From an uncultured Candidatus Rokubacteria bacterium (GTDB lineage Bacteria > Methylomirabilota > Methylomirabilia > Rokubacteriales > DASRDR01): 64,000 nt of DNA. This document shows positions 1 through 64,000 of this stretch, in pieces. Position 1 is the stretch's first letter. Each line of letters opens with the position of its first letter. The stretch spans positions 96,001 to 160,000 of the forward strand of contig CAWDVE010000004.1 of the NCBI GenBank assembly GCA_963805625.1, in the 5' to 3' direction. The notes below the pieces were generated by a model. That model did no database searches. It worked only from the letters and a program-made list of their open reading frames with translations, and was not told where the DNA came from. The translations under genes were made by a program, and so were the position numbers.

Positions 1-257
1 ACAAGAATGCCTAGCTGAATGCGACGCGTGAACCGGCGCTCGGGTTCGCGGCGGAGCTCCGTCCCCACCCGTCCCTCGGGACTGATGGCATGCATGACGC
101 GGGTGGGAAGAGTGGGCGCCTCGACGAAGAAGTCGAGACGCAGGTCACCCCGTGGCGTTGGATCACCCCAAACACCATTGGCCGCGACCAGGCGATATCC
201 GGCATCGTACTCGAAATGGAATTCGATCTGCCCTCCTTCGTACTGACGTTCGGTCAT
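1..257 (-). CDS. Conserved hypothetical protein, partial (runs off the left edge; absent from the ORF track)
   Basis: Manual translation from ATG at 257 with GGAGA RBS upstream: MTERQYEGGQIEFHFEYDAGYRLVAANGVWGDPTPRGDLRLDFFVEAPTLPTRVMHAISPEGRVGTELRREPERRFTRRIQLGIL...; no stop before the window edge; protein-like composition. Confidence 0.7.
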   Translation of the reverse strand, partial: MTERQYEGGQIEFHFEYDAGYRLVAANGVWGDPTPRGDLRLDFFVEAPTLPTRVMHAISPEGRVGTELRREPERRFTRRIQLGIL

Positions 258-324
258 GACGCGGTCTCCTCCAGTGAAACGAGGCGCTTTCTGCCGGCCG
301 GACACGAAGTCGACCGCGGACCAC

Positions 325-1665
325 TCAACCGAGGAACTCGCGGCAGAGCGTTTCCCACATCGCGGCGGAGAGCCGGAGGCTCTCCACGTCGACCCGCTCG
401 TCGTTGCCATGGAACATGAGTGGGTACTCCGCGTGGGGGATGCGCGGGGAGTGAAGGCCGAAGCCGTAGGCGGGGATACCCTGCAGACGGAAGAAGCGCG
501 CATCGGTCGCGCCCACGGTGAGGCGCGGCACGATGTGGCTGCCGGGGACGAGCGCCTGCGTCACGCGCCTGAGGGTGTCGATCAGGGGTGTATCCGGCGA
601 TGTGAGCGAGCCCTCCTCGCGGCCGATGGACTCCACGGTCACGCGGCTCCGGAGGTCGCCGAGGGCCTCGTCGAGCATCGTGTCCACCTCGGCCGGCGTG
701 ACGCCCGGCAGGGCGCGGATGTCCACGTCGATCTCGACGCGGTCCGGCACCGTGTTCACCTTGCTTCCGCCCCGCACCAGGTTCGGCGAGAACGTGGTGT
801 GGGTGGAGGCGTGGGCCATCTGGGCGAGGCCGAGGCTCTCCATGCGGGCGGCGGCGTCCAGCACGCGCGCCGGATCGGTGAGTGCGGCGGCGAGCTCCCG
901 GTCGGGCTGGACGGCCTCCACGTAGCGCCGCCAGACGTCGAGGATCCGCGCCTTTGGCTGGTAGGCGGCGATCCGTCGCACGGCCTCGGCCGCGGTCACG
1001 AGCGCGTTGTCGGAGCGAAACGGCCGCGAGCCGTGCCCGGGCGTGCCCCGGACCGTGAGCCGTCGCCAGTTGACGCCCTTCTCTCCCACCGTGAGCGGGA
1101 GCCTGGGTCCGGCCGGCGTCGGGACCGGCACGCCGCCGCTCTCCGTGATGACGTAATCCGCGCGGACCGCGTCGAGCGCATGCGTCGTGAGGTGCTTGGC
1201 CCCGTAGAGCCCGCCGGCCTCCTCGTCGGCGACCGCCAGGTAGATGAGCGTCCCGCGCGGGCGGAACCCGGCGACCGCGAGGCGTCGCGTGGCGACGGCC
1301 ATGGTCGCCGTGAGATTCAGCATGTCGGTGGCACCGCGTCCCCAGACGATCCCGTCGACGAGCTCGCCCGCGAACGGGTCCCGGCGCCAGCCGGCGGGGT
1401 TGGCCGGGACGACGTCAGTATGTCCCATGAGGAGGAGCGTCGGGGCGTTCGGATCACGGCCCTCGATCCGGGCGACGAGGCTCGTCCGCCCGGGGGCCGC
1501 CTCGAACCGTCGGCAGGTGAGGCCGGAACCGGCGAAGTAGTCCTCCAGGGCCGCGACGTTCCGGATCTCCTGGCCCGAGCCGACGGTGTCGTCGTTGACG
1601 CAGGCGTTCCGGATCATCGTTCGAAGCAGCTCCGTTGGTTCCACGGTCAGCAGGTCGGGCGGCAT
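325..1665 (-). CDS. M20/M25/M40 family metallo-hydrolase (ArgE/DapE-like)
   Basis: Motifs LLMGHTDVVPA, WGRGATDM, ADEEAGG, GHGS, GATDARFF, HGNDERV; ATG at 1665 follows GAGGAG RBS. Confidence 0.92.
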   Translation of the reverse strand: MPPDLLTVEPTELLRTMIRNACVNDDTVGSGQEIRNVAALEDYFAGSGLTCRRFEAAPGRTSLVARIEGRDPNAPTLLLMGHTDVVPANPAGWRRDPFAGELVDGIVWGRGATDMLNLTATMAVATRRLAVAGFRPRGTLIYLAVADEEAGGLYGAKHLTTHALDAVRADYVITESGGVPVPTPAGPRLPLTVGEKGVNWRRLTVRGTPGHGSRPFRSDNALVTAAEAVRRIAAYQPKARILDVWRRYVEAVQPDRELAAALTDPARVLDAAARMESLGLAQMAHASTHTTFSPNLVRGGSKVNTVPDRVEIDVDIRALPGVTPAEVDTMLDEALGDLRSRVTVESIGREEGSLTSPDTPLIDTLRRVTQALVPGSHIVPRLTVGATDARFFRLQGIPAYGFGLHSPRIPHAEYPLMFHGNDERVDVESLRLSAAMWETLCREFLG

Positions 1666-1764
1666 GGCGTCTCCTCGAGGCACGTGACGGTGGCCGGAAC
1701 CCTTCGCTGACGTCATGGTAGGGGGGGCCCGTACCGGGGTCAACGGGCGGGCTGGCGGCGGCCG

Positions 1765-1870
1765 GACCGCTGGCCAGACCGCTGGCCAGACCGTTTGGAT
1801 GGTGTCCGGGCCGGGCGCGTGGCACGGGCCGCGAACTCGCGGATCGCAGGTCTCGGGATCGCAGGTCTCG
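1765..1870. repeat. Two short perfect tandem duplications in the divergent intergenic region
   Basis: GACCGCTGGCCA x2 plus a partial copy (1765-1793); GGATCGCAGGTCTCG x2 (1841-1870). Confidence 0.85.
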
Positions 1871-1872
1871 GG

Positions 1873-1902
1873 TTGCCGCGGCGCGCCGCGCGGCGGTAGA
1901 CT
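1873..1902 (+). promoter_or_regulatory. Putative sigma70 promoter for transaldolase
   Basis: TTGCCG-N18-TAGACT upstream of the GGAGG RBS and ATG at 1977. Confidence 0.5.
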
Positions 1903-1976
1903 GGCCTCGTGACGACGGCGATCCGGAGCGCCGACCGCCCGACGATCGGGCCGATGAGGACAGACAGGGGGAGGCC

Positions 1977-2630
1977 ATGAAGATCTTCCTCGACACCGCG
2001 AGCGTGAACGAGCTCAAGGAGGCCACGGCGATGGGTCTCCTCGACGGCGCCACCACCAACCCCTCGCTGGTCGCGAAGGAGAAGCGGCCGTTCCGCGACC
2101 TGGTCGACGAGATCTGCCGGATCGTCGACGGTCCGGTGAGCCTCGAGGTGGTCGCCACGGACACCGACGGCATGGTCCAGCAGGGGCGCGAGCTGGCCAA
2201 GATCGCCCCGAACGTCGTCGTGAAGCTGCCGACGACGGTCGAGGGCTTGAAGGCGCTCCGGATCCTCCGGGGCGAGGGGCTCCGAACCAACCTGACGCTC
2301 TGCTTCTCGGCGAGCCAGGCGCTCTTGGTGGCGAAGGGCGGAGCGACGTACGTCAGCCCGTTCCTGGGGCGGCTCGACGACATCTCGCACGTCGGGATGG
2401 ACCTGATCCGGACGATCCGGAAGATCTACGACAACTACGGTTTCGAGACGAAGATCCTCGCGGCGTCGCTCCGGAACCCGCTCCACGTCGTGGACGCAGC
2501 GCTCGCCGGCGCGGACGTGTCGACCCTGCCGTTCGCCGTCTTCCAGCAGCTCATCAAGCACCCGCTGACCGACATCGGCCTCAAGCGCTTCCTCGACGAC
2601 TGGCAGAAGGCCGGCGTGACGCTCGCGTGA
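1977..2630 (+). CDS. tal: Transaldolase / fructose-6-phosphate aldolase (small TalC type)
   Basis: MKIFLDTA, GATTNPSL, VVVKLP (Schiff-base Lys), YVSPFLGRLDD, AASLR, HPLTDIGL. Confidence 0.95.
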   Translation: MKIFLDTASVNELKEATAMGLLDGATTNPSLVAKEKRPFRDLVDEICRIVDGPVSLEVVATDTDGMVQQGRELAKIAPNVVVKLPTTVEGLKALRILRGEGLRTNLTLCFSASQALLVAKGGATYVSPFLGRLDDISHVGMDLIRTIRKIYDNYGFETKILAASLRNPLHVVDAALAGADVSTLPFAVFQQLIKHPLTDIGLKRFLDDWQKAGVTLA

Positions 2631-2648
2631 CGCGGTAGGCGTCGCGCC

Positions 2649-3042
2649 GTGTCCGCCGCGAGCCTGACGCTCGTCCGGGAGGTCTACGACGCGTTCGCGC
2701 GCCGGGACCTCTCCGCCGTGTTGGCGCGGCTCCACCCGGACGTCGAGATCCGTCAGACGGGGCTCGTGCCCTGGGGCGGGCACTACCGCGGCCAGGAGGG
2801 CGCCCGGGAGTTCTTCGGGCGAGTGCTCGGCGCGATCGACTCCGCCGTGACCGTCGAGCGCTTCAATCGACGCGGGTGATCACGTGGCGGCGGTGGGGCG
2901 GACGCGCGGTCGCACCCGCGCGAGCGGCGTCGCGTTCGACCTGGCTGTCGTCCACGTGTGGACCGTGCGGGACGCGCGACTCGCGCGGCTCGAGGTGTCC
3001 ATCGACACGCCGGCCATGCAGGAGGCGCTGGCCTCCGGCTGA
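2649..3042 (+). pseudogene. SnoaL/NTF2-like protein with a +1 frameshift at about 2864
   Basis: First frame gives ...YDAFARRDL...PWGGHYRGQEGAREFF...VERF. Removing one A from 'ttcaatcgac' restores IDAGDHVAAVGRTRG...FDLAVVHVWTVRDARL...IDTPAMQEALASG* (TGA 3040-3042). Confidence 0.85.
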
Positions 3043-3114
3043 CCGGCGCGAAGCCGTTCTGCCGGCCTGCTGCCGGATCGGGGTAGAGTGCAGGGCGATG
3101 AGCCAACAGTCCGA

Positions 3115-3155
3115 CACAGGGCGAAGACCGTCTGCCACAGGGCGAAGACCGTCTG
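3115..3155. repeat. Tandem duplication with a 21-bp period
   Basis: CACAGGGCGAAGACCGTCTG at 3115-3134 and 3136-3155. Confidence 0.85.
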
Positions 3156-3201
3156 ATCGAAATCGGCCGATCAACTCCCATGCCAGTCTAAGGGTAGCCT
3201 G

Positions 3202-4584
3202 GTGAGCCCAGAGAGCGACGTCTACGAGTTCGATCTGGTGGCGATCGGGAGCGGCCCCGCGGGCCAGCGCGCCGCCGTCCAGGCGGCGAAGCTCGGGAAG
3301 CGGGTCGCCCTCATCGAGAAGAACCGGTGCGTCGGCGGCGTCTGCGTCGAGACCGGGACGATCCCGAGCAAGACGTTCCGCGAGGCGGTGTGGGCCATGA
3401 GCAGCGCGCCCGCCGCCGGCGCCCGTCCGACCGCCGAGCAGCTCCTCGGGCGTGTCAGCGACGTCGTCCGGCGGGAGATCGACGTGCTGGACAGCCAGCT
3501 CCGGCGGAACGACATCGCGGTGATCCGGGGCGAGGCCGAGTTCCAGGACCCCCACACCCTGCTGATCCGGTCGGAGACCGGCTCCCGCGCGGTCCGCGCC
3601 GCGACGATCGTCGTCGCCGTGGGCACGCGGGCCGTCACCCCGCCCGGGGCGGTGCTCGACGGCGAGGTCGCGATCACCAGCGACGACATCATCCGCCTGA
3701 AGCGCCTGCCGCGGGCGATGGCGGTGGTGGGCGGCGGCGTCGTCGGGATGGAGTACGCGTCGATCTTCGCCATGCTCGGGATCGAGGTCACGGTGGTGGA
3801 GCGGCGGGACCGGGTACTCGACTTCGTCGACCGCGAGATCGTGGACGAGCTCATCCACCAGATGCGAAAGCGCGACGTCACCTTCCGCTTCGGCGAGGCC
3901 GTGGAGCGGTTCGAGGTGTCGGAGGGGCCGCCCCGGCGGGGTGTGCTGTTCCTCGAGTCAGGGAAGCGGATCGTCTCCGATCTGGTGCTCTTCTCCGCGG
4001 GCCGTACGGGTGCAACCGATCGGCTGAACCTCGCCGCGGCCGGCCTTGCTGCCGACGGGCGGGGCAGGCTCGGCGTCGACGCCGACTTCCGGACCTCGGT
4101 TCCCCACGTCTACGCCGCCGGGGACGTGATCGGTTACCCGAACCTGGCCGCGACGTCGAGCGAGCAGGGACGGCTGGCCGCCTGCCACGCCTTCGGCGTC
4201 GCCGCCGGGCCGATGGCGTCCCACTTTCCCGTGGGGATCTACGCCATCCCGGAGATCTCCATGGTCGGGGCCACCGAGCAGGAGCTGACCGCGGCCAAGG
4301 TTCCGTACGAGATCGGGATCGCGCGGTACCGCGAGATCGCGCGGGGCCAGATCCTGGGCGACGACAGCGGGCTCTTCAAGATGCTCTTCCATCGAGACGA
4401 CCGGCGGCTTCTCGGCGCCCACGCGATCGGCACCCAGGCGACCGAGCTGATCCACATCGGCCAGGCAGTCCTGGGGCTCGGCGGCGGGCTCGACTACTTC
4501 ATGCGGACCGTTTTCAACTATCCGACGCTGGCCGAGTGCTACAAGGTGGCCGCCCTCGACGCGGCCAACAAGCTCGCGACCTGA
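3202..4584 (+). CDS. sthA: Soluble pyridine nucleotide transhydrogenase
   Basis: GSGPAG FAD motif; CVETGTIPSKT (single Cys, typical of Sth); GGGVVGMEYA; C-terminal FNYPTLAECYKVAALDAANK. Confidence 0.93.
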   Translation: MSPESDVYEFDLVAIGSGPAGQRAAVQAAKLGKRVALIEKNRCVGGVCVETGTIPSKTFREAVWAMSSAPAAGARPTAEQLLGRVSDVVRREIDVLDSQLRRNDIAVIRGEAEFQDPHTLLIRSETGSRAVRAATIVVAVGTRAVTPPGAVLDGEVAITSDDIIRLKRLPRAMAVVGGGVVGMEYASIFAMLGIEVTVVERRDRVLDFVDREIVDELIHQMRKRDVTFRFGEAVERFEVSEGPPRRGVLFLESGKRIVSDLVLFSAGRTGATDRLNLAAAGLAADGRGRLGVDADFRTSVPHVYAAGDVIGYPNLAATSSEQGRLAACHAFGVAAGPMASHFPVGIYAIPEISMVGATEQELTAAKVPYEIGIARYREIARGQILGDDSGLFKMLFHRDDRRLLGAHAIGTQATELIHIGQAVLGLGGGLDYFMRTVFNYPTLAECYKVAALDAANKLAT

Positions 4585-4647
4585 CCGGCCCGGGGGGCCG
4601 TCCGACCGCGCGCCCGTGCCCCGGCGGCGCCGGCGGCCGGACGTAGG

Positions 4648-4863
4648 CTAGGAGCGGCGCCCGGCCACGAGCAGGAGCAGGATCCCGCCCGCCACCGCCG
4701 CCACTCCGACCAGCGGTGACAGGGGGATCGTCTTCTCGCGCTTGACCTCCGCCTTGAATGGCCCGACGTCGATGATCTTGTCGCTCGTTGTGTACGTGAT
4801 CCCTTGGTAGACCAGGGCGATCACGCCCAGGACGATGAGCGCGATCCCAACCAGCTTGATCAT
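4648..4863 (-). CDS. Small membrane protein (DUF3185-like)
   Basis: Two hydrophobic helices flanking YTTSDKIIDVGP...EKTIPLSP; GGAGG RBS. Confidence 0.8.
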   Translation of the reverse strand: MIKLVGIALIVLGVIALVYQGITYTTSDKIIDVGPFKAEVKREKTIPLSPLVGVAAVAGGILLLLVAGRRS

Positions 4864-4902
4864 GCGGCGACCTCCCTCCGCTCGCTGTCTCTATGCAGTC
4901 CG

Positions 4903-5925
4903 TCAGCCCTGGCTCCGGAGCGCCTCCGCGAAGGCGCGGAGCTCCTCGCGGGACGTGCGGCGCTCGAGCGCGACGTACGGCGCGATCCGGTCGAGCAGTT
5001 CCCCGTAGCGCTCGTCGAGCGCGGTGCGGAGGCCGTCGAGCGGCGCCTCCACCGCGAAGACGCGGAGCATCTCGTCCGTGATCAGGGCCGCCATGCCCGT
5101 CCAGTCGCCCTCGACCGACTTCCGGTGAAGCCGCAGCGTCAGGTCCTGCCAGCCGTGCGCGGCGAGAACCGGCTCGTAGGTCCGCGTCGACGCATAGAAG
5201 GCGATCTGGGTGCGGGCGTGCTCCCGGGCGCGCGCGACCTCCTCGGCGGTGCGACCCGTGATCATGAAGACCGAGCATGCCAGCTCGAGCGCGTGCCGGG
5301 ACCGGCCGGTCTTGGCGAGTCCCGTCTCGATGTTGGGGAGGGCAAACTCCCGGAGGTACTTCACCGAGTGGAACGGGTGGAGGTGCACCCCGTCGCAGAG
5401 CTCTCCGGCGAGCCGGAGGTTGTAGGCGTTCACCGCGGCGATGTAGATCGGGATCCGCGGGTGCTCGATCGGCCCGGGGGCGAAGAACGGGGTCACGAGC
5501 GTGATCGTGTAGTGCTCGCCCCGGAAGCTCACCGGCCCCCGGCTCTGCCACGCGTCCCACACCGCCCGCAGCGCCAGGATGTACTCGCGGAGCCGCGGCC
5601 CCGGGGGCGTCCACTTGACGGAGAACCGCCGCTCCATGTGTCCCTTGACCTGGGTGCCGAGCCCGAGGATCAGTCGGCCGCCCGACGCCGCCTGGAGGTC
5701 CCAGGCCGTGTGGGCGACCACGGTGGGGCTTCGGGGAAAGGCGACCGCGATCGCGGTGCCGAGGCTCACGCGGCGCGTGTGCTCCGCGGCCAGCACGAGA
5801 GGGAGGAACGGGTCGTGCCGTGTCTCCGCGGTCCAGAGCCCGTCGAAGCCCAGTGCCTCGGCTTCCCGGGCCATCGCCGGGACGTCGCCGAGGGCCTCGA
5901 TGGCCAGGGTCACGTCGACCTTCAC
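4903..5925 (-). CDS. LLM-class, probably F420-dependent oxidoreductase (TIGR03617-like)
   Basis: GTG start after GGAGG; AETRHDPFL, GTAIAVAFPRSP, GLGTQVKGHMERRFS, AFYASTRTY. Confidence 0.9.
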   Translation of the reverse strand: MKVDVTLAIEALGDVPAMAREAEALGFDGLWTAETRHDPFLPLVLAAEHTRRVSLGTAIAVAFPRSPTVVAHTAWDLQAASGGRLILGLGTQVKGHMERRFSVKWTPPGPRLREYILALRAVWDAWQSRGPVSFRGEHYTITLVTPFFAPGPIEHPRIPIYIAAVNAYNLRLAGELCDGVHLHPFHSVKYLREFALPNIETGLAKTGRSRHALELACSVFMITGRTAEEVARAREHARTQIAFYASTRTYEPVLAAHGWQDLTLRLHRKSVEGDWTGMAALITDEMLRVFAVEAPLDGLRTALDERYGELLDRIAPYVALERRTSREELRAFAEALRSQG

Positions 5926-6101
5926 GGATGCCTCCCGCGGACCGGCCCGGTCACGCCGCCCAGCGTACCCCAGACTCCCCCCCGGGCTGGCGGGCGGCCC
6001 GGTCAGGGGGGAGGTGGCCGGCCCGTCCAGCTCCTTGCGGGTGGCCTGGCCCCTTTCGTCGACCGGACCGGGACCGGCCCTGGACGGCCGGCGGCGCCGG
6101 G

Positions 6102-7154
6102 CTAGGATCGGCGATACGCCATCGCCTCGAGCCGCGCCACGCGGGCCGCGATCGGCGGGTGCGTGGCGAAGAGATCCGCAAGCCAGCCCTCGCGGTCGTT
6201 GACCGCCCTGCCGAGCGGGTCGGTGATGCAGAGATGGGCCGTGCCACGATAGATGCGTGCCGTCGGCGCCGTCGCGGCCTCGAGCTTGTGGAGCGCGCTC
6301 GCGAGGCCGAGGGGGTTGCGCGTCAACTCCGCCCCGGAGGCGTCGGCCAGGTACTCGCGTCGGCGCGAGACCCCTGTGGCGAGGAGGCGCCCGATCAGGG
6401 GAGTCAGGAGCACGGTGAGGAGCCACACGACGAGCAGGACCACGACGAAGGGGCCGCCGAGCGAGGCGCCGTCCTGCCGCTTCGAGTCGCGGGAGGCCGG
6501 GATCCCCAGGCGCAGGCGCGTCGCCCAGTCGCTCAGGAGCAGCACGGCCCCGAGCAGCGCAGCCACCAGAGTCATCTTCCGGATGTCGAGGTTCCGGACG
6601 TGCGCCATCTCGTGGGCGATCACGCCTTGCAGCTCCTCGCGGTTCATCGTCTTGAGGAGGCCTGTCGTCACCGCGATGGACGCGTGGTCCGGGTCCCGGC
6701 CGGTGGCAAACGCGTTTGGATCCGGCTCGTCGATCAGGAAGACGCGCGGCATCGGCACGCCGGCCGCGATCGTCATCTCCGTGACGACGTTCATGAGCCG
6801 CTTGATGTCGGGGGAGGCGTCCTCGACGGTCACCGCGCGCGCGAAGCTCGAGGCGAGGACGGCGCGGTCGCCGAAGCGGTAGCCGAGCCACGCCGAGCCG
6901 AGCCCGAGGACGGCGGCGCCGGTGGCCGCGATCGGCAGGGGGAGTGGCACCCCGCCCGGGTGCACCACCCGAGCCGCGCCGAGGACGAAGAGATCGAAGC
7001 CGAACCCGATGAACGCGAGAAGCGCGACGAAGCCTGCGATGAGGAGCCAGGTGTCGCGCCGGTTCCGGCGCTGCTCGTCGAAGAGGTTGCCCGAGGCCGG
7101 CATGGGCGACCCTCGGGCAGGGCCTGCGGAGGTCGGCGGCTCCTCCGCGGCCAT
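6102..7154 (-). CDS. htpX: M48 family zinc metalloprotease HtpX
   Basis: PNAFATGRDP, HEMAH (HExxH), SRRREYLADA, FATHPP; directly downstream of lemA. Confidence 0.92.
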   Translation of the reverse strand: MAAEEPPTSAGPARGSPMPASGNLFDEQRRNRRDTWLLIAGFVALLAFIGFGFDLFVLGAARVVHPGGVPLPLPIAATGAAVLGLGSAWLGYRFGDRAVLASSFARAVTVEDASPDIKRLMNVVTEMTIAAGVPMPRVFLIDEPDPNAFATGRDPDHASIAVTTGLLKTMNREELQGVIAHEMAHVRNLDIRKMTLVAALLGAVLLLSDWATRLRLGIPASRDSKRQDGASLGGPFVVVLLVVWLLTVLLTPLIGRLLATGVSRRREYLADASGAELTRNPLGLASALHKLEAATAPTARIYRGTAHLCITDPLGRAVNDREGWLADLFATHPPIAARVARLEAMAYRRS

Positions 7155-7158
7155 CCCG

Positions 7159-7716
7159 TCACCGCGTACCGAGGTCGACCCGCGGAAGCTCTCGATCCAC
7201 GGCATCCACCTGGAAGAACTCGGCCGGCCTGAAGCCGAGGGCGCCGGCCACGAGGTTAGCCGGGAAGACCTGCTGGCGCGTGTTGTAGCGCGCGACCAGG
7301 TCGTTGTAGAGCTGGCGCGCGAACCCCACCCGGTTCTCGGTCGTGACCAGCTCCTCCTGCAGTGCGAGCACGTTCTGGTTCGCCTTGAGATCGGGATACC
7401 GTTCCATCACGGCGAGCAATCCACCGACTGCCTGCGTCAGAGCCCCCTCGGCGGCCCCGACCGCCCCGGCGCCGGAAGCGGAGAGCGCGCGCGTCCGCGC
7501 GGCCGCGATGCGGTCGAAGAGCTCGCGCTCGTGCTGCATGTAGCCGCGGACGGCCGCGACCAGGTTCGGGATGAGGTCGTGGCGCCGCTTCAGCTGGACG
7601 TCGATCTGGGACCAGGCGCTCCCGACCTGGTTCTGGAGCCCCACGAGGCTGTTGTAGAGCCAGACAGCCACGGCGATCGGGGCGGCGACCAGGAGGAGGA
7701 CGAGGAATCCGGTCAA
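7159..7716 (-). CDS. lemA: LemA family protein
   Basis: YNSLV..WSQIDVQLKRRHDLIPNLV, ERYPDLKAN, ENRVGFARQLYND, FPANLVA. Confidence 0.95.
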   Translation of the reverse strand: MTGFLVLLLVAAPIAVAVWLYNSLVGLQNQVGSAWSQIDVQLKRRHDLIPNLVAAVRGYMQHERELFDRIAAARTRALSASGAGAVGAAEGALTQAVGGLLAVMERYPDLKANQNVLALQEELVTTENRVGFARQLYNDLVARYNTRQQVFPANLVAGALGFRPAEFFQVDAVDRELPRVDLGTR

Positions 7717-9383
7717 TGGCCGTCGTCGGCCGCGTCCGGCTCGTGACCGATGGCCCCCGTGTGGTGGAGGATGCGGTCTGCCACCCGTCCCTCGGCGACC
7801 ATGGCGGCGAGCGCGGCGCGCTGGATCTTGCCGCTCGACGTCTTGGGGATCGTCTGCGGGCGGACGAGGAGGACCCGCGCGGGCCTGAGCCCGCTCCGCT
7901 GGCGGACGGCCTGCGTCACGTCGTGGGCGATGCGGGAGAGCTCCTCGGGCGCCAAGCCGTCCCCCCTCACCTCCGCGACCACGTGGAGACGCTGGGTGCC
8001 CGTGCGCTCGCTCTCGATCCCGATGGCGGCCGCGTACCGGACGCCGGCGACGTGGTCCGCGGCTTCCTCGATGTCGCCCGGGACGACATTCTCCCCGCGC
8101 ACGATGATCACGTCCTTGATGCGTCCCGTGATGAAGAGGTATCCATCGGCGTCGAGGAATCCGAGGTCGCCGGTGTGGAGCCGCCCGTCGCGGAGGGCGC
8201 GGGCGGTGGCCTCGGGATCGCGGTAGTAGCCCTGCATCACCCCCGGGCCCTGGACCAGGATCTCGCCCACCTCGCCGGGTTGCGCGCGCCCGCTGCCGTC
8301 GGCCCCGGCGATCTCGACCCGCACTCCCCGACAGGGCCGCCCCACCGAGACGAAGCGCCCCGTCGGATCAGCGCGCACCGGCTGCCCGTGCGGCCAGACG
8401 GCCACCGCCAGCGTCGCCTCGGCCAGCCCGTACGCCGGCGCGAAGATGTCGCCCACGCCGAAGCGCTCCTGGAACGCGCGGATCGTCGACAGTCGCACCG
8501 GCTCCGCCCCCGACAGCGCCATCCGGAGGCTCGAGAGATCGAGGCCGGTGGTGTCATGGATGTGCCGGAGACAGTTCCGGTAGCCGAAATCCGGGGACAC
8601 CGTGAGCTGGGCGCGGTGCCTGGTGATCGCCTCGAGCCACGCGCGGGGATCCCTGAGGTCTGGCGGGAGGAGCACGAGGTTCGCACCCGTGTAGAGCGCC
8701 CCGAAGGCGAGCCCGATGAGCCCCATGTCGTGATAGAGGGGCAGCCAGCTCACCAGCCGGTCGGTCGGCGTCACCTCCACGGCCTCCACCATCATCCGGA
8801 CGGTCGCCATCACGTTCCGGTGGCTCAGCACAACGCCGCGCGGCACGGAGGTGCTACCGGAGGTGTATTGGAGGAAGCAGGTCTCGTCCTCGGTGGCGCG
8901 CACGGGCGCGGCCACGGCGCTCCCGGTCTCGAGCACGTCCGGCGTCAGGAGGTGCCGGACGTCCGGCGCCTCGGCGCGCGCGGCCTCGACGTCGGCCCGG
9001 AACCAGTCGATCGTGACGACCGCCCGAGCCTCGCAGCTCCGGAGGACCCGGGCCTTCAGCTCGGGGTCCAGGGTGGGGTAGAGGGGCACGGGCACGGCGC
9101 CGATCGCGAGGGTGCCGAAAAAGGTGAAGAAGAACTCCTCGCACGTCGGGAGGATGATCGCCACCTTGTCGCCGGGTCCGAGGCCTCGCTCGCGTAGCGC
9201 CCCCGCGTAGCGGAGGGTCGTCGCGTGGAGCCGAGCGGCCGTCAGGGGGGTGCCGAAGAGCGTGAAGTAGAGGCTCTCCGGCTCGACCTCGGCCCGGCGC
9301 CGGATAAGCGCCGGAAGGGTCGGGGCCTCGGCAGGATGCCACGGCGGAGACGCCCTCGTCCCAGATTTTCGCGATCGCGTCAT
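7713..9383 (-). CDS. Fatty acyl-AMP ligase-like AMP-binding enzyme
   Basis: LQYTSGSTSVPRGV, SWLPLYHDMGLIG, GAEPV, YGLAEATL, TGDLGF, GRIKDVII, IPKTSSGKIQR. Confidence 0.9.
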   Translation of the reverse strand: MTRSRKSGTRASPPWHPAEAPTLPALIRRRAEVEPESLYFTLFGTPLTAARLHATTLRYAGALRERGLGPGDKVAIILPTCEEFFFTFFGTLAIGAVPVPLYPTLDPELKARVLRSCEARAVVTIDWFRADVEAARAEAPDVRHLLTPDVLETGSAVAAPVRATEDETCFLQYTSGSTSVPRGVVLSHRNVMATVRMMVEAVEVTPTDRLVSWLPLYHDMGLIGLAFGALYTGANLVLLPPDLRDPRAWLEAITRHRAQLTVSPDFGYRNCLRHIHDTTGLDLSSLRMALSGAEPVRLSTIRAFQERFGVGDIFAPAYGLAEATLAVAVWPHGQPVRADPTGRFVSVGRPCRGVRVEIAGADGSGRAQPGEVGEILVQGPGVMQGYYRDPEATARALRDGRLHTGDLGFLDADGYLFITGRIKDVIIVRGENVVPGDIEEAADHVAGVRYAAAIGIESERTGTQRLHVVAEVRGDGLAPEELSRIAHDVTQAVRQRSGLRPARVLLVRPQTIPKTSSGKIQRAALAAMVAEGRVADRILHHTGAIGHEPDAADDGH

Positions 9384-9507
9384 CTGTGAAGCGAATTCTA
9401 ACACCGGCACGGGCCGCGCCTCGCCACCTCCGGGGTCAGACGGCGCGAAATCGACCGTCGAGAACGACTCGATTCTGCGACGGTCACACTCCGATCCCGG
9501 TGTCGCG

Positions 9508-10596
9508 TCAGTCCACCCAGTCGGCGACGAAGACGTTGAACTCGCGGGGTTGGGCCGCGCCGCGGCTCGAGCAGAAGACCAGGCGGCGGCCGTCGGGGGA
9601 GAACATGGGAAACGCGGCGAACGACTCCGTGTAGGTGAGGCGCTCGAGCCCGCGCCCGTCACGCCGGATCAGATACAGCGCGAAGTCGAACCGGCCCGGA
9701 TCGTGGAGGTTCGACGAGAAGACGATCCGCTCGCCGTCGGGGTGGAGGAAGGGCGCCCAGTTCGCCGCCCCGTTGGACGTGACCTGGCGCGCTCCGATGC
9801 CGTCGGCGGCCATCACGAAGAGCTCTGCCCGGGTCGGACGGACGAGGCCCTGTCCCAGGAGCGTCCGGTACTCGCCGAGCTCGGCCGGGTCGGTGGGGTG
9901 CCATCCGCGCCAGACGATGTCCCTGCCGTCCCAGGAGAAGAAGGGGCCGCCGTCGTAGCCGGGCCGGTCCGTGAGCCGCCGCACGTTCCCGCCGTCGGCG
10001 TCGGCAACGTAGAGGTCGAGGTCTCCATCGCGTATCGACGTGAAGACGATCCGCCCATCGGGCGCGATCGTCCCCTCCGCGTCGTAGCCGGGGGAGGCGG
10101 TGAGCCGGCGGAGATCGCTCCCGTCGTCGGCGCACGTGTAGAGGTCGTAGTCGTAGAGCGGCCACACGTAGCCGCGCGAGCGGTCCGGCGCGGGCGGGCA
10201 GTCCGCCCCTCCGTGATGCGTCGAGGCGTAGAGGAGCCGCGGCCCGTCCGGGAAGAAGAACCCGCACGTCGTGCGCCCGCGGCCGGTGGAGACGAGCCGC
10301 GCGTCGCTCCCGTCCGCGCCCATCGTGAAGATCTGATCGCAGCCGAAGGGCGGCCGCGTCGACTGGAAGACCAGCCGGGTCCCGCTGCGATCCCAGTACG
10401 CCTCGGCGTTCTGGCCGCCGAAGGTGAGCTGGCGGAGGCCGGCGAGGTGGCGCTCGCGCGGATCGCCCGGCGGCGCGGCGCGGACGGTCTGGGCGCGCGC
10501 CCGCCGGGCCGCCACGTGCTCCCGCAGGACGGCCGCCGCCCCGGTGAGACCGAGGCGCAGGATCGCGCGACGATCGAGAGATCGGCTCAGCAGCAC
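9508..10596 (-). CDS. TolB-like PD40 beta-propeller protein, possible Tat substrate
   Basis: QLTFGGQNAEAY, CDQIF, GRTTCGFF, GYDAEGT, GYDGGPFFS, ANWAPF; N-terminal LDRRAILRLG; start approximate. Confidence 0.85.
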   Translation of the reverse strand: MLLSRSLDRRAILRLGLTGAAAVLREHVAARRARAQTVRAAPPGDPRERHLAGLRQLTFGGQNAEAYWDRSGTRLVFQSTRPPFGCDQIFTMGADGSDARLVSTGRGRTTCGFFFPDGPRLLYASTHHGGADCPPAPDRSRGYVWPLYDYDLYTCADDGSDLRRLTASPGYDAEGTIAPDGRIVFTSIRDGDLDLYVADADGGNVRRLTDRPGYDGGPFFSWDGRDIVWRGWHPTDPAELGEYRTLLGQGLVRPTRAELFVMAADGIGARQVTSNGAANWAPFLHPDGERIVFSSNLHDPGRFDFALYLIRRDGRGLERLTYTESFAAFPMFSPDGRRLVFCSSRGAAQPREFNVFVADWVD

Positions 10597-10627
10597 CGGC
10601 CGGCCACGCGCGTCGGATCCCCGGCGG

Positions 10628-12499
10628 TCATCGTCGCTCCTCCAGCGTCGCCTGGGCGGCTCGCTCGGCCCCGTCGCGGACGTAGCTGACCTCGACGGCG
10701 TCACCCGGCCGCCGGCTTCGGAGGGCGAACACGAGGTCGTCGAGCGTCCGGACGGTGACTCCGGCGAAGCGCACGATGACGTCTCCCGCCTGGAGCCCCG
10801 CCCGGTCCGCGGGACTGCCGGGGCGGACGCCGCCGAGGCGCACCCCGGGGTGAGGCGACTCGCCGAAGTCGGGGACCGCCCCGAAGTAGGGCCCGTAGCT
10901 GGTGGCCCCGGCGCCCGCACGCGGCGGGCCCCCGGGCACGCGGACGAACGTTGGTCGATCGCCCCGATCGGCCAGCGCGCGGACGACTCGGTAGGCGACC
11001 GTGGTGACCGTCCGGAGCCCGTCGGCGTCGATCTTGTCCCAGGTGTCGCTCGGACGGTGGTAGTCGGCGTGCGGTCCCGTGAAGAAGAAGACGATGGGAC
11101 GCTCGCGGTTGAGGAAGGCCGTGTGATCGGACGGCCCCACGCCGTCGCCGCGCAGGACCAGCTGCGCCGGCAGCCCTTGGCCGGCCTGCTCCACCAGAGC
11201 GCGGAGCCCCTGTCCCGTGTCGACGCCCATGACGTGTAGCCGGCCGTCGCGGAGCCGGCCCACGCTGTCGAGGTTGACCATTGCCACGGTGCGGTCGAGG
11301 GGGATCGCCGGCTGGCCCACGTAGTGCGTCGAGCCGAGGAGACCGAGCTCCTCGCCGGAGAACGCGACGACGACCACGCTCCGGCGCGCGGCGCCGCTCC
11401 GGGTCAGCGTCTCGGCGAGTCCGAGGAGCGCAGCCGTGCCTGAGGCGTTGTCATCCGCGCCCGGGTGAATCGCGTCACCGCGCTCTGGCGCCAGCGAGAA
11501 CGGGCTGCCCCGGCCGAGGTGATCGTAATGGGCGCCGATCACGACGGCCTCGGCGGCGAGGGCCGGATCTGTGCCGGGCAGGATGCCCACGACATTCGCG
11601 GTCGTCCCTCGGTCGCGGAGAAGTGCCGAACGGATCCGTGCCCGCACGCCGGGTAGCGCGCGTGACACGGGCGCGCCCGTCCGGTCGATCTGGGCGCGGA
11701 GGCCCGCCAGGTCGCGCCCGGCCGGGATCAGCAGCGCGTCGGCGACCTCGCGCCGGACCGAGATCGCGACGATTCCCCAGGACGGCGTGGTGCCACGGAG
11801 CGCCGTCAGCCGGTCTCCGCGGCCCGGATTCTCGACGACGATCACGGCGGCGGCGCCGTGCTCGCGGGCGTTCAGGACCTTGTGGCGAAGCTCGGTGTAG
11901 TGGAAGTGCTCGGCCGGGCGGAACGGTCCCCGGGGATCCGTCTCGCGCGGCTCCCCGGTCATCACCAGGACGACCGTGCCGCGGACGTCGAGGCCCGCAT
12001 AGTCGTCGTAGCCGAGCGGAGGCGCGGTGATCCCGTAACCGGCGAAGGCCACGTCACTTGCGACGTCCCCGTCCGCCGAGAACGTGAACGGCAGAAAGTC
12101 CGTCCCCCCGGCAAACGCCCGCGGCGCGGCACCCGGCGCCGTCACGTCGATCGTGGCGCCGGCGGCAAGACGCACGCCCGTCAGCACGTCGAAGTGCTGC
12201 AGGAATCCGCCGGCATCACCGGCGGGGCGCAGTCCGAGGCGCAGGAACTCGGCGACGAGGTAGGCCGCCGCGCGGTCCGCCGCCGGCATGCCGGCCGCGC
12301 GGCCTTCCATGGCCGGGTCGCTCAGGTCCCGGACCCACCCGACGAGCCGCGCCGGCTCGGGCACGGGCTCGGCGGCGCGAGCCCAGCCTGGCGCCGCGGC
12401 GGTCGACGCGAGCGCGAGCGCGAGGGCGAGGAGGAGGCGGGTGCCCGCCCTACCGCGGCAGGTCGATGCTCCGGAACGCCTCGGCGTAGGTGTACCCAT
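10628..12499 (-). CDS. M28 family peptidase with PA and C-terminal PDZ domains
   Basis: Signal peptide; GAHYDHLG, GADDNASG, FSGEELGLLGS, NLDSVGRL, SDH, HADYHRPSD; PDZ GSPADRAGLQAGDVI; start uncertain. Confidence 0.92.
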   Translation of the reverse strand: MGTPTPRRSGASTCRGRAGTRLLLALALALASTAAAPGWARAAEPVPEPARLVGWVRDLSDPAMEGRAAGMPAADRAAAYLVAEFLRLGLRPAGDAGGFLQHFDVLTGVRLAAGATIDVTAPGAAPRAFAGGTDFLPFTFSADGDVASDVAFAGYGITAPPLGYDDYAGLDVRGTVVLVMTGEPRETDPRGPFRPAEHFHYTELRHKVLNAREHGAAAVIVVENPGRGDRLTALRGTTPSWGIVAISVRREVADALLIPAGRDLAGLRAQIDRTGAPVSRALPGVRARIRSALLRDRGTTANVVGILPGTDPALAAEAVVIGAHYDHLGRGSPFSLAPERGDAIHPGADDNASGTAALLGLAETLTRSGAARRSVVVVAFSGEELGLLGSTHYVGQPAIPLDRTVAMVNLDSVGRLRDGRLHVMGVDTGQGLRALVEQAGQGLPAQLVLRGDGVGPSDHTAFLNRERPIVFFFTGPHADYHRPSDTWDKIDADGLRTVTTVAYRVVRALADRGDRPTFVRVPGGPPRAGAGATSYGPYFGAVPDFGESPHPGVRLGGVRPGSPADRAGLQAGDVIVRFAGVTVRTLDDLVFALRSRRPGDAVEVSYVRDGAERAAQATLEERR

Positions 12500-13148
12500 G
12501 CGGCTTGCCGAGGTCAGCCGCGCGCTCGCGGACCCGGCCCTCGGCGCCGGCGAAGTCCCGGAGCTGGCTCGCGTGGCATCTGAGCGCCTCGAGCTTCCGG
12601 TCCATGGTTCCCGTGATGTCGAGGACGACGTCCGGCTCCTCGTGGCCCATGAGGTAGACCTCGCGCACCCTGTGGGGCTCGAATCCCTCGGCGAGCAGCT
12701 CGGGGAAGTGCATCCGGTCTCGGGCGTAGGGATAGACGGCGTCGAGCGCGAGGCGGCCCGCGTGGCGGTGGTCGCGGTGGCCCGAGTAGGGATTCAGGCT
12801 CGGGAACGGGTTCTGGGTCACGATCCGGTCGGGACGGGTCCGACGGATCTCACGGATGACGTCCCGCCGGGCCTCGCGGGTGTCCTCGACCTCGCCGTCG
12901 GGATAGCCAAGAAAGGCGACATCCCTCACGCCGAGGACGCGCGCCGCTGCGCGCTGCTCGGCCTCGCGCACCGCGGCCAGGCGCTCCGACGTCATCGCGG
13001 GGTCGTCCGAGCCGCGGTTGCCGCTGGTGAGGAGGCAGTAGAAGACCTCGCACCCGTCCGCGACCCAGCGCGCGACGCTGCCGGCGCATCCGAACTCCGC
13101 GTCATCAGGATGGGCCACGACCACCAGGATTCGCCGGACGTCGGCCAT
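12450..13148 (-). CDS. PIG-L family deacetylase
   Basis: AHPDDAEFG, REAEQRAAA, GYPDG, HRDH. Confidence 0.92.
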   Translation of the reverse strand: MADVRRILVVVAHPDDAEFGCAGSVARWVADGCEVFYCLLTSGNRGSDDPAMTSERLAAVREAEQRAAARVLGVRDVAFLGYPDGEVEDTREARRDVIREIRRTRPDRIVTQNPFPSLNPYSGHRDHRHAGRLALDAVYPYARDRMHFPELLAEGFEPHRVREVYLMGHEEPDVVLDITGTMDRKLEALRCHASQLRDFAGAEGRVRERAADLGKPHGYTYAEAFRSIDLPR

Positions 13149-13290
13149 GAGCGCTCCCGTGCGTGAGATATGCCGCTGCCGAATCACTCTACCATGTGGC
13201 CTCCAAGGGTCGGGGCGGTCCCCCAAGGCCCGGGTGGATGCCGAGGAATCCACCGCGCGCGCGGAGTACACTGAGCCCCGGCGGGAGGAG

Positions 13291-14403
13291 GTGAGGCGCT
13301 TGTTGGAGTCAGTCCTCGTCGCGGGCGGTGCTGGGTTCATCGGCTCGAACTTCGTCCGGCTCCTGCTCGCTCGCACGGACGCGCGGGTCGTGGTCCTCGA
13401 TCGCCTCACCTACGCGGGCAACCTGGCGAGCCTCGCAGACGTGCGGGCGCACCCCCGCTTTTCGTTCGTCCAGGGCAACATCGCGGATCGCGCGGCCGTG
13501 GCGGCCCTCCTCGAGAAGCACCGCCCGGATGCGATCGTCAACCTGGCCGCCGAGACCCACGTCGACCGCTCGATCGACGGCCCTCGGGCGTTCGTCGAGA
13601 CGAACCTGGTGGGCACGTTCGAGCTCCTGGACGCGGCACGCCAGCACCTCGAGATGCTCGAGCCCGCGCGCCGGGCCCACTTCCGGTTCCTGCACGTCTC
13701 CACCGACGAGGTGTACGGCTCCCTTGGACCCTCGGGGCGGTTCGCCGAGGCGAGCCCGTACGCTCCCAACTCGCCGTACGCCGCCTCGAAGGCGGGGGCC
13801 GACCACCTCGTGCGGGCGTATCACGAGACCTACCGGCTCCCGACGCTCATCACCAACTGCTCGAACAACTACGGACCCTTTCAGTACCCGGAGAAGCTCA
13901 TCCCCCTCATGACGCTCAACGCCGTCGAGGGCCGGCCGCTGCCGATCTACGGGGACGGCGGCAACGTGCGCGACTGGCTGCACGTCGAGGACCACTGCAC
14001 GGCGCTGCTCCTGGTCCTGCGGCATGGCGTTCCGGGCGGCCGGTACAACGTGGGCGCGGGAGACGAGCGGACGAACCTCGAGATCGTGGACGGGATCTGT
14101 GCAGCTCTCGAGTCGATCCGGCCGGCGGCGGAGAACCCTGCGCTGACCGGGCGCGGCCTCGCACGCTACGCGGATCTCCGAACGTTCGTCCCCGACCGCC
14201 CCGGCCACGACCGTCGCTACGCCGTCGACGCGACCCGGCTCACGACCGAGCTCGGCTGGCGCGTGGCGCATCGATTCCAGGACGGGCTCCGCGCCACCGT
14301 GGCCTGGTATCTCGAGCACCGCGAGTGGTGCCAAACGGTGCTGGCCGGCAAATACGGGCGGGAGCGCCTCGGCCTGGGCGAGACGGGGCCCACCCGCACC
14401 TGA
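13291..14403 (+). CDS. rfbB: dTDP-glucose 4,6-dehydratase
   Basis: GGAGFIGSNF, LTYAGN, AAETHVDRSI, HVSTDEVYG, YAASKA, NCSNNYGP, DRPGHDRRYA. Confidence 0.96.
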   Translation: MRRLLESVLVAGGAGFIGSNFVRLLLARTDARVVVLDRLTYAGNLASLADVRAHPRFSFVQGNIADRAAVAALLEKHRPDAIVNLAAETHVDRSIDGPRAFVETNLVGTFELLDAARQHLEMLEPARRAHFRFLHVSTDEVYGSLGPSGRFAEASPYAPNSPYAASKAGADHLVRAYHETYRLPTLITNCSNNYGPFQYPEKLIPLMTLNAVEGRPLPIYGDGGNVRDWLHVEDHCTALLLVLRHGVPGGRYNVGAGDERTNLEIVDGICAALESIRPAAENPALTGRGLARYADLRTFVPDRPGHDRRYAVDATRLTTELGWRVAHRFQDGLRATVAWYLEHREWCQTVLAGKYGRERLGLGETGPTRT

Positions 14404-14512
14404 GCGCAGCACCGTCCCGACGCGGATCGGGATCTTGGGCGCCCGACTCCTCTAACCACGTTTGGTTGGATCGGCGCCCGGCGCTCGTGGGATCCCCCGT
14501 CCCGCGCTTTTC

Positions 14513-14542
14513 TTGACTGAAGGTATAACCCTGGTTTAACAT
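14513..14542 (+). promoter_or_regulatory. Putative sigma70 promoter in an AT-rich patch upstream of the IclR gene
   Basis: TTGACT-N18-TAACAT. Confidence 0.5.
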
Positions 14543-14567
14543 TATTGCTCGACTTCTGTTTGGTCTC

Positions 14568-15374
14568 ATGAAGAAAGCCAAGTCCGACTATCTAATCCAG
14601 TCCGTCAGCCGGGCGCTCGACATCCTCGAGGCGTTCACGCCCAACGAGGGCGAGCTCGGGGTGACGGAGCTGTCGCGCCGTCTGAAGCTCCACAAGAACA
14701 ACGTCTTCCGTCTGCTCGCGACGCTCGAGACGCGGGGATACGTCGAGCAAGACAAGGAGAGCGGCAACTACCGGCTCGGCATGAAGACCTTCGAGGTGGC
14801 GAACATCTTCACGCACCACTTGGGGCTCGTTCGCCAGGCGCACCCGGTCCTCGATCAGCTCGCTCAGGCGACCGGCGAGGCGGCCTATCTCGGGGTGCTG
14901 GATGGACCCTCGGTCGTGTGCGTCGACATGGTGGACACCACGCAGCCGGTCCGGGTCGTGCCGCATCTCGGGCGGCGCTTGCCCGCGCACGCCGCGGCGC
15001 TCGGTAAGGCCCAGCTGGCGTTCCGCTCACGCGAGGAGCGCGAGGAGATGTGGAAGCGCGGCGCGCTCGCGAGCGCGACGGCTCGGACTCTCGTCGAGCC
15101 CTCGCGGCTGGCCGAGGAGCTGATCCGCGTGGCCGAGCGGGAATGGGCCCTCGAGGACGAGGAGCTCGAGCCGGGTGTCCGGGGCCTCGCCGCGCCAATC
15201 CGCGACTATGCCAGGCGGGTGGTGGGAGCCATCGGCCTGCGCGGGCCGGCCTTCCGGCTGCCGCTCGAGCGCCTCGAGACCGAGCTCGCCCCACGAGTCC
15301 GCGCCGCCGCCCGGGACGTGTCCAAGCGCCTCGGCTATTCCGTCGTCGCTGCCACCGCTACCACCGCCGATTGA
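14568..15374 (+). CDS. IclR family transcriptional regulator
   Basis: IQSVSRALDILE, HTH GVTELSRRLKLHKNNVFRLLATLE, HAAALGKA, DEELEPGVRGLAAPI. Confidence 0.93.
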   Translation: MKKAKSDYLIQSVSRALDILEAFTPNEGELGVTELSRRLKLHKNNVFRLLATLETRGYVEQDKESGNYRLGMKTFEVANIFTHHLGLVRQAHPVLDQLAQATGEAAYLGVLDGPSVVCVDMVDTTQPVRVVPHLGRRLPAHAAALGKAQLAFRSREEREEMWKRGALASATARTLVEPSRLAEELIRVAEREWALEDEELEPGVRGLAAPIRDYARRVVGAIGLRGPAFRLPLERLETELAPRVRAAARDVSKRLGYSVVAATATTAD

Positions 15375-15405
15375 CCGTCGTGGCGCCGGACGCGAGCGGG
15401 CGGCG

Positions 15406-17286
15406 GTGACGGAGCCCGCTGCCGGCGCCGTTCGCGACGACCGCCGCCTGTTCCGCCGCTCCCGGCGCCGCGTCCTTGCGGCGAGTGGCACGACCGTTGT
15501 GGCCCTTGCCGGGCTGGCCGCCCTCTTCGTCGCGCCGAACCGTCTCGCGAGTCTTCGGCTCGGCGACCTCGCGCTCGCGTGGTGGGTGGCCGGAGCCGTC
15601 GCACTCATCGGGCTCGTGACGCTCAGCCGCGGGTTCCGGGAGATCGGCACGCTGACGGCTCCCGGGGGAATGTCGCGGCTCACACCGCTCGCGCTCGCTG
15701 CGGTCTGGAGCTCTCCTGCGCTGTGGCTTGGGCTGCCGCCCCTGTTGCTCGCGGATGGCACGCGGGGACTCTGGGCGCCGGCCGTGGTCATCGGCGGCAC
15801 CGTCGTCGCCCTCCTCGTCCTGGGGACGGCCTGGAGTCGCACCGGGGGCCTCATGGTGCCGGCGTCGGTGCTGGCGCAATCGCGCTGGCCGGGCGCCCAC
15901 GGCTGCCACGCCCTCCTCGGGTCGATCGAGACGATCGTCGCGGGCCTGTTCGTCTGGGCCCAGCTTGCGGCCGTGCGCGAGATCGGCGCGATGGCTGGCT
16001 GGCCGCGCGCCACGACGATCGGGATCACGCTCCTGATCATCGGGGCGCTGCTGCTCCCCGAGCTCTCCCGCTTCCGGCTGACGGCGCTGGGCGGAGGCCT
16101 CGCGCTCGCAGGACTCGCCGTGCCCCTCGTCGTGATCGCGCTCGGCACCACCACGGCGTGGCCCCAGGTCTGGAGCGCGGTGGCCTCTCGCCCCCGGATC
16201 GGGTTCGGGGAGGCCAGCCGATGGACGGTGGAGGGCGGGGCGGTGCTGGGGCCGGCCACGACCCTGATGCTCACGTTCGCCGACGAGCAGCGCGTCACCT
16301 TCGCCGCCCGTGGATCGGTCATCGTGGAGCCCCGCGAGGGCGGTCGTCTCGCGCGTGACGTCGAGCCGGGCGAGGAGGTCGCCCTCCACCCGGGCGACCG
16401 GCTCGTCGTCCCCGCAGGTCTCCGGCTTCGGTTCGAGGCCGGGCGGCGGGTGCCCGATGCGCCGGACTCCGGACCCGAGTGGCTCGAGCCGCCGTCGCGG
16501 GCGGTCGGCGGGCTCTGGCTCATGGCCCTGGGCGTGACGGGCTTTCTCGGAGCGCTCGGCCTGCCGACCGGTACGACTCCCGTGGGTGCGGGCCGGCTAT
16601 CGCCGGGGCGAGGCGCCCGGCTGGCCGCGATCTTGGTGACTGCGGGCGTGGCGCTCGCGGTGGGGTGGAGTCTCTACGCCGCCTGGCTGACGCCCGAGGT
16701 CTACGTGGGCGGCGTCACCGGGGCCGAGGTCTACGCGCTCCCCGAGAGCATGCCGGGGCCGAGAGGATCGGGATACCTGCTGACCTGGCTCCTCTTTGGG
16801 GGTCTCGCGGTCGGGGGAGCGGCGGCCGCGCTGGGGAGCCTCCGGGGACGTCAGGTGGCCGCCGGGTGGCCACGACGCCTCGCGGTCGTTCTCGTCGCGA
16901 GCGCCGGCACGCTGGTGGGCCTGGTTCCCGTGGGGGCGTGGACGCTCCTTCTCGCGACGCTCGGTCTCGCCGCGTCCGCGCTTGCGCCCGCCGCGGTGCT
17001 GGCCTGCTGGAGTGAGCGCGCCAGCGCGCGGAGCGCCTCAGGGGGAACCGGGGCCGGGCTGCTGGTGTTCCTGCTCCTGGCCCTCGGCGGCGCGGCGAGC
17101 CAGGGGAGCCTCGGAGAAGGGTGGGGGAGCGTTGCCGCGGCGGCGCCCGCGGCCGTCGCCGCGCCGGTCCACCTCCTGGTCGCCTGGTTCCTGCGCTCGC
17201 GAGGGATGTCCTCCGGGCGGAGCCCGCTTCCTCCCGGCCTCGAGGGGCTCTCGACCGGGCTGCCGGCGCGGTCGCGGGCGAGCTGA
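15406..17286 (+). CDS. Divergent multi-pass membrane protein, sodium:solute symporter-like, with a DUF4212/DUF485-like N-terminus
   Basis: Many hydrophobic helices; C-terminal [28 protein letters not shown] resembles SSS/ActP transporters; start approximate. Confidence 0.55.
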
Positions 17287-17363
17287 GGACGCTCGGGGAG
17301 CAGCGCCGGGTCCCGCGCGGTTGCGTTCGCGCGGAGCGTCGGCAAGAATGGATCGTCACCACC

Positions 17364-20141
17364 ATGGCCAGCGACCGCATCGTCATCCGCGGGGCCCGCG
17401 AGCACAACCTCAAGAACGTCGACCTCGAGATCCCCCGGGACCGGCTGGTCGTCATCACGGGGCTGTCCGGCTCGGGGAAGTCCACGCTCGCGTTCGACAC
17501 GATCTACGCCGAGGGCCAGCGCCGCTACGTCGAGAGTCTGTCGGCCTACGCCCGCCAGTTCCTGGAGCAGATGGAGAAGCCCGACGTCGACTCGATCGAG
17601 GGACTCTCCCCGGCGATCTCGATCGAGCAGAAGACGACGTCGAAGAACCCCCGCTCGACCGTTGGAACCGTCACGGAGATCTATGACTATCTCCGCGTCC
17701 TCTACGCCCGCATCGGAACGCCCCACTGCCCGCAGTGCGGCCAGGCCATCGCCGCCCAGACCGTGCAGCAGATGGTCGACCGCGTGCGGACCCTGCCGGA
17801 AGGCACCCGGGTCGTCGTCCTCGCCCCCGTTGTGCGGGGCCGCAAGGGCGAGTACCGGAAGCTCCTCTTCGACCTGCGCCGGCAGGGCTTCGGGCGCGTC
17901 CGGGTGAACGGGACCGTGCGGGATCTTGCCGAGGAGATCGAGCTCGACAAGAACAAGAAGCACACGATCGAGGTGGTCGTCGACCGTCTGGTCATCCGTG
18001 ATTCGGGCGCGGCGCGCCTCGCCGACTCCCTCGAGACGGCCCTCCGGCTCGCGGAGGGAGTGGTCGTCGTCGAGGTCCCGGACGGCGGCCAGGCCTGGGT
18101 GTTCTCTGAGCGCCTGGCCTGCGTTCGATGCGGCATCTCGTTCCCCGAGGTCTCGCCGCGGATGTTCTCTTTCAACAATCCGTTCGGCGCGTGCCCCGCT
18201 TGCGGGGGCCTCGGGACCCGGCTCGAGCTCGACCCCGATCTCGTCGTGCCGGACCCGCGGAAGTCGCTGGCCAAGGGGGCGCTCGCGCCCTGGGCCGGAC
18301 GGGAATCCGTCTACTTCCGGCAGACCCTCGCGGTGCTCGCGCGGAAGCGCCGCTTCAGCCTGGAGACTCCCTGGAAGGAGCTCTCGAAGGCGACACGGGA
18401 GCTGATCCTCCGGGGCACCGGCGAGGATGGAGGTTTCGACGGCGTGCTCGGCGGCCTCGAGCGACGGTACAAGGAGACGACCTCCGAGGACACCCGGGTC
18501 GAGATCGAGCGCTACATGGCCGAGCGCCCATGCCCCACCTGCGGGGGGGGCCGCCTCCGGCCCGAGAGTCTCGCGGTCCGCGTGGGCGGGCGCCCGATCC
18601 ACCAGGTGTGCGCGCTCACGATCAAGGAGGCCGGCGTCTTCTTCGACGGGCTCGCCCTCGGCGAGCGCGAGCAGGCGATCGCCCGCCGCGTCCTCAAGGA
18701 GATCCGCGAGCGGCTCGGCTTCCTCCAGAACGTGGGCCTCGAGTACCTCACCCTCGACCGGGCGGCCGGCACGTTGTCGGGAGGCGAGGGGCAGCGGATC
18801 CGCCTGGCGACGCAGATCGGATCGAGCCTCGTCGGCGTCCTCTACATCCTCGACGAGCCGTCGATCGGTCTCCACCAGCGGGACAACCGACGCCTCCTCG
18901 ACACGCTCCTCCGGCTCCGGGACCTCGGGAACACGGTCCTGGTCGTCGAGCACGACGAGGAGACGATCCGGGCGGCCGACCACGTGATCGACCTCGGTCC
19001 AGGCGCCGGGGAACTGGGAGGCTACGTCGTCGCCACCGGCACTCCCGGCGAAATCATGGCGGACCAGAAGTCGCTGACGGGGCGCTACCTGTCCCGCGAG
19101 CTCTCGATCCCGGTCCCGGCCGCGCGCCGCCCCGGCACCGGCAAGGTCCTGACGGTCCACGGGGCCCGTGAGCACAACCTCAAGAGCATGCCGGTTCGCA
19201 TCCCGCTGGGGACGTTCACCTGCGTCACGGGCGTGTCCGGCTCCGGGAAGTCCACCCTCGTCAACGACATCCTCTACCGCGCCCTGGCTCAGGTCTTCCA
19301 CCGGGCGCAGGAGCGGCCTGGCGCGCACGACCGCATCGAGGGCATGCAGCATCTCGACAAGGTCATCAACATCGACCAGTCGCCGATCGGCCGCACACCG
19401 CGCTCCAACCCGGCCACGTACACGGGCGTCTTCGCGTTCATCCGGGCGCTGTTCGCGCGGACCCCCGACGCGCGGGCGCGCGGCTACGCGCCGGGGCGCT
19501 TCTCGTTCAACGTCAAGGGCGGCCGGTGCGAGGCGTGCCAGGGCGACGGGCTGGTGAAGATCGAGATGCACTTTCTCCCCGACGTGTACGTGACGTGCGA
19601 GGTGTGCAAGGGCAAGCGCTACAACCGGGAGACGCTCGAGATCCGCTACAAGGGCCGGAACATCGCGGAGGTCCTGGAGATGACCGTGCGGGAGGCGCTC
19701 GCCTTCTTCGAGCCCGTTCCCGCCGTGCGCCAGAAGCTCCAGACCCTCCACGACGTCGGGCTCGAGTACATCCGGCTCGGGCAGGCCGCGACGACCCTCT
19801 CCGGCGGCGAGGCACAGCGGGTGAAGCTGTCCACCGAGCTCTCCCGCCGAGCGACGGGTCGCACGCTCTACATCCTCGACGAACCCACCACCGGCCTCCA
19901 CTTCGCCGACATCCAGCGGCTGCTCGACGTCCTGAACCAGCTGGTGGCCCAGGGGAACACCGTCGTGGTCATCGAGCACAACCTCGACGTCGTGAAGACC
20001 GCCGATCACATCGTCGACCTCGGGCCCGAGGGGGGCGAGGAGGGCGGCCGCGTTGTCGGGGCCGGCACTCCGGAGCAGCTCGCGGCGGAGGCCGGCACGT
20101 CGCACACCGGCCGCTTCCTGGCCCATGCCCTCCGCGCGTGA
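17364..20141 (+). CDS. uvrA: Excinuclease ABC subunit A
   Basis: [42 protein letters not shown], second ABC cassette [16 protein letters not shown], zinc fingers. Confidence 0.98.
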
Positions 20142-20148
20142 GAGGCGC

Positions 20149-21069
20149 ATGATACGGCGCTTCGGTCTCGCGGTGTCGGCGAGCGCGGCTTTCCTGGCGG
20201 CGCTTCTGCTGGCCAGCGCCGGCGGGCGGCCGGGCGCGGCCGCCGAGGTGGCGGAGGAGGACGACGACGAGGTCCAGCTGCGGGAGGTCTACATCCCGCA
20301 CCCCGAGTTCCAGACCTACTTCGATCGCGACCAGCTGGCGGTCGAGCAGGTGACGCTCGTGCGAGTGCGGCGCCCGGACCAGTCGGAGGCGCTGGTCGCC
20401 AAGGAGGAGTCTGGCTGGGAGCACGTCGCCCTCGAGGGATGGCGGCTCACCTTCTACAGCCAGGCGAAGCAGCCGCTCCGGCCGGGGCCGGGCCGGCACG
20501 TCATCGTGCAGGAGTGGTCGGGGGGCGCGCATTGCTGCTTCGACTATCACGTGCTCCACGTTCAGGGGACCCAGATCCGGCGCGAGGGGACGATCCGCGG
20601 AGGGGACTGCAGCCTGCGCGTGGCGGACCTGGACCAGGACGGGGCGCTCGAGCTCATTGCCTGCGACGCGCGGTTCGCGTACGCGTTCGATCTTCCCTTC
20701 GCCGAGTCTCCGCTCGTGCCTGTGGTCTACACGTTCCGCGACCGGGCGTACGTCGCGGACAACCGGCGCTTCCCGCAGGTCTACCAGTTCCGCCTCACCC
20801 AGGAGCGGCGCCGGCTCGCGGAGGCGGAGCGAGCGAGCGACGCGCGCGGCGCCCGGCGGGCTGTCCTGAGTCTCCTCCTGCACACGCTCTACGCGGGCCG
20901 CGTGACCGAGGCCTGGTGCGGGTTCGATCGCGGCTACCGGTGGGCCGACCGGGCGGACGTCCGGCAGGAGGTGATGAGGCGGCTCCGGCTCGCTCACGAT
21001 CCCGAGGACGGTCGGCTCCCGCCGATCGATCTTGGCTACGCCCTCGTGCCGCCCGGCCGGTGCCGCTGA
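20149..21069 (+). CDS. Secreted hypothetical protein with a VCBS/FG-GAP-like motif
   Basis: Signal peptide; WSGGAHCCF; ADLDQDGALELI. Confidence 0.7.
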   Translation: MIRRFGLAVSASAAFLAALLLASAGGRPGAAAEVAEEDDDEVQLREVYIPHPEFQTYFDRDQLAVEQVTLVRVRRPDQSEALVAKEESGWEHVALEGWRLTFYSQAKQPLRPGPGRHVIVQEWSGGAHCCFDYHVLHVQGTQIRREGTIRGGDCSLRVADLDQDGALELIACDARFAYAFDLPFAESPLVPVVYTFRDRAYVADNRRFPQVYQFRLTQERRRLAEAERASDARGARRAVLSLLLHTLYAGRVTEAWCGFDRGYRWADRADVRQEVMRRLRLAHDPEDGRLPPIDLGYALVPPGRCR

Positions 21070-21190
21070 GCCATCCGGGCTGACCCGCCCCCCCTGGGCG
21101 GCTCCGCGGAGGGCGTGCTACGATTCGGCTTCGACGCCTCGGACGAACCGGTTCGGCTGGCTCTAGCCCTGACGACTCCCGGGAGGCACG

Positions 21191-23287
21191 ATGACCATCG
21201 ATATCGCGCGCATTCGTAACGTCGGCTTCGTCGGCCATGGCGGCGTCGGTAAGACGTCGCTGGTCGAGGCGATCCTGTTCCGGAACGGCATGACGTCTCG
21301 TCTCGGCCGCGTGGACGACGGCACTGCCACGACCGACTTCGATCCCGAGGAGATCAAGCGCAAGATCTCCATCAACATCGGCGTCGCGCACTGCGACTAT
21401 CGCGACCACCGGTTCAACTTCGTGGACATGCCGGGATACGGCGATTTCATCGCCGAGGCGCGGGCAGGGCTCCGCGTCGTCGAGGGCGCGGTGCTGGTCG
21501 TGGACGCGGTGGCCGGCGTCGAGGTCCAGACGGAGAAGGTCTCGAAGTTCGCGCAGGAGTATGGGCTGCCCCGGCTGGTCTTCGTCAACCGAATGGACCG
21601 CGAGCGGGCCGATTTCCTTCGTACGCTCGAGTCGATCCAGCGCCGGCTCAAGGGCCGGTTCGTTCCGCTCCACGTGCCGATCGGCCAGGAGGCCGAGTTT
21701 CGTGGGCTCGTGGACGTGCTCCGGATGAAGGGCTACGTCCTGGGAGGCGCCCCCGGGAAGATCGATGAGACCGACATCCCGGCCGAGCTCGCGGAGACGG
21801 TGCAGAGTGCCCGCGAGAAGCTCGTCGAGGCCGTGGCCGAGACGGACGACGACCTCCTGGCCCGGTACCTCGAGGAGGGGACGCTGGATGAGGCCGTCGT
21901 CATCAAAGCGCTCCGGGCGGCCATCGCGGATGGCAAGCTCGTGCCCGTCATCCTCGGGTCCGCGACGAAGGCGATCGGCGTGCGCTCCCTGCTGGACATC
22001 GTGATCGACTCCTTCCCGTCTCCGGCCGACCGGCCGCCAGTGGAGGGAATCGACCCCCGCACCAAGGAGCCGGTGACGCGGGCCGCCAGCGCGAAGGAGC
22101 CCTTCTCCGCCCTCGTGTTCAAGACCCTCACGGATCCCCACGTCGGCAAGCTCACGCTCTTCCGCGTCTTCTCGGGCGTCGTCACGGGCAACTCCCAGGT
22201 CTACAACCCGGCGCGCGAGACGCGCGAGCGGGTCGGTCAGGTGGCGCTGCTCCAGGGACGGGAGCACAAGGTCGTGGAGGCGCTCGGCGCCGGCGAGATC
22301 GGTGTGGTGCTGAAGCTCCGGGAGACGCTCACCGGCGACACACTGTGCGCCGAGAACGCGCCCGTGATCCTCCCGCGCATCCAGTTCGCGGAGCCGGCGA
22401 TCTCCTTCGCGCTCCAGCCGAAGGCGAAGGGAGACGAGGACAAGATCTCGAACGCGCTCGCCCGGCTCGCCGAGGAGGACCCCACCCTCCGGTACCACTA
22501 CGACCCCGAGACTAAGCAGCTCCTGATCTCGGGCGTCGGCCAGCTCCACATCGAGGTCACCCTCGAGCGGATGAAGCGCAAATTCAACGCCGAGGTGGTC
22601 CTTCTGCCGCCGCGGATCCCCTACAAGGAGACCGTCAAGGGTCGGGCCCAGGTCCAGGGTCGGCACAAGAAGCAAACGGGCGGCCGGGGCCAGTTCGGCG
22701 ACTGCTGGGTCGAGATCGAGCCGCTTTCGCGGGGTTCAGGGCTCGAATTCGTCGACAAGATCTTCGGCGGCTCGATCCCCCGGAACTTCATACCGTCGGT
22801 GGAGAAGGGCGTGCGCGCCCGGCTCGAGCGCGGCGTCATGGCCGGCTACCAGGTCGTGGACGTGCGCGTGACCCTCTACGACGGCTCGTACCACAGCGTC
22901 GACTCGTCCGACATCGCGTTCCAGCTCGCGGGGCAGATCGCGGCTGAAAAGGCCGTGCTCGAGGCGCGGCCGTGCCTCCTCGAGCCGGTCATGGACGTCG
23001 AGGTGACGGCGCCCTCCGCCATCGCGGGCGACGTGATCGGCGATCTCAACAGCCGCCGGGGCAAGATCGCGGGGATGGAGCCGGGCGACGAGAGCAGCGT
23101 GGTCCGCGCCCAGGTCCCCATGGCGGAGATGCTGAACTACGAGCCGCATCTCCGCTCGATGTCGGGCGGTCGGGGCAGCTACTCGATGGAGTTCTCCCAC
23201 TACGAGGAGCTACCCGGGATGCTGACCGAGAAGGTCGTGGCCGAGGCGAAGAAGGAGAAGGAGGCGCGCGCGGCCGAGAAGCACTGA
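21191..23287 (+). CDS. fusA: Elongation factor G paralogue (EF-G2 type)
   Basis: Full EF-G architecture (GQLHIE, KKQTGGRGQFG, DGSYHSVDSS, GDLNSRRG) with divergent G motifs GHGGVGKT/RKISI/DMPGY/NRMD; not in the str operon. Confidence 0.93.
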   Translation: MTIDIARIRNVGFVGHGGVGKTSLVEAILFRNGMTSRLGRVDDGTATTDFDPEEIKRKISINIGVAHCDYRDHRFNFVDMPGYGDFIAEARAGLRVVEGAVLVVDAVAGVEVQTEKVSKFAQEYGLPRLVFVNRMDRERADFLRTLESIQRRLKGRFVPLHVPIGQEAEFRGLVDVLRMKGYVLGGAPGKIDETDIPAELAETVQSAREKLVEAVAETDDDLLARYLEEGTLDEAVVIKALRAAIADGKLVPVILGSATKAIGVRSLLDIVIDSFPSPADRPPVEGIDPRTKEPVTRAASAKEPFSALVFKTLTDPHVGKLTLFRVFSGVVTGNSQVYNPARETRERVGQVALLQGREHKVVEALGAGEIGVVLKLRETLTGDTLCAENAPVILPRIQFAEPAISFALQPKAKGDEDKISNALARLAEEDPTLRYHYDPETKQLLISGVGQLHIEVTLERMKRKFNAEVVLLPPRIPYKETVKGRAQVQGRHKKQTGGRGQFGDCWVEIEPLSRGSGLEFVDKIFGGSIPRNFIPSVEKGVRARLERGVMAGYQVVDVRVTLYDGSYHSVDSSDIAFQLAGQIAAEKAVLEARPCLLEPVMDVEVTAPSAIAGDVIGDLNSRRGKIAGMEPGDESSVVRAQVPMAEMLNYEPHLRSMSGGRGSYSMEFSHYEELPGMLTEKVVAEAKKEKEARAAEKH

Positions 23288-23385
23288 GCCGGGGCCATCG
23301 GCTCGACGGTCCATCACCCTGGCTGGCGCCCGGTCGGACGCGGCGATCCGGCTCCCGGGGCGAGGTTCTTCGGCCGTGCCGAACG

Positions 23386-23811
23386 TCAGGCGTGGGCTTG
23401 CGATGGGCCGATGGTCGCCTCAACCTTGGCCAGCAGGTCGCCGACGGAGACGGGTTTGGCGAGCTGGCCGACGATGTTGAGCCCTGAGTCGCCGGCGAGA
23501 TCCGGCCCTTCCTCGAGGTGGGCCGAGACGATCACCACCGGAATCGTGTGCCACTTGGGATTGGCGCGCACGTTCTCGAGGAAATCCCATCCCGAGGCCC
23601 GGGGCATCCGGAGATCGAGCAGGATCAAGTCCGGGAAGAGATCTCGGATGAGGTCACCCGCTGCCAGGCCGTCCTCCGACCCGATCGCCCGGTAACCGGC
23701 CTCTTCGAGCACCTCGATCCAGAGCGCGCGGAGCCGCGCGTTGTCGTCGACGACTAGCACCCACTTCCGTGGCTTGGTCTTGGCCGAGGCGCCCCCACCG
23801 GGAGAGGTCAT
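23386..23811 (-). CDS. Single-domain response regulator (CheY-like)
   Basis: VLVVDDN, LILLDLRMP, VIVSA, LAKP. Confidence 0.9.
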   Translation of the reverse strand: MTSPGGGASAKTKPRKWVLVVDDNARLRALWIEVLEEAGYRAIGSEDGLAAGDLIRDLFPDLILLDLRMPRASGWDFLENVRANPKWHTIPVVIVSAHLEEGPDLAGDSGLNIVGQLAKPVSVGDLLAKVEATIGPSQAHA

Positions 23812-23952
23812 CGGACCCACGGTACGCAGGCTCGCCGCGTGTTGTCAAAGAGTTCGGCCGCTTCGCGCGCGGGCCCTTCCGGCGCAGGACATACTTGGCG
23901 GGGGCGCGGCGGACGCGCTATGCTCTCGTAGGGAGCCGGCGCGGGGAGAACC

Positions 23953-25524
23953 ATGTATCTGGCATACTTCGGCCTGCGCGAGCCCCCGTTCTCGATCACG
24001 CCGGACCCGCGCTTCCTCTACATGAGCGCTCGGCACCGCGAGGCGCTCGCGCACCTGGTCTACGGCGTGGGCGAGCACGGCGGGTTCGTCCAACTCACCG
24101 GCGAGGTGGGAACCGGCAAGACGAGCGTGTGCCGGTGCCTGCTCGAGCAGCTACCGAACCACGTCGACATCGCCCTCATTCTCAACCCCCGCGTGAGCCC
24201 CGTGGAGCTTCTCGCTCTCGTGTGCGACGAGCTGCGAATCCCGTATCCAGCCGGCACCAAGACCCAGAAGGAGCTCGTGGACCGGCTCCATCGTCATTTG
24301 CTCGAGGCTCATGGGCGCGGCCGGCGGACCGTTCTCATCATCGACGAGGCCCAGAATCTCTCGCCCGAGGTCCTGGAGGAGGTGCGCCTCCTCACGAATC
24401 TCGAGACGACGACCGATAAGCTCCTCCAGGTGATCCTGATCGGCCAGCCGGAGCTGGCGGCGCTCCTCGAGGAAGCGAAGCTCCGCCAGCTCGCGCAGCG
24501 CGTTACGGCTCGGTACCATCTCGAGCCGCTGTCGCGACCCGAGACCCGGGCCTATGTTCGCCACCGCCTTGGCGTGGCGGGACGTCACGCTCCGTTGTTC
24601 ACGCCGTCGGCGGTGCGCCAGGTTCACCGAGAAACGTACGGCATCCCGCGCCTCATCAACGCCATCGCCGATCGTGCCCTGCTCGGCGCCTATACGCGGG
24701 AGCAGTCGCAAGTCGATGCGGCCACCGTCCGGCGCGCGGCGGCCGAGGTGCTAGGTCGGCCGCTTCGCCTGTGGCAGCGATGGGCGCGGGAAGCGACCGC
24801 CGCCGCCCTCGTTGCGGCCACGGCGGCCACCGCATTCGTCCTCCTCGCCCCGGGTGAAATCGGCCGGGACGAGGCTCGCCGTGCGACCGCCGTGACGGGA
24901 CCGGCGGACCCCACACTGACCGGCGTATCTGCCACGGCGGCGAGCCTGACCGCGGCGGGAACGTCCGAGCGCCCCCCGCGCCCGCGCCTCGCGGACGTCC
25001 TCCGTGACCCGGCGATCCCGGCCACAAAGGGGGACGCCCTGGCCGTACTCCTGGGCCTCTGGGGTGTGCACGCTGCGAACCAGCCGGATTGCGAAGGGCC
25101 ACCCGCGGGGGCGCTCGAGTGCCTCGCGTCGGTCGGCAACTGGCAGAAGCTTCGCCGGCTCGATCTTCCCGCCGCGCTTGAGCTCGCGGGTCCGGGGGGC
25201 GAGCGGCGCTACGCCGTTCTCACGGCGCTCACGCCATCGGAGGCAACGCTTCGGTTCGGCGACCGTGTCGTCACCGCGCAGCTGGCCGAGGTCGAGTCAT
25301 TCTGGGACGGCACCTTCGTCATCCTCTGGCGACCTCCGCCGGTGGAGCTCCCGGTCCGGCGCGGATCCAGTGGTCCTGCCACCGACTGGCTCCGGCAGCG
25401 CATGGCGCGGGCTGCCGGCGCCGATCTGCCGCTCGAGAATGGCCGGCCGTACGACCAGGGCCTGTGGGAGCGGGTGACGGCCTTCCGGCCCGACGTGCCG
25501 CGGCTTTCCGCAGGGGAACCTTAG
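23953..25524 (+). CDS. exeA: ExeA/GspA family AAA ATPase
   Basis: MYLAYFGLREPPFSITPDPRFLY, TGEVGTGKT, IIDEAQNL, LIGQPEL, GIPRLIN; C-terminal PG-binding domain appears shortened. Confidence 0.92.
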   Translation: MYLAYFGLREPPFSITPDPRFLYMSARHREALAHLVYGVGEHGGFVQLTGEVGTGKTSVCRCLLEQLPNHVDIALILNPRVSPVELLALVCDELRIPYPAGTKTQKELVDRLHRHLLEAHGRGRRTVLIIDEAQNLSPEVLEEVRLLTNLETTTDKLLQVILIGQPELAALLEEAKLRQLAQRVTARYHLEPLSRPETRAYVRHRLGVAGRHAPLFTPSAVRQVHRETYGIPRLINAIADRALLGAYTREQSQVDAATVRRAAAEVLGRPLRLWQRWAREATAAALVAATAATAFVLLAPGEIGRDEARRATAVTGPADPTLTGVSATAASLTAAGTSERPPRPRLADVLRDPAIPATKGDALAVLLGLWGVHAANQPDCEGPPAGALECLASVGNWQKLRRLDLPAALELAGPGGERRYAVLTALTPSEATLRFGDRVVTAQLAEVESFWDGTFVILWRPPPVELPVRRGSSGPATDWLRQRMARAAGADLPLENGRPYDQGLWERVTAFRPDVPRLSAGEP

Positions 25525-25534
25525 GGCGAGGGCC

Positions 25535-26395
25535 GTGTCTTACATCCTCGATGCCCTCAGGAAGGCCGAGCGCGACCGTCAGGTCTCGCGGGTTCCCACC
25601 CTCGCCACCTCGCACGGAGGTGCGGAGTTGCTCCGCCGACCGCACTGGGCCTGGGTTGTCGCAGCCGGCGCGGTCGCCCTGAGCGCGGTCGTCACGTACA
25701 GCCTTCTGTGGGCGCCGACCCGTCGGGATCCGGTGCGCGAGGCAGGGCGACCGCCAGCGGCGGCGGCTGACCCGGCCGCGGCGCGCGCGAGCGCCGATCC
25801 CGAGGCGCCGCCTCCGGCGCTCGAGCGCGCGCCGGAGGGCTCCGCGGCGGCTCCGGCCCTCACTCCCGGCCCGGCCGTCGAGCGGCCGCCTGGTGGTCAC
25901 GTCCCCGCGAGGCCGCGCGTCGCGCCCACGCGGACCGTGGGCGCCGGCGACGACCTCCGGCGGGCGCCGGACAGGAGGGATTCACCGGACGCGCCTGCGA
26001 CCAGGCGGGCGTCGGCGGCCGAAGCGCGCCCACCGTCGCCTGCCGTCATCGATCGGGCGCCAGTCCCCGAGCTGCGTCCAGGTGGTGATCCCGTCGCCCA
26101 GCCGGCGGTCGTGGCGGCGCCCGCGCCGCTACCCGATGCCGGCGCGGCCAGGGCCGCCCAGCCCGCATCCCCTCAGACGCTCCCGCGGCTCACGCTCGAC
26201 GTGCTCGTGTACTCGGAGGTTCCTGCGGAGCGGCTCGTCTTCATCAACGGACGGAAATACGTCGAGGGACAGACGCTGGATGGTGACGCGGTCGTCGAGC
26301 AGATCACGCCGGACGGGGCGGTCCTGCAGCACCAGGGCAAGCGGATCGTGCTGCGACCGAAGCTCAATCCATACACCCGTCCTGGGTCGCCTTGA
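25535..26395 (+). CDS. exeB: ExeB/GspB (T2SSB) family protein
   Basis: MSYILDALRKAERDR, TM helix, Pro/Ala linker, LDVLVYSEVPAERLVFING...EQITPDG. Confidence 0.9.
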   Translation: MSYILDALRKAERDRQVSRVPTLATSHGGAELLRRPHWAWVVAAGAVALSAVVTYSLLWAPTRRDPVREAGRPPAAAADPAAARASADPEAPPPALERAPEGSAAAPALTPGPAVERPPGGHVPARPRVAPTRTVGAGDDLRRAPDRRDSPDAPATRRASAAEARPPSPAVIDRAPVPELRPGGDPVAQPAVVAAPAPLPDAGAARAAQPASPQTLPRLTLDVLVYSEVPAERLVFINGRKYVEGQTLDGDAVVEQITPDGAVLQHQGKRIVLRPKLNPYTRPGSP

Positions 26396-26513
26396 CACGA
26401 TCGCCGTCCCTCTGGGACAGTGGCTAGGCCGCGCCGGCAGCCGACGCTTCGTGTCCGCGGGCGTCGACGGCCGGTGGGCGAGGGCCGAGCGCCACCAGCG
26501 ACCAGAATCGACC

Positions 26514-27512
26514 ATGAACTTTCTTCGTCGCGCGATCCGCATCGTTCACACCCGCCTCGGTCTCGTCTCGAACAACCGGGAGCTTCTCACGCGTTCGGAG
26601 TACTTCACCGACCGCGTACCCCAGTCGCTCCTGACCGACTACCATCGCGTCGACGACGTGCCGTGGGACGGCGCGCCGACGGGCGTGGACGCGGAGATCC
26701 GCATCGTCGACACGCCCGGTCTCGCACCCGCGATCGCGCTCGAGCCCGACCGCGTGCTCGCGGTGGGGGACTGGACGGCTCTCGAGGCGGGCAACTCCGA
26801 CCGCCGCTACTCCCTCTTCGGGAACCTGGGGTACGTCTTCCGCTACGCGATCCACGCCCTGGAGCGCTACCACGACACGTGGTCGTTCCACGCGAGCGCC
26901 ATGGTCGACGACAAGGGCGACCTCTGGCTCATCCCGGGCGGCGCCGGCGCGGGCAAGACCGTGTTCCTGCTGGAGGGGCTCACGCGAGGCTGGACCATCT
27001 TCTCGACGGAGATGACGCACGTCCGTCTGACGGACGGCGGATACGAGTTCTACAAGGGCTCCCTCTTCGACAACATCCGGCTCGGTACCCTCCTCTACGA
27101 CTTTCCCGCCGTCCTCGAGCGGCTCGGGACCGCGTTGCCGCCGTCGCCGGACCCCTGGGGCTCGAAGATCGCGCTCGACCTCCAGCACGTGCAGACACCG
27201 GCGGACGTGCTGGTGAGCCCGTCCCTGCGGATCGTCAGCCCGAAGGTGGAGTCGGGCCGGGACCGGGCGGTCGTCACGCCGCTCGATCGCCGGGAGAAGC
27301 TGGTCAAGCTCCTCTTCGACAACGCCACCGAGAAGCAGGGGACCACCGTGCTCCTCTACGACCGGCTGCCCGTCCCGTCGCTCGACACGCCGGAGCTCAT
27401 GGCCCGGCGGCTCCACGCCATGCAGGGGCTGGTGGACCGGGCCACGATCAAGAGCGCCCGGAGCACCCTCTGCGGGGCCCGCAACTGCATGGAGGGTCTG
27501 CTGGATGAGTGA
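26514..27512 (+). CDS. HPr-kinase-like P-loop protein of unknown function
   Basis: FHASAMV...LIPGGAGAGKT (His plus Walker A spacing as in the HPrK/PEPCK fold); overlaps the comA start. Confidence 0.7.
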   Translation: MNFLRRAIRIVHTRLGLVSNNRELLTRSEYFTDRVPQSLLTDYHRVDDVPWDGAPTGVDAEIRIVDTPGLAPAIALEPDRVLAVGDWTALEAGNSDRRYSLFGNLGYVFRYAIHALERYHDTWSFHASAMVDDKGDLWLIPGGAGAGKTVFLLEGLTRGWTIFSTEMTHVRLTDGGYEFYKGSLFDNIRLGTLLYDFPAVLERLGTALPPSPDPWGSKIALDLQHVQTPADVLVSPSLRIVSPKVESGRDRAVVTPLDRREKLVKLLFDNATEKQGTTVLLYDRLPVPSLDTPELMARRLHAMQGLVDRATIKSARSTLCGARNCMEGLLDE

Positions 27513-28350
27513 GCGCGACGAGGCCGCGCGCCGGCCGGCCTGGGACGGCGTCATCGAGATGCCGGTCCCGGAGCGCCTCCGAAAGCCGCGCGATGGTGGC
27601 TGGACGATGGTCATCGACAAGGGGCTCGGCCTCAACGCGATCGACGACCTGATGCAGGTGGCGGCGCCGGTCATCGACGTGCTGAAGCTCACCTTCGGAA
27701 CCTCGGCCTTCTTCGGTCGCGACGTCCTCAAGGAGAAGGTGCGGACGGTCACGGCCCACGGCGTCCACTGCATGCCGGGCGGGACCTTCCAGGAGGTCGC
27801 GGTCTGGCAGGGCGCGCTCGACCGCTACCTCGATCGGGCGGGCCAGCTCGGCTTCAACGCGATCGAGGTCTCGGACGGCACCATCGAGATGGACCGCCGG
27901 ACCCGGGCCGAGGCCATCCAGAAGGCCGTGAAGGCGGGCTTCCGCGTCCTGTCGGAGGTGGGCAAGAAGGATCCCGCCGACGCCCAGCCGATGGCGACGC
28001 TCGCCGAGGTCGTCAACGCGGACCTCGATGGCGGCGCGTTCATGGTCATCATGGAGGCGCGCGAGGCGGGCAAGGGCGTGGGCATCTACGACGCCTCCGG
28101 CCTCCCCAAGGAAGCGGAGATCGAGGCTTTCCTGAAGGGCGTGCGCGATCCCGGCCGCGTCCTCTGGGAGGCGCCGCTCGGTCCCCAGCAGCGGTACCTC
28201 GTCCTCCGGTTCGGCCCCAACGTCAACCTGGGCAACGTCGCTCCCGAGGACATCCTCGCTCTCGAGGCGCTCCGCTGCGGCCTCCGGGGTGACACTCTCA
28301 AGCGCGCGTGGCTGACCGACCCGCGGTTCCGCGCGCGGCGATTGCCCTAG
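27505..28350 (+). CDS. comA: Phosphosulfolactate synthase
   Basis: RKPRDGGWTMVIDKG, KLTFGTS, PGGT, IEVSDGTI, SEVGKKD, MEAREAG, WEAP, FGPNVNLGN, LEALRCGLRGDT. Confidence 0.93.
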   Translation: MSERDEAARRPAWDGVIEMPVPERLRKPRDGGWTMVIDKGLGLNAIDDLMQVAAPVIDVLKLTFGTSAFFGRDVLKEKVRTVTAHGVHCMPGGTFQEVAVWQGALDRYLDRAGQLGFNAIEVSDGTIEMDRRTRAEAIQKAVKAGFRVLSEVGKKDPADAQPMATLAEVVNADLDGGAFMVIMEAREAGKGVGIYDASGLPKEAEIEAFLKGVRDPGRVLWEAPLGPQQRYLVLRFGPNVNLGNVAPEDILALEALRCGLRGDTLKRAWLTDPRFRARRLP

Positions 28351-28360
28351 GCCGGGATCA

Positions 28361-29173
28361 GTGGACATCACTGGCCTCGACGCCGGGACCCGGGTTGCGC
28401 TCGGGTTCGCGATCGGCACTTTCGGGACCTTGATCGGAGCCGGCGGCGGCTTCATTCTCGTACCCCTCCTGCTCTTGGGCTACCACTTCCCGCCGCCCGA
28501 GGCCGTGGGGACCTCGCTGAGCCTGGTGTTCCTCAACGCCCTGTCGGGGAGCATCGCGTACCTCCGCCAGCGGCGGGTGGACCTTGCCCTGGGATGGCGC
28601 TTTGCGCTGGCGACGCTTCCTGGCGCGATCGGCGGCGCCTACGTGACGCGCGCGCTCTCCTCGCGCGCGTTCGGGCATGCCTTCGGCGTGCTGCTCATCG
28701 CGGTGGCGGTGCTCCTGTTCCTCGGTCGGACGGCCGGGCCGTCCTCCCGTGCGGGCGCGCGCCAGATCGTCGACGCGAGCGGAGGAACCCACCACTATCG
28801 CGTCGATGTCTGGAAGGGCGTGCTGGTCAGCCTCGTGGTCGGGGTGATTTCCAGCATCTTCGGGATCGGCGGCGGCATCATCCACGTGCCGTTTCTGATC
28901 GTGGTGCTGGGCCTGCCCGTGCACGTGGCCACGGCGACCTCCCACTTCGTGCTGAGCATCTCCGCGTTTGCCGGCGCGCTCACGTTCCTGGCCCTGGGCC
29001 ACGTGGACCTGCCCACCGTCGGGTTCATGGGGGTTGGGATCCTCGCGGGGGCCCAGCTGGGTGCGCGGATGTCGATCGGCACGAGCGCCGGGGTCATTCG
29101 TCGGGTGCTGGCTGGTTCGTTGGCCATCGTGGGCGCCCGGATGGCCCTGATGGGTGGAGGTTACTTGCCGTGA
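28361..29173 (+). CDS. TauE/SafE family sulfite exporter
   Basis: GTLIGAGGGFILVP, AVGTSL, GIGGGIIHVP, ATATSHF; about 8 TM helices. Confidence 0.9.
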   Translation: MDITGLDAGTRVALGFAIGTFGTLIGAGGGFILVPLLLLGYHFPPPEAVGTSLSLVFLNALSGSIAYLRQRRVDLALGWRFALATLPGAIGGAYVTRALSSRAFGHAFGVLLIAVAVLLFLGRTAGPSSRAGARQIVDASGGTHHYRVDVWKGVLVSLVVGVISSIFGIGGGIIHVPFLIVVLGLPVHVATATSHFVLSISAFAGALTFLALGHVDLPTVGFMGVGILAGAQLGARMSIGTSAGVIRRVLAGSLAIVGARMALMGGGYLP

Positions 29174-29249
29174 TGTGCCGGCGGTGGGTTCCGTCGTTTC
29201 CGGCCGACGAGAGACGTCTTTCGCGCTTGATGTTCAGGGAGAGTGACGC

Positions 29250-30767
29250 GTGCGCTACGGCTTCGTGATCGACCAGACGCGGTGCATCGGGTGTCACGCC
29301 TGCACGGTGGCGTGCAAGGAGGAGAACCGCGTTCCCCTCGGCACGTTCCGGACGTGGGTGAAGTACGTCGAGAAGGGCGAGTTTCCGAACACCCGCCGCC
29401 ACTTCGCCGTCCTTCGCTGTAACCACTGCGACAACGCCCCCTGCGTGACCATCTGCCCCACGGTGGCGCTCTACCGGAGGTCGGACGGGATCGTCGACTT
29501 CGACCGCGACCGCTGCATCGGCTGCAAGTCCTGCATGCAGGCGTGCCCGTACGATGCGCTCTACATCGACCCCGAGACGCAGACGGCCGCGAAGTGCAAC
29601 TTCTGCGCGCATCGGGTGGAGCGGGGGCTCGAGCCCGCGTGCGTCATCGTCTGTCCCGAGCGGGCGATCCTCACCGGAGACCTCGACGATCCCGAGAGCG
29701 AGGTCTCGCGGGTGATCGCCCGGGAGCACGTGAGCGTCCGGAAGCCGGAGCAGGGGACGCGTCCGAAGCTCTTCTACGTCGGGGCCGACCACGCCACGCT
29801 CGCGCCCTCGCTCCAGGACGCGCCGGTCGCGACCATGTGGGGCCAGCACGCGAGCGAGCCCGGCTCGCTGGTCGCCCTCGCCGGCGGACGGCAGCCGCAC
29901 GGGTCGGCGGGGAGGACTGCGAAGTCCGTCGAGACTCTCGGCCGCACGGTGTACGACGTGTCGCACGAGCCCCGACCCTGGGGGTGGCGCGTCGGGGCGT
30001 ACCTCTGGACCAAGTCGGTCGCCGCCGGCGCCGCGCTCGCCGCCGCGGCGGCCGCGCTCGGCGAGGGGAGCGCCGCCGAGCTGGGCCTTCCACTCATCGC
30101 GCTGCTGTTCCTCTTGCTCACCGGGGGCTTGCTGATCGTCGACCTGAAGCGCCCCGAGCGGTTCCACTACCTCCTCCTCCGGCCGAACCCGCGCTCCTGG
30201 CTCGTCCTGGGCGCCTGGATCCTGCTCGCGTTTGGCGCGGCGCTCGGCCTCTGGATCCTGGCGGCCGTTGCCGGCGGGGGCGCGATCCTCGGCGTCCTCG
30301 CGATCCCCCTTGTGCTCCTCGCGCTCGGCGTCGCGGGCTACAGCGCGTTCCTCTTCGCCCAGGCGGAGGGGCGGGATTTCTGGCAGAGCCCGCTGGTGCT
30401 GCCGCATCTCCTGGCGGGCGCCGCGACGGCTGGAGCGGCCGTGAGCCTCCTGGTGACGCCGTCGTCGGCCACCGCGCGGAGCGTGCTCCTCGTGGGGCTA
30501 GGGGTGAACGTGTTTCTGGTCCTCGCCGAGTGCTACACGCCGCACGGGAACACGGACTCGCGGGCCGCCGCGCGGATCATCACCTGGGGCTCCCTGAGCC
30601 GGGTCTTCTGGGGCGGGGTGATCGTTACTGGCACGCTGCTCCCCGCGCTGCTCGTGATCCCGGCCTCCAGCGCCACCAGCGTCCTGGCGGGCGCCCTGGC
30701 CCTCGTCGGCCTCTACCTCTGGGAAGACTGCTGGGTGCGGGCGGGGCAGGCCGTCCCGCTCAGCTGA
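29250..30767 (+). CDS. Fused 4x[4Fe-4S] electron-transfer subunit (NrfC/PsrB-like) and NrfD/PsrC membrane anchor
   Basis: CIGCHACTVAC, CNHCDNAPCVTIC, CIGCKSCMQAC, KCNFC..PACVIVC, followed by WGWRVGAYLW, DLKRPERF, RSWLVLGAWIL. Confidence 0.93.
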   Translation: MRYGFVIDQTRCIGCHACTVACKEENRVPLGTFRTWVKYVEKGEFPNTRRHFAVLRCNHCDNAPCVTICPTVALYRRSDGIVDFDRDRCIGCKSCMQACPYDALYIDPETQTAAKCNFCAHRVERGLEPACVIVCPERAILTGDLDDPESEVSRVIAREHVSVRKPEQGTRPKLFYVGADHATLAPSLQDAPVATMWGQHASEPGSLVALAGGRQPHGSAGRTAKSVETLGRTVYDVSHEPRPWGWRVGAYLWTKSVAAGAALAAAAAALGEGSAAELGLPLIALLFLLLTGGLLIVDLKRPERFHYLLLRPNPRSWLVLGAWILLAFGAALGLWILAAVAGGGAILGVLAIPLVLLALGVAGYSAFLFAQAEGRDFWQSPLVLPHLLAGAATAGAAVSLLVTPSSATARSVLLVGLGVNVFLVLAECYTPHGNTDSRAAARIITWGSLSRVFWGGVIVTGTLLPALLVIPASSATSVLAGALALVGLYLWEDCWVRAGQAVPLS

Positions 30768-30777
30768 AGGACGAACC

Positions 30778-33609
30778 ATGCCGCAATCTCCCTCGATCGA
30801 GCCGCTCCATCCGGCGGCGCAGAACCTGACGGCGCTACCGGGCGGCCTCGCGAGCTACCCGCCCGTCGAGCGCTGGGAGGACTGGGCCGAGTACGACCCG
30901 CAAGCCTGGCCGCGGCGCGTCGAGCGCCGCTATCAGCTCGTCCCCACCATCTGCTTCAACTGCGAGGCGGGCTGCGGGCTCCTGGCCTACGTGGACAAGG
31001 ACCGCCTCACGATCCAGAAGTTCGAGGGAAACCCGGAGCATCCCGGCAGCCGTGGGCGCAACTGCGCGAAGGGACCGGCGACCCTGAATCAGGTCGAGGA
31101 TCCCGAGCGCATCCGCCACCCGTTGAAGCGGGTCGGGCCGCGGGGCGGGGGGCAGTGGGAGCGCGTCAGCTGGGACCAGGCGCTCGACGACATCGCCGCG
31201 CGCATCAGGAAGGCGCTCGTCGAGGGCAGGCGCAACGAGGTCATGTATCATGTCGGCCGCCCGGGCCACGAGCTCGTATACCACCAGCGCATCATGCACG
31301 CCTGGGGGATCGACGGGCACAATTCGCACACCAACGTCTGCTCGGCCTCCGCGCGCGCGGGCTACGCGTTCTGGAGCGGCCTCGACCGCCCGTCGCCGGA
31401 TCACGCCAACGCCCGGTTTATCCTGCTCCTGTCCTCGCACCTCGAGACGGGCCACTATTTCAACCCGCACGCCCAGCGGATCATCGAGGGGAAGAAGCGC
31501 GGCGCGAAGATCTGCGCGATCGACACGCGGCTCAGCAACACGGCGTCGATGGCCGACTGGTGGCTGTCCCCGTGGCCAGGAACCGAGGCCGCGCTCCTCC
31601 TCGCCATGTGCCAGCTGATCATCGCGGAGCGGCGCTACGACCGCGAGTTCATCCGCCGCTGGGTGAACTGGGCGGAGTACCTCCGGGAGGAGCATCCCGA
31701 CAAGCCCCAGACCTTCGAGACCTTCGAGGCGATCCTCCCGACGCTCTACGCGGAGTTCACTCCGGCGTTCGCCGAGCGGGAGTCCGGCGTCCCGGCCGCG
31801 ACCATCGAAGAGGTGGCGCGGGAGGCCGCGCGGGCCGGCTCCGCGCTGGCGACCCACGTGTGGCGGAACGCGGCGGCGGGGAACCTCGGGGGCTGGCAGG
31901 TCGCGCGGGCGCTCCAGCTGCTCGTCGTGCTCGTGGGCGCCGTCGCCACGCCGGGGGGCACCGCGCCCTCCTTCTACAACAAGGCCGTCCCGGCGCCCCC
32001 GCTCATGCCGCCGCCGGCCAAGGTCTGGAGCGAGCTCCTCTACCCGCCCGAGTATCCCCTCGCGTTCTTCGAGATGAGCTTCCTCCTGCCGCATCTCCTC
32101 AAGGAGAAGCGCGGCCGCCTCGACACGTACTTCACGCGGGTCTACAACCCGGTATGGACAAACCCCGACGGCTTCTCGTGGATCGAGATGCTGACGGACG
32201 AGGCCAAGATCGGGCTCCACGCGTGCCTCACCCCGATCTGGAGCGAGACCGCGTGGTTCGCCGACTACGTGCTCCCGATGGGGCACGCCTCCGAGCGGCA
32301 CGACCTCATGAGCCAGGAGACCCACGCGGCGCGGTGGATCGGCTTCCGCCAGCCCGTGCTGCGGGTGGCGCTCGAGAGCCAGGGGAAGCGCTTCGCCACG
32401 ACCTGGGAGGCGCACGCCGCGGCGGGCCTGGGCGAGGTGTGGGAGGAGGACGAGTTCTGGATCGAGCTCTCCTGGCGGATCGACCCGGACGGGGCGCTCG
32501 GGATCCGCAAGTGGTTCGAGTCTCCATACCGCCCCGGCGAGAAGCTCACCGTCGACGACTTCTACGGGTGGATGTTCGAGCACTCCGTGCCGGGGCTGCC
32601 GGCGGCGGCGGCGAAGGAGGGGATGACGTCGCTCACGTACATGCGGAAGCGCGGCGCGTTCCTCGTCGAGGACGGCGTGTACCGCACCCACGAGACGGTT
32701 CCGGGGGCGGCGACGCTGGAGGGCGCCGCGGTCGACCCGACGACGGGCGTGATCACGAAGGCGGGGGCGGTGGTCGGCGTCGAGGTCGACGGGCGCGCCT
32801 ACGTCGGGTTCCCCACGCCCTCGCGCAAGCTGGAGTTCTTCTCGAAGACCCTGCGCGACTGGAAGTGGCCGGAGTACGCGCTGCCGGCCTACATCCGGAG
32901 CCACGTCCACTGGTCCGGGATGGACCGCCAGAAGAACGAGTTCCTGCTCCTGCCGACGTTCCGGCTGCCCACCCTGATCCACACGCGCTCCGGCAATGCG
33001 AAGTGGCTCTACGAGATCTCCCACTCGAATCCGCTGTGGCTCCATCCGAAGGACGCCGCCCGGCTCGGGGTGGGGACCAACGACGTGCTCAAGGTTTACA
33101 CGGAGATCGGGTGGTTCGTGGACAAGGTCTGGGTGACCGAGTCGATCCGCCCGGGGATCATCGCGTGCTCCCACCACCTGGGTCGCTGGCGCCTCAGCGA
33201 GGACCAGGGTGGGGAGCGCTGGTCAACGGCGCTCGTGCGCCTCGAGCGGCCGGGGCCCGGCCAGTGGCGGATGCGGTACCTCCACGGGATCCGTCCATTT
33301 AAGAGCGAGGACCCCGACTCCGAGCGCGTGTTCTGGGAGGACGCCGGCGTCCACCAGAACCTCACGTTCTGTGTCCAGCCGGACCCCGTGAGCGGGCAGC
33401 AGTGCTGGCACCAGAAGATCCGCGTGGAGCGGCCCGGCCCGGACGACCGCTATGGCGACGTCTTCGTCGACACGACGAAGGCGCACGAGGTGTACCGGCG
33501 CTGGCTCGCGATGGCGCGGCCGGCGCCCGGTCCGGGCAATCTCCGCCGGCCCCTGTGGCTCCCGCGCGCCTACAAGCCCGATCCCGCGAGCTACCGGATG
33601 GAGGCGTGA
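30778..33609 (+). CDS. Mo/W-bisPGD oxidoreductase catalytic subunit (DMSO reductase family, Psr/Phs-like), no Tat signal
   Basis: CFNCEAGC...NCAKG FS0 cluster, RHPLKRVG, HTNVCS (Cys ligand), ADYVLP, HPKDAARLG. Confidence 0.92.
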   Translation: MPQSPSIEPLHPAAQNLTALPGGLASYPPVERWEDWAEYDPQAWPRRVERRYQLVPTICFNCEAGCGLLAYVDKDRLTIQKFEGNPEHPGSRGRNCAKGPATLNQVEDPERIRHPLKRVGPRGGGQWERVSWDQALDDIAARIRKALVEGRRNEVMYHVGRPGHELVYHQRIMHAWGIDGHNSHTNVCSASARAGYAFWSGLDRPSPDHANARFILLLSSHLETGHYFNPHAQRIIEGKKRGAKICAIDTRLSNTASMADWWLSPWPGTEAALLLAMCQLIIAERRYDREFIRRWVNWAEYLREEHPDKPQTFETFEAILPTLYAEFTPAFAERESGVPAATIEEVAREAARAGSALATHVWRNAAAGNLGGWQVARALQLLVVLVGAVATPGGTAPSFYNKAVPAPPLMPPPAKVWSELLYPPEYPLAFFEMSFLLPHLLKEKRGRLDTYFTRVYNPVWTNPDGFSWIEMLTDEAKIGLHACLTPIWSETAWFADYVLPMGHASERHDLMSQETHAARWIGFRQPVLRVALESQGKRFATTWEAHAAAGLGEVWEEDEFWIELSWRIDPDGALGIRKWFESPYRPGEKLTVDDFYGWMFEHSVPGLPAAAAKEGMTSLTYMRKRGAFLVEDGVYRTHETVPGAATLEGAAVDPTTGVITKAGAVVGVEVDGRAYVGFPTPSRKLEFFSKTLRDWKWPEYALPAYIRSHVHWSGMDRQKNEFLLLPTFRLPTLIHTRSGNAKWLYEISHSNPLWLHPKDAARLGVGTNDVLKVYTEIGWFVDKVWVTESIRPGIIACSHHLGRWRLSEDQGGERWSTALVRLERPGPGQWRMRYLHGIRPFKSEDPDSERVFWEDAGVHQNLTFCVQPDPVSGQQCWHQKIRVERPGPDDRYGDVFVDTTKAHEVYRRWLAMARPAPGPGNLRRPLWLPRAYKPDPASYRMEA

Positions 33610-33634
33610 CGCGCAAGAAGGGCCGCCAGGCCGC

Positions 33635-34924
33635 GTGGGCAGCGGCACTCCGTTCCCGCCCCCGGCTGCATCGCTCGCCGGGTTGATCGCGTTCACGCAG
33701 ACGCCCGTCGTGCGCGGCGCGGCCTGGGTCGTTCTCGCCGGCCTGGGCACGGGGTTCTTCCTCCAGATGTACGCCCGCATGGCGCGGGTGACGGGGAACG
33801 ACCTCGGCGCCCGCCTCGCGTCGGCGCGGATCCTGATCGAGGGCGGGGATCCGTACACGCTCGTGCTGCCGCAAGGGCACGGCCCCTATCCGCTCACGAT
33901 CGACGTGCTCGTCATTCCCCTCACGTGGCTACCCCTCGGCCTGGCCCAGAGCCTCTGGTTCGCGCTGAGCGTCGCTACCCTCGTCGGGTCTCTCCTGATC
34001 CTCGACCGGCTGTGGCGGCGGGCGCGGGGCGGCGCCGTTGATCCGATCCTCGCCGTGCCCTTCGACGTTCGCCTGGCGGGCCTCGCCCTTGCCCTGTTCA
34101 TTCCGTTCCAGAACCACCTGCGGTACGGGCAGCTGAACCTCCTTCTGCTGTGTCTCTGCAGCCTCTTCCTGGCGTTCCATCTCCGCCAGCGCGGGCCCGC
34201 CGCGGCGGCCTCCCTGGGCGCAGCCATCGCGCTGAAGCTCACGCCGGCCGTGTTCCTCCTCTACCTTGGCCGAGAGGGCCGTGGGCGGTCATACCGAACG
34301 GCCCTCGGCGCGATCGCGTGGACACTGCTCCTGGCCGTGGGGCTCCCCGCCCTGATCTCCCCGAGGGTCCTCGAGCTGTACCGAGACGGCTGGGTGCCGG
34401 AGGTGGCGGGGCTGGCGGCGGGGCCGGTCGAGTACGAGTGGCGGACCCGGTTCACCCTTGCCGCTGTCCTGACGGAGATCTGGCCCTGGCTCGCGACGGT
34501 GCCCGGCCTGCGCTATGCGGCGGCCGCGGGCGTCCTCGGGCCCATCCTCTGGGTCCAGCCCCGTCTCGCGCGTGACCCCCGCGGCGGGCTGTTCCTGTTC
34601 GCGCTCTACATGACGGCGATGCCGCTCGTCTCGCCCGTGAGCGAGACGCACCACCTCGCGGTGCTCGCGAGCCCGCTGTGGATCTGGCTGCTCGCCGCCG
34701 GCTCGCCGCCCCACATGCCGGTGCTCGATGGCGTGGGCGCGGCGCTCGTCCTCGGGGGCCACTGGCTGGGCATCGCGCTCGCGGGCCCGGCGGCGGGGCG
34801 GCGGGGCTCCCTGTTCGACAGCGCGGCGCTGCTCGCGCTCTACGCGGTCCTGCTCCTGCGGTGTATCTGGCCGACCCGCCCGGTTCGGGTGCCGGCGACC
34901 GGAGAGGCATCCGAGTATGCGTGA
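33635..34924 (+). CDS. GT87/DUF2029 membrane glycosyltransferase
   Basis: GNDL...DPY...YPLT, GQLNLLL, AIALKLTP, SPVSETHH; start approximate. Confidence 0.8.
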   Translation: MGSGTPFPPPAASLAGLIAFTQTPVVRGAAWVVLAGLGTGFFLQMYARMARVTGNDLGARLASARILIEGGDPYTLVLPQGHGPYPLTIDVLVIPLTWLPLGLAQSLWFALSVATLVGSLLILDRLWRRARGGAVDPILAVPFDVRLAGLALALFIPFQNHLRYGQLNLLLLCLCSLFLAFHLRQRGPAAAASLGAAIALKLTPAVFLLYLGREGRGRSYRTALGAIAWTLLLAVGLPALISPRVLELYRDGWVPEVAGLAAGPVEYEWRTRFTLAAVLTEIWPWLATVPGLRYAAAAGVLGPILWVQPRLARDPRGGLFLFALYMTAMPLVSPVSETHHLAVLASPLWIWLLAAGSPPHMPVLDGVGAALVLGGHWLGIALAGPAAGRRGSLFDSAALLALYAVLLLRCIWPTRPVRVPATGEASEYA

Positions 34925-35011
34925 CCCGGCAAGATCTCGTGAGGAGTGCGGAGGGGCCGTCGCCCTTGACACCCCTCGGCCCTTCGGCCACCCTCACCCC
35001 TCGGAGAGCTG

Positions 35012-36757
35012 ATGCCGACGAAGACCCTGCGCGTGGAGACGGTCGCCCAGGCGTACCTGGAGCTCCTGCGGGAGCGCGGGATCGACTGCTTCTTCGCCAA
35101 CGCCGGGACCGACTTCGCGTCGATCGTCGACGCCTTCGCGCGCTTCGCGACCGAGGGGAAGACGACCCCGCGCCCGATCGCGGTGCCGCACGAGTTCGTC
35201 GCGGTGTCGATGGCCCACGGATACTACTTGGTCACGGGGCGGCCCCAGGCCGTGATGGTGCACGTCACGGTCGGGACGGCGAACAGCATCGGCGCGATCA
35301 TCAACGCCTCCAGGACCCAGGTCCCCGTCTTCTTCACGGCCGGGCGCACCCCGATCACCGAGGAGGGCGGCCTCCCCGGAGCGCGGGACACCCACATCCA
35401 CTGGGCGCAGGAGTCCTTCGACCAGGCCGGGATGCTCCGCGAGTACGTCAAGTGGGACTACGAGCTTCGGCAGCCCGTCCAGCTGGAGGCGGTGGTCGAC
35501 CGTGCGCTCGAGCTCGCGATGGCCGAGCCACGCGGCCCCGTCTATCTCACGCTGCCCCGCGAGGTGCTGGCGCAGCCGCTTGGCGATCTGACGATCTCGT
35601 CCCCGGCGCGCCGGCAGGTGGAGAGCCGGCGCTTTCCCGATCCCGCGCGGATCGAGGAGGCGGCCGAACGGCTGGTCGCCGCCCGGAACCCGCTGATCGT
35701 CACCGCCGAGCTAGGGCGCGCGCGGCTGGCGGTGGATGGCCTGGTCGCGCTCGCCGACATCGGCGCCTTCCCGGTGCTCGAGTCGAGCCCTGCGTACGTG
35801 AACTTCCCGGCGGACCACCCGTGCCACGCCGGCTGGGTCTTCGGGAGCCAGGATTACCCGGGGATGGCCGAGGCCGACGTCGTGCTCGTGGTCGACTGCG
35901 ACGTGCCCTGGTTCCCGTCGCGCTCGCGGCCCGCCGACGACGCCACTGTGATCCAGCTCGCTGTCGATCCGTTCTACTCCCGGTATCCGATGCGCTCCTA
36001 TCCCTGCGACGTCCCGCTCGCCGCCGAGCCGGCGGTGGCGCTGCCGCTTCTCACCGAGGCGGTCCGGCGTCGGATCGATCCCGCTCTAGTGGCGGCGCGC
36101 CGGGCGCAGCTCGGTGAGGCGCACCGGGCGCGCCGCGAGAGCTGGGCCAGGGCCGCTCTGGAGGAGCGCGCGCGCACGCCGATCGGCTTCCAGTGGGCCT
36201 CCCGGTGCGTCGGCGAGGTGCTCGGCTCCGACACGATCGTCGTCAACGAGTACCCGCTGGATCTCCGTCACGCCCCGCCGTCGGGATCCGGGGCCTGCTT
36301 CGGCTCGCCCCACTCCGGGGGGCTCGGCTGGGGCCTGGGGGCTGCCCTCGGCGCGAAGCTTGGGGCGCCGGAGAAGACCGTCATCGCTACGGTCGGGGAC
36401 GGAGCCTACATCTTCGGGGCTCCGACGGCTGCCCACCTGGCGGCGCAGCTCCACCAGCTGCCGTTCCTGACGGTGATCTTCAACAATGCCGGCTGGGAGG
36501 CCGTCGAGCGCGCCACGCGCTCCGTGCATCCCGACGGCTGGGCGGCGACGACCGCGGCATTCCCACTGACCGGGCTCTCCTCCTCCGCTCACTACGAGGA
36601 GATCGTGCGGAGCTTCGGCGGCCACGGGGAGCGCGTCGAGGATCCGGCGGAGCTGCCGGGAGCGCTCCGCCGAGCCCTGCGGGTGGTCCGCGACGAGGGC
36701 CGGCAGGCCGTCCTGAACGTGATCTGTCGCCGCCAGGCCGGCTCGCCCAAGGGGTAG
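35012..36757 (+). CDS. Thiamine pyrophosphate-requiring enzyme (ALS large-subunit-like family)
   Basis: FANAGTDF, PHEFVAVSMAHG, IHWAQE, GLGWGLGAALG, GDGAY...NNAGW (TPP motif). Confidence 0.92.
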   Translation: MPTKTLRVETVAQAYLELLRERGIDCFFANAGTDFASIVDAFARFATEGKTTPRPIAVPHEFVAVSMAHGYYLVTGRPQAVMVHVTVGTANSIGAIINASRTQVPVFFTAGRTPITEEGGLPGARDTHIHWAQESFDQAGMLREYVKWDYELRQPVQLEAVVDRALELAMAEPRGPVYLTLPREVLAQPLGDLTISSPARRQVESRRFPDPARIEEAAERLVAARNPLIVTAELGRARLAVDGLVALADIGAFPVLESSPAYVNFPADHPCHAGWVFGSQDYPGMAEADVVLVVDCDVPWFPSRSRPADDATVIQLAVDPFYSRYPMRSYPCDVPLAAEPAVALPLLTEAVRRRIDPALVAARRAQLGEAHRARRESWARAALEERARTPIGFQWASRCVGEVLGSDTIVVNEYPLDLRHAPPSGSGACFGSPHSGGLGWGLGAALGAKLGAPEKTVIATVGDGAYIFGAPTAAHLAAQLHQLPFLTVIFNNAGWEAVERATRSVHPDGWAATTAAFPLTGLSSSAHYEEIVRSFGGHGERVEDPAELPGALRRALRVVRDEGRQAVLNVICRRQAGSPKG

Positions 36758-36932
36758 CCGTCCCGCCCGTTCGCCTTCGGTCTTCATGATGCGCGACGGG
36801 ATCGGCCGGGCGACCGGCCTGTCGCTGGCGGACCGGGAGCCGCTCGGCCGGCTCCCCGAGCCCTACCCGTCGTTCTTCTGAGCGGAGGGTGAGGAATTGG
36901 AGGCCGGCACGGACGGCCCGATAATGGGAGCC

Positions 36933-39900
36933 ATGGACAGTGTGACCACGATGCCACGCTCCCCCGACCGTCTCGATCTGAGCCTCGACGACCGCTACCT
37001 CCGGGACGAGGGGGCGGTCTACCTCTCCGGCATGCAGGCCCTCGTGCGCCTGGCGATCGACCAGAGTCGGCGCGACCGCCGGGCGGACCTCCGGATCGGG
37101 ACGTTCATCAGCGGCTATCCCGGCTCGCCCCTCGGGGGCTACGACCTTGCCCTGCGCCAGGCGCGCCGGATCCTGACCGAGCACGACATCCGCCACGTGC
37201 CGGGCGCGAACGAGGAGCTCGCCGCGACGGCGCTCTCGGGCACCCAGATGCTCGACCGCTACCCGCACTCCCGCTACGACGGGGTCGTGGGCCTCTGGTA
37301 CGGGAAGGGCCCCGGCGTCGACCGGAGCGGAGACGCTCTCAAGCACGGCAACTTCGCGGGAACCAGCCGGCACGGCGCCGTCGTGGTGCTCTCCGGTGAC
37401 GACCACGAGGCGAAGAGCTCGACCATGCCCTACCAGGACGACTACGCCTTCGTGGGGCACGGCATGCCCATCCTCTACCCGGCCTCGACGGGGGAGTTCC
37501 TCACACTCGGGCTCCACGCGATCGCGCTCTCGCGCTTCTCGGGCTGCTGGGTGGTGATGAAGCTCGTGGGGCAGCTCGCCGACGGCGGCGAGACGGTCCA
37601 CGTGTCGCGCGACGACCCCGGGATCGTGATCCCGGAGCTCCTGATCGACGGCAAGCCCTTCCGGAAGTCGACGGACTTCACGTTCTTTCCCGGGCTGAAC
37701 ATCGAGACGGAGCGCCAGCTCTACTACGAGCGCCACCGGGCCGTGCTGGCCTACGCGCGGGCGAACAGCCTCACCTGGGCCGAGATCGGCGCTCGCGGGG
37801 ACCGCGTGGGCCTGGTGACGGCGGGCAAGTCGTACGCCGATCTCCGTCAGGCCCTCCTCGACCTCGGTCTCGACGAGGCCGCGCTGCGGCGCCTCGGAGT
37901 GCGCCTGCTGAGAGTAGGGCTCATTTACCCGCTCGACGCCGACGCGATGCGCGCTTTTGCGCGGGACCTCGACGAGATCGTGGTGGTCGAGGAGAAGCGC
38001 GGCTTCCTCGAGGGGCAGGTGAAGGAAGCCCTCGCCGGGTTTCCGCGGGGTGTCCGGGTCCTCGGCAAGACAGACGAGACCGGAGCGCCGCTGTTCCCGA
38101 TCCAGGGAGGCATGGACTCCGACGTGGTGGCGGAGCGGCTGGCACCCCGGCTGCTCCGCCTCGCCGAGAGCCAGCCAGACCTGACGGGGCGGATCCGGAG
38201 CCGGCTCGATGCGATCCGGGCGATTCGCGCGCGGCCGCACGAGGCGCACCCGGGCCGGACACCGAACTACTGCTCCGGGTGCCCCCACAACGTCGGCACG
38301 CGGCTTCTGCCGGGCGAGGTGGCGTGGGGTAGCCCCGGGTGCCATTCGTTCGCCTCGATCATCGAGCAGCCCGAGCGGCACATCGTCTCGATGACGCAGC
38401 TCGGTGGCGAGGGGCTGCCGTGGATCGGGCTCGCGCCGTACACCGACCGGCCGCACATCGTGCAGAACGTCGGCGACGGCTCGCTGTTCCACTCGTCGTA
38501 CCTGAACATCCGGTTCTGCGTGGCGGCCGGGGCCAACATCACGTTCAAGATTCTTTACAATGGGTTCGTGGCGAACACAGGTGCCCAAGAGATGGTCGGC
38601 GGGAAGCCCGTGCCCGAGCTGACGCGGATGCTCGAGCTGGAGGGCGTGCGGACGACGGTGGTCCTGACCAAGGATCCCGACGCGTATCGCGGCGTCGAGC
38701 TCGCGGGCAACGCGCGCGTGGAGGTCATCGAGCGACAGGACGCGGTGCTCCAGGAGCTCGCCGCCACGCGGGGCGTCACCGTGCTGATCCACGATGGAAT
38801 CTGCGCCAACGAGCGCCGGCGCCGGCAGAAGCGCGGGCAGCTTCCGGCGTCGAACCGCTTCGTCGTGATCAACGAGGAGGTCTGCGAGGGTTGCGGGCAC
38901 TGCGGGGCGCTGACGAACTGCATGTCGCTCCACCGGGTCGAGACGGAGCTCGGGCCGAAGACCCAGATCCACGCGTCCTCCTGTAACCAGGATCTCTCCT
39001 GTCTCGGCGGGGACTGTCCCTCGTTCGTGACGGTCGAGACGGCGCCCGGGACGGGCTACCGGAAGCCCGCGGCCCCCGTCCTCCCGGCCGACGCCGTCCC
39101 GGAGCCGTCCGACCGCGTCGGGCTCGAGCGGCCCTACCACGTCTACCTCCCCGGGGTCGGGGGGACGGGCGTCATCACGCTGAATGCGCTGCTCAGCTGG
39201 GCGGCGCTGCTCGACGGTCTGCACGTCCTGAGCTACGACCAGACCGGGGCGGCCCAGAAGTGGGGCCCCGTCCTGTCGAGCCTGATCCTCGCCCGGCCGG
39301 AGCACGTGGCGGCCGCGAACAAGGTCGGGCTCGGTCAGGCCGACCTCTACCTGGCGCTCGACCTCCTGGCGGCCGGGACCCGCGTCAACCTCGACCGCTG
39401 CGACCCGGTGCGCACGGTGGCCGTCGTGAACGCGTCGATCCTGCCGAGCGGCGAGATGGTGCGCAACGTGGACTTCACGCCGCCCGTCGACGCGATCCGC
39501 GGCCAGATCGACCGTTTCACGCGGGCCGCCGCCAACGTCGCCGTTGACGCGCGGCGGCTGTCCGAGGGCCTGTTCGACGACTACATGGCGACCAACATGC
39601 TCGTGCTGGGCGTGGCCTACCAGGCCGGGCTCCTGCCGCTCACGGGGGCGGCCGTTGAGCAGGCCGTCCGCCTGAACGGCGTCGCCGTGGACCAGAACCT
39701 CCAGGCCTTCCGCTACGGCCGTCTCTGGGCGGCTGATCCGGACCGGGTCCGTGCGCTCGTCGAGCCTCCGGCGCGGTCATTCGAGTCCGAGCGGGCGGCG
39801 GCGCTCGAGCGGCTCGGCGGGCGCGACGCGAGCGCGTACGTGTCGCTGCTCGACCGCTCTGCGCATCTCGACCCAGCGGCGCGCCGGCTGCTGGCGCTCC

Positions 39901-40490
39901 GCGTCGGCGAGCTGATCGACTACCAGGACGCCCGCTACGCGGCCGCGTACGTGGACTTCGTCCTCGACGTGGCCGCCCGCGAGGCGGCGCGTGCACCCAG
40001 GCGGCACGACGTCACCCACGCCGTGATCCGGAACCTCTACAAGCTCATGGCCTACAAGGACGAGTACGAGGTGGCGCGCCTCCACCTCAAGCCCGCGTTC
40101 GATGCCGGGACGCGCGGGCTCTTCGCCGCGCCGCGCCGGCTCTCCTGGCATTTCCATCCGCCGCTCCTGCGCGCGCTCGGTCTCAAGCGGAAGCTCCGGC
40201 TCGGGCCCTGGTTCCGCTACGTGCTCCGGGCCCTCCGGGCCCTCCGGCGGCTCCGGGGGACGCCGTACGATCCCTTCGGGTACGCGGCGGTGCGGCGGGA
40301 GGAGCGGCGCCTCGTGCCATGGTACCGAGGGCTCGTGGTGAAGGCGCTCGACGCCCCCGGCCCCGACGCGCACGCGGCCGCGATCGAGCTGGCGCGCCTG
40401 CCCGAGTCGATCCGCGGCTACGAGGACATCAAGCTCCGTAGCATCGCCCGCGCCCGCGAGCGGGCAGAACAGCTCGGGGTCAGACTTTGA
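36933..40490 (+). CDS. ior: Indolepyruvate ferredoxin oxidoreductase family protein (fused alpha/beta)
   Basis: FISGYPGSPLGG, NEELAATA, WYGKGPGVDR, YCSGCPHN, VCEGCGHC, GVGGTGV, LMAYKDEYEVARL, IRGYEDIK; last codons GVRL* lie inside the repeat arm. Confidence 0.93.
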   Translation: MDSVTTMPRSPDRLDLSLDDRYLRDEGAVYLSGMQALVRLAIDQSRRDRRADLRIGTFISGYPGSPLGGYDLALRQARRILTEHDIRHVPGANEELAATALSGTQMLDRYPHSRYDGVVGLWYGKGPGVDRSGDALKHGNFAGTSRHGAVVVLSGDDHEAKSSTMPYQDDYAFVGHGMPILYPASTGEFLTLGLHAIALSRFSGCWVVMKLVGQLADGGETVHVSRDDPGIVIPELLIDGKPFRKSTDFTFFPGLNIETERQLYYERHRAVLAYARANSLTWAEIGARGDRVGLVTAGKSYADLRQALLDLGLDEAALRRLGVRLLRVGLIYPLDADAMRAFARDLDEIVVVEEKRGFLEGQVKEALAGFPRGVRVLGKTDETGAPLFPIQGGMDSDVVAERLAPRLLRLAESQPDLTGRIRSRLDAIRAIRARPHEAHPGRTPNYCSGCPHNVGTRLLPGEVAWGSPGCHSFASIIEQPERHIVSMTQLGGEGLPWIGLAPYTDRPHIVQNVGDGSLFHSSYLNIRFCVAAGANITFKILYNGFVANTGAQEMVGGKPVPELTRMLELEGVRTTVVLTKDPDAYRGVELAGNARVEVIERQDAVLQELAATRGVTVLIHDGICANERRRRQKRGQLPASNRFVVINEEVCEGCGHCGALTNCMSLHRVETELGPKTQIHASSCNQDLSCLGGDCPSFVTVETAPGTGYRKPAAPVLPADAVPEPSDRVGLERPYHVYLPGVGGTGVITLNALLSWAALLDGLHVLSYDQTGAAQKWGPVLSSLILARPEHVAAANKVGLGQADLYLALDLLAAGTRVNLDRCDPVRTVAVVNASILPSGEMVRNVDFTPPVDAIRGQIDRFTRAAANVAVDARRLSEGLFDDYMATNMLVLGVAYQAGLLPLTGAAVEQAVRLNGVAVDQNLQAFRYGRLWAADPDRVRALVEPPARSFESERAAALERLGGRDASAYVSLLDRSAHLDPAARRLLALRVGELIDYQDARYAAAYVDFVLDVAAREAARAPRRHDVTHAVIRNLYKLMAYKDEYEVARLHLKPAFDAGTRGLFAAPRRLSWHFHPPLLRALGLKRKLRLGPWFRYVLRALRALRRLRGTPYDPFGYAAVRREERRLVPWYRGLVVKALDAPGPDAHAAAIELARLPESIRGYEDIKLRSIARARERAEQLGVRL

Positions 40491-40895
40491 CTTCTAGACA
40501 CTTGCCGAGGCACTCGGCCGACCAGGCGAGCTTCTCGTCGCGCGCCGGGCGGCGGGTGAGGCGTCCCACCGTCACGCTCAGGCTAGCGGGGTCGCGGCCG
40601 AGGGCCCGGGGGTGTGGCTCCAGTCCGGAGGAGCAGGTGGACGTGGTTCGGCATGAGGCAGTATGCGTGAACGTCAACCTCGTACCGTTCTCGATACAGC
40701 GCCAATCGGTGGAGATAGGCATCGTAGTCGGCTTTGCTGAGGAACGTCGGCTGGCGCTGGTTCCCGCGGGCGATGACGTGATAGAGGAGGCCGGGCGCAA
40801 AGAGCCTGGAGCGGCGAGCCATGCCTAAGAAGCACGGGGCGTGCCGGTCTGGTCCACGGGCTGCTGGCCATGTTTGGAAGTCAAAGTCTAACCCC
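40476..40895 (-). mobile_element. Inverted-repeat-bounded element carrying an internally deleted HUH/Y1 (RAYT-like) transposase
   Basis: Arm A GGGGTCAGACTTTGACTTCTAGACACTT (40476-40503) and inverted arm B CATGTTTGGAAGTCAAAGTCTAACCCC (40869-40895) enclose the transposase remnant. Confidence 0.85.
40480..40822 (-). pseudogene. Y1 (IS200-like/RAYT) transposase remnant: N-terminal HUH part joined out of frame to a C-terminal HTH-like tail
   Basis: MARRSRLFAPGLLYHVIARGNQRQPTF...HAYCLMPNHVHLLLRTGATP, then at about 40610 a second frame RALGRDPASLSVTVGRLTRR...KCLEVKV*; the catalytic Tyr region is missing. Confidence 0.88.
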
Positions 40896-41001
40896 GGTCG
40901 GGGGTGACCGGGGCGAAGAGCCGAGGACGTCGAGCCATCGCCCTCGACCAGAGGCCCGGGACGGGTGCGAGAGCACCCGTCGGGACTGGGACGAGGGTGA
41001 G

Positions 41002-41030
41002 GAAAATGTCGGGAAGTCAAAGTCTGTCCC
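41002..41030 (-). repeat. Third (unpaired) repeat arm C
   Basis: GAAAATGTCGGGAAGTCAAAGTCTGTCCC, reverse complement of the family consensus with few mismatches. Confidence 0.9.
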
Positions 41031-41034
41031 TGGT

Positions 41035-41063
41035 TTGACACTCTGCGTCGAGGGAAGTAGCAT
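41035..41063 (+). promoter_or_regulatory. Near-consensus sigma70 promoter of the TCA operon
   Basis: TTGACA-N17-TAGCAT upstream of aconitase. Confidence 0.7.
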
Positions 41064-41129
41064 GAGGGCGCGGTCGAGAGCGCCTCCTGTCCGGCTGGGC
41101 GGGAGGCGATTACTTTGGGGAGCCCTGCC

Positions 41130-43373
41130 ATGATTGACGCGATTCGCGCCCTCTACGCCTCGATGCCGGAGCGTCTCACCCGGGCCCGCCGCGACTGGAA
41201 CCGCCCCCTCACGTTGAGCGAGAAGATCCTGGTCGCCCACGTCCACGACTGGAATGCCCAGGCCTGGGAGCGGGGCACGGCCACCCTCCGGCTTCGCGTC
41301 GACCGCGTGGCGATGCAGGACGCAACCGGCCAGATGGCACTGCTCCAGTTCATGCAGGCCGACAAGGCCCGGGTCGCCGTTCCCTCGACGGTCCACTGCG
41401 ACCACCTGATCCGCGCGCAGACGGGCGCGTCGGAGGACATGCGCCGGGCGGTGACCGAGAACAACGAGGTCTACGAGTTTCTCCACTCGGCCTCGAAGAA
41501 GTACGGGATCGGCTTCTGGAAGCCGGGCTCGGGGATCATCCACCAGGTGGTCCTGGAGAACTACGCGTTCCCGGGCGGCCTCATGATCGGCGCCGACTCC
41601 CACACCCCGAACGGGGGCGGTCTCGGCATGCTGGCCATCGGCGTCGGGGGAGTTGACTGCGGCGAGGTCATGGCCGGGCTGCCGTGGGAGGTGCTCCACC
41701 CGAAGCTCGTGGGCGTGCATCTCACGGGGAGGCTGTCCGGATGGACGTCGCCCAAGGACGTGATCACGTACCTCTGCGGGTTCCTTACGGTCAAGGGCGG
41801 CACCAACAAGATCGTCGAGTACTTCGGCCCCGGGGCCGCGTCGATCAGCGCGACCGGCAAGGGCACCATCTGCAACATGGGGGCGGAGCTGGGCGCCACC
41901 ACCTCCGTGTTCCCCTTTGATGAGCGGATGGCCGCGTACCTCGAGGCGACGGAGCGGCGCGACGTCGCGCGGCTCGCTGCCCAGAACCACGCGCACCTCG
42001 TCCCCGACCCGGAGGTCCTCCGGAACCCCAAGGACTTCTACGACGAGATCGTCGAGATCGACCTTTCCACGCTCGAGCCCCACATCGTGGGCCCGCACTC
42101 GCCGGATCGGGACCGGCCGGTCTCGAAGCTTGCCGCCGACGTCCGCGCGAACGGCTGGCCGGCCGGCATCAAGGCGGCGCTCATCGGGTCGTGCACCAAC
42201 TCGTCGTACGAGGACATGCGGCGTGCCGCCCACATCGCGATGCAGGGCATCAAGGCGGGGCTCCGGGCGCGGACGCCGTTCCTAATCACGCCCGGCTCCG
42301 AGCGCATTCACCAGACGATCAAGCGCGACGGGATCATGGCCACGTTCGAGCAGATGGGCGGCACGGTGCTCGCCAACGCGTGCGGGCCGTGCATCGGCCA
42401 GTGGAAGCGGTCCGACGTCGGCAAGGACGAGGCGAACACCATCGTCTCGTCGTTCAACCGGAACTTTCCGGGGCGGAACGACGGCAGCCAGGCGACGCTG
42501 TCCTTTCTCAGCAGCCCGGAGATCGTGACCGCCCTCGCCTTTGCGGGCACCCTCGAGTTCGATCCGGTCCACGGGACCCTGACGGCGCCTGACGGGAAGG
42601 CGTTCCGCTTCACGCCGCCCGAGGGCGAGGAGCTACCGCGGGACGGCTTCGCGCGCGGCGAGGAGGGCTACGAGGCGCCCGCCGCGGACGGCGCCGCAGT
42701 CCAGGTCGTCGTGCGGCCGGACAGCGAGCGGCTCCAGCTGCTCCGGCCCTTCCCGCGCTGGGACGGGAAGGACTTCGACCGCCTGCCGATCCTCGTCAAG
42801 ACCAAGGGCAAGACGACGACCGACCACATCTCGCCGGCGGGAGCGTGGCTGCGCTACCGCGGCCACCTCGACAAGATCAGCGACAACATGTTCATCGGCG
42901 CGCTCAACGGGTTCACCGGGGAGACCGGCAAGGGCGTCAACGTGCTGACCAGCGAGGCCGGGGTGCCGCTCACGCGGATCGCGCGCGACTGGAAGGCCAG
43001 GGGCGTGAGCTGGATCGTGGTCGGCGACGAGAACTACGGGGAGGGGTCGAGCCGGGAGCACGCGGCCATGTCCCCCCGCTACCTCGGCGCGAAGATGGTC
43101 CTCGTCAAGAGCTTCGCGCGCATCCACGAGACGAATCTGAAGAAGCAGGGGATCCTGCCCCTGACGTTCGCGAGCCCCAAGGACTACGACCTGTTCGAGC
43201 AGGCGGACAGGGTGAGCGTGGTCGGCCTCCAGGCCCTGGCGCCGGGCCGGCCGGTCGAGGTTCGCATCCGCAAGCCGGATGGCCGTACCATCACGATCCA
43301 GGCCCGCCACAGCCTGACCGAGGAGCACATCGGCTGGTTTCGCGCCGGGTCGGCGCTGAACGCGCTCTCGTAG
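41130..43373 (+). CDS. acnA: Aconitate hydratase (mitochondrial-like type)
   Basis: DRVAMQDATGQ, HCDHLI, GADSHTPNGGG, IGSCTNSSYED, ANACGPCIG, TTDHISPAG, NYGEGSSREHAA. Confidence 0.96.
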   Translation: MIDAIRALYASMPERLTRARRDWNRPLTLSEKILVAHVHDWNAQAWERGTATLRLRVDRVAMQDATGQMALLQFMQADKARVAVPSTVHCDHLIRAQTGASEDMRRAVTENNEVYEFLHSASKKYGIGFWKPGSGIIHQVVLENYAFPGGLMIGADSHTPNGGGLGMLAIGVGGVDCGEVMAGLPWEVLHPKLVGVHLTGRLSGWTSPKDVITYLCGFLTVKGGTNKIVEYFGPGAASISATGKGTICNMGAELGATTSVFPFDERMAAYLEATERRDVARLAAQNHAHLVPDPEVLRNPKDFYDEIVEIDLSTLEPHIVGPHSPDRDRPVSKLAADVRANGWPAGIKAALIGSCTNSSYEDMRRAAHIAMQGIKAGLRARTPFLITPGSERIHQTIKRDGIMATFEQMGGTVLANACGPCIGQWKRSDVGKDEANTIVSSFNRNFPGRNDGSQATLSFLSSPEIVTALAFAGTLEFDPVHGTLTAPDGKAFRFTPPEGEELPRDGFARGEEGYEAPAADGAAVQVVVRPDSERLQLLRPFPRWDGKDFDRLPILVKTKGKTTTDHISPAGAWLRYRGHLDKISDNMFIGALNGFTGETGKGVNVLTSEAGVPLTRIARDWKARGVSWIVVGDENYGEGSSREHAAMSPRYLGAKMVLVKSFARIHETNLKKQGILPLTFASPKDYDLFEQADRVSVVGLQALAPGRPVEVRIRKPDGRTITIQARHSLTEEHIGWFRAGSALNALS

Positions 43374-43452
43374 GCTCGTCCGGGCGACGCCCACCGCGGC
43401 TCGATCGGAGAACCGGATGGTGCGGGCGGCGCCCGTGCCCTGAGGAGGCAGC

Positions 43453-44706
43453 ATGCCAGGTCGCGTGAGAATCCCCACCGGCGAGAAGATCGCCCTCTCC
43501 CACGGAAAGCTGCAGGTTCCCGACCACCCGGTCGTGCCCTTCATCGAGGGTGACGGTACGGGCCCCGACATTTGGCGCGCCTCCGTGCGGGTGCTGGACG
43601 CCGCCGTCGAGCAGGCCTACGGCGGTAAGCGCCGGATCGCCTGGGCCGAGGTGTACGCGGGCGAGAAGGCGCACGCGGTCTACGGCGCGGACTGCCCGCC
43701 GAACCTCCTGCCGTCCGAGACCCTGGACGTGATCCGGGAGTACCTGGTCGCGATCAAGGGGCCGCTCACGACCCCGGTCGGCGAGGGCTTCCGGAGTCTC
43801 AACGTCACGCTCCGCCAGGAGCTCGACCTCTACGTCTGCCTTCGCCCGGTGAAGTACTTCCGGGGCGTGCCGTCGCCGGTCAAGCGGCCGGAATCGGTGG
43901 ACATGGTGATCTTCCGCGAGAACACGGAGGACATCTACGTCGGCGTCGAGTGGCTCACGGGGACGCCCGAGTGCCAGAGGGTCGTCGACTTCCTGACGCG
44001 CGACATGGGCGTGAAGAAGATCCGGTTCCCCAAGACCTCGTCGATCGGGATCAAGCCGGTGTCGATCGAGGGATCGGAGCGGCTCATCCGGGCGGCGATC
44101 CGGTACGCGATCGAGCATAACCGCCGGAACGTGACCCTCGTCCACAAGGGGAACATCCAGAAGTTCACCGAAGGGATGTTCATGAAGTGGGGCTACGGGC
44201 TCGCCAAGCGCGAGTTTCCCGACCGGACCGTGTCCTGGGAGGAGTGCGGCGGGAAGCCGCCGGCGGGCAAGCTCCTGATCAAGGACGCGATCACGGACGC
44301 CTTCCTCCAGCAGATCCTCACGCGGCCCGACGAGTTCGACGTCATCGCGGCGCCCAATCTCACGGGCGACCTCCTGTCGGATGCACTCGCGGCCCAGGTG
44401 GGCGGGATCGGGATCGCGCCGGGCGGGAACATCAACTACGAGACGGGCCACGCCCTCTTCGAGGCGACGCACGGGACCGCGCCGAAGTACGCGGGCCAGG
44501 ACAAGGTGAACCCGGGCTCCGTGATCCTCTCGGGTGAGATGATGCTCCGTTACATGGGCTGGGCCGACGCGGCCGACCGGATCGTCAAGGGCCTGGAGGC
44601 GACGATCGCCCAGAAGGTGGTGACCTACGACTTCGCCCGCCTGATGGACGGGGCGAGGGAGGTCAAGTGCTCCGAGTTCGCCACCGCCATCGTGGAGAAC
44701 ATGCGC

Positions 44707-44721
<15 letters not shown>
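43453..44721 (+). CDS. icd: Isocitrate dehydrogenase (NADP-type dimeric family)
   Basis: [51 protein letters not shown]. Confidence 0.96.
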
Positions 44722-45786
<1,065 letters not shown>

Positions 45787-45797
45787 GAGGGCACGCG

Positions 45798-46643
45798 GTG
45801 GCGGCACCGGGTCATCAGGCGCATGCGACGGGCACGGGAATCACGGCGACCCGCCTCCCGGCGGCGAACGGGCGGATCCGTGTCGAGGGCCCGATCCGCT
45901 GGGACACGTGGTGGGTCGAGCCGGCCCTGATCGTGCTGGTGCTGGGCGCCTTCATCGTCTACTCGACGTGGGCGGCGCTCCAGAACGCCCACTACTACGC
46001 GGCGCCGTACCTCTCGCCCTTCTATTCGCCGTGCCTCTCGACCGACTGCCAGCACGTCACCGTGCCCCTGTTCGGCAAGATGCCGGCGCTCCCGATCCTG
46101 GGGGTCGTCTCACCCGCCTTCCTGATCCTCTGGGCCCCGGGGCTGTTCCGGCTGACCTGCTACTACTACCGCAAGGCCTACTACCGGTCGTTCTGGGCCG
46201 CGCCGCCGGCGTGCGCGGTAAGCGACATCCGCCCGACCTACACGGGGGAGACGCGCTTCCCGCTGATCTTCCAGAACCTCCACCGCTATGCGTTCTACTT
46301 GGCGGTGCTCTTCATCGTGGTCCTGGCCTACGATGCGCTCCTGGCATTCCGGTTCCCGGGCGGGCGAGTCGGGGTCGGTGTGGGGACGCTCGTGATGTGT
46401 CTCAACGTGATCTTGCTCGCTGGCTACACGTTCTCGTGCCACAGCTGTCGTCATCTCTGCGGCGGATCGGTCAACCAGTTCTCGAAGGCGCCGAGCCGCT
46501 ACGCCCTGTGGAAGGTCGTCACCCGCCTGAACGAGCGGCACCCGACCTTCGCGTGGCTTTCGCTGTTCGCCGTCGGACTGACCGACCTCTACATCCGGCT
46601 GGTGTCGATGGGGGTCATCCGGGACCTCCGCATCGTCTTCTGA
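45798..46643 (+). CDS. sdhC: Succinate dehydrogenase membrane anchor, Sdh1 (Rv0249c-like) type
   Basis: YLSPFYSPC, FRLTCYYYRKAYYRSFW, YTGETRFPL, CHSCRHLCGG; GGAGG RBS; precedes sdhAB. Confidence 0.85.
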   Translation: MAAPGHQAHATGTGITATRLPAANGRIRVEGPIRWDTWWVEPALIVLVLGAFIVYSTWAALQNAHYYAAPYLSPFYSPCLSTDCQHVTVPLFGKMPALPILGVVSPAFLILWAPGLFRLTCYYYRKAYYRSFWAAPPACAVSDIRPTYTGETRFPLIFQNLHRYAFYLAVLFIVVLAYDALLAFRFPGGRVGVGVGTLVMCLNVILLAGYTFSCHSCRHLCGGSVNQFSKAPSRYALWKVVTRLNERHPTFAWLSLFAVGLTDLYIRLVSMGVIRDLRIVF

Positions 46644-46668
46644 CCAGGGGACGGGGCAGGGAGCGCGT

Positions 46669-48474
46669 ATGAGCGGGCTGGAGCAGCACGAGGTCCACGA
46701 GTACGACGTCGTCGTGATCGGCGCGGGCGGGGCCGGCCTCCGGGCGGCGATCGAGGCGGTCGCCCAGGGCGCGCGGACGGCCATCATCTGCAAGTCGCTC
46801 CTCGGCAAGGCGCACACGGTCATGGCCGAGGGGGGAATCGCCGCCGCGCTCCGGAACGTGTACCCCGAGGACAGCTGGGAAGTCCATTTCCGCGACACCA
46901 TGCGCGGCGGGAAGATGCTCAACAACTGGCGCATGGCGCAGCTCCACGCCCAGGAGTCGCCGGATCGGGTCCTCGAGCTCGAGCGCTGGGGCGCGCTGTT
47001 CGACCGGACCAAGGACGGGCGCATCCTCCAGCGGGACTTCGGCGGCCACCGCTACGCGCGGCTGGCCCACGTCGGGGACCGGACCGGGCTCGAGATGATC
47101 CGGACGCTCCAGCAGCACGCCGTCCACCTGGGCATCGACGTCTTCATGGAGTGCACCGTCAACCGGCTCCTCAAGGACGGCGACCGGGTGGCCGGCGCGG
47201 TCGCCTACTGGCGCCAGAGCGGGAAATTCGTCGTGTTCAAGGCGCCGGCGGTCGTGCTTGCCACCGGCGGGATCGGCAAGTCGTACGCGATCACGTCGAA
47301 CTCCTGGGAGTACACGGGCGACGGCCACGCGATGGCGCTCCGCGCCGGCGCGGATCTCATCGACATGGAATGCGTCCAGTTCCACCCGACTGGAATGGTC
47401 TGGCCCCCCAGCGTGCGCGGCCTCCTCGTGACGGAAGGCGTGCGGGGCGACGGCGGGACGCTCCGGAACAGCAAGGGCGAACGGTTCATGTTCCGCTACA
47501 TCCCAGATTTCTTCAAGGCGGAGACGGCGGACAACGAGGCCGAGGCCGACCGGTGGTACGAGGACAAGAAGAACCGCCGGACGCCGGACCTCCTGCCGCG
47601 GGATGAGGTCGCCCGGGCGATCAACGCCGAGGTCAAGGGCGGCCGCGGCAGCCCCCACGGCGGCGTGTTCCTGGACATCGCCACGCGCCGCTCGCCCGAC
47701 TACATCCGGCGCCGCCTGCCCTCCATGTACCACCAGTTCAAGGAGCTGGCGGGTGTCGACATCACCAAGGATCCGATGGAGGTCGGTCCGACCTGTCACT
47801 ACGTGATGGGCGGCGTCCGGGTGGATGCCGACACGACCGCGGCCATCGGGCTGGCCGGGCTCTTCGCCGCTGGCGAGGTGGCGGGCGGCATGCATGGCTC
47901 GAACCGCCTGGGCGGCAACTCGCTCTCGGACCTCCTCGTGTTCGGCCGCCGTGCCGGACACTACGCGGCCGAGCACGCCCGCGCCTCCAAGGGGACGCTG
48001 GCCATCGACGCGCGTCAGGTCCAGGCGGCCGTCCAGGAGGTCATGGCGCCGGTCGAGCGCAAGACCGGCGAGAACCCGTACGAGATCCAGAGGGACCTCC
48101 AGCAGCTCATGCACACCCTGGTCGGCATCATCCGGACCGAGTCGGAGCTGAAGGAGGCCCTCGTCCAGATCGGCCGCCTCGAGGAACGGGCCGCCCGGGT
48201 GCGCGTCGAGGGCAGCCTCACCTACAACCCGGGCTGGCACCTGGCCCTCGACCTCCAGAACCTTCTCGCGGTCTCCGGCGCGATTGCCCTGGCGGCGCTC
48301 GAGCGGAAGGAGAGCCGGGGCGGCCACACCCGCGACGACTACCCGAAGCCGGATCCGAAGCTCGCCAAGGTCAATATCGTGGTGCGGATGAAGGACGGGG
48401 AACTCAGCGTGACCCCGGAGCCGCTGCCGGCGATGCCGCCGGAGCTGCAGAAGCTCTTCGAGGAGAAGAAATGA
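46669..48474 (+). CDS. sdhA: Succinate dehydrogenase/fumarate reductase flavoprotein
   Basis: GAGGAGLRAA, KAHTVMAEGG (covalent-FAD His), QFHPTG, TEGVRGDGG, HGSNRLGGNSL, ESRGGH. Confidence 0.96.
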   Translation: MSGLEQHEVHEYDVVVIGAGGAGLRAAIEAVAQGARTAIICKSLLGKAHTVMAEGGIAAALRNVYPEDSWEVHFRDTMRGGKMLNNWRMAQLHAQESPDRVLELERWGALFDRTKDGRILQRDFGGHRYARLAHVGDRTGLEMIRTLQQHAVHLGIDVFMECTVNRLLKDGDRVAGAVAYWRQSGKFVVFKAPAVVLATGGIGKSYAITSNSWEYTGDGHAMALRAGADLIDMECVQFHPTGMVWPPSVRGLLVTEGVRGDGGTLRNSKGERFMFRYIPDFFKAETADNEAEADRWYEDKKNRRTPDLLPRDEVARAINAEVKGGRGSPHGGVFLDIATRRSPDYIRRRLPSMYHQFKELAGVDITKDPMEVGPTCHYVMGGVRVDADTTAAIGLAGLFAAGEVAGGMHGSNRLGGNSLSDLLVFGRRAGHYAAEHARASKGTLAIDARQVQAAVQEVMAPVERKTGENPYEIQRDLQQLMHTLVGIIRTESELKEALVQIGRLEERAARVRVEGSLTYNPGWHLALDLQNLLAVSGAIALAALERKESRGGHTRDDYPKPDPKLAKVNIVVRMKDGELSVTPEPLPAMPPELQKLFEEKK

Positions 48475-49244
48475 AGCGCCAGACGGTCGCCAGCGGGTCG
48501 ACGCGCGAGGTCACGATGCACGTCTTCCGCGGCGACGCGGAGGGCGGAGAGTTCCGCGAGTACCGGGTGCCCCTCGAGGAGGGGATGGTCGTCCTGGACG
48601 TCGTCCACCGGATCCAGGGAAGCCAGGCGAACGACCTCGCGGTCCGCTGGAACTGCAAGGCCGGCAAGTGCGGGTCGTGCAGCGCCGAGGTCAACGGGAA
48701 GCCGCGGCTCATGTGCATGACCCGGATGGAGATCTTTCCCGCGGGCGAGCCCATCACCGTGGCGCCGCTCAAGACGTTCCCCCTGGTCAAAGACCTGGTC
48801 ACCGACGTGTCGTTCAACTACGAGGCGGCGAAGCAGATCCCGGCGTTCCGGCCCCGGCCGCCGGAGCCCGACGGCACCTATCGGATGATGCAGGAAGACA
48901 TCGACCGCGGGCAGGAGTTCCGGAAGTGCATCGAGTGCTTTCTCTGCCAGGACGTCTGTCACGTGATCCGGGACCATGAGGAGAACAAGCCGGGGTTCTT
49001 CGGGCCCCGCTTCTTCGTGCGGCTGGCTGAGCTGGACATGCACCCGCTCGACACCCAGGACCGCCGCGAGCTCGTCCGGGCGCGCGCGGGCATCGGCTTC
49101 TGCAACATCACGAAGTGCTGCACCGAGGTCTGTCCCGAGCACATCAAGATCACGGACAATGCGATCATCCCGCTGAAGGAGCGCGTGGTCGACGACCACT
49201 ACGATCCCGTCATGTGGGTGGTCCGGAAGCTGGGCGGGAAGTAG
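48471..49244 (+). CDS. sdhB: Succinate dehydrogenase/fumarate reductase Fe-S subunit
   Basis: CKAGKCGSC..LMC; CIECFLCQDVC; CNITKCCTEVC. Confidence 0.96.
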   Translation: MKRQTVASGSTREVTMHVFRGDAEGGEFREYRVPLEEGMVVLDVVHRIQGSQANDLAVRWNCKAGKCGSCSAEVNGKPRLMCMTRMEIFPAGEPITVAPLKTFPLVKDLVTDVSFNYEAAKQIPAFRPRPPEPDGTYRMMQEDIDRGQEFRKCIECFLCQDVCHVIRDHEENKPGFFGPRFFVRLAELDMHPLDTQDRRELVRARAGIGFCNITKCCTEVCPEHIKITDNAIIPLKERVVDDHYDPVMWVVRKLGGK

Positions 49245-49282
49245 AGACCTGACCTCGCGGGTCATCGAGCTGCGGCGCCCCC

Positions 49283-50452
49283 ATGAAGATCCACGAGTAC
49301 CAGGCAAAGGCGATCCTGCGGGAGTTCGGCGTCCCCGTGCCCCGGGGCGAGGTCGCGACCACGCCGGCCGAGGCCCGCGCGATTGCCGAACGCCTGGGCG
49401 GCCGCGTCGTGGTGAAGGCCCAGGTCCACGCGGGCGGGCGAGGGAAGGCCGGCGGGGTGAAGCTGGCCGACGACCCGGCCGGGACCGAGGCGGCCGCCCG
49501 GCAGATCCTCGGGATGCGGCTCAAGACGCCCCAGACGCCGCCCGAGGGCATCACGGTCCTGACGATCCTGGTCGAGGAGGCCTCCGCGATCGTCCAGGAG
49601 CTCTACCTGGCGGTCACGCTGGACCGAGGCCGCGGGGCACACGTCGTCATGGCGAGCCAGGCCGGCGGCATGGAGATCGAGGAAGTGGCGGCCGCGCACC
49701 CCGAGCGGATCGTGCGGGAGTGGGCCGATCCAGCGCTCGGGCTCCAGGCGTTCCAGGCCCGCGCGCTCGCCTTCGGTCTCGGCCTCTCGGGCGACCAGTT
49801 CAAGGCCGGCGTCGGGCTGATCCAGGCGCTCTTCCGCGCCTACCTCGCCAAGGACTGCTCCCTGGCCGAGGTCAACCCGCTGGTGGTGACGCGTGACGGC
49901 CGGGTGCTCGCCCTCGACGCCAAGCTCAACTTCGACGACAGCGCGCTCTTCCGGCACCCCGAGGTGATGGCGCTCCGCGACATCAACGAGGAAGACCCGC
50001 TGGACGTCGAGGCGTCGAAGCACGGGCTCAACTACATCAAGCTCGACGGCACGGTGGGCTGCATGGTCAACGGTGCCGGCCTCGCCATGGCGACGATGGA
50101 CATCGTCAAGCTGGCGGGAGGAGAGCCGGCGAACTTCCTCGACGTGGGCGGCGGAGCGTCCCCCGAGCAGATAGAGAGCGCCTTCCGGATCCTCTCGTCC
50201 GATCCGAGCGTCAGAGCCGTCTTCATCAACGTGTTCGGCGGGATCCTCCGCTGCGACCGGCTGGCCGCGGGGCTGATCGCGGCGGTGCAGAAGCTCGACG
50301 TCCGGATGCCCATCGTCGTCCGGATGGAGGGCACGAACGTGGAGCTCGGCCGCAAGATGCTGGCCGAGTCGGGGCTCAACTTCACGAGCGCGGCCGACAT
50401 GGGCGTTGGCGCGGCCAAGGTCGTCGAGCTCGCCCGCGGGGTCAGACTTTGA
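49283..50452 (+). CDS. sucC: Succinyl-CoA synthetase beta subunit
   Basis: MKIHEYQAK, VKAQVHAGGRGKAGGV, EVNPL, GCMVNGAGLAMATMD, ANFLDVGGG. Confidence 0.97.
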   Translation: MKIHEYQAKAILREFGVPVPRGEVATTPAEARAIAERLGGRVVVKAQVHAGGRGKAGGVKLADDPAGTEAAARQILGMRLKTPQTPPEGITVLTILVEEASAIVQELYLAVTLDRGRGAHVVMASQAGGMEIEEVAAAHPERIVREWADPALGLQAFQARALAFGLGLSGDQFKAGVGLIQALFRAYLAKDCSLAEVNPLVVTRDGRVLALDAKLNFDDSALFRHPEVMALRDINEEDPLDVEASKHGLNYIKLDGTVGCMVNGAGLAMATMDIVKLAGGEPANFLDVGGGASPEQIESAFRILSSDPSVRAVFINVFGGILRCDRLAAGLIAAVQKLDVRMPIVVRMEGTNVELGRKMLAESGLNFTSAADMGVGAAKVVELARGVRL

Positions 50453-50521
50453 CTTCCCAACATTTCGTGATCGCTGCGGGCCATGGGGAATCGAAGTGTA
50501 CGGAAGTCAAAGTCTGACCCC
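50438..50521. mobile_element. Non-autonomous inverted-repeat element, 84 bp, between sucC and sucD
   Basis: GGGGTCAGACTTTGACTTCCCAACATTTC (50438-50466), 26-bp spacer, GAAGTGTACGGAAGTCAAAGTCTGACCCC (50493-50521). Confidence 0.88.
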
Positions 50522-51400
50522 ATGAGCATCCTGGTCGATCGGTCGACGCGGGTGGTGGTCCAAGGGATCACCGGACGCGAAGGCACCTTCCACGCCCTCC
50601 GCTGCAAGGAGTACGGCACCCAGGTGGTGGGCGGTGTGACCCCGGGCAAGGGCGGCACGGTCCACGAGGGCTTCCCGGTGTGGAACACCGTCGACGAGGC
50701 CGTGCGCGAGGCGGGCGCCGACTGCGCGCTGATCTTCGTGCCGCCCGCCGCGGCCACCGACGCGATCATGGAAGCCGCGGCCGCGTGCGTGCCGCTGGTC
50801 GTCTGCATCACCGAGGGTATTCCGGTGGGCGACATGGTCCGGGTCAAGGCGTTCCTAGCCAGCCGCGCGACGCGCCTCCTCGGCCCCAACTGCCCCGGGC
50901 TTATCACGCCCGGCCAGGCCAAGATCGGCATCATGCCCGGCCACATCCACCGGGAGGGCGGGGTGGGAGTGGTGTCGCGGAGCGGGACCCTGACCTACGA
51001 GGTGGTCCACCAGCTCACGCAGCGCGGCCTCGGCCAGTCCACCTGCGTGGGGATCGGCGGCGATCCCGTCAACGGCACCAGCTTCGTCGAGGTGCTCCGC
51101 CTCTTCCAAGACGACTCCGGGACCGAGGCGATCATGCTGATCGGCGAGATCGGCGGCACCGCGGAGGAAGAAGCCGCGGCGTTCGTCCGGTCTCACGTGA
51201 CGAAGCCCGTCGTCGGCTTCATCTGTGGCCAGACCGCGCCCCCCGGGCGCCGCATGGGGCACGCCGGCGCGATCATCTCCGGCGGCAAGGGAACGGCTGC
51301 CGAGAAGATGCGCGCGATGGAGGCGGCCGGCATCACGACCGTCAAGAGCCCCGCCGACATGGGCGCCACCGTTGCCCGAGTGGTCGGACGCGGGCGCTGA
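50522..51400 (+). CDS. sucD: Succinyl-CoA synthetase alpha subunit
   Basis: [42 protein letters not shown] (phospho-His). Confidence 0.97.
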
Positions 51401-51429
51401 CCGCTTACTCAGGGGCGAGAGGACAATCG

Positions 51430-51855
51430 ATGGCGCTCGAGCGCACCCTCACCATCATCAAGCCGGACGCGGTTCAGAAGGGCGTGGTCGGACGCGTCGT
51501 CGCCAAGATCGAGGAGGCGGGGCTCCGGATCCTGGCCGCCAAGCTCGTCCACCTGACGCCGGCGCAGGCCGCGGGCTTCTACATCGTTCACAAGGACCGG
51601 CCCTTCTACCGGAGTCTGTCCGAGTTCATGACGTCCGGGCCCTGCATCCCGATGGTCCTCGAGGGTGAGCACGCGATCCAGCGGCTGCGGGACGTGATGG
51701 GGGCAACCGACCCGTCGAAGGCGGCGCCCGGCACCATCCGACGGGAGTTCGCGGCCTCGATCGAGGCCAACGTCATCCACGGGTCGGACTCGCTCCAGTC
51801 GGCGGCGTTCGAGATCCCCTACTTCTTCCCGGCGTTGGAGATCCATGCGCGCTGA
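51430..51855 (+). CDS. ndk: Nucleoside diphosphate kinase
   Basis: [38 protein letters not shown]. Confidence 0.96.
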
Positions 51856-52909
51856 CCTTTCGCCAGCCGGGCGCGGCGGGTCGTGTCGCGGGTCCGCCCG
51901 CGCGGCCCTCAGCGGTCTGCTGGTCACGATCGCGCTGGTGATACTCGGCGCGGGGACGGTGGCGGCGGAGGGGAGAAAGGTCAAGGTCGGCGTACTCAAG
52001 CTGAGCTCGTCGGCCCCGATCTTCCTCGGCGTGGAGCGCGGAACCTTCCGCGAGTTCGGGATCGAGCCCGAGCTGGTCTACTTCCAGGCGGCGCAGCCGG
52101 TGGCGGTGGCGATCGCGGCCGGCGAGATCGAGGTGGGCGCCACGGGCCTCACCGCCGGCCTCTACAACGTCGCCACCGGGGGCGAGAAGGTCTGGGTCGT
52201 CGCCGACAAGGGCCGCGAGTGGCCGGGGTCCCCGCTGACGGCGCTCCTGGTCCAGAAGGACGGCCCCATCCGGTCGATCCGGGACCTCAAGGGCCGGAAG
52301 GTCGGCATCACGCAGCTCGGGTCGACGTTCCACTACATGCTGGGGAACCTCCTCGAGCAGGAGAGGCTCTCGCTGGCGGATGTGGAGCCGGCGCCGCTCC
52401 GCACGCTCGGCGCGATGGCCGAGGCGCTCCAGGCGCGGCGGGTCGACGCGATCCTCATCCCGCAGCCATTCGCCGGCACCACCATCGAGAGTGGATTCGG
52501 GCGCCTCCTGTTCTGGGTCGGCGACAAGCTGCCCTACCAGGGGGCGGCGATCTTCTACTCGAAGGCGTTCGCGCAGGACCGCGAGCGCGCGGTCGCCTTC
52601 ATGAAGGGATACGTCAAGGCCGCCCGGCTGTTCTTCGACGCGGTGCTCGCGCTGAAGGACGGTAGGCCGCCGTCGGGCCCCGCCTACGACGAGGTCGTCA
52701 ACGTCACCGCCCGGTACACGGGCGCCACGCCGGAGGTCGTTCGCGTGGGCTTCCCGTACCAGGATCGGGACGGACGGCTGGACGTGGCCGACATCAGCCG
52801 ACAGCTCTCCTGGTACCACAAGGCGGGCATGGTCACGGCGCCGCTCCAGGCGCGTGATCTCGTGGACGGCTCGTTCCTCGAGGACGCGCTACGCGCCCTG
52901 CCGCGCTGA
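51845..52909 (+). CDS. ABC transporter substrate-binding protein (NMT1/SsuA/TauA-like)
   Basis: Signal peptide; [27 protein letters not shown]; no permease or ATPase adjacent. Confidence 0.85.
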
Positions 52910-52948
52910 TTGCCGTCGCCGCGGGTGGCGGACGCGCGCCCTAGGCCG

Positions 52949-54448
52949 ATGTTCGGCAAGCTTCTGATCGCCAACCGGGGCGAGATCGCCGTGCGCGTGA
53001 TCCGCGCGTGCCAGGACGCCGGCGTCCGCACGGTGGCCGTCTTCTCCGAGGCGGATCGAGACGCCCTCCACGTCCGGCTGGCCGACGAGGCGCACCCGAT
53101 CGGCCCGGCCCCGGCGACCGAGAGCTACCTCGTGATCGATCGCATCGTCGCGGTCGCCCGCCGGACGGGTGCCGAGGCGGTCCATCCCGGCTACGGATTC
53201 CTGGCTGAGAACGCGGGCTTCGCCGAGGCGTGCCGCGCCGCGGGCCTCGTGTTCGTGGGTCCGCCGCCCGCCGCGATCGCCGTGATGGGCGACAAGACCG
53301 CGGCGCGCCGCGCGGCCGTCGAGGCGGGCGTGCCGATCGTGCCAGGGACCCCGGATCCGGTGGGATCGGATGCGGAGGCCCGTCGGGCCGCGCGGGACCT
53401 CGGCTTCCCGGTGATGATCAAGGCGGCCTGGGGTGGCGGTGGGAAGGGCATGCGGCTCGTGTCGATCCCGGGGGAGCTCGAGTCGGCGCTGCGGCTGGCG
53501 CGCTCCGAGGCGGCCGCCGCGTTCGGTGACGGCGCCGTCTACCTCGAGAAAGCGATCGTCGAGCCCCGCCACGTCGAGATCCAGGTCCTCGCGGATGCGC
53601 ACGGCCAGATCCTGCACCTGGGCGAGCGCGAGTGCTCGATCCAGCGGCGGCACCAGAAGCTCGTCGAGGAGTCACCGTCGCCCGCCGTGGACGAGACCCT
53701 CCGGGCCGAGATGGGACGGGCGGCCTGCCGGCTCCTGGCCTCGGCGGGCTACCAGAACGCTGGGACGGTCGAGTTCCTTCTCGACCCCGGCGGGCGTTTC
53801 TACTTCCTCGAGGTCAACACGCGGCTCCAGGTCGAGCACTCGGTCACGGAGCTGGTGACCGGCATCGATCTCGTCCGGGAGCAGCTCCGCCTGGCGGCTG
53901 GCGAGAAGCTCGGATACGCCCAGGCGGATGTGGCCGCGCACGGCTGGGCGATCGAGTGCCGGATCTCGGCCGAGGATCCTGCCGCCGGATTCATCCCGTC
54001 CCCGGGTCGGATCGCGACGTGGCGCCCACCGGCGGGCCCCTGGGTGCGCCTGGACAGCGGGGTCTACGAGGGCGGGGAGGTGTCGCTCCATTACGATCCC
54101 CTGATGGCCAAGCTCATCGTGTGGGGTCGCGATCGCGGAGAAGCGGTGGGCCGGATGCGCCGGGCGCTCGGCGAGTTCGGAGTCACCGGCGTCCGGACCA
54201 CCATTCCCTTTCACCGTGCGGTGATGGATCACCCCGACTTCCTCGGCGGGCAGCTGTCGACGGCGTTCGTGGCGCGCGCCTTCGCGGGCGGGCTCGGGCC
54301 ACCGTCGCCCGCGCGCGCGCGCGCCGCGGCGGTGGCGGCCGCGCTCCGGACGCGGGCGCTCGCCCCGCCGGCTCCGCCGGCGGCGACTTCCGGCCCTTCC
54401 CGCTGGGCCATGGCGGGTCGACCGGGGCCCGGGAGTGTGCGGCGGTGA
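52949..54448 (+). CDS. accC: Biotin carboxylase (acyl-CoA/pyruvate carboxylase A subunit)
   Basis: LIANRGEIAVR, HPGYGFLAEN, GGGGKGM, RECSIQRRHQK, EVNTRLQVEH, YDPLMAKL. Confidence 0.93.
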   Translation: MFGKLLIANRGEIAVRVIRACQDAGVRTVAVFSEADRDALHVRLADEAHPIGPAPATESYLVIDRIVAVARRTGAEAVHPGYGFLAENAGFAEACRAAGLVFVGPPPAAIAVMGDKTAARRAAVEAGVPIVPGTPDPVGSDAEARRAARDLGFPVMIKAAWGGGGKGMRLVSIPGELESALRLARSEAAAAFGDGAVYLEKAIVEPRHVEIQVLADAHGQILHLGERECSIQRRHQKLVEESPSPAVDETLRAEMGRAACRLLASAGYQNAGTVEFLLDPGGRFYFLEVNTRLQVEHSVTELVTGIDLVREQLRLAAGEKLGYAQADVAAHGWAIECRISAEDPAAGFIPSPGRIATWRPPAGPWVRLDSGVYEGGEVSLHYDPLMAKLIVWGRDRGEAVGRMRRALGEFGVTGVRTTIPFHRAVMDHPDFLGGQLSTAFVARAFAGGLGPPSPARARAAAVAAALRTRALAPPAPPAATSGPSRWAMAGRPGPGSVRR

Positions 54449-54981
54449 CCTCCACCGGATCGGGAAGACGCTCCTCGCGCCTGAGCATCCAGGTCGATGA
54501 CGCGACGTTCACCGTCGAGGTCGAGGAGCTGGGATCCGGGACCCTCGAGGTCCGCGTCGATGGGCGTCCGGTGGAAGTCGACGCTCGACTCCCCGCATCC
54601 GGAACTGGCTCACTCCTGCTGGACGGCGTCTCGTACGTCGTGGATCTCGGCGAGGCGGGAGTGGACGCGCTCCTGGCCGTGGACGGCGAGACGTTCCGGG
54701 TCCGGGTCGACGACCCTGTTGCCGGGCGGCGGCGCGGCCCGACCGAGGCGAGTGCGGGCGCCGGCACCGGCCAGCGGCTTGTGGCGCCCATGCCCGGAAA
54801 GGTCGTCAAGGTGCTCGTCGAGGTAGGCCAGCCGGTGGAGCGCGGGGCCGGCCTGGTCGTGCTCGAGGCGATGAAGATGGAGAACGAGTTCCGGGCGACC
54901 GGGAGCGGGATGGTCAGCGAGATCCACGTGGAGCCAGGCCAGGCGGTCGACGCGGGAGCTCTCCTCGTCGTCATCGCGTGA
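54445..54981 (+). CDS. Biotin carboxyl carrier protein
   Basis: APMPGKVV...LEAMKMENE biotinylation motif; GTGA overlap with accC. Confidence 0.92.
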   Translation: MTSTGSGRRSSRLSIQVDDATFTVEVEELGSGTLEVRVDGRPVEVDARLPASGTGSLLLDGVSYVVDLGEAGVDALLAVDGETFRVRVDDPVAGRRRGPTEASAGAGTGQRLVAPMPGKVVKVLVEVGQPVERGAGLVVLEAMKMENEFRATGSGMVSEIHVEPGQAVDAGALLVVIA

Positions 54982-55091
54982 CCCCGCGAGTGGCGTCCAC
55001 CGCGACCGGCCCTCGGGCGTCCGTTCCGGCCTGGCTGCTCCCGCCCGGGTAGCGAGGATGGCGCGATGAACCCGCCAGACCCGAGCCGCCC

Positions 55092-56411
55092 GTGACTCCC
55101 GGCGCGCGTACAGCGGTCGCGCTCGCGCTCGGAAGCTTCGTCCTCTACAACGCGAACCTCCGGGAGATCAGCTCGCAGGACACCGTTCCCAATCGGGTCC
55201 TCCCGTACGAGGTGATCGAGTACGGGCGTCTCGACCTCGATCGCCTGTTCCAGGGCTGGCCGGCCGCCGCCCCGCTCCCTTTCTGGATCCAGCACGTCGG
55301 CACGCACTATCGGTCGAACTATCCCGTGGCCCCGGCGCTTCTGGCGGTTCCCGTCTACGCGGGCCCCGTCCTCCTGGGCGCCGGCGACAGCTGGCCCGTC
55401 CTGAACGCTCTCTCCAAGCTCGCCGCGTCCCTGTTCGCGGCTCTGTCCGTCGCCTTCGTGTACCTCGCGGCCCAGGAGCTCGCCCGCCGGCAGGGGAGCG
55501 GGGAGGCGACGGCCCTGGCGACGGCGGCTGTCTACGCGTTTGCGACGTCGACGTGGGCCATCGCGAGCCAGGGCCTGTGGGGACACGGCCCGGCGCAACT
55601 CGGCCTGGCGGTGTCTCTCTGGGCCCTTCTGCGGCCCGGAACGGCTCGATGGGGAACGGTCCTGGCCGGGCTGGCCGCAGGCACCATGGTAGCGAGCCGC
55701 CCCTCGACCGGGCTGGTGGCCGCGGCCCTCGCGGGCTTCGCCGTCCTGTCCCGGGGCCGCGCTGGGCTTCTCTTTGCGGGGATGCTCGGCGCGGTCGTGG
55801 CGGCGGTGGCGGCGCACAACCTGGCGATCTTCGGGTCGGTCCAGGGCGGCTACGCCGAGCTTCATCGGACCCACGCGGAGCATCACGGGGTGGGGTCGGC
55901 CTGGGGCGCATCGTTCGGGGCGGGGCTGGCCGGTGTCCTCGTGAGCCCGAGTCGCGGGCTCTTCATCTACTCGCCAGTGCTCCTGTTCCCCGCCGTGGGA
56001 CTCCTCGTCTGGCTTGTCCGGCGCCGCGGCGGGCTCCTGGCCTGCGCGGCCGTCGCCGTCGCGGTCGGCATCGGGACCATCGCGCAGTTCTCGGTGTGGT
56101 GGGGTGGACACTCCTTCGGCCCCCGCCTTCTCGCCGACGTCCTGCCGGCTATGGTCCTCGGGGTGGTGCCCGTCTGGCCGGCGATCCGCGGGCCCGTGGG
56201 GCGGTGGCTCTTCGCCGCGGCCTTCGCCGCCTCGGTCCTGGTCCAGGTCGTGGGCGCCTTCTACTATCCATCGCCTCGCAGCGTGGACTGGGACACGAGC
56301 CCCACGGACGTGGACTTTGCCCACGAGCGGCTCTGGGACTGGCACGATTCTCAGCTGCTTCGATTGCTCCGGAACGGCCCCGTGAGCTCGGGGTTCCGGA
56401 CGACCCCCTGA
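55092..56411 (+). CDS. GT-C-like membrane protein (putative glycosyltransferase)
   Basis: SQDTVPNR, SNYPV, SQGLWGHG, SPSRGLFIYSP, WWGGHSFGPRLL; multi-pass TM. Confidence 0.75.
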   Translation: MTPGARTAVALALGSFVLYNANLREISSQDTVPNRVLPYEVIEYGRLDLDRLFQGWPAAAPLPFWIQHVGTHYRSNYPVAPALLAVPVYAGPVLLGAGDSWPVLNALSKLAASLFAALSVAFVYLAAQELARRQGSGEATALATAAVYAFATSTWAIASQGLWGHGPAQLGLAVSLWALLRPGTARWGTVLAGLAAGTMVASRPSTGLVAAALAGFAVLSRGRAGLLFAGMLGAVVAAVAAHNLAIFGSVQGGYAELHRTHAEHHGVGSAWGASFGAGLAGVLVSPSRGLFIYSPVLLFPAVGLLVWLVRRRGGLLACAAVAVAVGIGTIAQFSVWWGGHSFGPRLLADVLPAMVLGVVPVWPAIRGPVGRWLFAAAFAASVLVQVVGAFYYPSPRSVDWDTSPTDVDFAHERLWDWHDSQLLRLLRNGPVSSGFRTTP

Positions 56412-56475
56412 ACGGCGAGGATCCCCGCGCCCCTCGGGGCGGCGCTCCCAGGCCATCCGCAGCCCCTGGGTTGGC

Positions 56476-56504
56476 TTGACCCCCGCCAGGGGCCGGCATA
56501 AGAT
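56476..56504 (+). promoter_or_regulatory. Putative sigma70 promoter of the SBP array
   Basis: TTGACC-N17-TAAGAT. Confidence 0.55.
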
Positions 56505-56604
56505 CGGGCCACGTCCGTAGCCCCTTTCCGCGCGCGGGGCAGGCTTGTGCTTTGGAAGCGCGCAGAATAAAACTCGAAATCTGAATCTCGGGAGGACAGG
56601 CAGC

Positions 56605-58401
56605 ATGGAAGAGCGTGAGCTTCGGCACTGGATTGACCGGGTGAAGGACGGCACCATCACCCGTCGTAATTTCACCCGGATGATGGTCGGGCTCGGCCTG
56701 ACGGCACCCCTGGCGGCTCAGATGCTCGCCGCCGCGGGCGTGGCGCACGCGCAGACGAAGCCCGCCTTCGCGCCGACCAAGCGTGGCGGCGGCGGCAGCG
56801 TCAAGGTGCTGTGGTGGCAGGCTCCGACCCTCCTGAACCCGCACTTCGCGAATGGCACGAAGGACCAGGACGGCTCCCGCATCTTCTACGAGCCCCTCGC
56901 GTCCTTCGACCCCGACGGTAACCTCTTCCCCAACCTGGCGGCCGAGGTGCCGACTGTCCAGAACGGCGGCGTCGCGAAGGACGGCACGTCCGTCACGTGG
57001 AAGCTCAAGCGAAACGTCCAGTGGCACGACGGGAAGCCCTTCACGGCCGACGACGTGGTGTTCAACTGGGAGTACGCGACGGATCCGGCCACCGCGGCCG
57101 TGACGTCCGGCAACTTCCCGAACGTCACGAAGGTCGAGAAGATCGACGCTTCCACGGTCAAGGTCAGCTTCAACCGGCCCCAGCCCTTCCCGTACACCGC
57201 GCTCTGCGGGCCGAACGGGCAGATCATCCCCAAGCACGTCTTCGAGGCGTTCAAGGGCGCCAACTCGCGCGAGGCGCCGGCCAACCTCAAGCCGATCGGC
57301 ACCGGCGCCTACCGGTACGTGGACTTCAAGCCGGGCGACATGGTCCGGGCCGAGCTGAACCCCAACTATCACGTGCCCAACCGGCCGTTCTTCGACATGA
57401 TCGAGCTGAAGGGCGGGGGCGACGCGGCCTCGGCGGCACGGGCGGTCATCCAGACCGGCGAGTACGACTTCGCCTGGAACATGCAGGTCGAGGATGACAT
57501 CCTCAAGCGCCTGGAGCAGGGCGGGAAGGGCCGCGTGAACATCGCTCTGGCCGGCGACATCGAGCACATCCAGCTCAACAACAGCGACCCCTGGACCGAG
57601 GTCGACGGGGAGCGCTCGAGCCTCAAGTCCAAGCACCCGTTCCTGACCGATCCCGCGGTCCGCCAGGCGCTGAACCTCCTGGTCGACCGGGGCTCCGTGC
57701 AGGAGCAGCTCTACGGCCGCCAGGGACAGGCGACCGCCAACTTCCTGAACGCGCCGTCCAAGTTCAGCTCCAAGAACAACAAGTGGGAGCTGAACCCCGA
57801 CAAGGCCAACCAGATCCTCGAGGCCGCGGGCTGGAAGAAGGGGCCGGACGGCATCCGCGCCAAAGACGGCAAGAAGCTGAAGATGGTCTACCAGACCTCC
57901 ATCAACGCGGTTCGCCAGAAGACCCAGGCGATCGTCAAGCAGGCTGCGGCCAAGGCAGGCATCGAGATCGAGATCAAGTCGGTGGTGGCGTCCGTGTTCT
58001 TCGCCTCCGATCCGGCGAACTGGGACACGTATCCCCACTTCGCGACCGACCTCCAGATGTACACGACCACGATGACCCATCCCGACCCTCAGCGGCTCAT
58101 GGACCAGTTCACCTCCTGGGAAGTGGCGTCCAAGGAGAACAAGTGGCTGGGGCGCAACCCTACCCGGTGGCGCAACGAGGAGTACGACAAGCTCTGGAAG
58201 GCGGCCGACTCGGAGATGGATCCCGTCAAGCGCGCGGCCATGTTCGTCCGGATGAACGATCTCTTGATCCAGAACGTGGTCGTGATTCCGGTCATCTGGC
58301 GCGCGAATGTTAGCGCCATATCACACAAGCTGAGAGATGCTGACATCAGCGCGTGGGATTCGAACCTCGCGACGCTGGCGTTCTGGCACCGCGAAGCGTA
58401 G
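56605..58401 (+). CDS. Peptide/nickel ABC substrate-binding protein (family 5), copy 1, Tat signal
   Basis: TRRNF twin-arginine motif; WHDGKPFTADDV, GTGAY, DPAVRQAL; ends WHREA*. Confidence 0.93.
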   Translation: MEERELRHWIDRVKDGTITRRNFTRMMVGLGLTAPLAAQMLAAAGVAHAQTKPAFAPTKRGGGGSVKVLWWQAPTLLNPHFANGTKDQDGSRIFYEPLASFDPDGNLFPNLAAEVPTVQNGGVAKDGTSVTWKLKRNVQWHDGKPFTADDVVFNWEYATDPATAAVTSGNFPNVTKVEKIDASTVKVSFNRPQPFPYTALCGPNGQIIPKHVFEAFKGANSREAPANLKPIGTGAYRYVDFKPGDMVRAELNPNYHVPNRPFFDMIELKGGGDAASAARAVIQTGEYDFAWNMQVEDDILKRLEQGGKGRVNIALAGDIEHIQLNNSDPWTEVDGERSSLKSKHPFLTDPAVRQALNLLVDRGSVQEQLYGRQGQATANFLNAPSKFSSKNNKWELNPDKANQILEAAGWKKGPDGIRAKDGKKLKMVYQTSINAVRQKTQAIVKQAAAKAGIEIEIKSVVASVFFASDPANWDTYPHFATDLQMYTTTMTHPDPQRLMDQFTSWEVASKENKWLGRNPTRWRNEEYDKLWKAADSEMDPVKRAAMFVRMNDLLIQNVVVIPVIWRANVSAISHKLRDADISAWDSNLATLAFWHREA

Positions 58402-58415
58402 TTCGGCTCGGGGGA

Positions 58416-58442
58416 TTGGCCTCGCCGGAGCGGCGGGGCCAA
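58416..58442 (+). terminator. Strong hairpin after SBP1 (terminator or stability element; no U-tract)
   Basis: TTGGCCTCGCCG-GAG-CGGCGGGGCCAA, 12-bp stem with one G-U pair. Confidence 0.45.
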
Positions 58443-58575
58443 GCCTCCGGGGCATCGAGATGAAAGGGCTGTCTCAGTCGGACGAGGGTGGGACGCCCGG
58501 TTCCCCGGCGGGCCAGCCGGCGCCGCCCCTCCGCCTGATTCGCGTCCGAGCCGCAACGCCACCGGAGGGAGAGCC

Positions 58576-60378
58576 ATGGATGAGCGTGAACGTGAGCTGA
58601 GGCAGTGGATCGCGCGGGTCAAGAACGGCACGGTCACCCGCCGTGAGTTCACCCGGATGATGGTCGCGGCCGGGCTGACGGCGCCGATGGCGGCCCAGAT
58701 GCTGTCGGCATCGGGCGTGGCTCACGCCCAGCAGAAGCCGGCGTTCAATCCCACCAAGCGTGGGGGCGGCGGACCGGTCAAGACCCTGTGGTGGCAGGCC
58801 CCGGTGCTCTTGAACCCCCACCTCTCCCCGGGGACGAAGGACGTCGACGCCTCGCGCATCTTCTACGAGCCCCTCTGCTCGTTCGATCCCGACGGGAACC
58901 TCCTCCCGGTCCTGGCGACCGAGGTGCCCACGGTCCAGAACGGCGGGATCTCGAAGGACGGTATGTCGGTGACCTGGAAGCTGAAGAAGAACGTCGTCTG
59001 GCACGATGGGAAGCCGTTCACGGCGGACGACGTGGTTGCGACCTGGGAGTGGGCGGCCGACCCGGCCTCGGCGGCCGTGACCTCGGGGGGGTACAAGGAC
59101 ATCGCCCGGATCGACAAGCTGGACAGTCACACCGCCAAGATCACCTTCACGCGGCCGGCGCCGTTTCCCTTCGAGCCGTTCTGCGGCCCCAACGGGCAGG
59201 TCCTGCCGAAGCACGTCTTCGAGCCGTTCAAGGGAGCGAAGTCCCGCGAGGCGCCGGCCAACCTCAAGCCCGTGGGGACCGGGCCATACCGGATCGTCGA
59301 CTTCAAGCCCGGGGACTCCGTCAAGGCCGAGCTCAACCCGACCTATCACGTGCCGAATCGGCCGTTCTTCGACACGCTGGAGATGAAGGGCGGCGGGGAT
59401 GCCGCCTCCGCGGCGCGCGCGGTCATCCAGACCGGCGAGTACGACTACGCCTGGAACATGCAGGTCGAGGACGACATCCTGCTTCGCCTGGAGCAAGGTG
59501 GTCGCGGCAAGGTCGAGATCGTCTACGGCGGCAACATCGAGTTCATCGGGGTCAACTTCTCCGACCCCTGGACCGAGGTGGACGGGGAATGGTCCAGCCC
59601 GAAGTCGAAGCACCCCCTCTTCACCGACCCCGCCGTGCGCCAGGCCGTGAACCTCCTGGTCGACCGGTCGGCGGTCCAGGAGCAGATCTACGGCCGCCAG
59701 GGCCGGACGAGCGCCAACTTCCTGAACGCCCCCTCCAAGGTCCGCTCGGCCAACACGAAGTGGGAGTTCAGCGTCGACAAGGCCAACGCGCTGCTCGAGC
59801 AGGCCGGGTGGAAGCGGGGGGCCGACGGCATCCGCGCCAAGGACGGCAAGCGCCTCAAGATCGTGTACCAGACGTCCACCAACGCTCCCCGCCAGAAGAA
59901 CCAGGCCATCGTCAAGCAGGCCGCGGCCAAGGCCGGGATCGACGTCGAGATCAAGGCGGTCGTCGCGTCGGTCTTCTTCGGGTCCGACCCGGCGAACTGG
60001 GACACGTTCCCGCACTTCAAGGCCGACATCCAGATGTACACGACTACCATGGTGCACCCCGACCCGCAGCGGTTCATGAACCAGTTCCTCACCGAGGAGA
60101 TCGCGTCGAAGGCCAACAAGTGGTCGGGCCGCAACCCGACGCGCTGGGGCAACGAGGAGTACGACCGGACGTACAAGGCTTCCGAGAGCGAGATGGATCC
60201 CGTCAAGCGCGCGGCCATGTTCATCAAGATGAACGATCTCCTGATCCAGAACGTCGTCGTGATCCCGGTGCTCTGGCGGGCCCGCGTGGCGGCCGTCTCC
60301 AACAAGCTCCGAAACACCGAGCAGAGCCCGTGGGAGTCCGACTTCTGGAACCACGCCAACTGGTACCGCGAGGCGTAG
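58576..60378 (+). CDS. Peptide ABC substrate-binding protein, copy 2, Tat signal
   Basis: TRREF; collinear paralogue of copy 1; ends WYREA*. Confidence 0.93.
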   Translation: MDERERELRQWIARVKNGTVTRREFTRMMVAAGLTAPMAAQMLSASGVAHAQQKPAFNPTKRGGGGPVKTLWWQAPVLLNPHLSPGTKDVDASRIFYEPLCSFDPDGNLLPVLATEVPTVQNGGISKDGMSVTWKLKKNVVWHDGKPFTADDVVATWEWAADPASAAVTSGGYKDIARIDKLDSHTAKITFTRPAPFPFEPFCGPNGQVLPKHVFEPFKGAKSREAPANLKPVGTGPYRIVDFKPGDSVKAELNPTYHVPNRPFFDTLEMKGGGDAASAARAVIQTGEYDYAWNMQVEDDILLRLEQGGRGKVEIVYGGNIEFIGVNFSDPWTEVDGEWSSPKSKHPLFTDPAVRQAVNLLVDRSAVQEQIYGRQGRTSANFLNAPSKVRSANTKWEFSVDKANALLEQAGWKRGADGIRAKDGKRLKIVYQTSTNAPRQKNQAIVKQAAAKAGIDVEIKAVVASVFFGSDPANWDTFPHFKADIQMYTTTMVHPDPQRFMNQFLTEEIASKANKWSGRNPTRWGNEEYDRTYKASESEMDPVKRAAMFIKMNDLLIQNVVVIPVLWRARVAAVSNKLRNTEQSPWESDFWNHANWYREA

Positions 60379-60542
60379 AGCTGGCGCCCTGGCCGCGGCC
60401 TGCCTTCCCCGGACCCGGGGTGGGAGCGTCGGCGCGCCTGGTCGGTGGCGAAGCCACGCCCGGCAGACCGGCCGGTGTGCCGGGGCCGAGCCTCGCCGGG
60501 TGTTCACTCGCATCGGGATCGACAGAGCAGGGAGGATAACCC

Positions 60543-62345
60543 ATGGATGAGCGTGAGCTGCGGGAGTGGATCGAACGGGTCAAGGACGGCACGCTCAGCC
60601 GCCGGGATTTCACCCGGATGCTGGCGGGCTTCGGGCTGGCGACGCCGATGGCGGCGCAGGTGCTCGCCGCGGGCGGGGTGCCCCGCCGGGCTTCCGCTCA
60701 GACGAAGCCCGCGTTCACGCCGAGCCGGCGAGGCGGTGGCGGCGAGCTCAAGACGCTCTGGTGGCAGGCGGTGAGCATCCTGAACTGCCACCTCGCGGTG
60801 GGCGTGAAGGACAACGACGGCTCGCGGCTCTTCAACGAGCCGCTGGCGGCCTTCGATCCCGACGGCAACCTGATGCCGATCCTAGCTGCCGAGATCCCGA
60901 CGCTCGACAACGGCGGCGTCTCGAAGGACGGTCTCTCAGTCACCTGGAAGCTCAAGAAGAACGTCCAGTGGCACGACGGCAAGCCCTTCACCGCCGATGA
61001 CGTAGTGTTCACCTGGGAGTTCGCGGCCGACCCCGCGACGGCCGCGACCACCGCCGGCAACTACAAGGACATTGCGCGGATCGACAAGGTCGACAGCCAT
61101 ACCGTCAAGATGGGATTCAAGAATCCGACGCCGTTCTGGGCGATCTCCTTCTGCGGCCCGACGGGGCTCGTCATCCCCCGGCACGTCTTCGAGCCATTCA
61201 AGGGGGCGAAGTCCCGGGAGGCCCCGGCGAACATGAAGCCGGTGGGAACCGGCCCCTACCGGTACGTGGACTTCAAGCCCAACGACGTCGTCCGGGCCGA
61301 GCTCAACCCGAACTACCACGTCCCCAACTGGCCGTTCTTCGACCGGGTCGAGATGAAGGGCGGCGGGGACGCGACCTCGGCGGCGCGCGCGGTCATCCAG
61401 ACCGGCGAGTACGACTTCGCCTGGAACCTCCAGGTCGAGGACGACATCCTGCGGCGGATGGAGCAGGGCGGGAAGGGGCGCGTGGACTTCACCGTCTCCG
61501 GCAACATCGAGCACGTCAACGTGAACCAGACCGACCCCTGGACCGAGGTCGACGGCGAGCGTTCCAGTCTGAAGACCAAGCACCCGCTGCTCTCCGATCC
61601 GGCGGTCCGCCAGGCGCTGTCCCTGGTGATCGATCGCGGGTCCATGCAGGAGCAGCTCTACGGGCGGGCCGGGCAGGCGACGGCCAACTACGTCAACGCC
61701 CCCGGCCGCTTCCAGTCGAAGAACACGCGGTGGGAGTTCAGCGTCGACAGGGCCAACAAGGTCCTCGACGATGCCGGCTGGAAACGCGGCGCCGACGGGG
61801 TCCGCGCCAAGGACGGCAAGCGGCTGAAGCTCCTGCTCCAGACCTCGATCAACCCGCTCCGGCAGAAGGAGCAGGCCATCATCAAGCAGGTGGCCGCCAA
61901 AGCCGGGATGGAGATGGAGCTGAAGACGGTGGTCGCATCCGTCTTCTTTGGCTCCGACGAGGCCAACCCGGACAACATCGGGCACTTCAGCGCCGATCTC
62001 CAGATGTACGCCTGGCAGTTCGACGTCGACCCCCTGCCGTCCATGCGCGTCTTCCCGTCGTGGGAAGTGGCCACCAAGGAGAACAAGTTCTCGGGGCGCA
62101 ACACGACACGCTTCCGCAGCGAGGAGTTCGACCGCCTGTACAAGGCGGCCGAGACCGAGATGGATCCGGTCAAGCGCGCGGCCCACTTCATCCGGATGAA
62201 CGACCTGGTGGTGCAGAACATGGTCGTCATCCCGCTCGTCTGGCGGAACTGGGTCTCTGGCGTCTCCAGCAAGCTGAAGGGCACCGAGATCAGCGGCTGG
62301 GACTCGAGCTTCTGGAACCTGTCCCACTGGTATCGCGAGGCGTAG
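60543..62345 (+). CDS. Peptide ABC substrate-binding protein, copy 3, Tat signal
   Basis: SRRDF; collinear paralogue; ends WYREA*. Confidence 0.93.
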   Translation: MDERELREWIERVKDGTLSRRDFTRMLAGFGLATPMAAQVLAAGGVPRRASAQTKPAFTPSRRGGGGELKTLWWQAVSILNCHLAVGVKDNDGSRLFNEPLAAFDPDGNLMPILAAEIPTLDNGGVSKDGLSVTWKLKKNVQWHDGKPFTADDVVFTWEFAADPATAATTAGNYKDIARIDKVDSHTVKMGFKNPTPFWAISFCGPTGLVIPRHVFEPFKGAKSREAPANMKPVGTGPYRYVDFKPNDVVRAELNPNYHVPNWPFFDRVEMKGGGDATSAARAVIQTGEYDFAWNLQVEDDILRRMEQGGKGRVDFTVSGNIEHVNVNQTDPWTEVDGERSSLKTKHPLLSDPAVRQALSLVIDRGSMQEQLYGRAGQATANYVNAPGRFQSKNTRWEFSVDRANKVLDDAGWKRGADGVRAKDGKRLKLLLQTSINPLRQKEQAIIKQVAAKAGMEMELKTVVASVFFGSDEANPDNIGHFSADLQMYAWQFDVDPLPSMRVFPSWEVATKENKFSGRNTTRFRSEEFDRLYKAAETEMDPVKRAAHFIRMNDLVVQNMVVIPLVWRNWVSGVSSKLKGTEISGWDSSFWNLSHWYREA

Positions 62346-62356
62346 CCGGAGGGACG

Positions 62357-64000
62357 ATGGACGAGCGCGGGCTTCGGCACTGGATCGTCCGAGTCAAGGA
62401 CGGGAGCATCTCGCGCCGCCAGTTCACATGGATCATGGTCGGAGCGGGCCTGACGGCGCCGGTCGCCGCGCAGATGCTGGACGTCCAGGGTGCTCCGCGC
62501 GAGGCCGCGGCGCAGACGCGACCGGCGTTCACGCCGACCCGGCGAGGCGGCGGCGGTGACGTGAAGGTTCTGTGGTGGCAGGGGCCTACCATCCTCAACC
62601 CGCACCTGTCGATCGGCGTCAAGGACGGAGACGGGTCGCGCATCTTCTACGAGCCGCTGATCTCGTTCGACCCCGAGGGCAACTTCGTGCCCGTCCTCGC
62701 CGCCGAGGTCCCGACGCTCCAGAACGGCGGCATCGCGCGGGACGGGCTGTCGGCGACCTGGAAGCTCAAGCGGAACGTGCAGTGGCACGACGGGAAGCCC
62801 CTCACCGCGGACGACTTCGTCTTCACGTGGGAGTACGCGGCCGACCCGGCGACGACGGCTATCTCGGCGGGGACCTACAAGGACGTCGCGCGCATCGAGA
62901 AGCTCGATGCCCACACGCTCAAGATCGTCTACAAGGCGCCGAACCCCGCGTGGTTCCAGACGTTCGGGGGCACGCTCTGCGTCATCCCGAAGCATGTCTT
63001 CGAGCCCTTCAGGGGCGCCAAGGCGCGCGAGGCGCCCGCCAATCTCAAGCCGGTCGGGACCGGGCCGTACCGGGTCGTCGATTTCAAGCCCGGTGACGCG
63101 ATCCGGGCGGAGCTGAACCCCAACTATCACGAGCCGAACTGGCCGTTCTTCGACCGATTGGAGCTCAAGGGTGGAGGGGACGCGGTCTCGGCGGCCCGTG
63201 CCGTCATCCAGACGGGCGAGTACGACTTCGCCTGGAATATCCAGGTCGAGGACGACGTGCTCCGACGGATGGAGCAGGGCGGCAAGGGGCGGACGGACAT
63301 CGCCCCGGCCGCTGGCATCGAGCATCTCCTCTGCAACTTCTCCGACCCCTGGACCGAGGTCGACGGGGAGCGCGGCAGCGCCAAGTCCGCACATCCCTTC
63401 CTCACCGACCCCGCCGTTCGTCAGGCCCTCAGCCTTCTCATCGACCGGGCGGCCATCCAGGAGCAGCTCTACGGGCGCCAGGGGCAGGCGACGGCCAACT
63501 ACCTCAATGCGCCGAGCCGCTTCCGGTCTCCGAACACCCGGTGGGAGTTCAGCGTCGACAAGGCGAATGCGGCGCTCGATCGGGCCGGCTGGAAGCGCGG
63601 CGCCGACGGGATCCGCGCGAAGGACGGCAAGCGCCTGAAGATGGTCTATCAGACCTCGATCAACCCCGTACGACAGAAGACGCAGGCGATCGTCAAGCAG
63701 GCGGCCGCCAAGGCGGGGATCGAGATGGAGCTGAAGTCGGTCGTCGCCTCCGTGTACTTCGGCAGCGATCCCGGAAATCCGGACACGAGCTCGAAGTTCT
63801 GGGCCGACGTCCAGATGTACGCCTTCAACATGACGAGCGGCCCCGAGCCCCAGCGGTTCATGGATCCGTTCGTGTCGTGGGAGATCGCCACGAAGGCGAA
63901 CAGCTGGTCGGGCCGCAACAACACCCGGTGGCGCAACGAGGAGTACGACCGCGCGTGGAAGGCCGCCGAGTCGGAGATGGACCCGGTGAAGCGGGCGGCG
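62357..64000 (+). CDS. Peptide ABC substrate-binding protein, copy 4 (partial, runs off the right edge)
   Basis: ATG at 62357 after GGAGG: MDERGLRHWIVRVKDGSISRRQF...; same motifs; open to the window end. Confidence 0.92.
   Translation, partial: MDERGLRHWIVRVKDGSISRRQFTWIMVGAGLTAPVAAQMLDVQGAPREAAAQTRPAFTPTRRGGGGDVKVLWWQGPTILNPHLSIGVKDGDGSRIFYEPLISFDPEGNFVPVLAAEVPTLQNGGIARDGLSATWKLKRNVQWHDGKPLTADDFVFTWEYAADPATTAISAGTYKDVARIEKLDAHTLKIVYKAPNPAWFQTFGGTLCVIPKHVFEPFRGAKAREAPANLKPVGTGPYRVVDFKPGDAIRAELNPNYHEPNWPFFDRLELKGGGDAVSAARAVIQTGEYDFAWNIQVEDDVLRRMEQGGKGRTDIAPAAGIEHLLCNFSDPWTEVDGERGSAKSAHPFLTDPAVRQALSLLIDRAAIQEQLYGRQGQATANYLNAPSRFRSPNTRWEFSVDKANAALDRAGWKRGADGIRAKDGKRLKMVYQTSINPVRQKTQAIVKQAAAKAGIEMELKSVVASVYFGSDPGNPDTSSKFWADVQMYAFNMTSGPEPQRFMDPFVSWEIATKANSWSGRNNTRWRNEEYDRAWKAAESEMDPVKRAA

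Follow-up and report, generated by a model that had tools for sequence, protein, structure and literature searches.

The window analysed here is a 64,000-nucleotide stretch of contig CAWDVE010000004.1 from an uncultured Candidatus Rokubacteria bacterium. On its forward strand lie ior (36924..40490; start codon as called by our model), which encodes a fused indolepyruvate:ferredoxin oxidoreductase, icd (43453..44721) and sucC (49283..50452), all three identities being backed by Pfam/NCBIfam. A first-pass annotation had reported seven copies (here called arms) of a motif of about 29 bp among these genes. All seven were located, at 40476-40504 (+), 40867-40895 (-), 41003-41031 (-), 44707-44735 (+), 44816-44844 (-), 50438-50466 (+) and 50493-50521 (-), with 4, 5, 3, 1, 0, 1 and 3 mismatches, respectively, to the 29-mer that it had proposed; five lie within 3 mismatches, and 100 shuffles gave none. 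As it had also stated, the forward copies sit at gene 3' ends in codon phase 0 (3/3), and the encoded proteins end in EQLGVRL (ior), NMRGVKL (icd) and LARGVRL (sucC), each followed directly by a stop.

The first arm is the downstream TIR of a TIRtron: on the forward strand it closes ior by supplying the final four codons and TGA (GVRL-stop), and on the reverse strand it codes the native EVKV-stop end of the transposase. The second, with its 5 mismatches, is the inner upstream TIR, and the third is an outer upstream TIR at the site where relatives have theirs. The ends of icd and sucC lie on arms of two inverted pairs. The icd/mdh pair spans 138 bp (44707..44844), its right end 12 nt from the mdh ATG (44857), and the sucC/sucD pair spans 84 bp (50438..50521), with the sucD ATG immediately after it at 50522. 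At sucC/sucD junctions without an arm, a 4-base stop/start overlap occurs in 10 of 17 loci with a measured gap.

Within the TIRtron, two reverse-strand pieces remain of a HUH/Y1 gene. The N-terminal piece (40583..40822) corresponds to residues 1-70 of an intact orthologue, HUH motif included, and is 79% identical to it; the C-terminal piece (40480..40608) corresponds to residues 269-310, at 60% identity, and is out of frame with the first. About 198 codons are deleted, and with them a YIHLNP motif that presumably holds the catalytic Tyr. The translatable remnant (79 aa) ends at a TAG at 40583-40585, not in EVKV as first proposed; EVKV is read in a different frame and matches the way intact orthologues naturally end. 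A second, intact transposase elsewhere in this genome (G000) was considered and rejected, as PF01797 has one match in it.

The assignment of the repeat to this transposase is supported by relatives, where intact orthologues (292-324 aa) are bounded by an arm. Of 14 same-genus genomes, 8 have the gene between ior and aconitase, and no relative with a match (8/8) has it at a different locus; one genome, G005, has two versions on two contigs. Same-genus orthologues carry GGGGTCAG on both flanks (in two, AGGGTCAG on one side). Four intact proteins exceed the cut-off of PF01797 (Y1_Tnp), two score 79 and 81 bits against NF047646 (cut-off 80), and 3 of 3 scanned same-genus proteins have a weak C-terminal HTH match (Bac_DnaA_C, E 6e-4 to 0.013), all under the curated cut-off. 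On these sequence characters we classify the gene at ior as a TIRYT, like TnpA-Y1 subclass 2.1: it combines a Y1 core, a C-terminal HTH (below the curated cut-off), flanking TIRs of the form GGGG[AT][CG]A[CG], and dispersed dimers and clusters. Two protein types and two arm types are intermixed over the species tree, which is that of one operon. A protein scan for wider distribution returned 2 loci, and 3 of the 23 sequencing runs listed contain at least half of the words sought.

Genome-wide, G000 contains 81 arms of the 29-base repeat, mainly in inward-facing pairs (32 such pairings at up to 260 bp, some of them nested), and a reversed control gave none. With gene calls from our own codon model, 14 arms close a gene at arm base 15 (0.04 expected), and 0 of 81 lie deep within called genes; the donated portion, in at least 14 G000 genes, comprises the four terminal codons plus the stop. 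In G003, a relative with an intact transposase, 15 of 97 arms close a gene. Where genes run into arms, the stop frame is used in 14 of 15 cases in G000 and 15 of 20 in G003, some of the five others there being possible miscalls. The remaining 3'-flanking arms have a native stop at most 8 nt away in 18 of 20 cases (G000) and 26 of 29 (G003), against 5.7% by chance. The base preceding the arm is C or T in 26 of 29 donors versus 53% at third codon positions. Arms are thus far from random in both position and frame relative to gene ends, and icd, sucC and ior orthologues that lack the arm have endings other than GV[RK]L, so that neither outcome named beforehand as refuting the first-pass annotation was obtained. 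Thirteen G000 proteins have this ending (0.42 expected), 11 of them on an above-threshold arm, and a chance origin of the tails was rejected. EVKV as a tail donated to host genes was rejected too: 0 called G000 proteins end in EVK[VA]. One protein end in G009 reads EVQV-stop.

The arm profile begins GGGGTCAG, without a conserved tetranucleotide before it. The arm folds with TCA at bases 5-7 pairing with TGA at 13-15, and both triplets are present in 62 of 73 arms. Because the TGA pairs with this conserved TCA, the stop is likely to be a by-product. Among 378 pairs of spacers, 3 score above the highest shuffle value of 24 (at 50, 29 and 25), the top one joining tandem neighbours; the spacers being unrelated, MITE-like copying of whole units was rejected. 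Displaced native DNA was also considered as the source of the spacers. It has one clear case (L086, in G013), with the gene's native tail behind the left arm, but G003 spacers match only 1 of 17 empty G000 sites, and even where both genomes are filled there are only 2 matches in 14 sites.

Comparison of empty with filled sites reveals replacement of 2-12 native codons, with 12 lost at C19:584402 and 2 at C10:1846919. At C10:1114749, G014 retains the native tail, and a decayed arm lies 5 nt behind its stop. In def, encoding peptide deformylase, the tail has accumulated 24 silent versus 5 replacement changes, a pattern by which def carries a selected repeat-derived tail, conserved at the peptide level across the genus.

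We think it probable that the arms are TIRs of a TIRYT-type HUH transposase, placed as inward pairs at gene boundaries, and that a GVRL tail forms where the outer end of an arm becomes attached to a gene at a point a few codons inside it. Of the possible frames, the one that gives an immediate stop would be preferentially retained. TIRYT itself may carry out this step, cleaving single strands and transferring them to a junction between a pyrimidine and G; for E. coli TnpA-REP, a need for a 3' C in strand transfer has been mentioned as a pilot result, data not shown (PMC8266576). Joining would often take place at or beside an older arm, with some local DNA lost, and selection would filter the outcomes. 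In favour of the model, the three same-genus genomes G004, G007 and G011, which have at most one arm match, give no Y1_Tnp match. Read-through is common at ior, where 6 of 10 transposase-bearing loci run through the arm without a stop, and in a CoxL-like gene (G001/G005), so the frame filter is leaky. Also counting against the model, plain insertion before an ATGA overlap would give a GSDFDF frame, so that a deletion must be invoked, arms are present without a Y1_Tnp match in G009, G012 and G013, and the contrast between stop-bearing and stop-less arms (8/32 vs 0/8) is not significant (p 0.17). Our p-values overstate significance, the genomes being related. The family was likely spread by a single-copy tyrosine transposase of this known type. 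Since that gene is broken in G000, the family is probably no longer spreading there.

The first-pass annotation had instead proposed that insertion is aimed at gene ends and that the built-in stop is an adaptation by which the interrupted gene is repaired, allowing colonisation of operons. The strong use of the stop frame in run-ins, the high conservation of TGA at 13-15 in type-A arms and the replacement of native tails with no intermediate seen at C19:584402 and C10:1083110 are what such a device would leave. However, stop donors are outnumbered by arms 0-8 nt behind an intact native stop (14 vs 18 in G000, 15 vs 26 in G003), CGA replaces the stop in 8 of 23 type-B arms, and stop-less variant arms also adjoin gene ends (7/8). 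Hairpin pairing accounts for the TGA, and stop-less read-through persists at ior. We therefore regard the repair claim as overstated and quite improbable. A less remote, still doubtful reading is that the host keeps the pairs because, as hairpins at mRNA 3' ends, they serve stability or termination, proximity to stops then reflecting selection, not targeting. In its favour, of 27 pairs 26 are flanked by co-oriented or convergent genes and one by divergent genes, against 12% divergent junctions genome-wide; predicted folding energies of all 28 pairs run from -17 to -45 kcal/mol, computed with DNA parameters and no shuffle control; and the single-copy transposase occupies one fixed locus. Yet G004, G007 and G011 live without intact arms, and a host function would add to the TIRYT model while leaving the formation of the junctions unexplained.

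The same junctions are reused: 14 of 31 colinear G003 sites are also armed in G000, where the position often agrees to the nucleotide and the spacers are unrelated. This could reflect renewal in place, in which arms at existing sites are overwritten with the present consensus, through the transposase or through gene conversion between copies, the spacer is inherited and the tail is re-stamped in register. We hold this to be possible at about the level of a host function. It would fit def, where the arms are pristine in G000 and G006, one right-arm decay is common to six lineages, and the spacer end is shared; C10:1544624, with a perfect arm in G000 and a decayed one in the same register in its sister G013; and the non-consensus letters shared by the two arms of one element (29 vs 17.3, p 0.001). 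On the other side, G003 and G014, non-sisters on the one-operon tree, have a nearly identical icd-mdh allele, so that alleles passing between species can look like renewal. The KIGR and KVGR ends of icd, supposed decayed arms, resemble arms only weakly (1-12% of ordinary gene ends reach the same score) and were rejected as such. A bolder extension, somewhat less likely again, is that a domesticated subclass 2.1 transposase acts as an editor of gene junctions: it would re-stamp arms at old sites and join progressively outward, consuming flanks up to stops, ribosome-binding sites and starts, and so give at least a dozen proteins in each genome a GVRL C-terminus, which in cases such as peptide deformylase becomes fixed under selection.

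Our preferred TIRYT model has clear precedents. TIRtrons, TIRYTs and dispersed TIR families were described by Di Nocera et al. (2013, PMC3733652), and TIRYT is TnpA-Y1 subclass 2.1 (Quentin et al., 2018, PMC6006769). Shared with that system are a Y1 transposase with a C-terminal HTH extension, flanking TIRs that start GGGGWSAS, a TIR that overlaps the gene's 3' end, and moderately abundant TIR families in dimers. Unlike it, the gene here occupies one fixed chromosomal locus genus-wide, with about 15-100 arms per genome; the type-B arms are REP-like hairpins, of which Quentin et al. found none near subclass 2.1; and multi-codon host-gene tails are not described in the main-text parts covered of either paper. 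RAYT groups 2 and 3, which are subclasses 2.2 and 2.5 (PMC8266576), are the only ones with which Bertels and Rainey associate REPINs (10.1101/2021.07.10.451892, PMC5581495, PMC3337134). There too the repeats occur as inverted doublets, about 100 bp long and each with its own spacer; further likenesses are a single-copy transposase that apparently keeps to one locus and decay once it is lost. However, the arms here lack a GTAG/GTGG tetranucleotide at the foot, and the protein has the subclass 2.1 C-terminal HTH.

Stop donation had been taken to be undescribed, but it is already in print. REP termini often supply the stop codon (TAG in GTAG REPs), and TIRs overlapping the 3' ends of TIRYT genes have been tabulated (PMC3733652, whose Additional file 3 may also be relevant to earlier description); ERIC/RU repeats can remove a stop and add C-terminal residues at gene 3' ends (Delihas, 2007, PMC2759123; review, PMC3184786). 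In those cases as here, a stop is supplied or removed and the added residues, including one 4-residue extension, lie outside the conserved domain. What differs here is one defined four-residue tail with its stop, which recurs in each genome on 14 proteins or more, and a def tail that is conserved genus-wide. Our literature search found no biochemistry of subclass 2.1/TIRYT proteins, and Rokubacteria are not mentioned among the open-text literature matches listed.

We conclude that this is a well-documented new case of stop-donating repeats, not a new system, and that its mechanism is largely known. It bears on how REPs and REPINs spread and to what purpose, for which this genus offers a clean natural experiment: a single locus where the transposase may be intact, broken or lost, arms of two types, and many sites that are filled, empty or scarred. 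Its value lies in showing how repeats reshape protein C-termini and, in def, the exaptation of a repeat-derived tail. If the transposase did prove to be an editor of gene junctions, it would constitute a third REPIN-forming RAYT lineage and provide a directly testable model of how REPINs with unique spacers spread.

The first-pass annotation placed seven copies of a ~29-bp repeat (arms) in the window, and all seven were recovered (40476(+), 40869(-), 41002(-), 44707(+), 44816(-), 50438(+) and 50493(-)) with 0-5 mismatches from the consensus; shuffled sequence gives none. As it also proposed, ior, icd and sucC each meet an arm at codon phase 0, with arm bases 13-15 forming the stop. The resulting tails lie beyond the Pfam domains. 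The transposase remnant, however, is not terminated by EVKV*, which is the family's native end: residues 1-70 of the intact orthologue are fused out of frame to residues 269-310, with about 198 codons lost, and the stop is TAG (40583-40585). The TCA operon (41130-51855) comprises aconitase, icd, mdh, a gene without Pfam match, sdhA, sdhB, sucC and sucD; the gene after sucD is probably ndk. Positions 56605-64000 hold a tandem array of four ~600-aa paralogues that are 73-85% alike in DNA; the first is a family-5 extracellular solute-binding protein.

Across the whole genome (G000; 7.27 Mb, 28 contigs), a profile score of at least 14 identified 81 arms, against 0 in reversed sequence, the majority in inward pairs of 68-150 bp. 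By gene calls made within this analysis, 14 arms end a gene at arm base 15 (0.04 expected), 18 have a native stop no more than 8 nt ahead, one gene runs in through the GSDFDF frame, and none of the 81 lies deep inside a called gene. Three further genes terminate on arms below the threshold. In the relative G003, whose transposase is intact, 48 loci were sampled among the 100 matches listed of 106; of their 97 arms, 15 are donors of the last four codons and stop, 5 are other run-ins, 26 have a native stop within 8 nt, 9 directly abut a start codon at their outer end and 8 are ambiguous. Copies in these two genomes are not randomly placed relative to gene ends and frames, nor do element-free orthologues of icd, sucC and ior already end in GV[RK]L. 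In the G000 C10:974695-974817 region (L247), loss of a single base from an arm creates a stop in an otherwise open frame, and the gene ends ...GGQT*.

Boundary hugging, frame bias, a pyrimidine at base -1 (26 of 29 donors) and local DNA loss characterize these junctions. TIRYT, an HUH/Y1 transposase, would join the outer end of an arm to nearby DNA, and selection would filter the joined outcomes. The stop had been proposed as a built-in adaptation that repairs interrupted genes, but stop-less arms hug gene ends too: in a hand recount of 40 loci chosen among the G005 and G012 matches listed, 7 of 8 stop-less arms beside a gene end lay no more than 15 nt from the native stop. GVR-frame entry occurred in 0 of 8 stop-less versus 8 of 32 stop-bearing arms among these matches (p 0.17). 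The TGA pairs with a conserved TCA inside the same arm's hairpin, the reverse-strand TGA is this TCA read from the other side, and 8 of 23 type-B arms have CGA instead. These findings agree better with survivorship than with a repair device, although the contrast in frame entry is not significant.

Without an arm, sucC and sucD overlap by 4 bases in 10 of 17 loci, with short, variable tails; icd ends in MRRL*, MKKL* or MAKL* in outgroups and KIGR* or KVGR* in the closest relatives. Among 10 transposase-bearing ior loci, four terminate in GVRL*, the arm having been joined at any of three codons, and the other six continue across it in a stop-less frame. Arms replace 12 codons at C19:584402 and 2 at C10:1846919, and at C18:93000 an older arm contains the newer one. 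At C10:1114749 the native tail survives in G014, where a decayed arm follows the stop after 5 nt; in G000 and G010 the arm is joined further upstream, at a Gly codon. A deletion scar with a partial arm and a restored ATGA overlap lies at C19:612570 in G000, and sucC of G010 is probably another. Such replacements, nested or shifted arms and scars indicate that junctions are replaced, reused and eroded, with no clean insertion. Some arms are pristine where their orthologues, in identical register, have decayed, which suggests that arms are renewed in place. Because G003 and G014 have an icd-mdh allele in common, contrary to the tree, recombination between species may be responsible instead.

Arms may supply N-termini as well, since several called genes begin with an ATG or TTG at position 26 of a reverse arm. 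From C10:1846993 onward (L128), the downstream gene in G000 lacks N-terminal codons present in G004, G009 and G011, and an arm adjoins its coding sequence. In G013 (L086:894-2370), an arm pair surrounds 1.4 kb of DNA missing from G000; its left arm lies 7 codons inside a gene, whose native tail now falls within the element and is read in the GSDFDF frame.

Of 14 same-genus genomes, 11 contain the motif, versus 3 of 26 others; 11 of the 14 also contain a second type of arm (type B), which is extended at its 5' end and folds into a REP-like hairpin. Eight of the 14 carry the Y1 transposase; its gene invariably lies between ior and aconitase, bordered by the arm, which encodes the protein's last residues. 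Intact copies have 292-324 aa, and two more are frameshifted. In having a Y1 core, GGGGTCAG ends and a weak HTH at the C-terminus, it matches the TIRtron/TIRYT described in PMC3733652, where TIRs also overlap the 3' ends of transposase genes, and subclass 2.1 of PMC6006769. Pair spacers are unique, like those of the REPINs described in PMC3337134. In G005, two different TIRYT genes with differing arm types lie on separate contigs, both of them flanked by ior and aconitase (L070, L081); either the assembly is mixed or this genome has two systems. In other families of the order, related Y1 genes (L074, G030; L078, G039; L077, G024) have a different, GGGGTCAGGTCTTG-type TIR, which overlaps the transposase 3' end in G030 and G039. 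Another repeat there, with GGGGG...CCCCCTCCGAG hairpins, sits at junctions that arms also occupy: sucC-sucD (L031, L032), icd-mdh (L063) and behind def (L150).

The def C-terminus is GVRL in seven of the 10 same-genus genomes recovered, and otherwise GVRF, GMRL or AFRL; in five genomes of other genera it is AFAL or ATAL. Compared with the arm consensus, 24 of the changes in def tails are silent and 5 are replacements, where the opportunity is 11:25; past the stop, 29 of 50 non-coding positions have changed. The rows in both counts are not independent. From these substitution patterns, the repeat-derived peptide looks to be under selection.

Stop donation itself, which the first-pass annotation did not recognize as described, has precedents: PMC3733652 reports REP termini that supply stops, and PMC2759123 and PMC3184786 report fused repeats that abolish stops and add residues. 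The present case contributes its scale, a comparison across a genus, the link between a REPIN-like family and a subclass-2.1-like protein, and the def tail.

Follow-up and report, generated by a model that had tools for sequence, protein, structure and literature searches.

Three inverted arms and the remnant of a transposase gene lie at positions 40476-41031 of the window, by which we mean the whole 64,000-nucleotide stretch of DNA that was analysed (G000:C4:96001-160000, from the 7.27-Mb, 69% GC assembly G000). The initial annotation had described two arms, A and B, facing each other around a minus-strand remnant, with a third arm, C, beyond them, and all of these lie where it placed them (Table 1). 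The arm cores occupy 40476-40494 on the plus strand (arm A, 0 mismatches to the arm 19-mer), 40877-40895 on the minus strand (arm B, 1 mismatch) and 41013-41031 on the minus strand (arm C, 2 mismatches). With up to 3 mismatches allowed, this 19-mer has 76 matches in the 7.27-Mb genome, compared with 1 in a codon-block-shuffled genome. The arms start with GGGGTCAG on both sides, here and at 9/9 homologous loci in congeners. Arm A contains two stops, that of the transposase gene tnpA (40480-40482, minus strand) and that of the upstream indolepyruvate oxidoreductase-family (IOR) gene (40488-40490), while arm C adjoins a TTGACA box upstream of aconitase.

Table 1. Features of the remnant locus and of two dispersed arm doublets, in window positions.
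Feature	Positions	Strand	Remarks
Arm A, right terminal inverted repeat	40476..40503	+	Also overlaps stop in congeners, same position
Out-of-frame tnpA 3' tail: DnaA-domain-IV-like HTH end and CLEVKV*	40480..40611	-	Domain named from intact homologues
Deletion junction, G/C run	40609..40613		Some 590 nt missing (approximately residues 72-267, with the catalytic Tyr)
tnpA 5' part, second allele (MARRSRLFAPG...NHVHLL)	40612..40822	-	Closest to G001 (82.5%) and G003 (80.0%)
Predicted sigma-54-type -24/-12 motif, GGC[AT]-N7-TGC	40832..40845	-	23 nt before ATG
Arm B, left repeat of second allele (CCAAACA variant)	40869..40895	-	
12-nt filler at nested junction	40896..40907	-	With its neighbours makes hairpin 40892-40913
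First 10 codons (MARRPRLFAP) of older tnpA allele	40909..40938	-	Between arms C and B
Older-allele leader	40939..41004	-	Shorter than that of G010, without sigma-54-like motif; holds hairpin 40960-40981
Arm C, orthologous left repeat (CCCGACA variant)	41005..41031	-	Same position at the 9 congener loci
Dispersed doublet between idh and mdh	44707..44844		Left arm supplies idh stop
Dispersed doublet after sucC	50438..50521		Left arm supplies sucC stop; ATG after right arm

The remnant gene has lost its catalytic middle

A minus-strand ORF of 79 aa (40822-40583) bears the motifs YHVIARGN and YCLMPNHVHLL and matches positions 5-59 of 121 of Pfam Y1_Tnp (E 7.9e-08). It is the sole match to this family (PF01797) in the G000 genome, and neither tblastn nor the family search of the genome found a second, intact tnpA copy. 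The HUH N-terminus and the out-of-frame HTH tail that had been described as fused at about 40610 were both found, joined within the G-run; in its other frame the tail reads PRALGRDPASLSVTVGRL...CLEVKV* and ends at a stop within arm A. Since 343 nt are kept of a 933-nt gene, about 590 nt have been lost, the YIHLNP motif among them, which bears out the earlier claim that the middle with the catalytic Tyr is gone. Public contigs from two runs of two studies span the deletion junction (X1, covering 40533-40695 with 0 differences and possibly from the source sample, and X13, covering 40579-40729 with 1 difference), and a contig from a third study, X2 (40789-40951), spans the nested junction. The window's own copy is dead, and we are all but certain that the locus is the remnant of a TIRtron, a tyrosine-transposase gene between two 27-bp inverted arms.

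The two hairpins noted in the initial annotation are present (z -3.0 at 40892-40913 and z -5.4 at 40960-40981). Neither is conserved: the first arises from the nested junction, and the palindrome of the second is missing from the closest allele, that of G010. Both were rejected as IS200-type subterminal ends. Taken singly, an arm shows just a weak GTCA-N5-TGAC dyad and folds no better than shuffles (z -1.2 and -0.4), so the earlier statement that the arms lack the GTAG start and internal palindrome of REPs stands.

Homologous loci occupy one site in the genus

Searching with the 67-aa N-terminus gave matches in 12 of 41 genomes (assemblies with 1-7% contamination; 6.3% for G000), including 8 of 14 congeners. 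These eight hold nine homologous loci, every one of them flanked on both sides by arms and placed between an IOR-family gene and aconitase; seven are intact (291-323 aa) and two frameshifted, and the right arm overlaps the final codons and stop of tnpA. One genome, G005, carries the locus twice, each copy with its own flanks. The element is single-copy and fixed at its site, not a roaming transposon, and here we depart from the initial annotation, which had proposed a mobile autonomous element. In G004 and G011 the IOR and aconitase genes stand near each other with no element between them, there is none before aconitase in G007, G009 or G013, and the IOR-aconitase site was not found in G012. 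The C-terminal part of the protein profile matches DnaA-sized proteins, and a profile search of G004, G009, G011, G012 and G013 returned DnaA-sized proteins only. Arm counts are 0 in G007 and G011 and 1 in G004, while G009, G012 and G013 have 14-44 arms each, yet no detected TIRYT.

The intact homologues carry NHVH and Y[IV]H[LQ]NP motifs and score above the cut-off of the NCBIfam model REP_Tyr_transpos (NF047646), the IS200 model falling far below. Their C-terminal Bac_DnaA_C/HTH matches in Pfam are weak and below the cut-off (E 6e-4 to 0.013). The predicted structure of the G003 protein (type A, 310 aa; pLDDT 78) has TnpA-REP (4ER8) as its top fold match, and its predicted tail matches DnaA domain IV (3PVP and 1J1V, rmsd 1.7-1.9 Å over 88 columns). 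Beyond the genus, inverted repeats (score ≥14, a threshold reached by none in shuffles) flank 60 of the best 80 of 588 confirmed distant loci, and 34 of these 60 match GGGGWSAS. The initial annotation would have given up its model had intact homologues lacked the motif; the same arms flank them, so that objection falls away.

A sigma-54-type motif, taken from the -24/-12 consensus given in PMC7910581, precedes 10/10 genus alleles, compared with 0.4% of random 37-nt windows, and rpoN is present in the genome. The motif hints that tnpA expression may be regulated; RNA runs contained just 0.06-0.13 of the sequence words searched.

Two alleles meet at the site

Arm C together with the leader and 10 codons that follow it is 86% identical to the left end of G010, the closest flank relative with the element (aconitase 95.8% identical). 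The coding part after arm B has other affinities, being 82.5% and 80.0% identical to G001 and G003 versus 75.7% and 72.4% to G010 and G014; the aconitase genes of G001 and G003 are just 87.5-89% identical to that of G000. Arm C, which adjoins the aconitase TTGACA box as it does in all congeners, is the original left end, and the 10 codons of an older allele beside it are a second 5' end that the initial annotation had missed; arm B opens a different, second allele. Arms A and B do enclose the remnant, as had been described, but the pair brackets the second allele only, the orthologous left end being arm C. Probably the second allele took the place of most of the first before itself losing 590 nt.

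Across the genus, the tnpA tree (205 nt, 10 rows) splits by arm into type A (AGACTTTG) and type B (AGGCCT; G002 and G014 among them) with support of 99/97, and the three starred clades of the aconitase tree (900 nt, 14 rows) each include both arm types. An AU test rejects the grouping of G000, G010 and G014 on tnpA (p=2.8e-5; a group picked after the pairwise identities were known); it does not reject the pairing of G000 and G010 alone (p=0.17). Because the tnpA tree conflicts with the flank tree, alleles have likely been swapped in place, and we hold allele swapping at the home site to be highly probable. In G014, identity is 95% up to the arm on the aconitase side, and the other allele type lies inside the arm. 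Flank identity across the genus is 82-96%. As a separate observation, some IOR 3' sequence seems to move along with allele type.

The home locus as likely template of the arms, and its collapse

The home TIRtron locus is the likely template of the dispersed arms. In G003, variants of its own TIRtron account for 52 of the 79 arms in 40 fetched loci (of 95 matches) and for 0 of the 112 loose matches of G000. Among 23 informative G003 doublets, 19 pair one left-type with one right-type arm (p=9e-4), a further 16 being uninformative. All 10 G002 arms among the matches listed (of 39) match its own TIRtron, as do 8 of 11 in G010, where one is the TIRtron's own arm. Tracking of arm variants is mixed in G001, G008 and G014, which fits layered turnover and weakens the case for tight tracking. 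In G000 the commonest arm classes are identical to arm C (15/58) and to arm B (6/58). The earlier proposal of a source locus therefore holds as regards the likely template of the arms, and fails for the dispersed spacers, which are not derived from tnpA.

Runs X3 and X6 of one study and X11 of another contain a near-identical strain in which 40539 is joined to 40983 (the X11 contig has just 27 letters on its short side). What is left, 113 bp, comprises arms A and C with 37 nt from the end of tnpA and about 20 nt of leader between them. The decay to a short form envisaged in the initial annotation thus occurs in place; the doublets at 44707 and 50438, which it had taken for the outcome, are not plain internal-deletion copies.

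Dispersed doublets and the turnover of their spacers

G000 has 32 inward-facing arm doublets of 68-153 bp and 0 outward-facing ones, along with triples and singles. A looser arm pattern gave 112 matches in G000 versus 33 in a shuffle, and its singletons were therefore not counted as arms. Target-site duplications in the 32 doublets are no different from a mismatched control, with lengths of 0 in 22, 1 in 6, 2 in 3 and 4 in 1. The doublets form strong hairpins (z -7.5 and -8.5). In the window, the arms of the 44707 doublet match arm C, hence the older allele, and not A or B. Neither its spacer nor that of the 50438 doublet matches tnpA, and the two spacers do not match one another.

The G000 spacers are unique save for two local duplications. 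Spacers as tnpA pieces or as copies of one another were rejected, the matches, those duplications aside, being short and at chance level; the spacers of G000 (32) and G003 (39) resemble TIRtron interiors only in scattered stretches of 12-19 nt and do not form a common family. Capture of local host DNA fared no better, with 0 of 22 arm-free orthologous sites similar to the spacer of the relative (lowest p 0.16). Outside the arm no tetranucleotide target motif stood out, so guide pairing of the IS608 kind was dropped; there is only a pyrimidine at -1 (52/58), compared with about 68% before any GGGGTC.

The 73 loci fetched from G003, G009, G010, G013 and G014 represent a selection of the arms in those genomes. 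Of these, 58 are syntenic in G000, where 27 sites are filled, 4 half filled and 27 without arms. Judged from the arm-free sites, the doublet takes the place of host sequence and is not simply added to it. The 44707 site holds an unrelated intergenic stretch in G013, G010 and G009 and doublets with other arms and spacers in G008 and G014, while the 50438 site holds a collapsed remnant in G010. By eye, several 'empty' sites resemble decayed or collapsed doublets.

When G000 is compared with G010 and G013, which are close relatives, orthologous spacers have an identity of at most 0.63 in 9 of 14 doublets, two of which share one G000 site, and 3 of the 9 keep borderline similarity; the relatives' doublets were chosen by exact match, which favours fresh ones. 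Among arm-free intergenic regions used as a control, 4 of 50 fall below 0.70 (median 0.93; Fisher p=4e-5), the spacers being shorter (17-96 nt) than these regions (40-250 nt). Of 46 orthologous arm sides, 26 have the same outer junction, and in the other 20 it is shifted by 1-13 nt. At 19 of the 26 sides with identical junctions the arms differ at positions 20-22, which in the right arm are a free codon of the C-terminal CxEVKV. The data are suggestive of gene capture by doublets, with a direction that may be gain or loss, since G014 has the carbonic anhydrase gene without any arms, and many members of the genus carry the C17 hydrolase gene.

Discussion

HUH enzymes nick and rejoin single-stranded DNA via phosphotyrosine, as described in PMC6006769 and PMC8266576. 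The head GGGGTCAG is common to both arm types and to many distant homologues, arm positions 9-27 vary with the allele, and in many cases the junctions outside the head are preserved when all the sequence inside is different. From these three observations we infer recognition of the distal arm by the HTH and exchange at the head. In an intact enzyme the HTH would hold on to the variable arm positions, 9-27, and the enzyme would nick single-stranded DNA at or near the invariant head, a position deduced from sequence comparison, and then rejoin the strands, such that whatever lies between two heads is exchanged. The same reaction would exchange entire tnpA alleles at the home site and refresh existing doublets where they stand, giving them copies of whichever left and right arms are current. 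Occasionally it would found a new doublet by replacing a short stretch between genes. Of all such events, the only ones to survive would be those that leave adjacent genes unharmed. With no intact gene left, the doublets of G000 are predicted to be decaying orphans. We give the whole explanation, a TIRtron remnant with swapped alleles and HTH-guided HUH exchange at the head, a probability of roughly 60%. Its enzymatic part, exchange at the head driven by the enzyme, is put forward tentatively, at a little under even odds.

A bolder version, which we consider rather doubtful, would make TIRYT a sigma-54-regulated cassette-exchange enzyme that swaps whatever lies between two GGGGTCAG heads. Rival alleles would home in on and overwrite each other at one address, newcomers would impose their arm sequences on the doublets of the genome, along with fresh spacers, and whole genes would be taken up or dropped at these sites. 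If so, a very common but unstudied protein family would harbour an integron-like system of diversification, dispersed and working on single strands.

The strongest alternative is that TIRYT only seeds arms at a low rate and that host recombination does the rest, through homologous recombination of the flanks, conversion between arms and hairpin-induced deletion. Flanks that are 82-96% identical across the genus would permit this, the doublets are strong hairpins (z as above), both deletions described here lie at short repeats or at a hairpin foot, and the IOR 3' sequence that seems to move with allele type would fit as well. However, the swap boundary on the aconitase side of G014 is the arm itself, with the other allele inside it. 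Moreover, the left/right asymmetry of the G003 doublets mirrors that of its TIRtron, which random conversion would not preserve, and spacers are replaced by unrelated sequence, not merely shortened. We regard host recombination as a serious rival, but an unlikely account of the swaps and of spacer turnover.

The model of the initial annotation, an IS-like autonomous element that transposes and decays to MITE-like copies by internal deletion, we judge improbable, and for the dispersed copies it is largely refuted. The 113-bp collapse in a near-identical strain is decay of just this kind, the doublets bear left- and right-type arms, a piece resembling the right end of the G014 TIRtron occurs at another G014 locus (L054), and PMC5581495 gives group 1 a duplication rate of 6.2%, higher than that of any other RAYT group. 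Against this stand the single site of all nine congener loci and the spacers of G000 and G003, which have no shared family where MITE copies would share an interior.

That the chimeric structure and the tree conflict are artefacts of metagenome-bin assembly is very improbable. All the genomes are assemblies of unknown purity, contamination in G000 is 6.3% and G005 has two copies of the locus, but independently assembled contigs span both junctions, 27-bp arms are too short to mislead most assemblies, and the mismatch of allele and flank recurs in three flank clades. Tn3-like transposon ends begin GGGG and are inverted as these arms are, but it is scarcely credible that the arms are ends of a DDE transposon with the Y1 gene as a passenger, there being no match in the genome to PF01526 (Tn3), the one DDE family searched, no target duplication, and inverted repeats at 60 of the best 80 distant Y1 homologue loci (34 with GGGGWSAS).

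The genus is a ready test set, having two arm types with matched alleles. The locus offers a predicted cut zone, the 8-bp head, and a free 3-nt lineage marker within the arm, as well as natural before and after states: intact, nested, deleted and collapsed.

Comparison with known systems

The locus belongs to a known class, described in 2013, and is not a new one. TIRtrons (Di Nocera, De Gregorio and Rocco 2013, PMC3733652) are tyrosine transposase genes flanked by terminal inverted repeats (TIRs) with the consensus GGGGWSAS, which sometimes overlap the gene end and of which copies are, in some hosts, dispersed as singles, dimers and clusters. Quentin 2018 (PMC6006769) equates them with TnpA-Y1 subclass 2.1, the group 1 RAYTs of Bertels 2017 (PMC5581495), and finds subclass 2.1 genes in about 15% of species. 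The present locus shares with them a RAYT-like HUH/Y1 gene (by the Y1_Tnp match of the remnant, the window copy itself having no Tyr), long GGGGWSAS TIRs unrelated to the GTAG REPs, and TIR copies dispersed as doublets, triples and singles. Fixed-site allele swapping, left/right-typed doublets, spacer turnover and the sigma-54-like motif did not come up in PMC3733652, and the first three were found nowhere in the literature searched, subscription papers and supplements being largely outside that search. Searches on the arm motif and on allele replacement at RAYT loci returned nothing relevant, no experiments on binding or cleavage by subclass 2.1 or TIRYT enzymes came up there, and among the works searched the name TIRYT occurred only in PMC3733652 and PMC6006769.

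Subclass 2.1.2 as described in PMC6006769 has NHVH, FQ, Y[IV]HLNP and SS motifs, a C-terminal Bac_DnaA_C/HTH, no REPs and a low copy number, as here; in our alignment three type-B alleles read YVHQNP and most alleles YSG rather than SS. The published authors, in what PMC6006769 and PMC5581495 say of it, doubt that the HTH reads the repeats, unlike the recognition proposed here. By eye, HTH residues appear to change with arm type, an observation confounded by kinship. In picocyanobacteria, bioRxiv 2020.03.09.984088 proposes diversifying recombination for the same subclass, a claim that it softens, and reports no inverted repeats.

With IS200/IS605 elements the locus shares the HUH/Y1 core fold and the lack of target duplication, but the protein is about twice as long, has Y---NP and not Y---Q, and lies between terminal inverted repeats instead of subterminal hairpins, in an element that is not multi-copy. 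Unlike DDE MITEs, the doublets have neither a target-site duplication nor a shared interior. With the REPtron or REPIN-RAYT systems (groups 2 and 3; E. coli TnpA-REP) the locus has in common an HUH gene that is single-copy and keeps to one extragenic place, inverted doublets that are dispersed and vary in their spacers, and 4ER8 as the top fold match, but the arms here have neither GTAG (GT[AG]G) nor a hairpin of their own. Finally, RAYT trees are described as congruent with the host in bioRxiv 2021.07.10.451892, whereas tnpA here is incongruent, which does not fit the picture of RAYTs as genes passed on together with their host.

Arms and doublets in their host context

Both the tnpA remnant and the two dispersed doublets (pairs of inward-facing arms with a spacer) lie within a core metabolic cluster, whose genes are listed in the table below. 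Arms provide the stop codons of host genes at window positions 40488, 44719 and 50450, and also elsewhere in the genome. The arm-encoded ends of these host proteins read GVRL* and GVKL*. Genome-wide, the host stop falls inside the arm for 13 of the 36 stop-facing arms, an uncontrolled count from crude ORF calls, and by the same calls most of the remaining stops lie no more than 15 nt from the arm.

Doublets are unevenly spread across the source genome, G000: all 14 of those on contig C10 (2.2 Mb) fall within 0.97-1.85 Mb, and contigs C16 (599 kb) and C21 (402 kb) carry none. Three single genes in G000 each sit between two doublets that are related to each other and arranged as a direct repeat; at the C19 site, congeners have other genes or one doublet. 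Stretches of 1.2 and 1.4 kb also lie between facing arms in related genomes (L051 and L056), and the G000 counterparts of these sites are collapsed or arm-free.

Coordinates of genes, arm-flanked segments and the predicted motif
Feature	Location	Strand	Locus or note
IOR-family oxidoreductase, aconitase, isocitrate dehydrogenase, malate dehydrogenase, succinyl-CoA ligase beta	window 36897-50521		cluster genes
Predicted sigma-54-like motif, GGC[AT]-N7-TGC	window 40832-40845	-	upstream of tnpA; likewise L003-L010, L014
Carbonic anhydrase gene	G000:C19:678588-679658		between two doublets
Metallo-beta-lactamase-fold protein gene	G000:C17:688048-689037		between two doublets
Phage cement-like protein gene	G000:C10:1074044-1074887		between two doublets
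1.2-kb segment, an ABC substrate-binding protein gene	G014:C8:17077-18296		L051; between two facing arms
1.4-kb segment	G013:C10:8094-9569		L056; between two facing arms

A putative promoter of tnpA

The sigma-54-like motif GGC[AT]-N7-TGC occurs 19-28 nt 5′ of the tnpA start in 10/10 genus alleles, the weakest being that of G006, and is absent from two same-order homologues. If the motif is used, its spacing from the start codon would predict a leaderless tnpA mRNA.

Type-B flanks and nesting

Type-B arms at L036, L037, L038 and L067-L073 bear an extra outer flank, CAAA-N2-4, ahead of the head (the first 8 bp of the arm), and its CAAA is complementary to the inner TTTG of the same arm. The ends of type-B TIRtrons, in which tnpA sits between inverted arms, have outer flanks similar to those of dispersed type-B arms. 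Arms with these flanks are often nested within apparently older, decayed arms. At the G014 home locus (L006/L021), the left arm is present three times in tandem and the right end is duplicated (82 bp), making this a second case of home-site nesting. Separately, in a Verrucomicrobia homologue (L193), about 100 bp from the element's left end, gene start included, recur as an inverted copy downstream of the gene.
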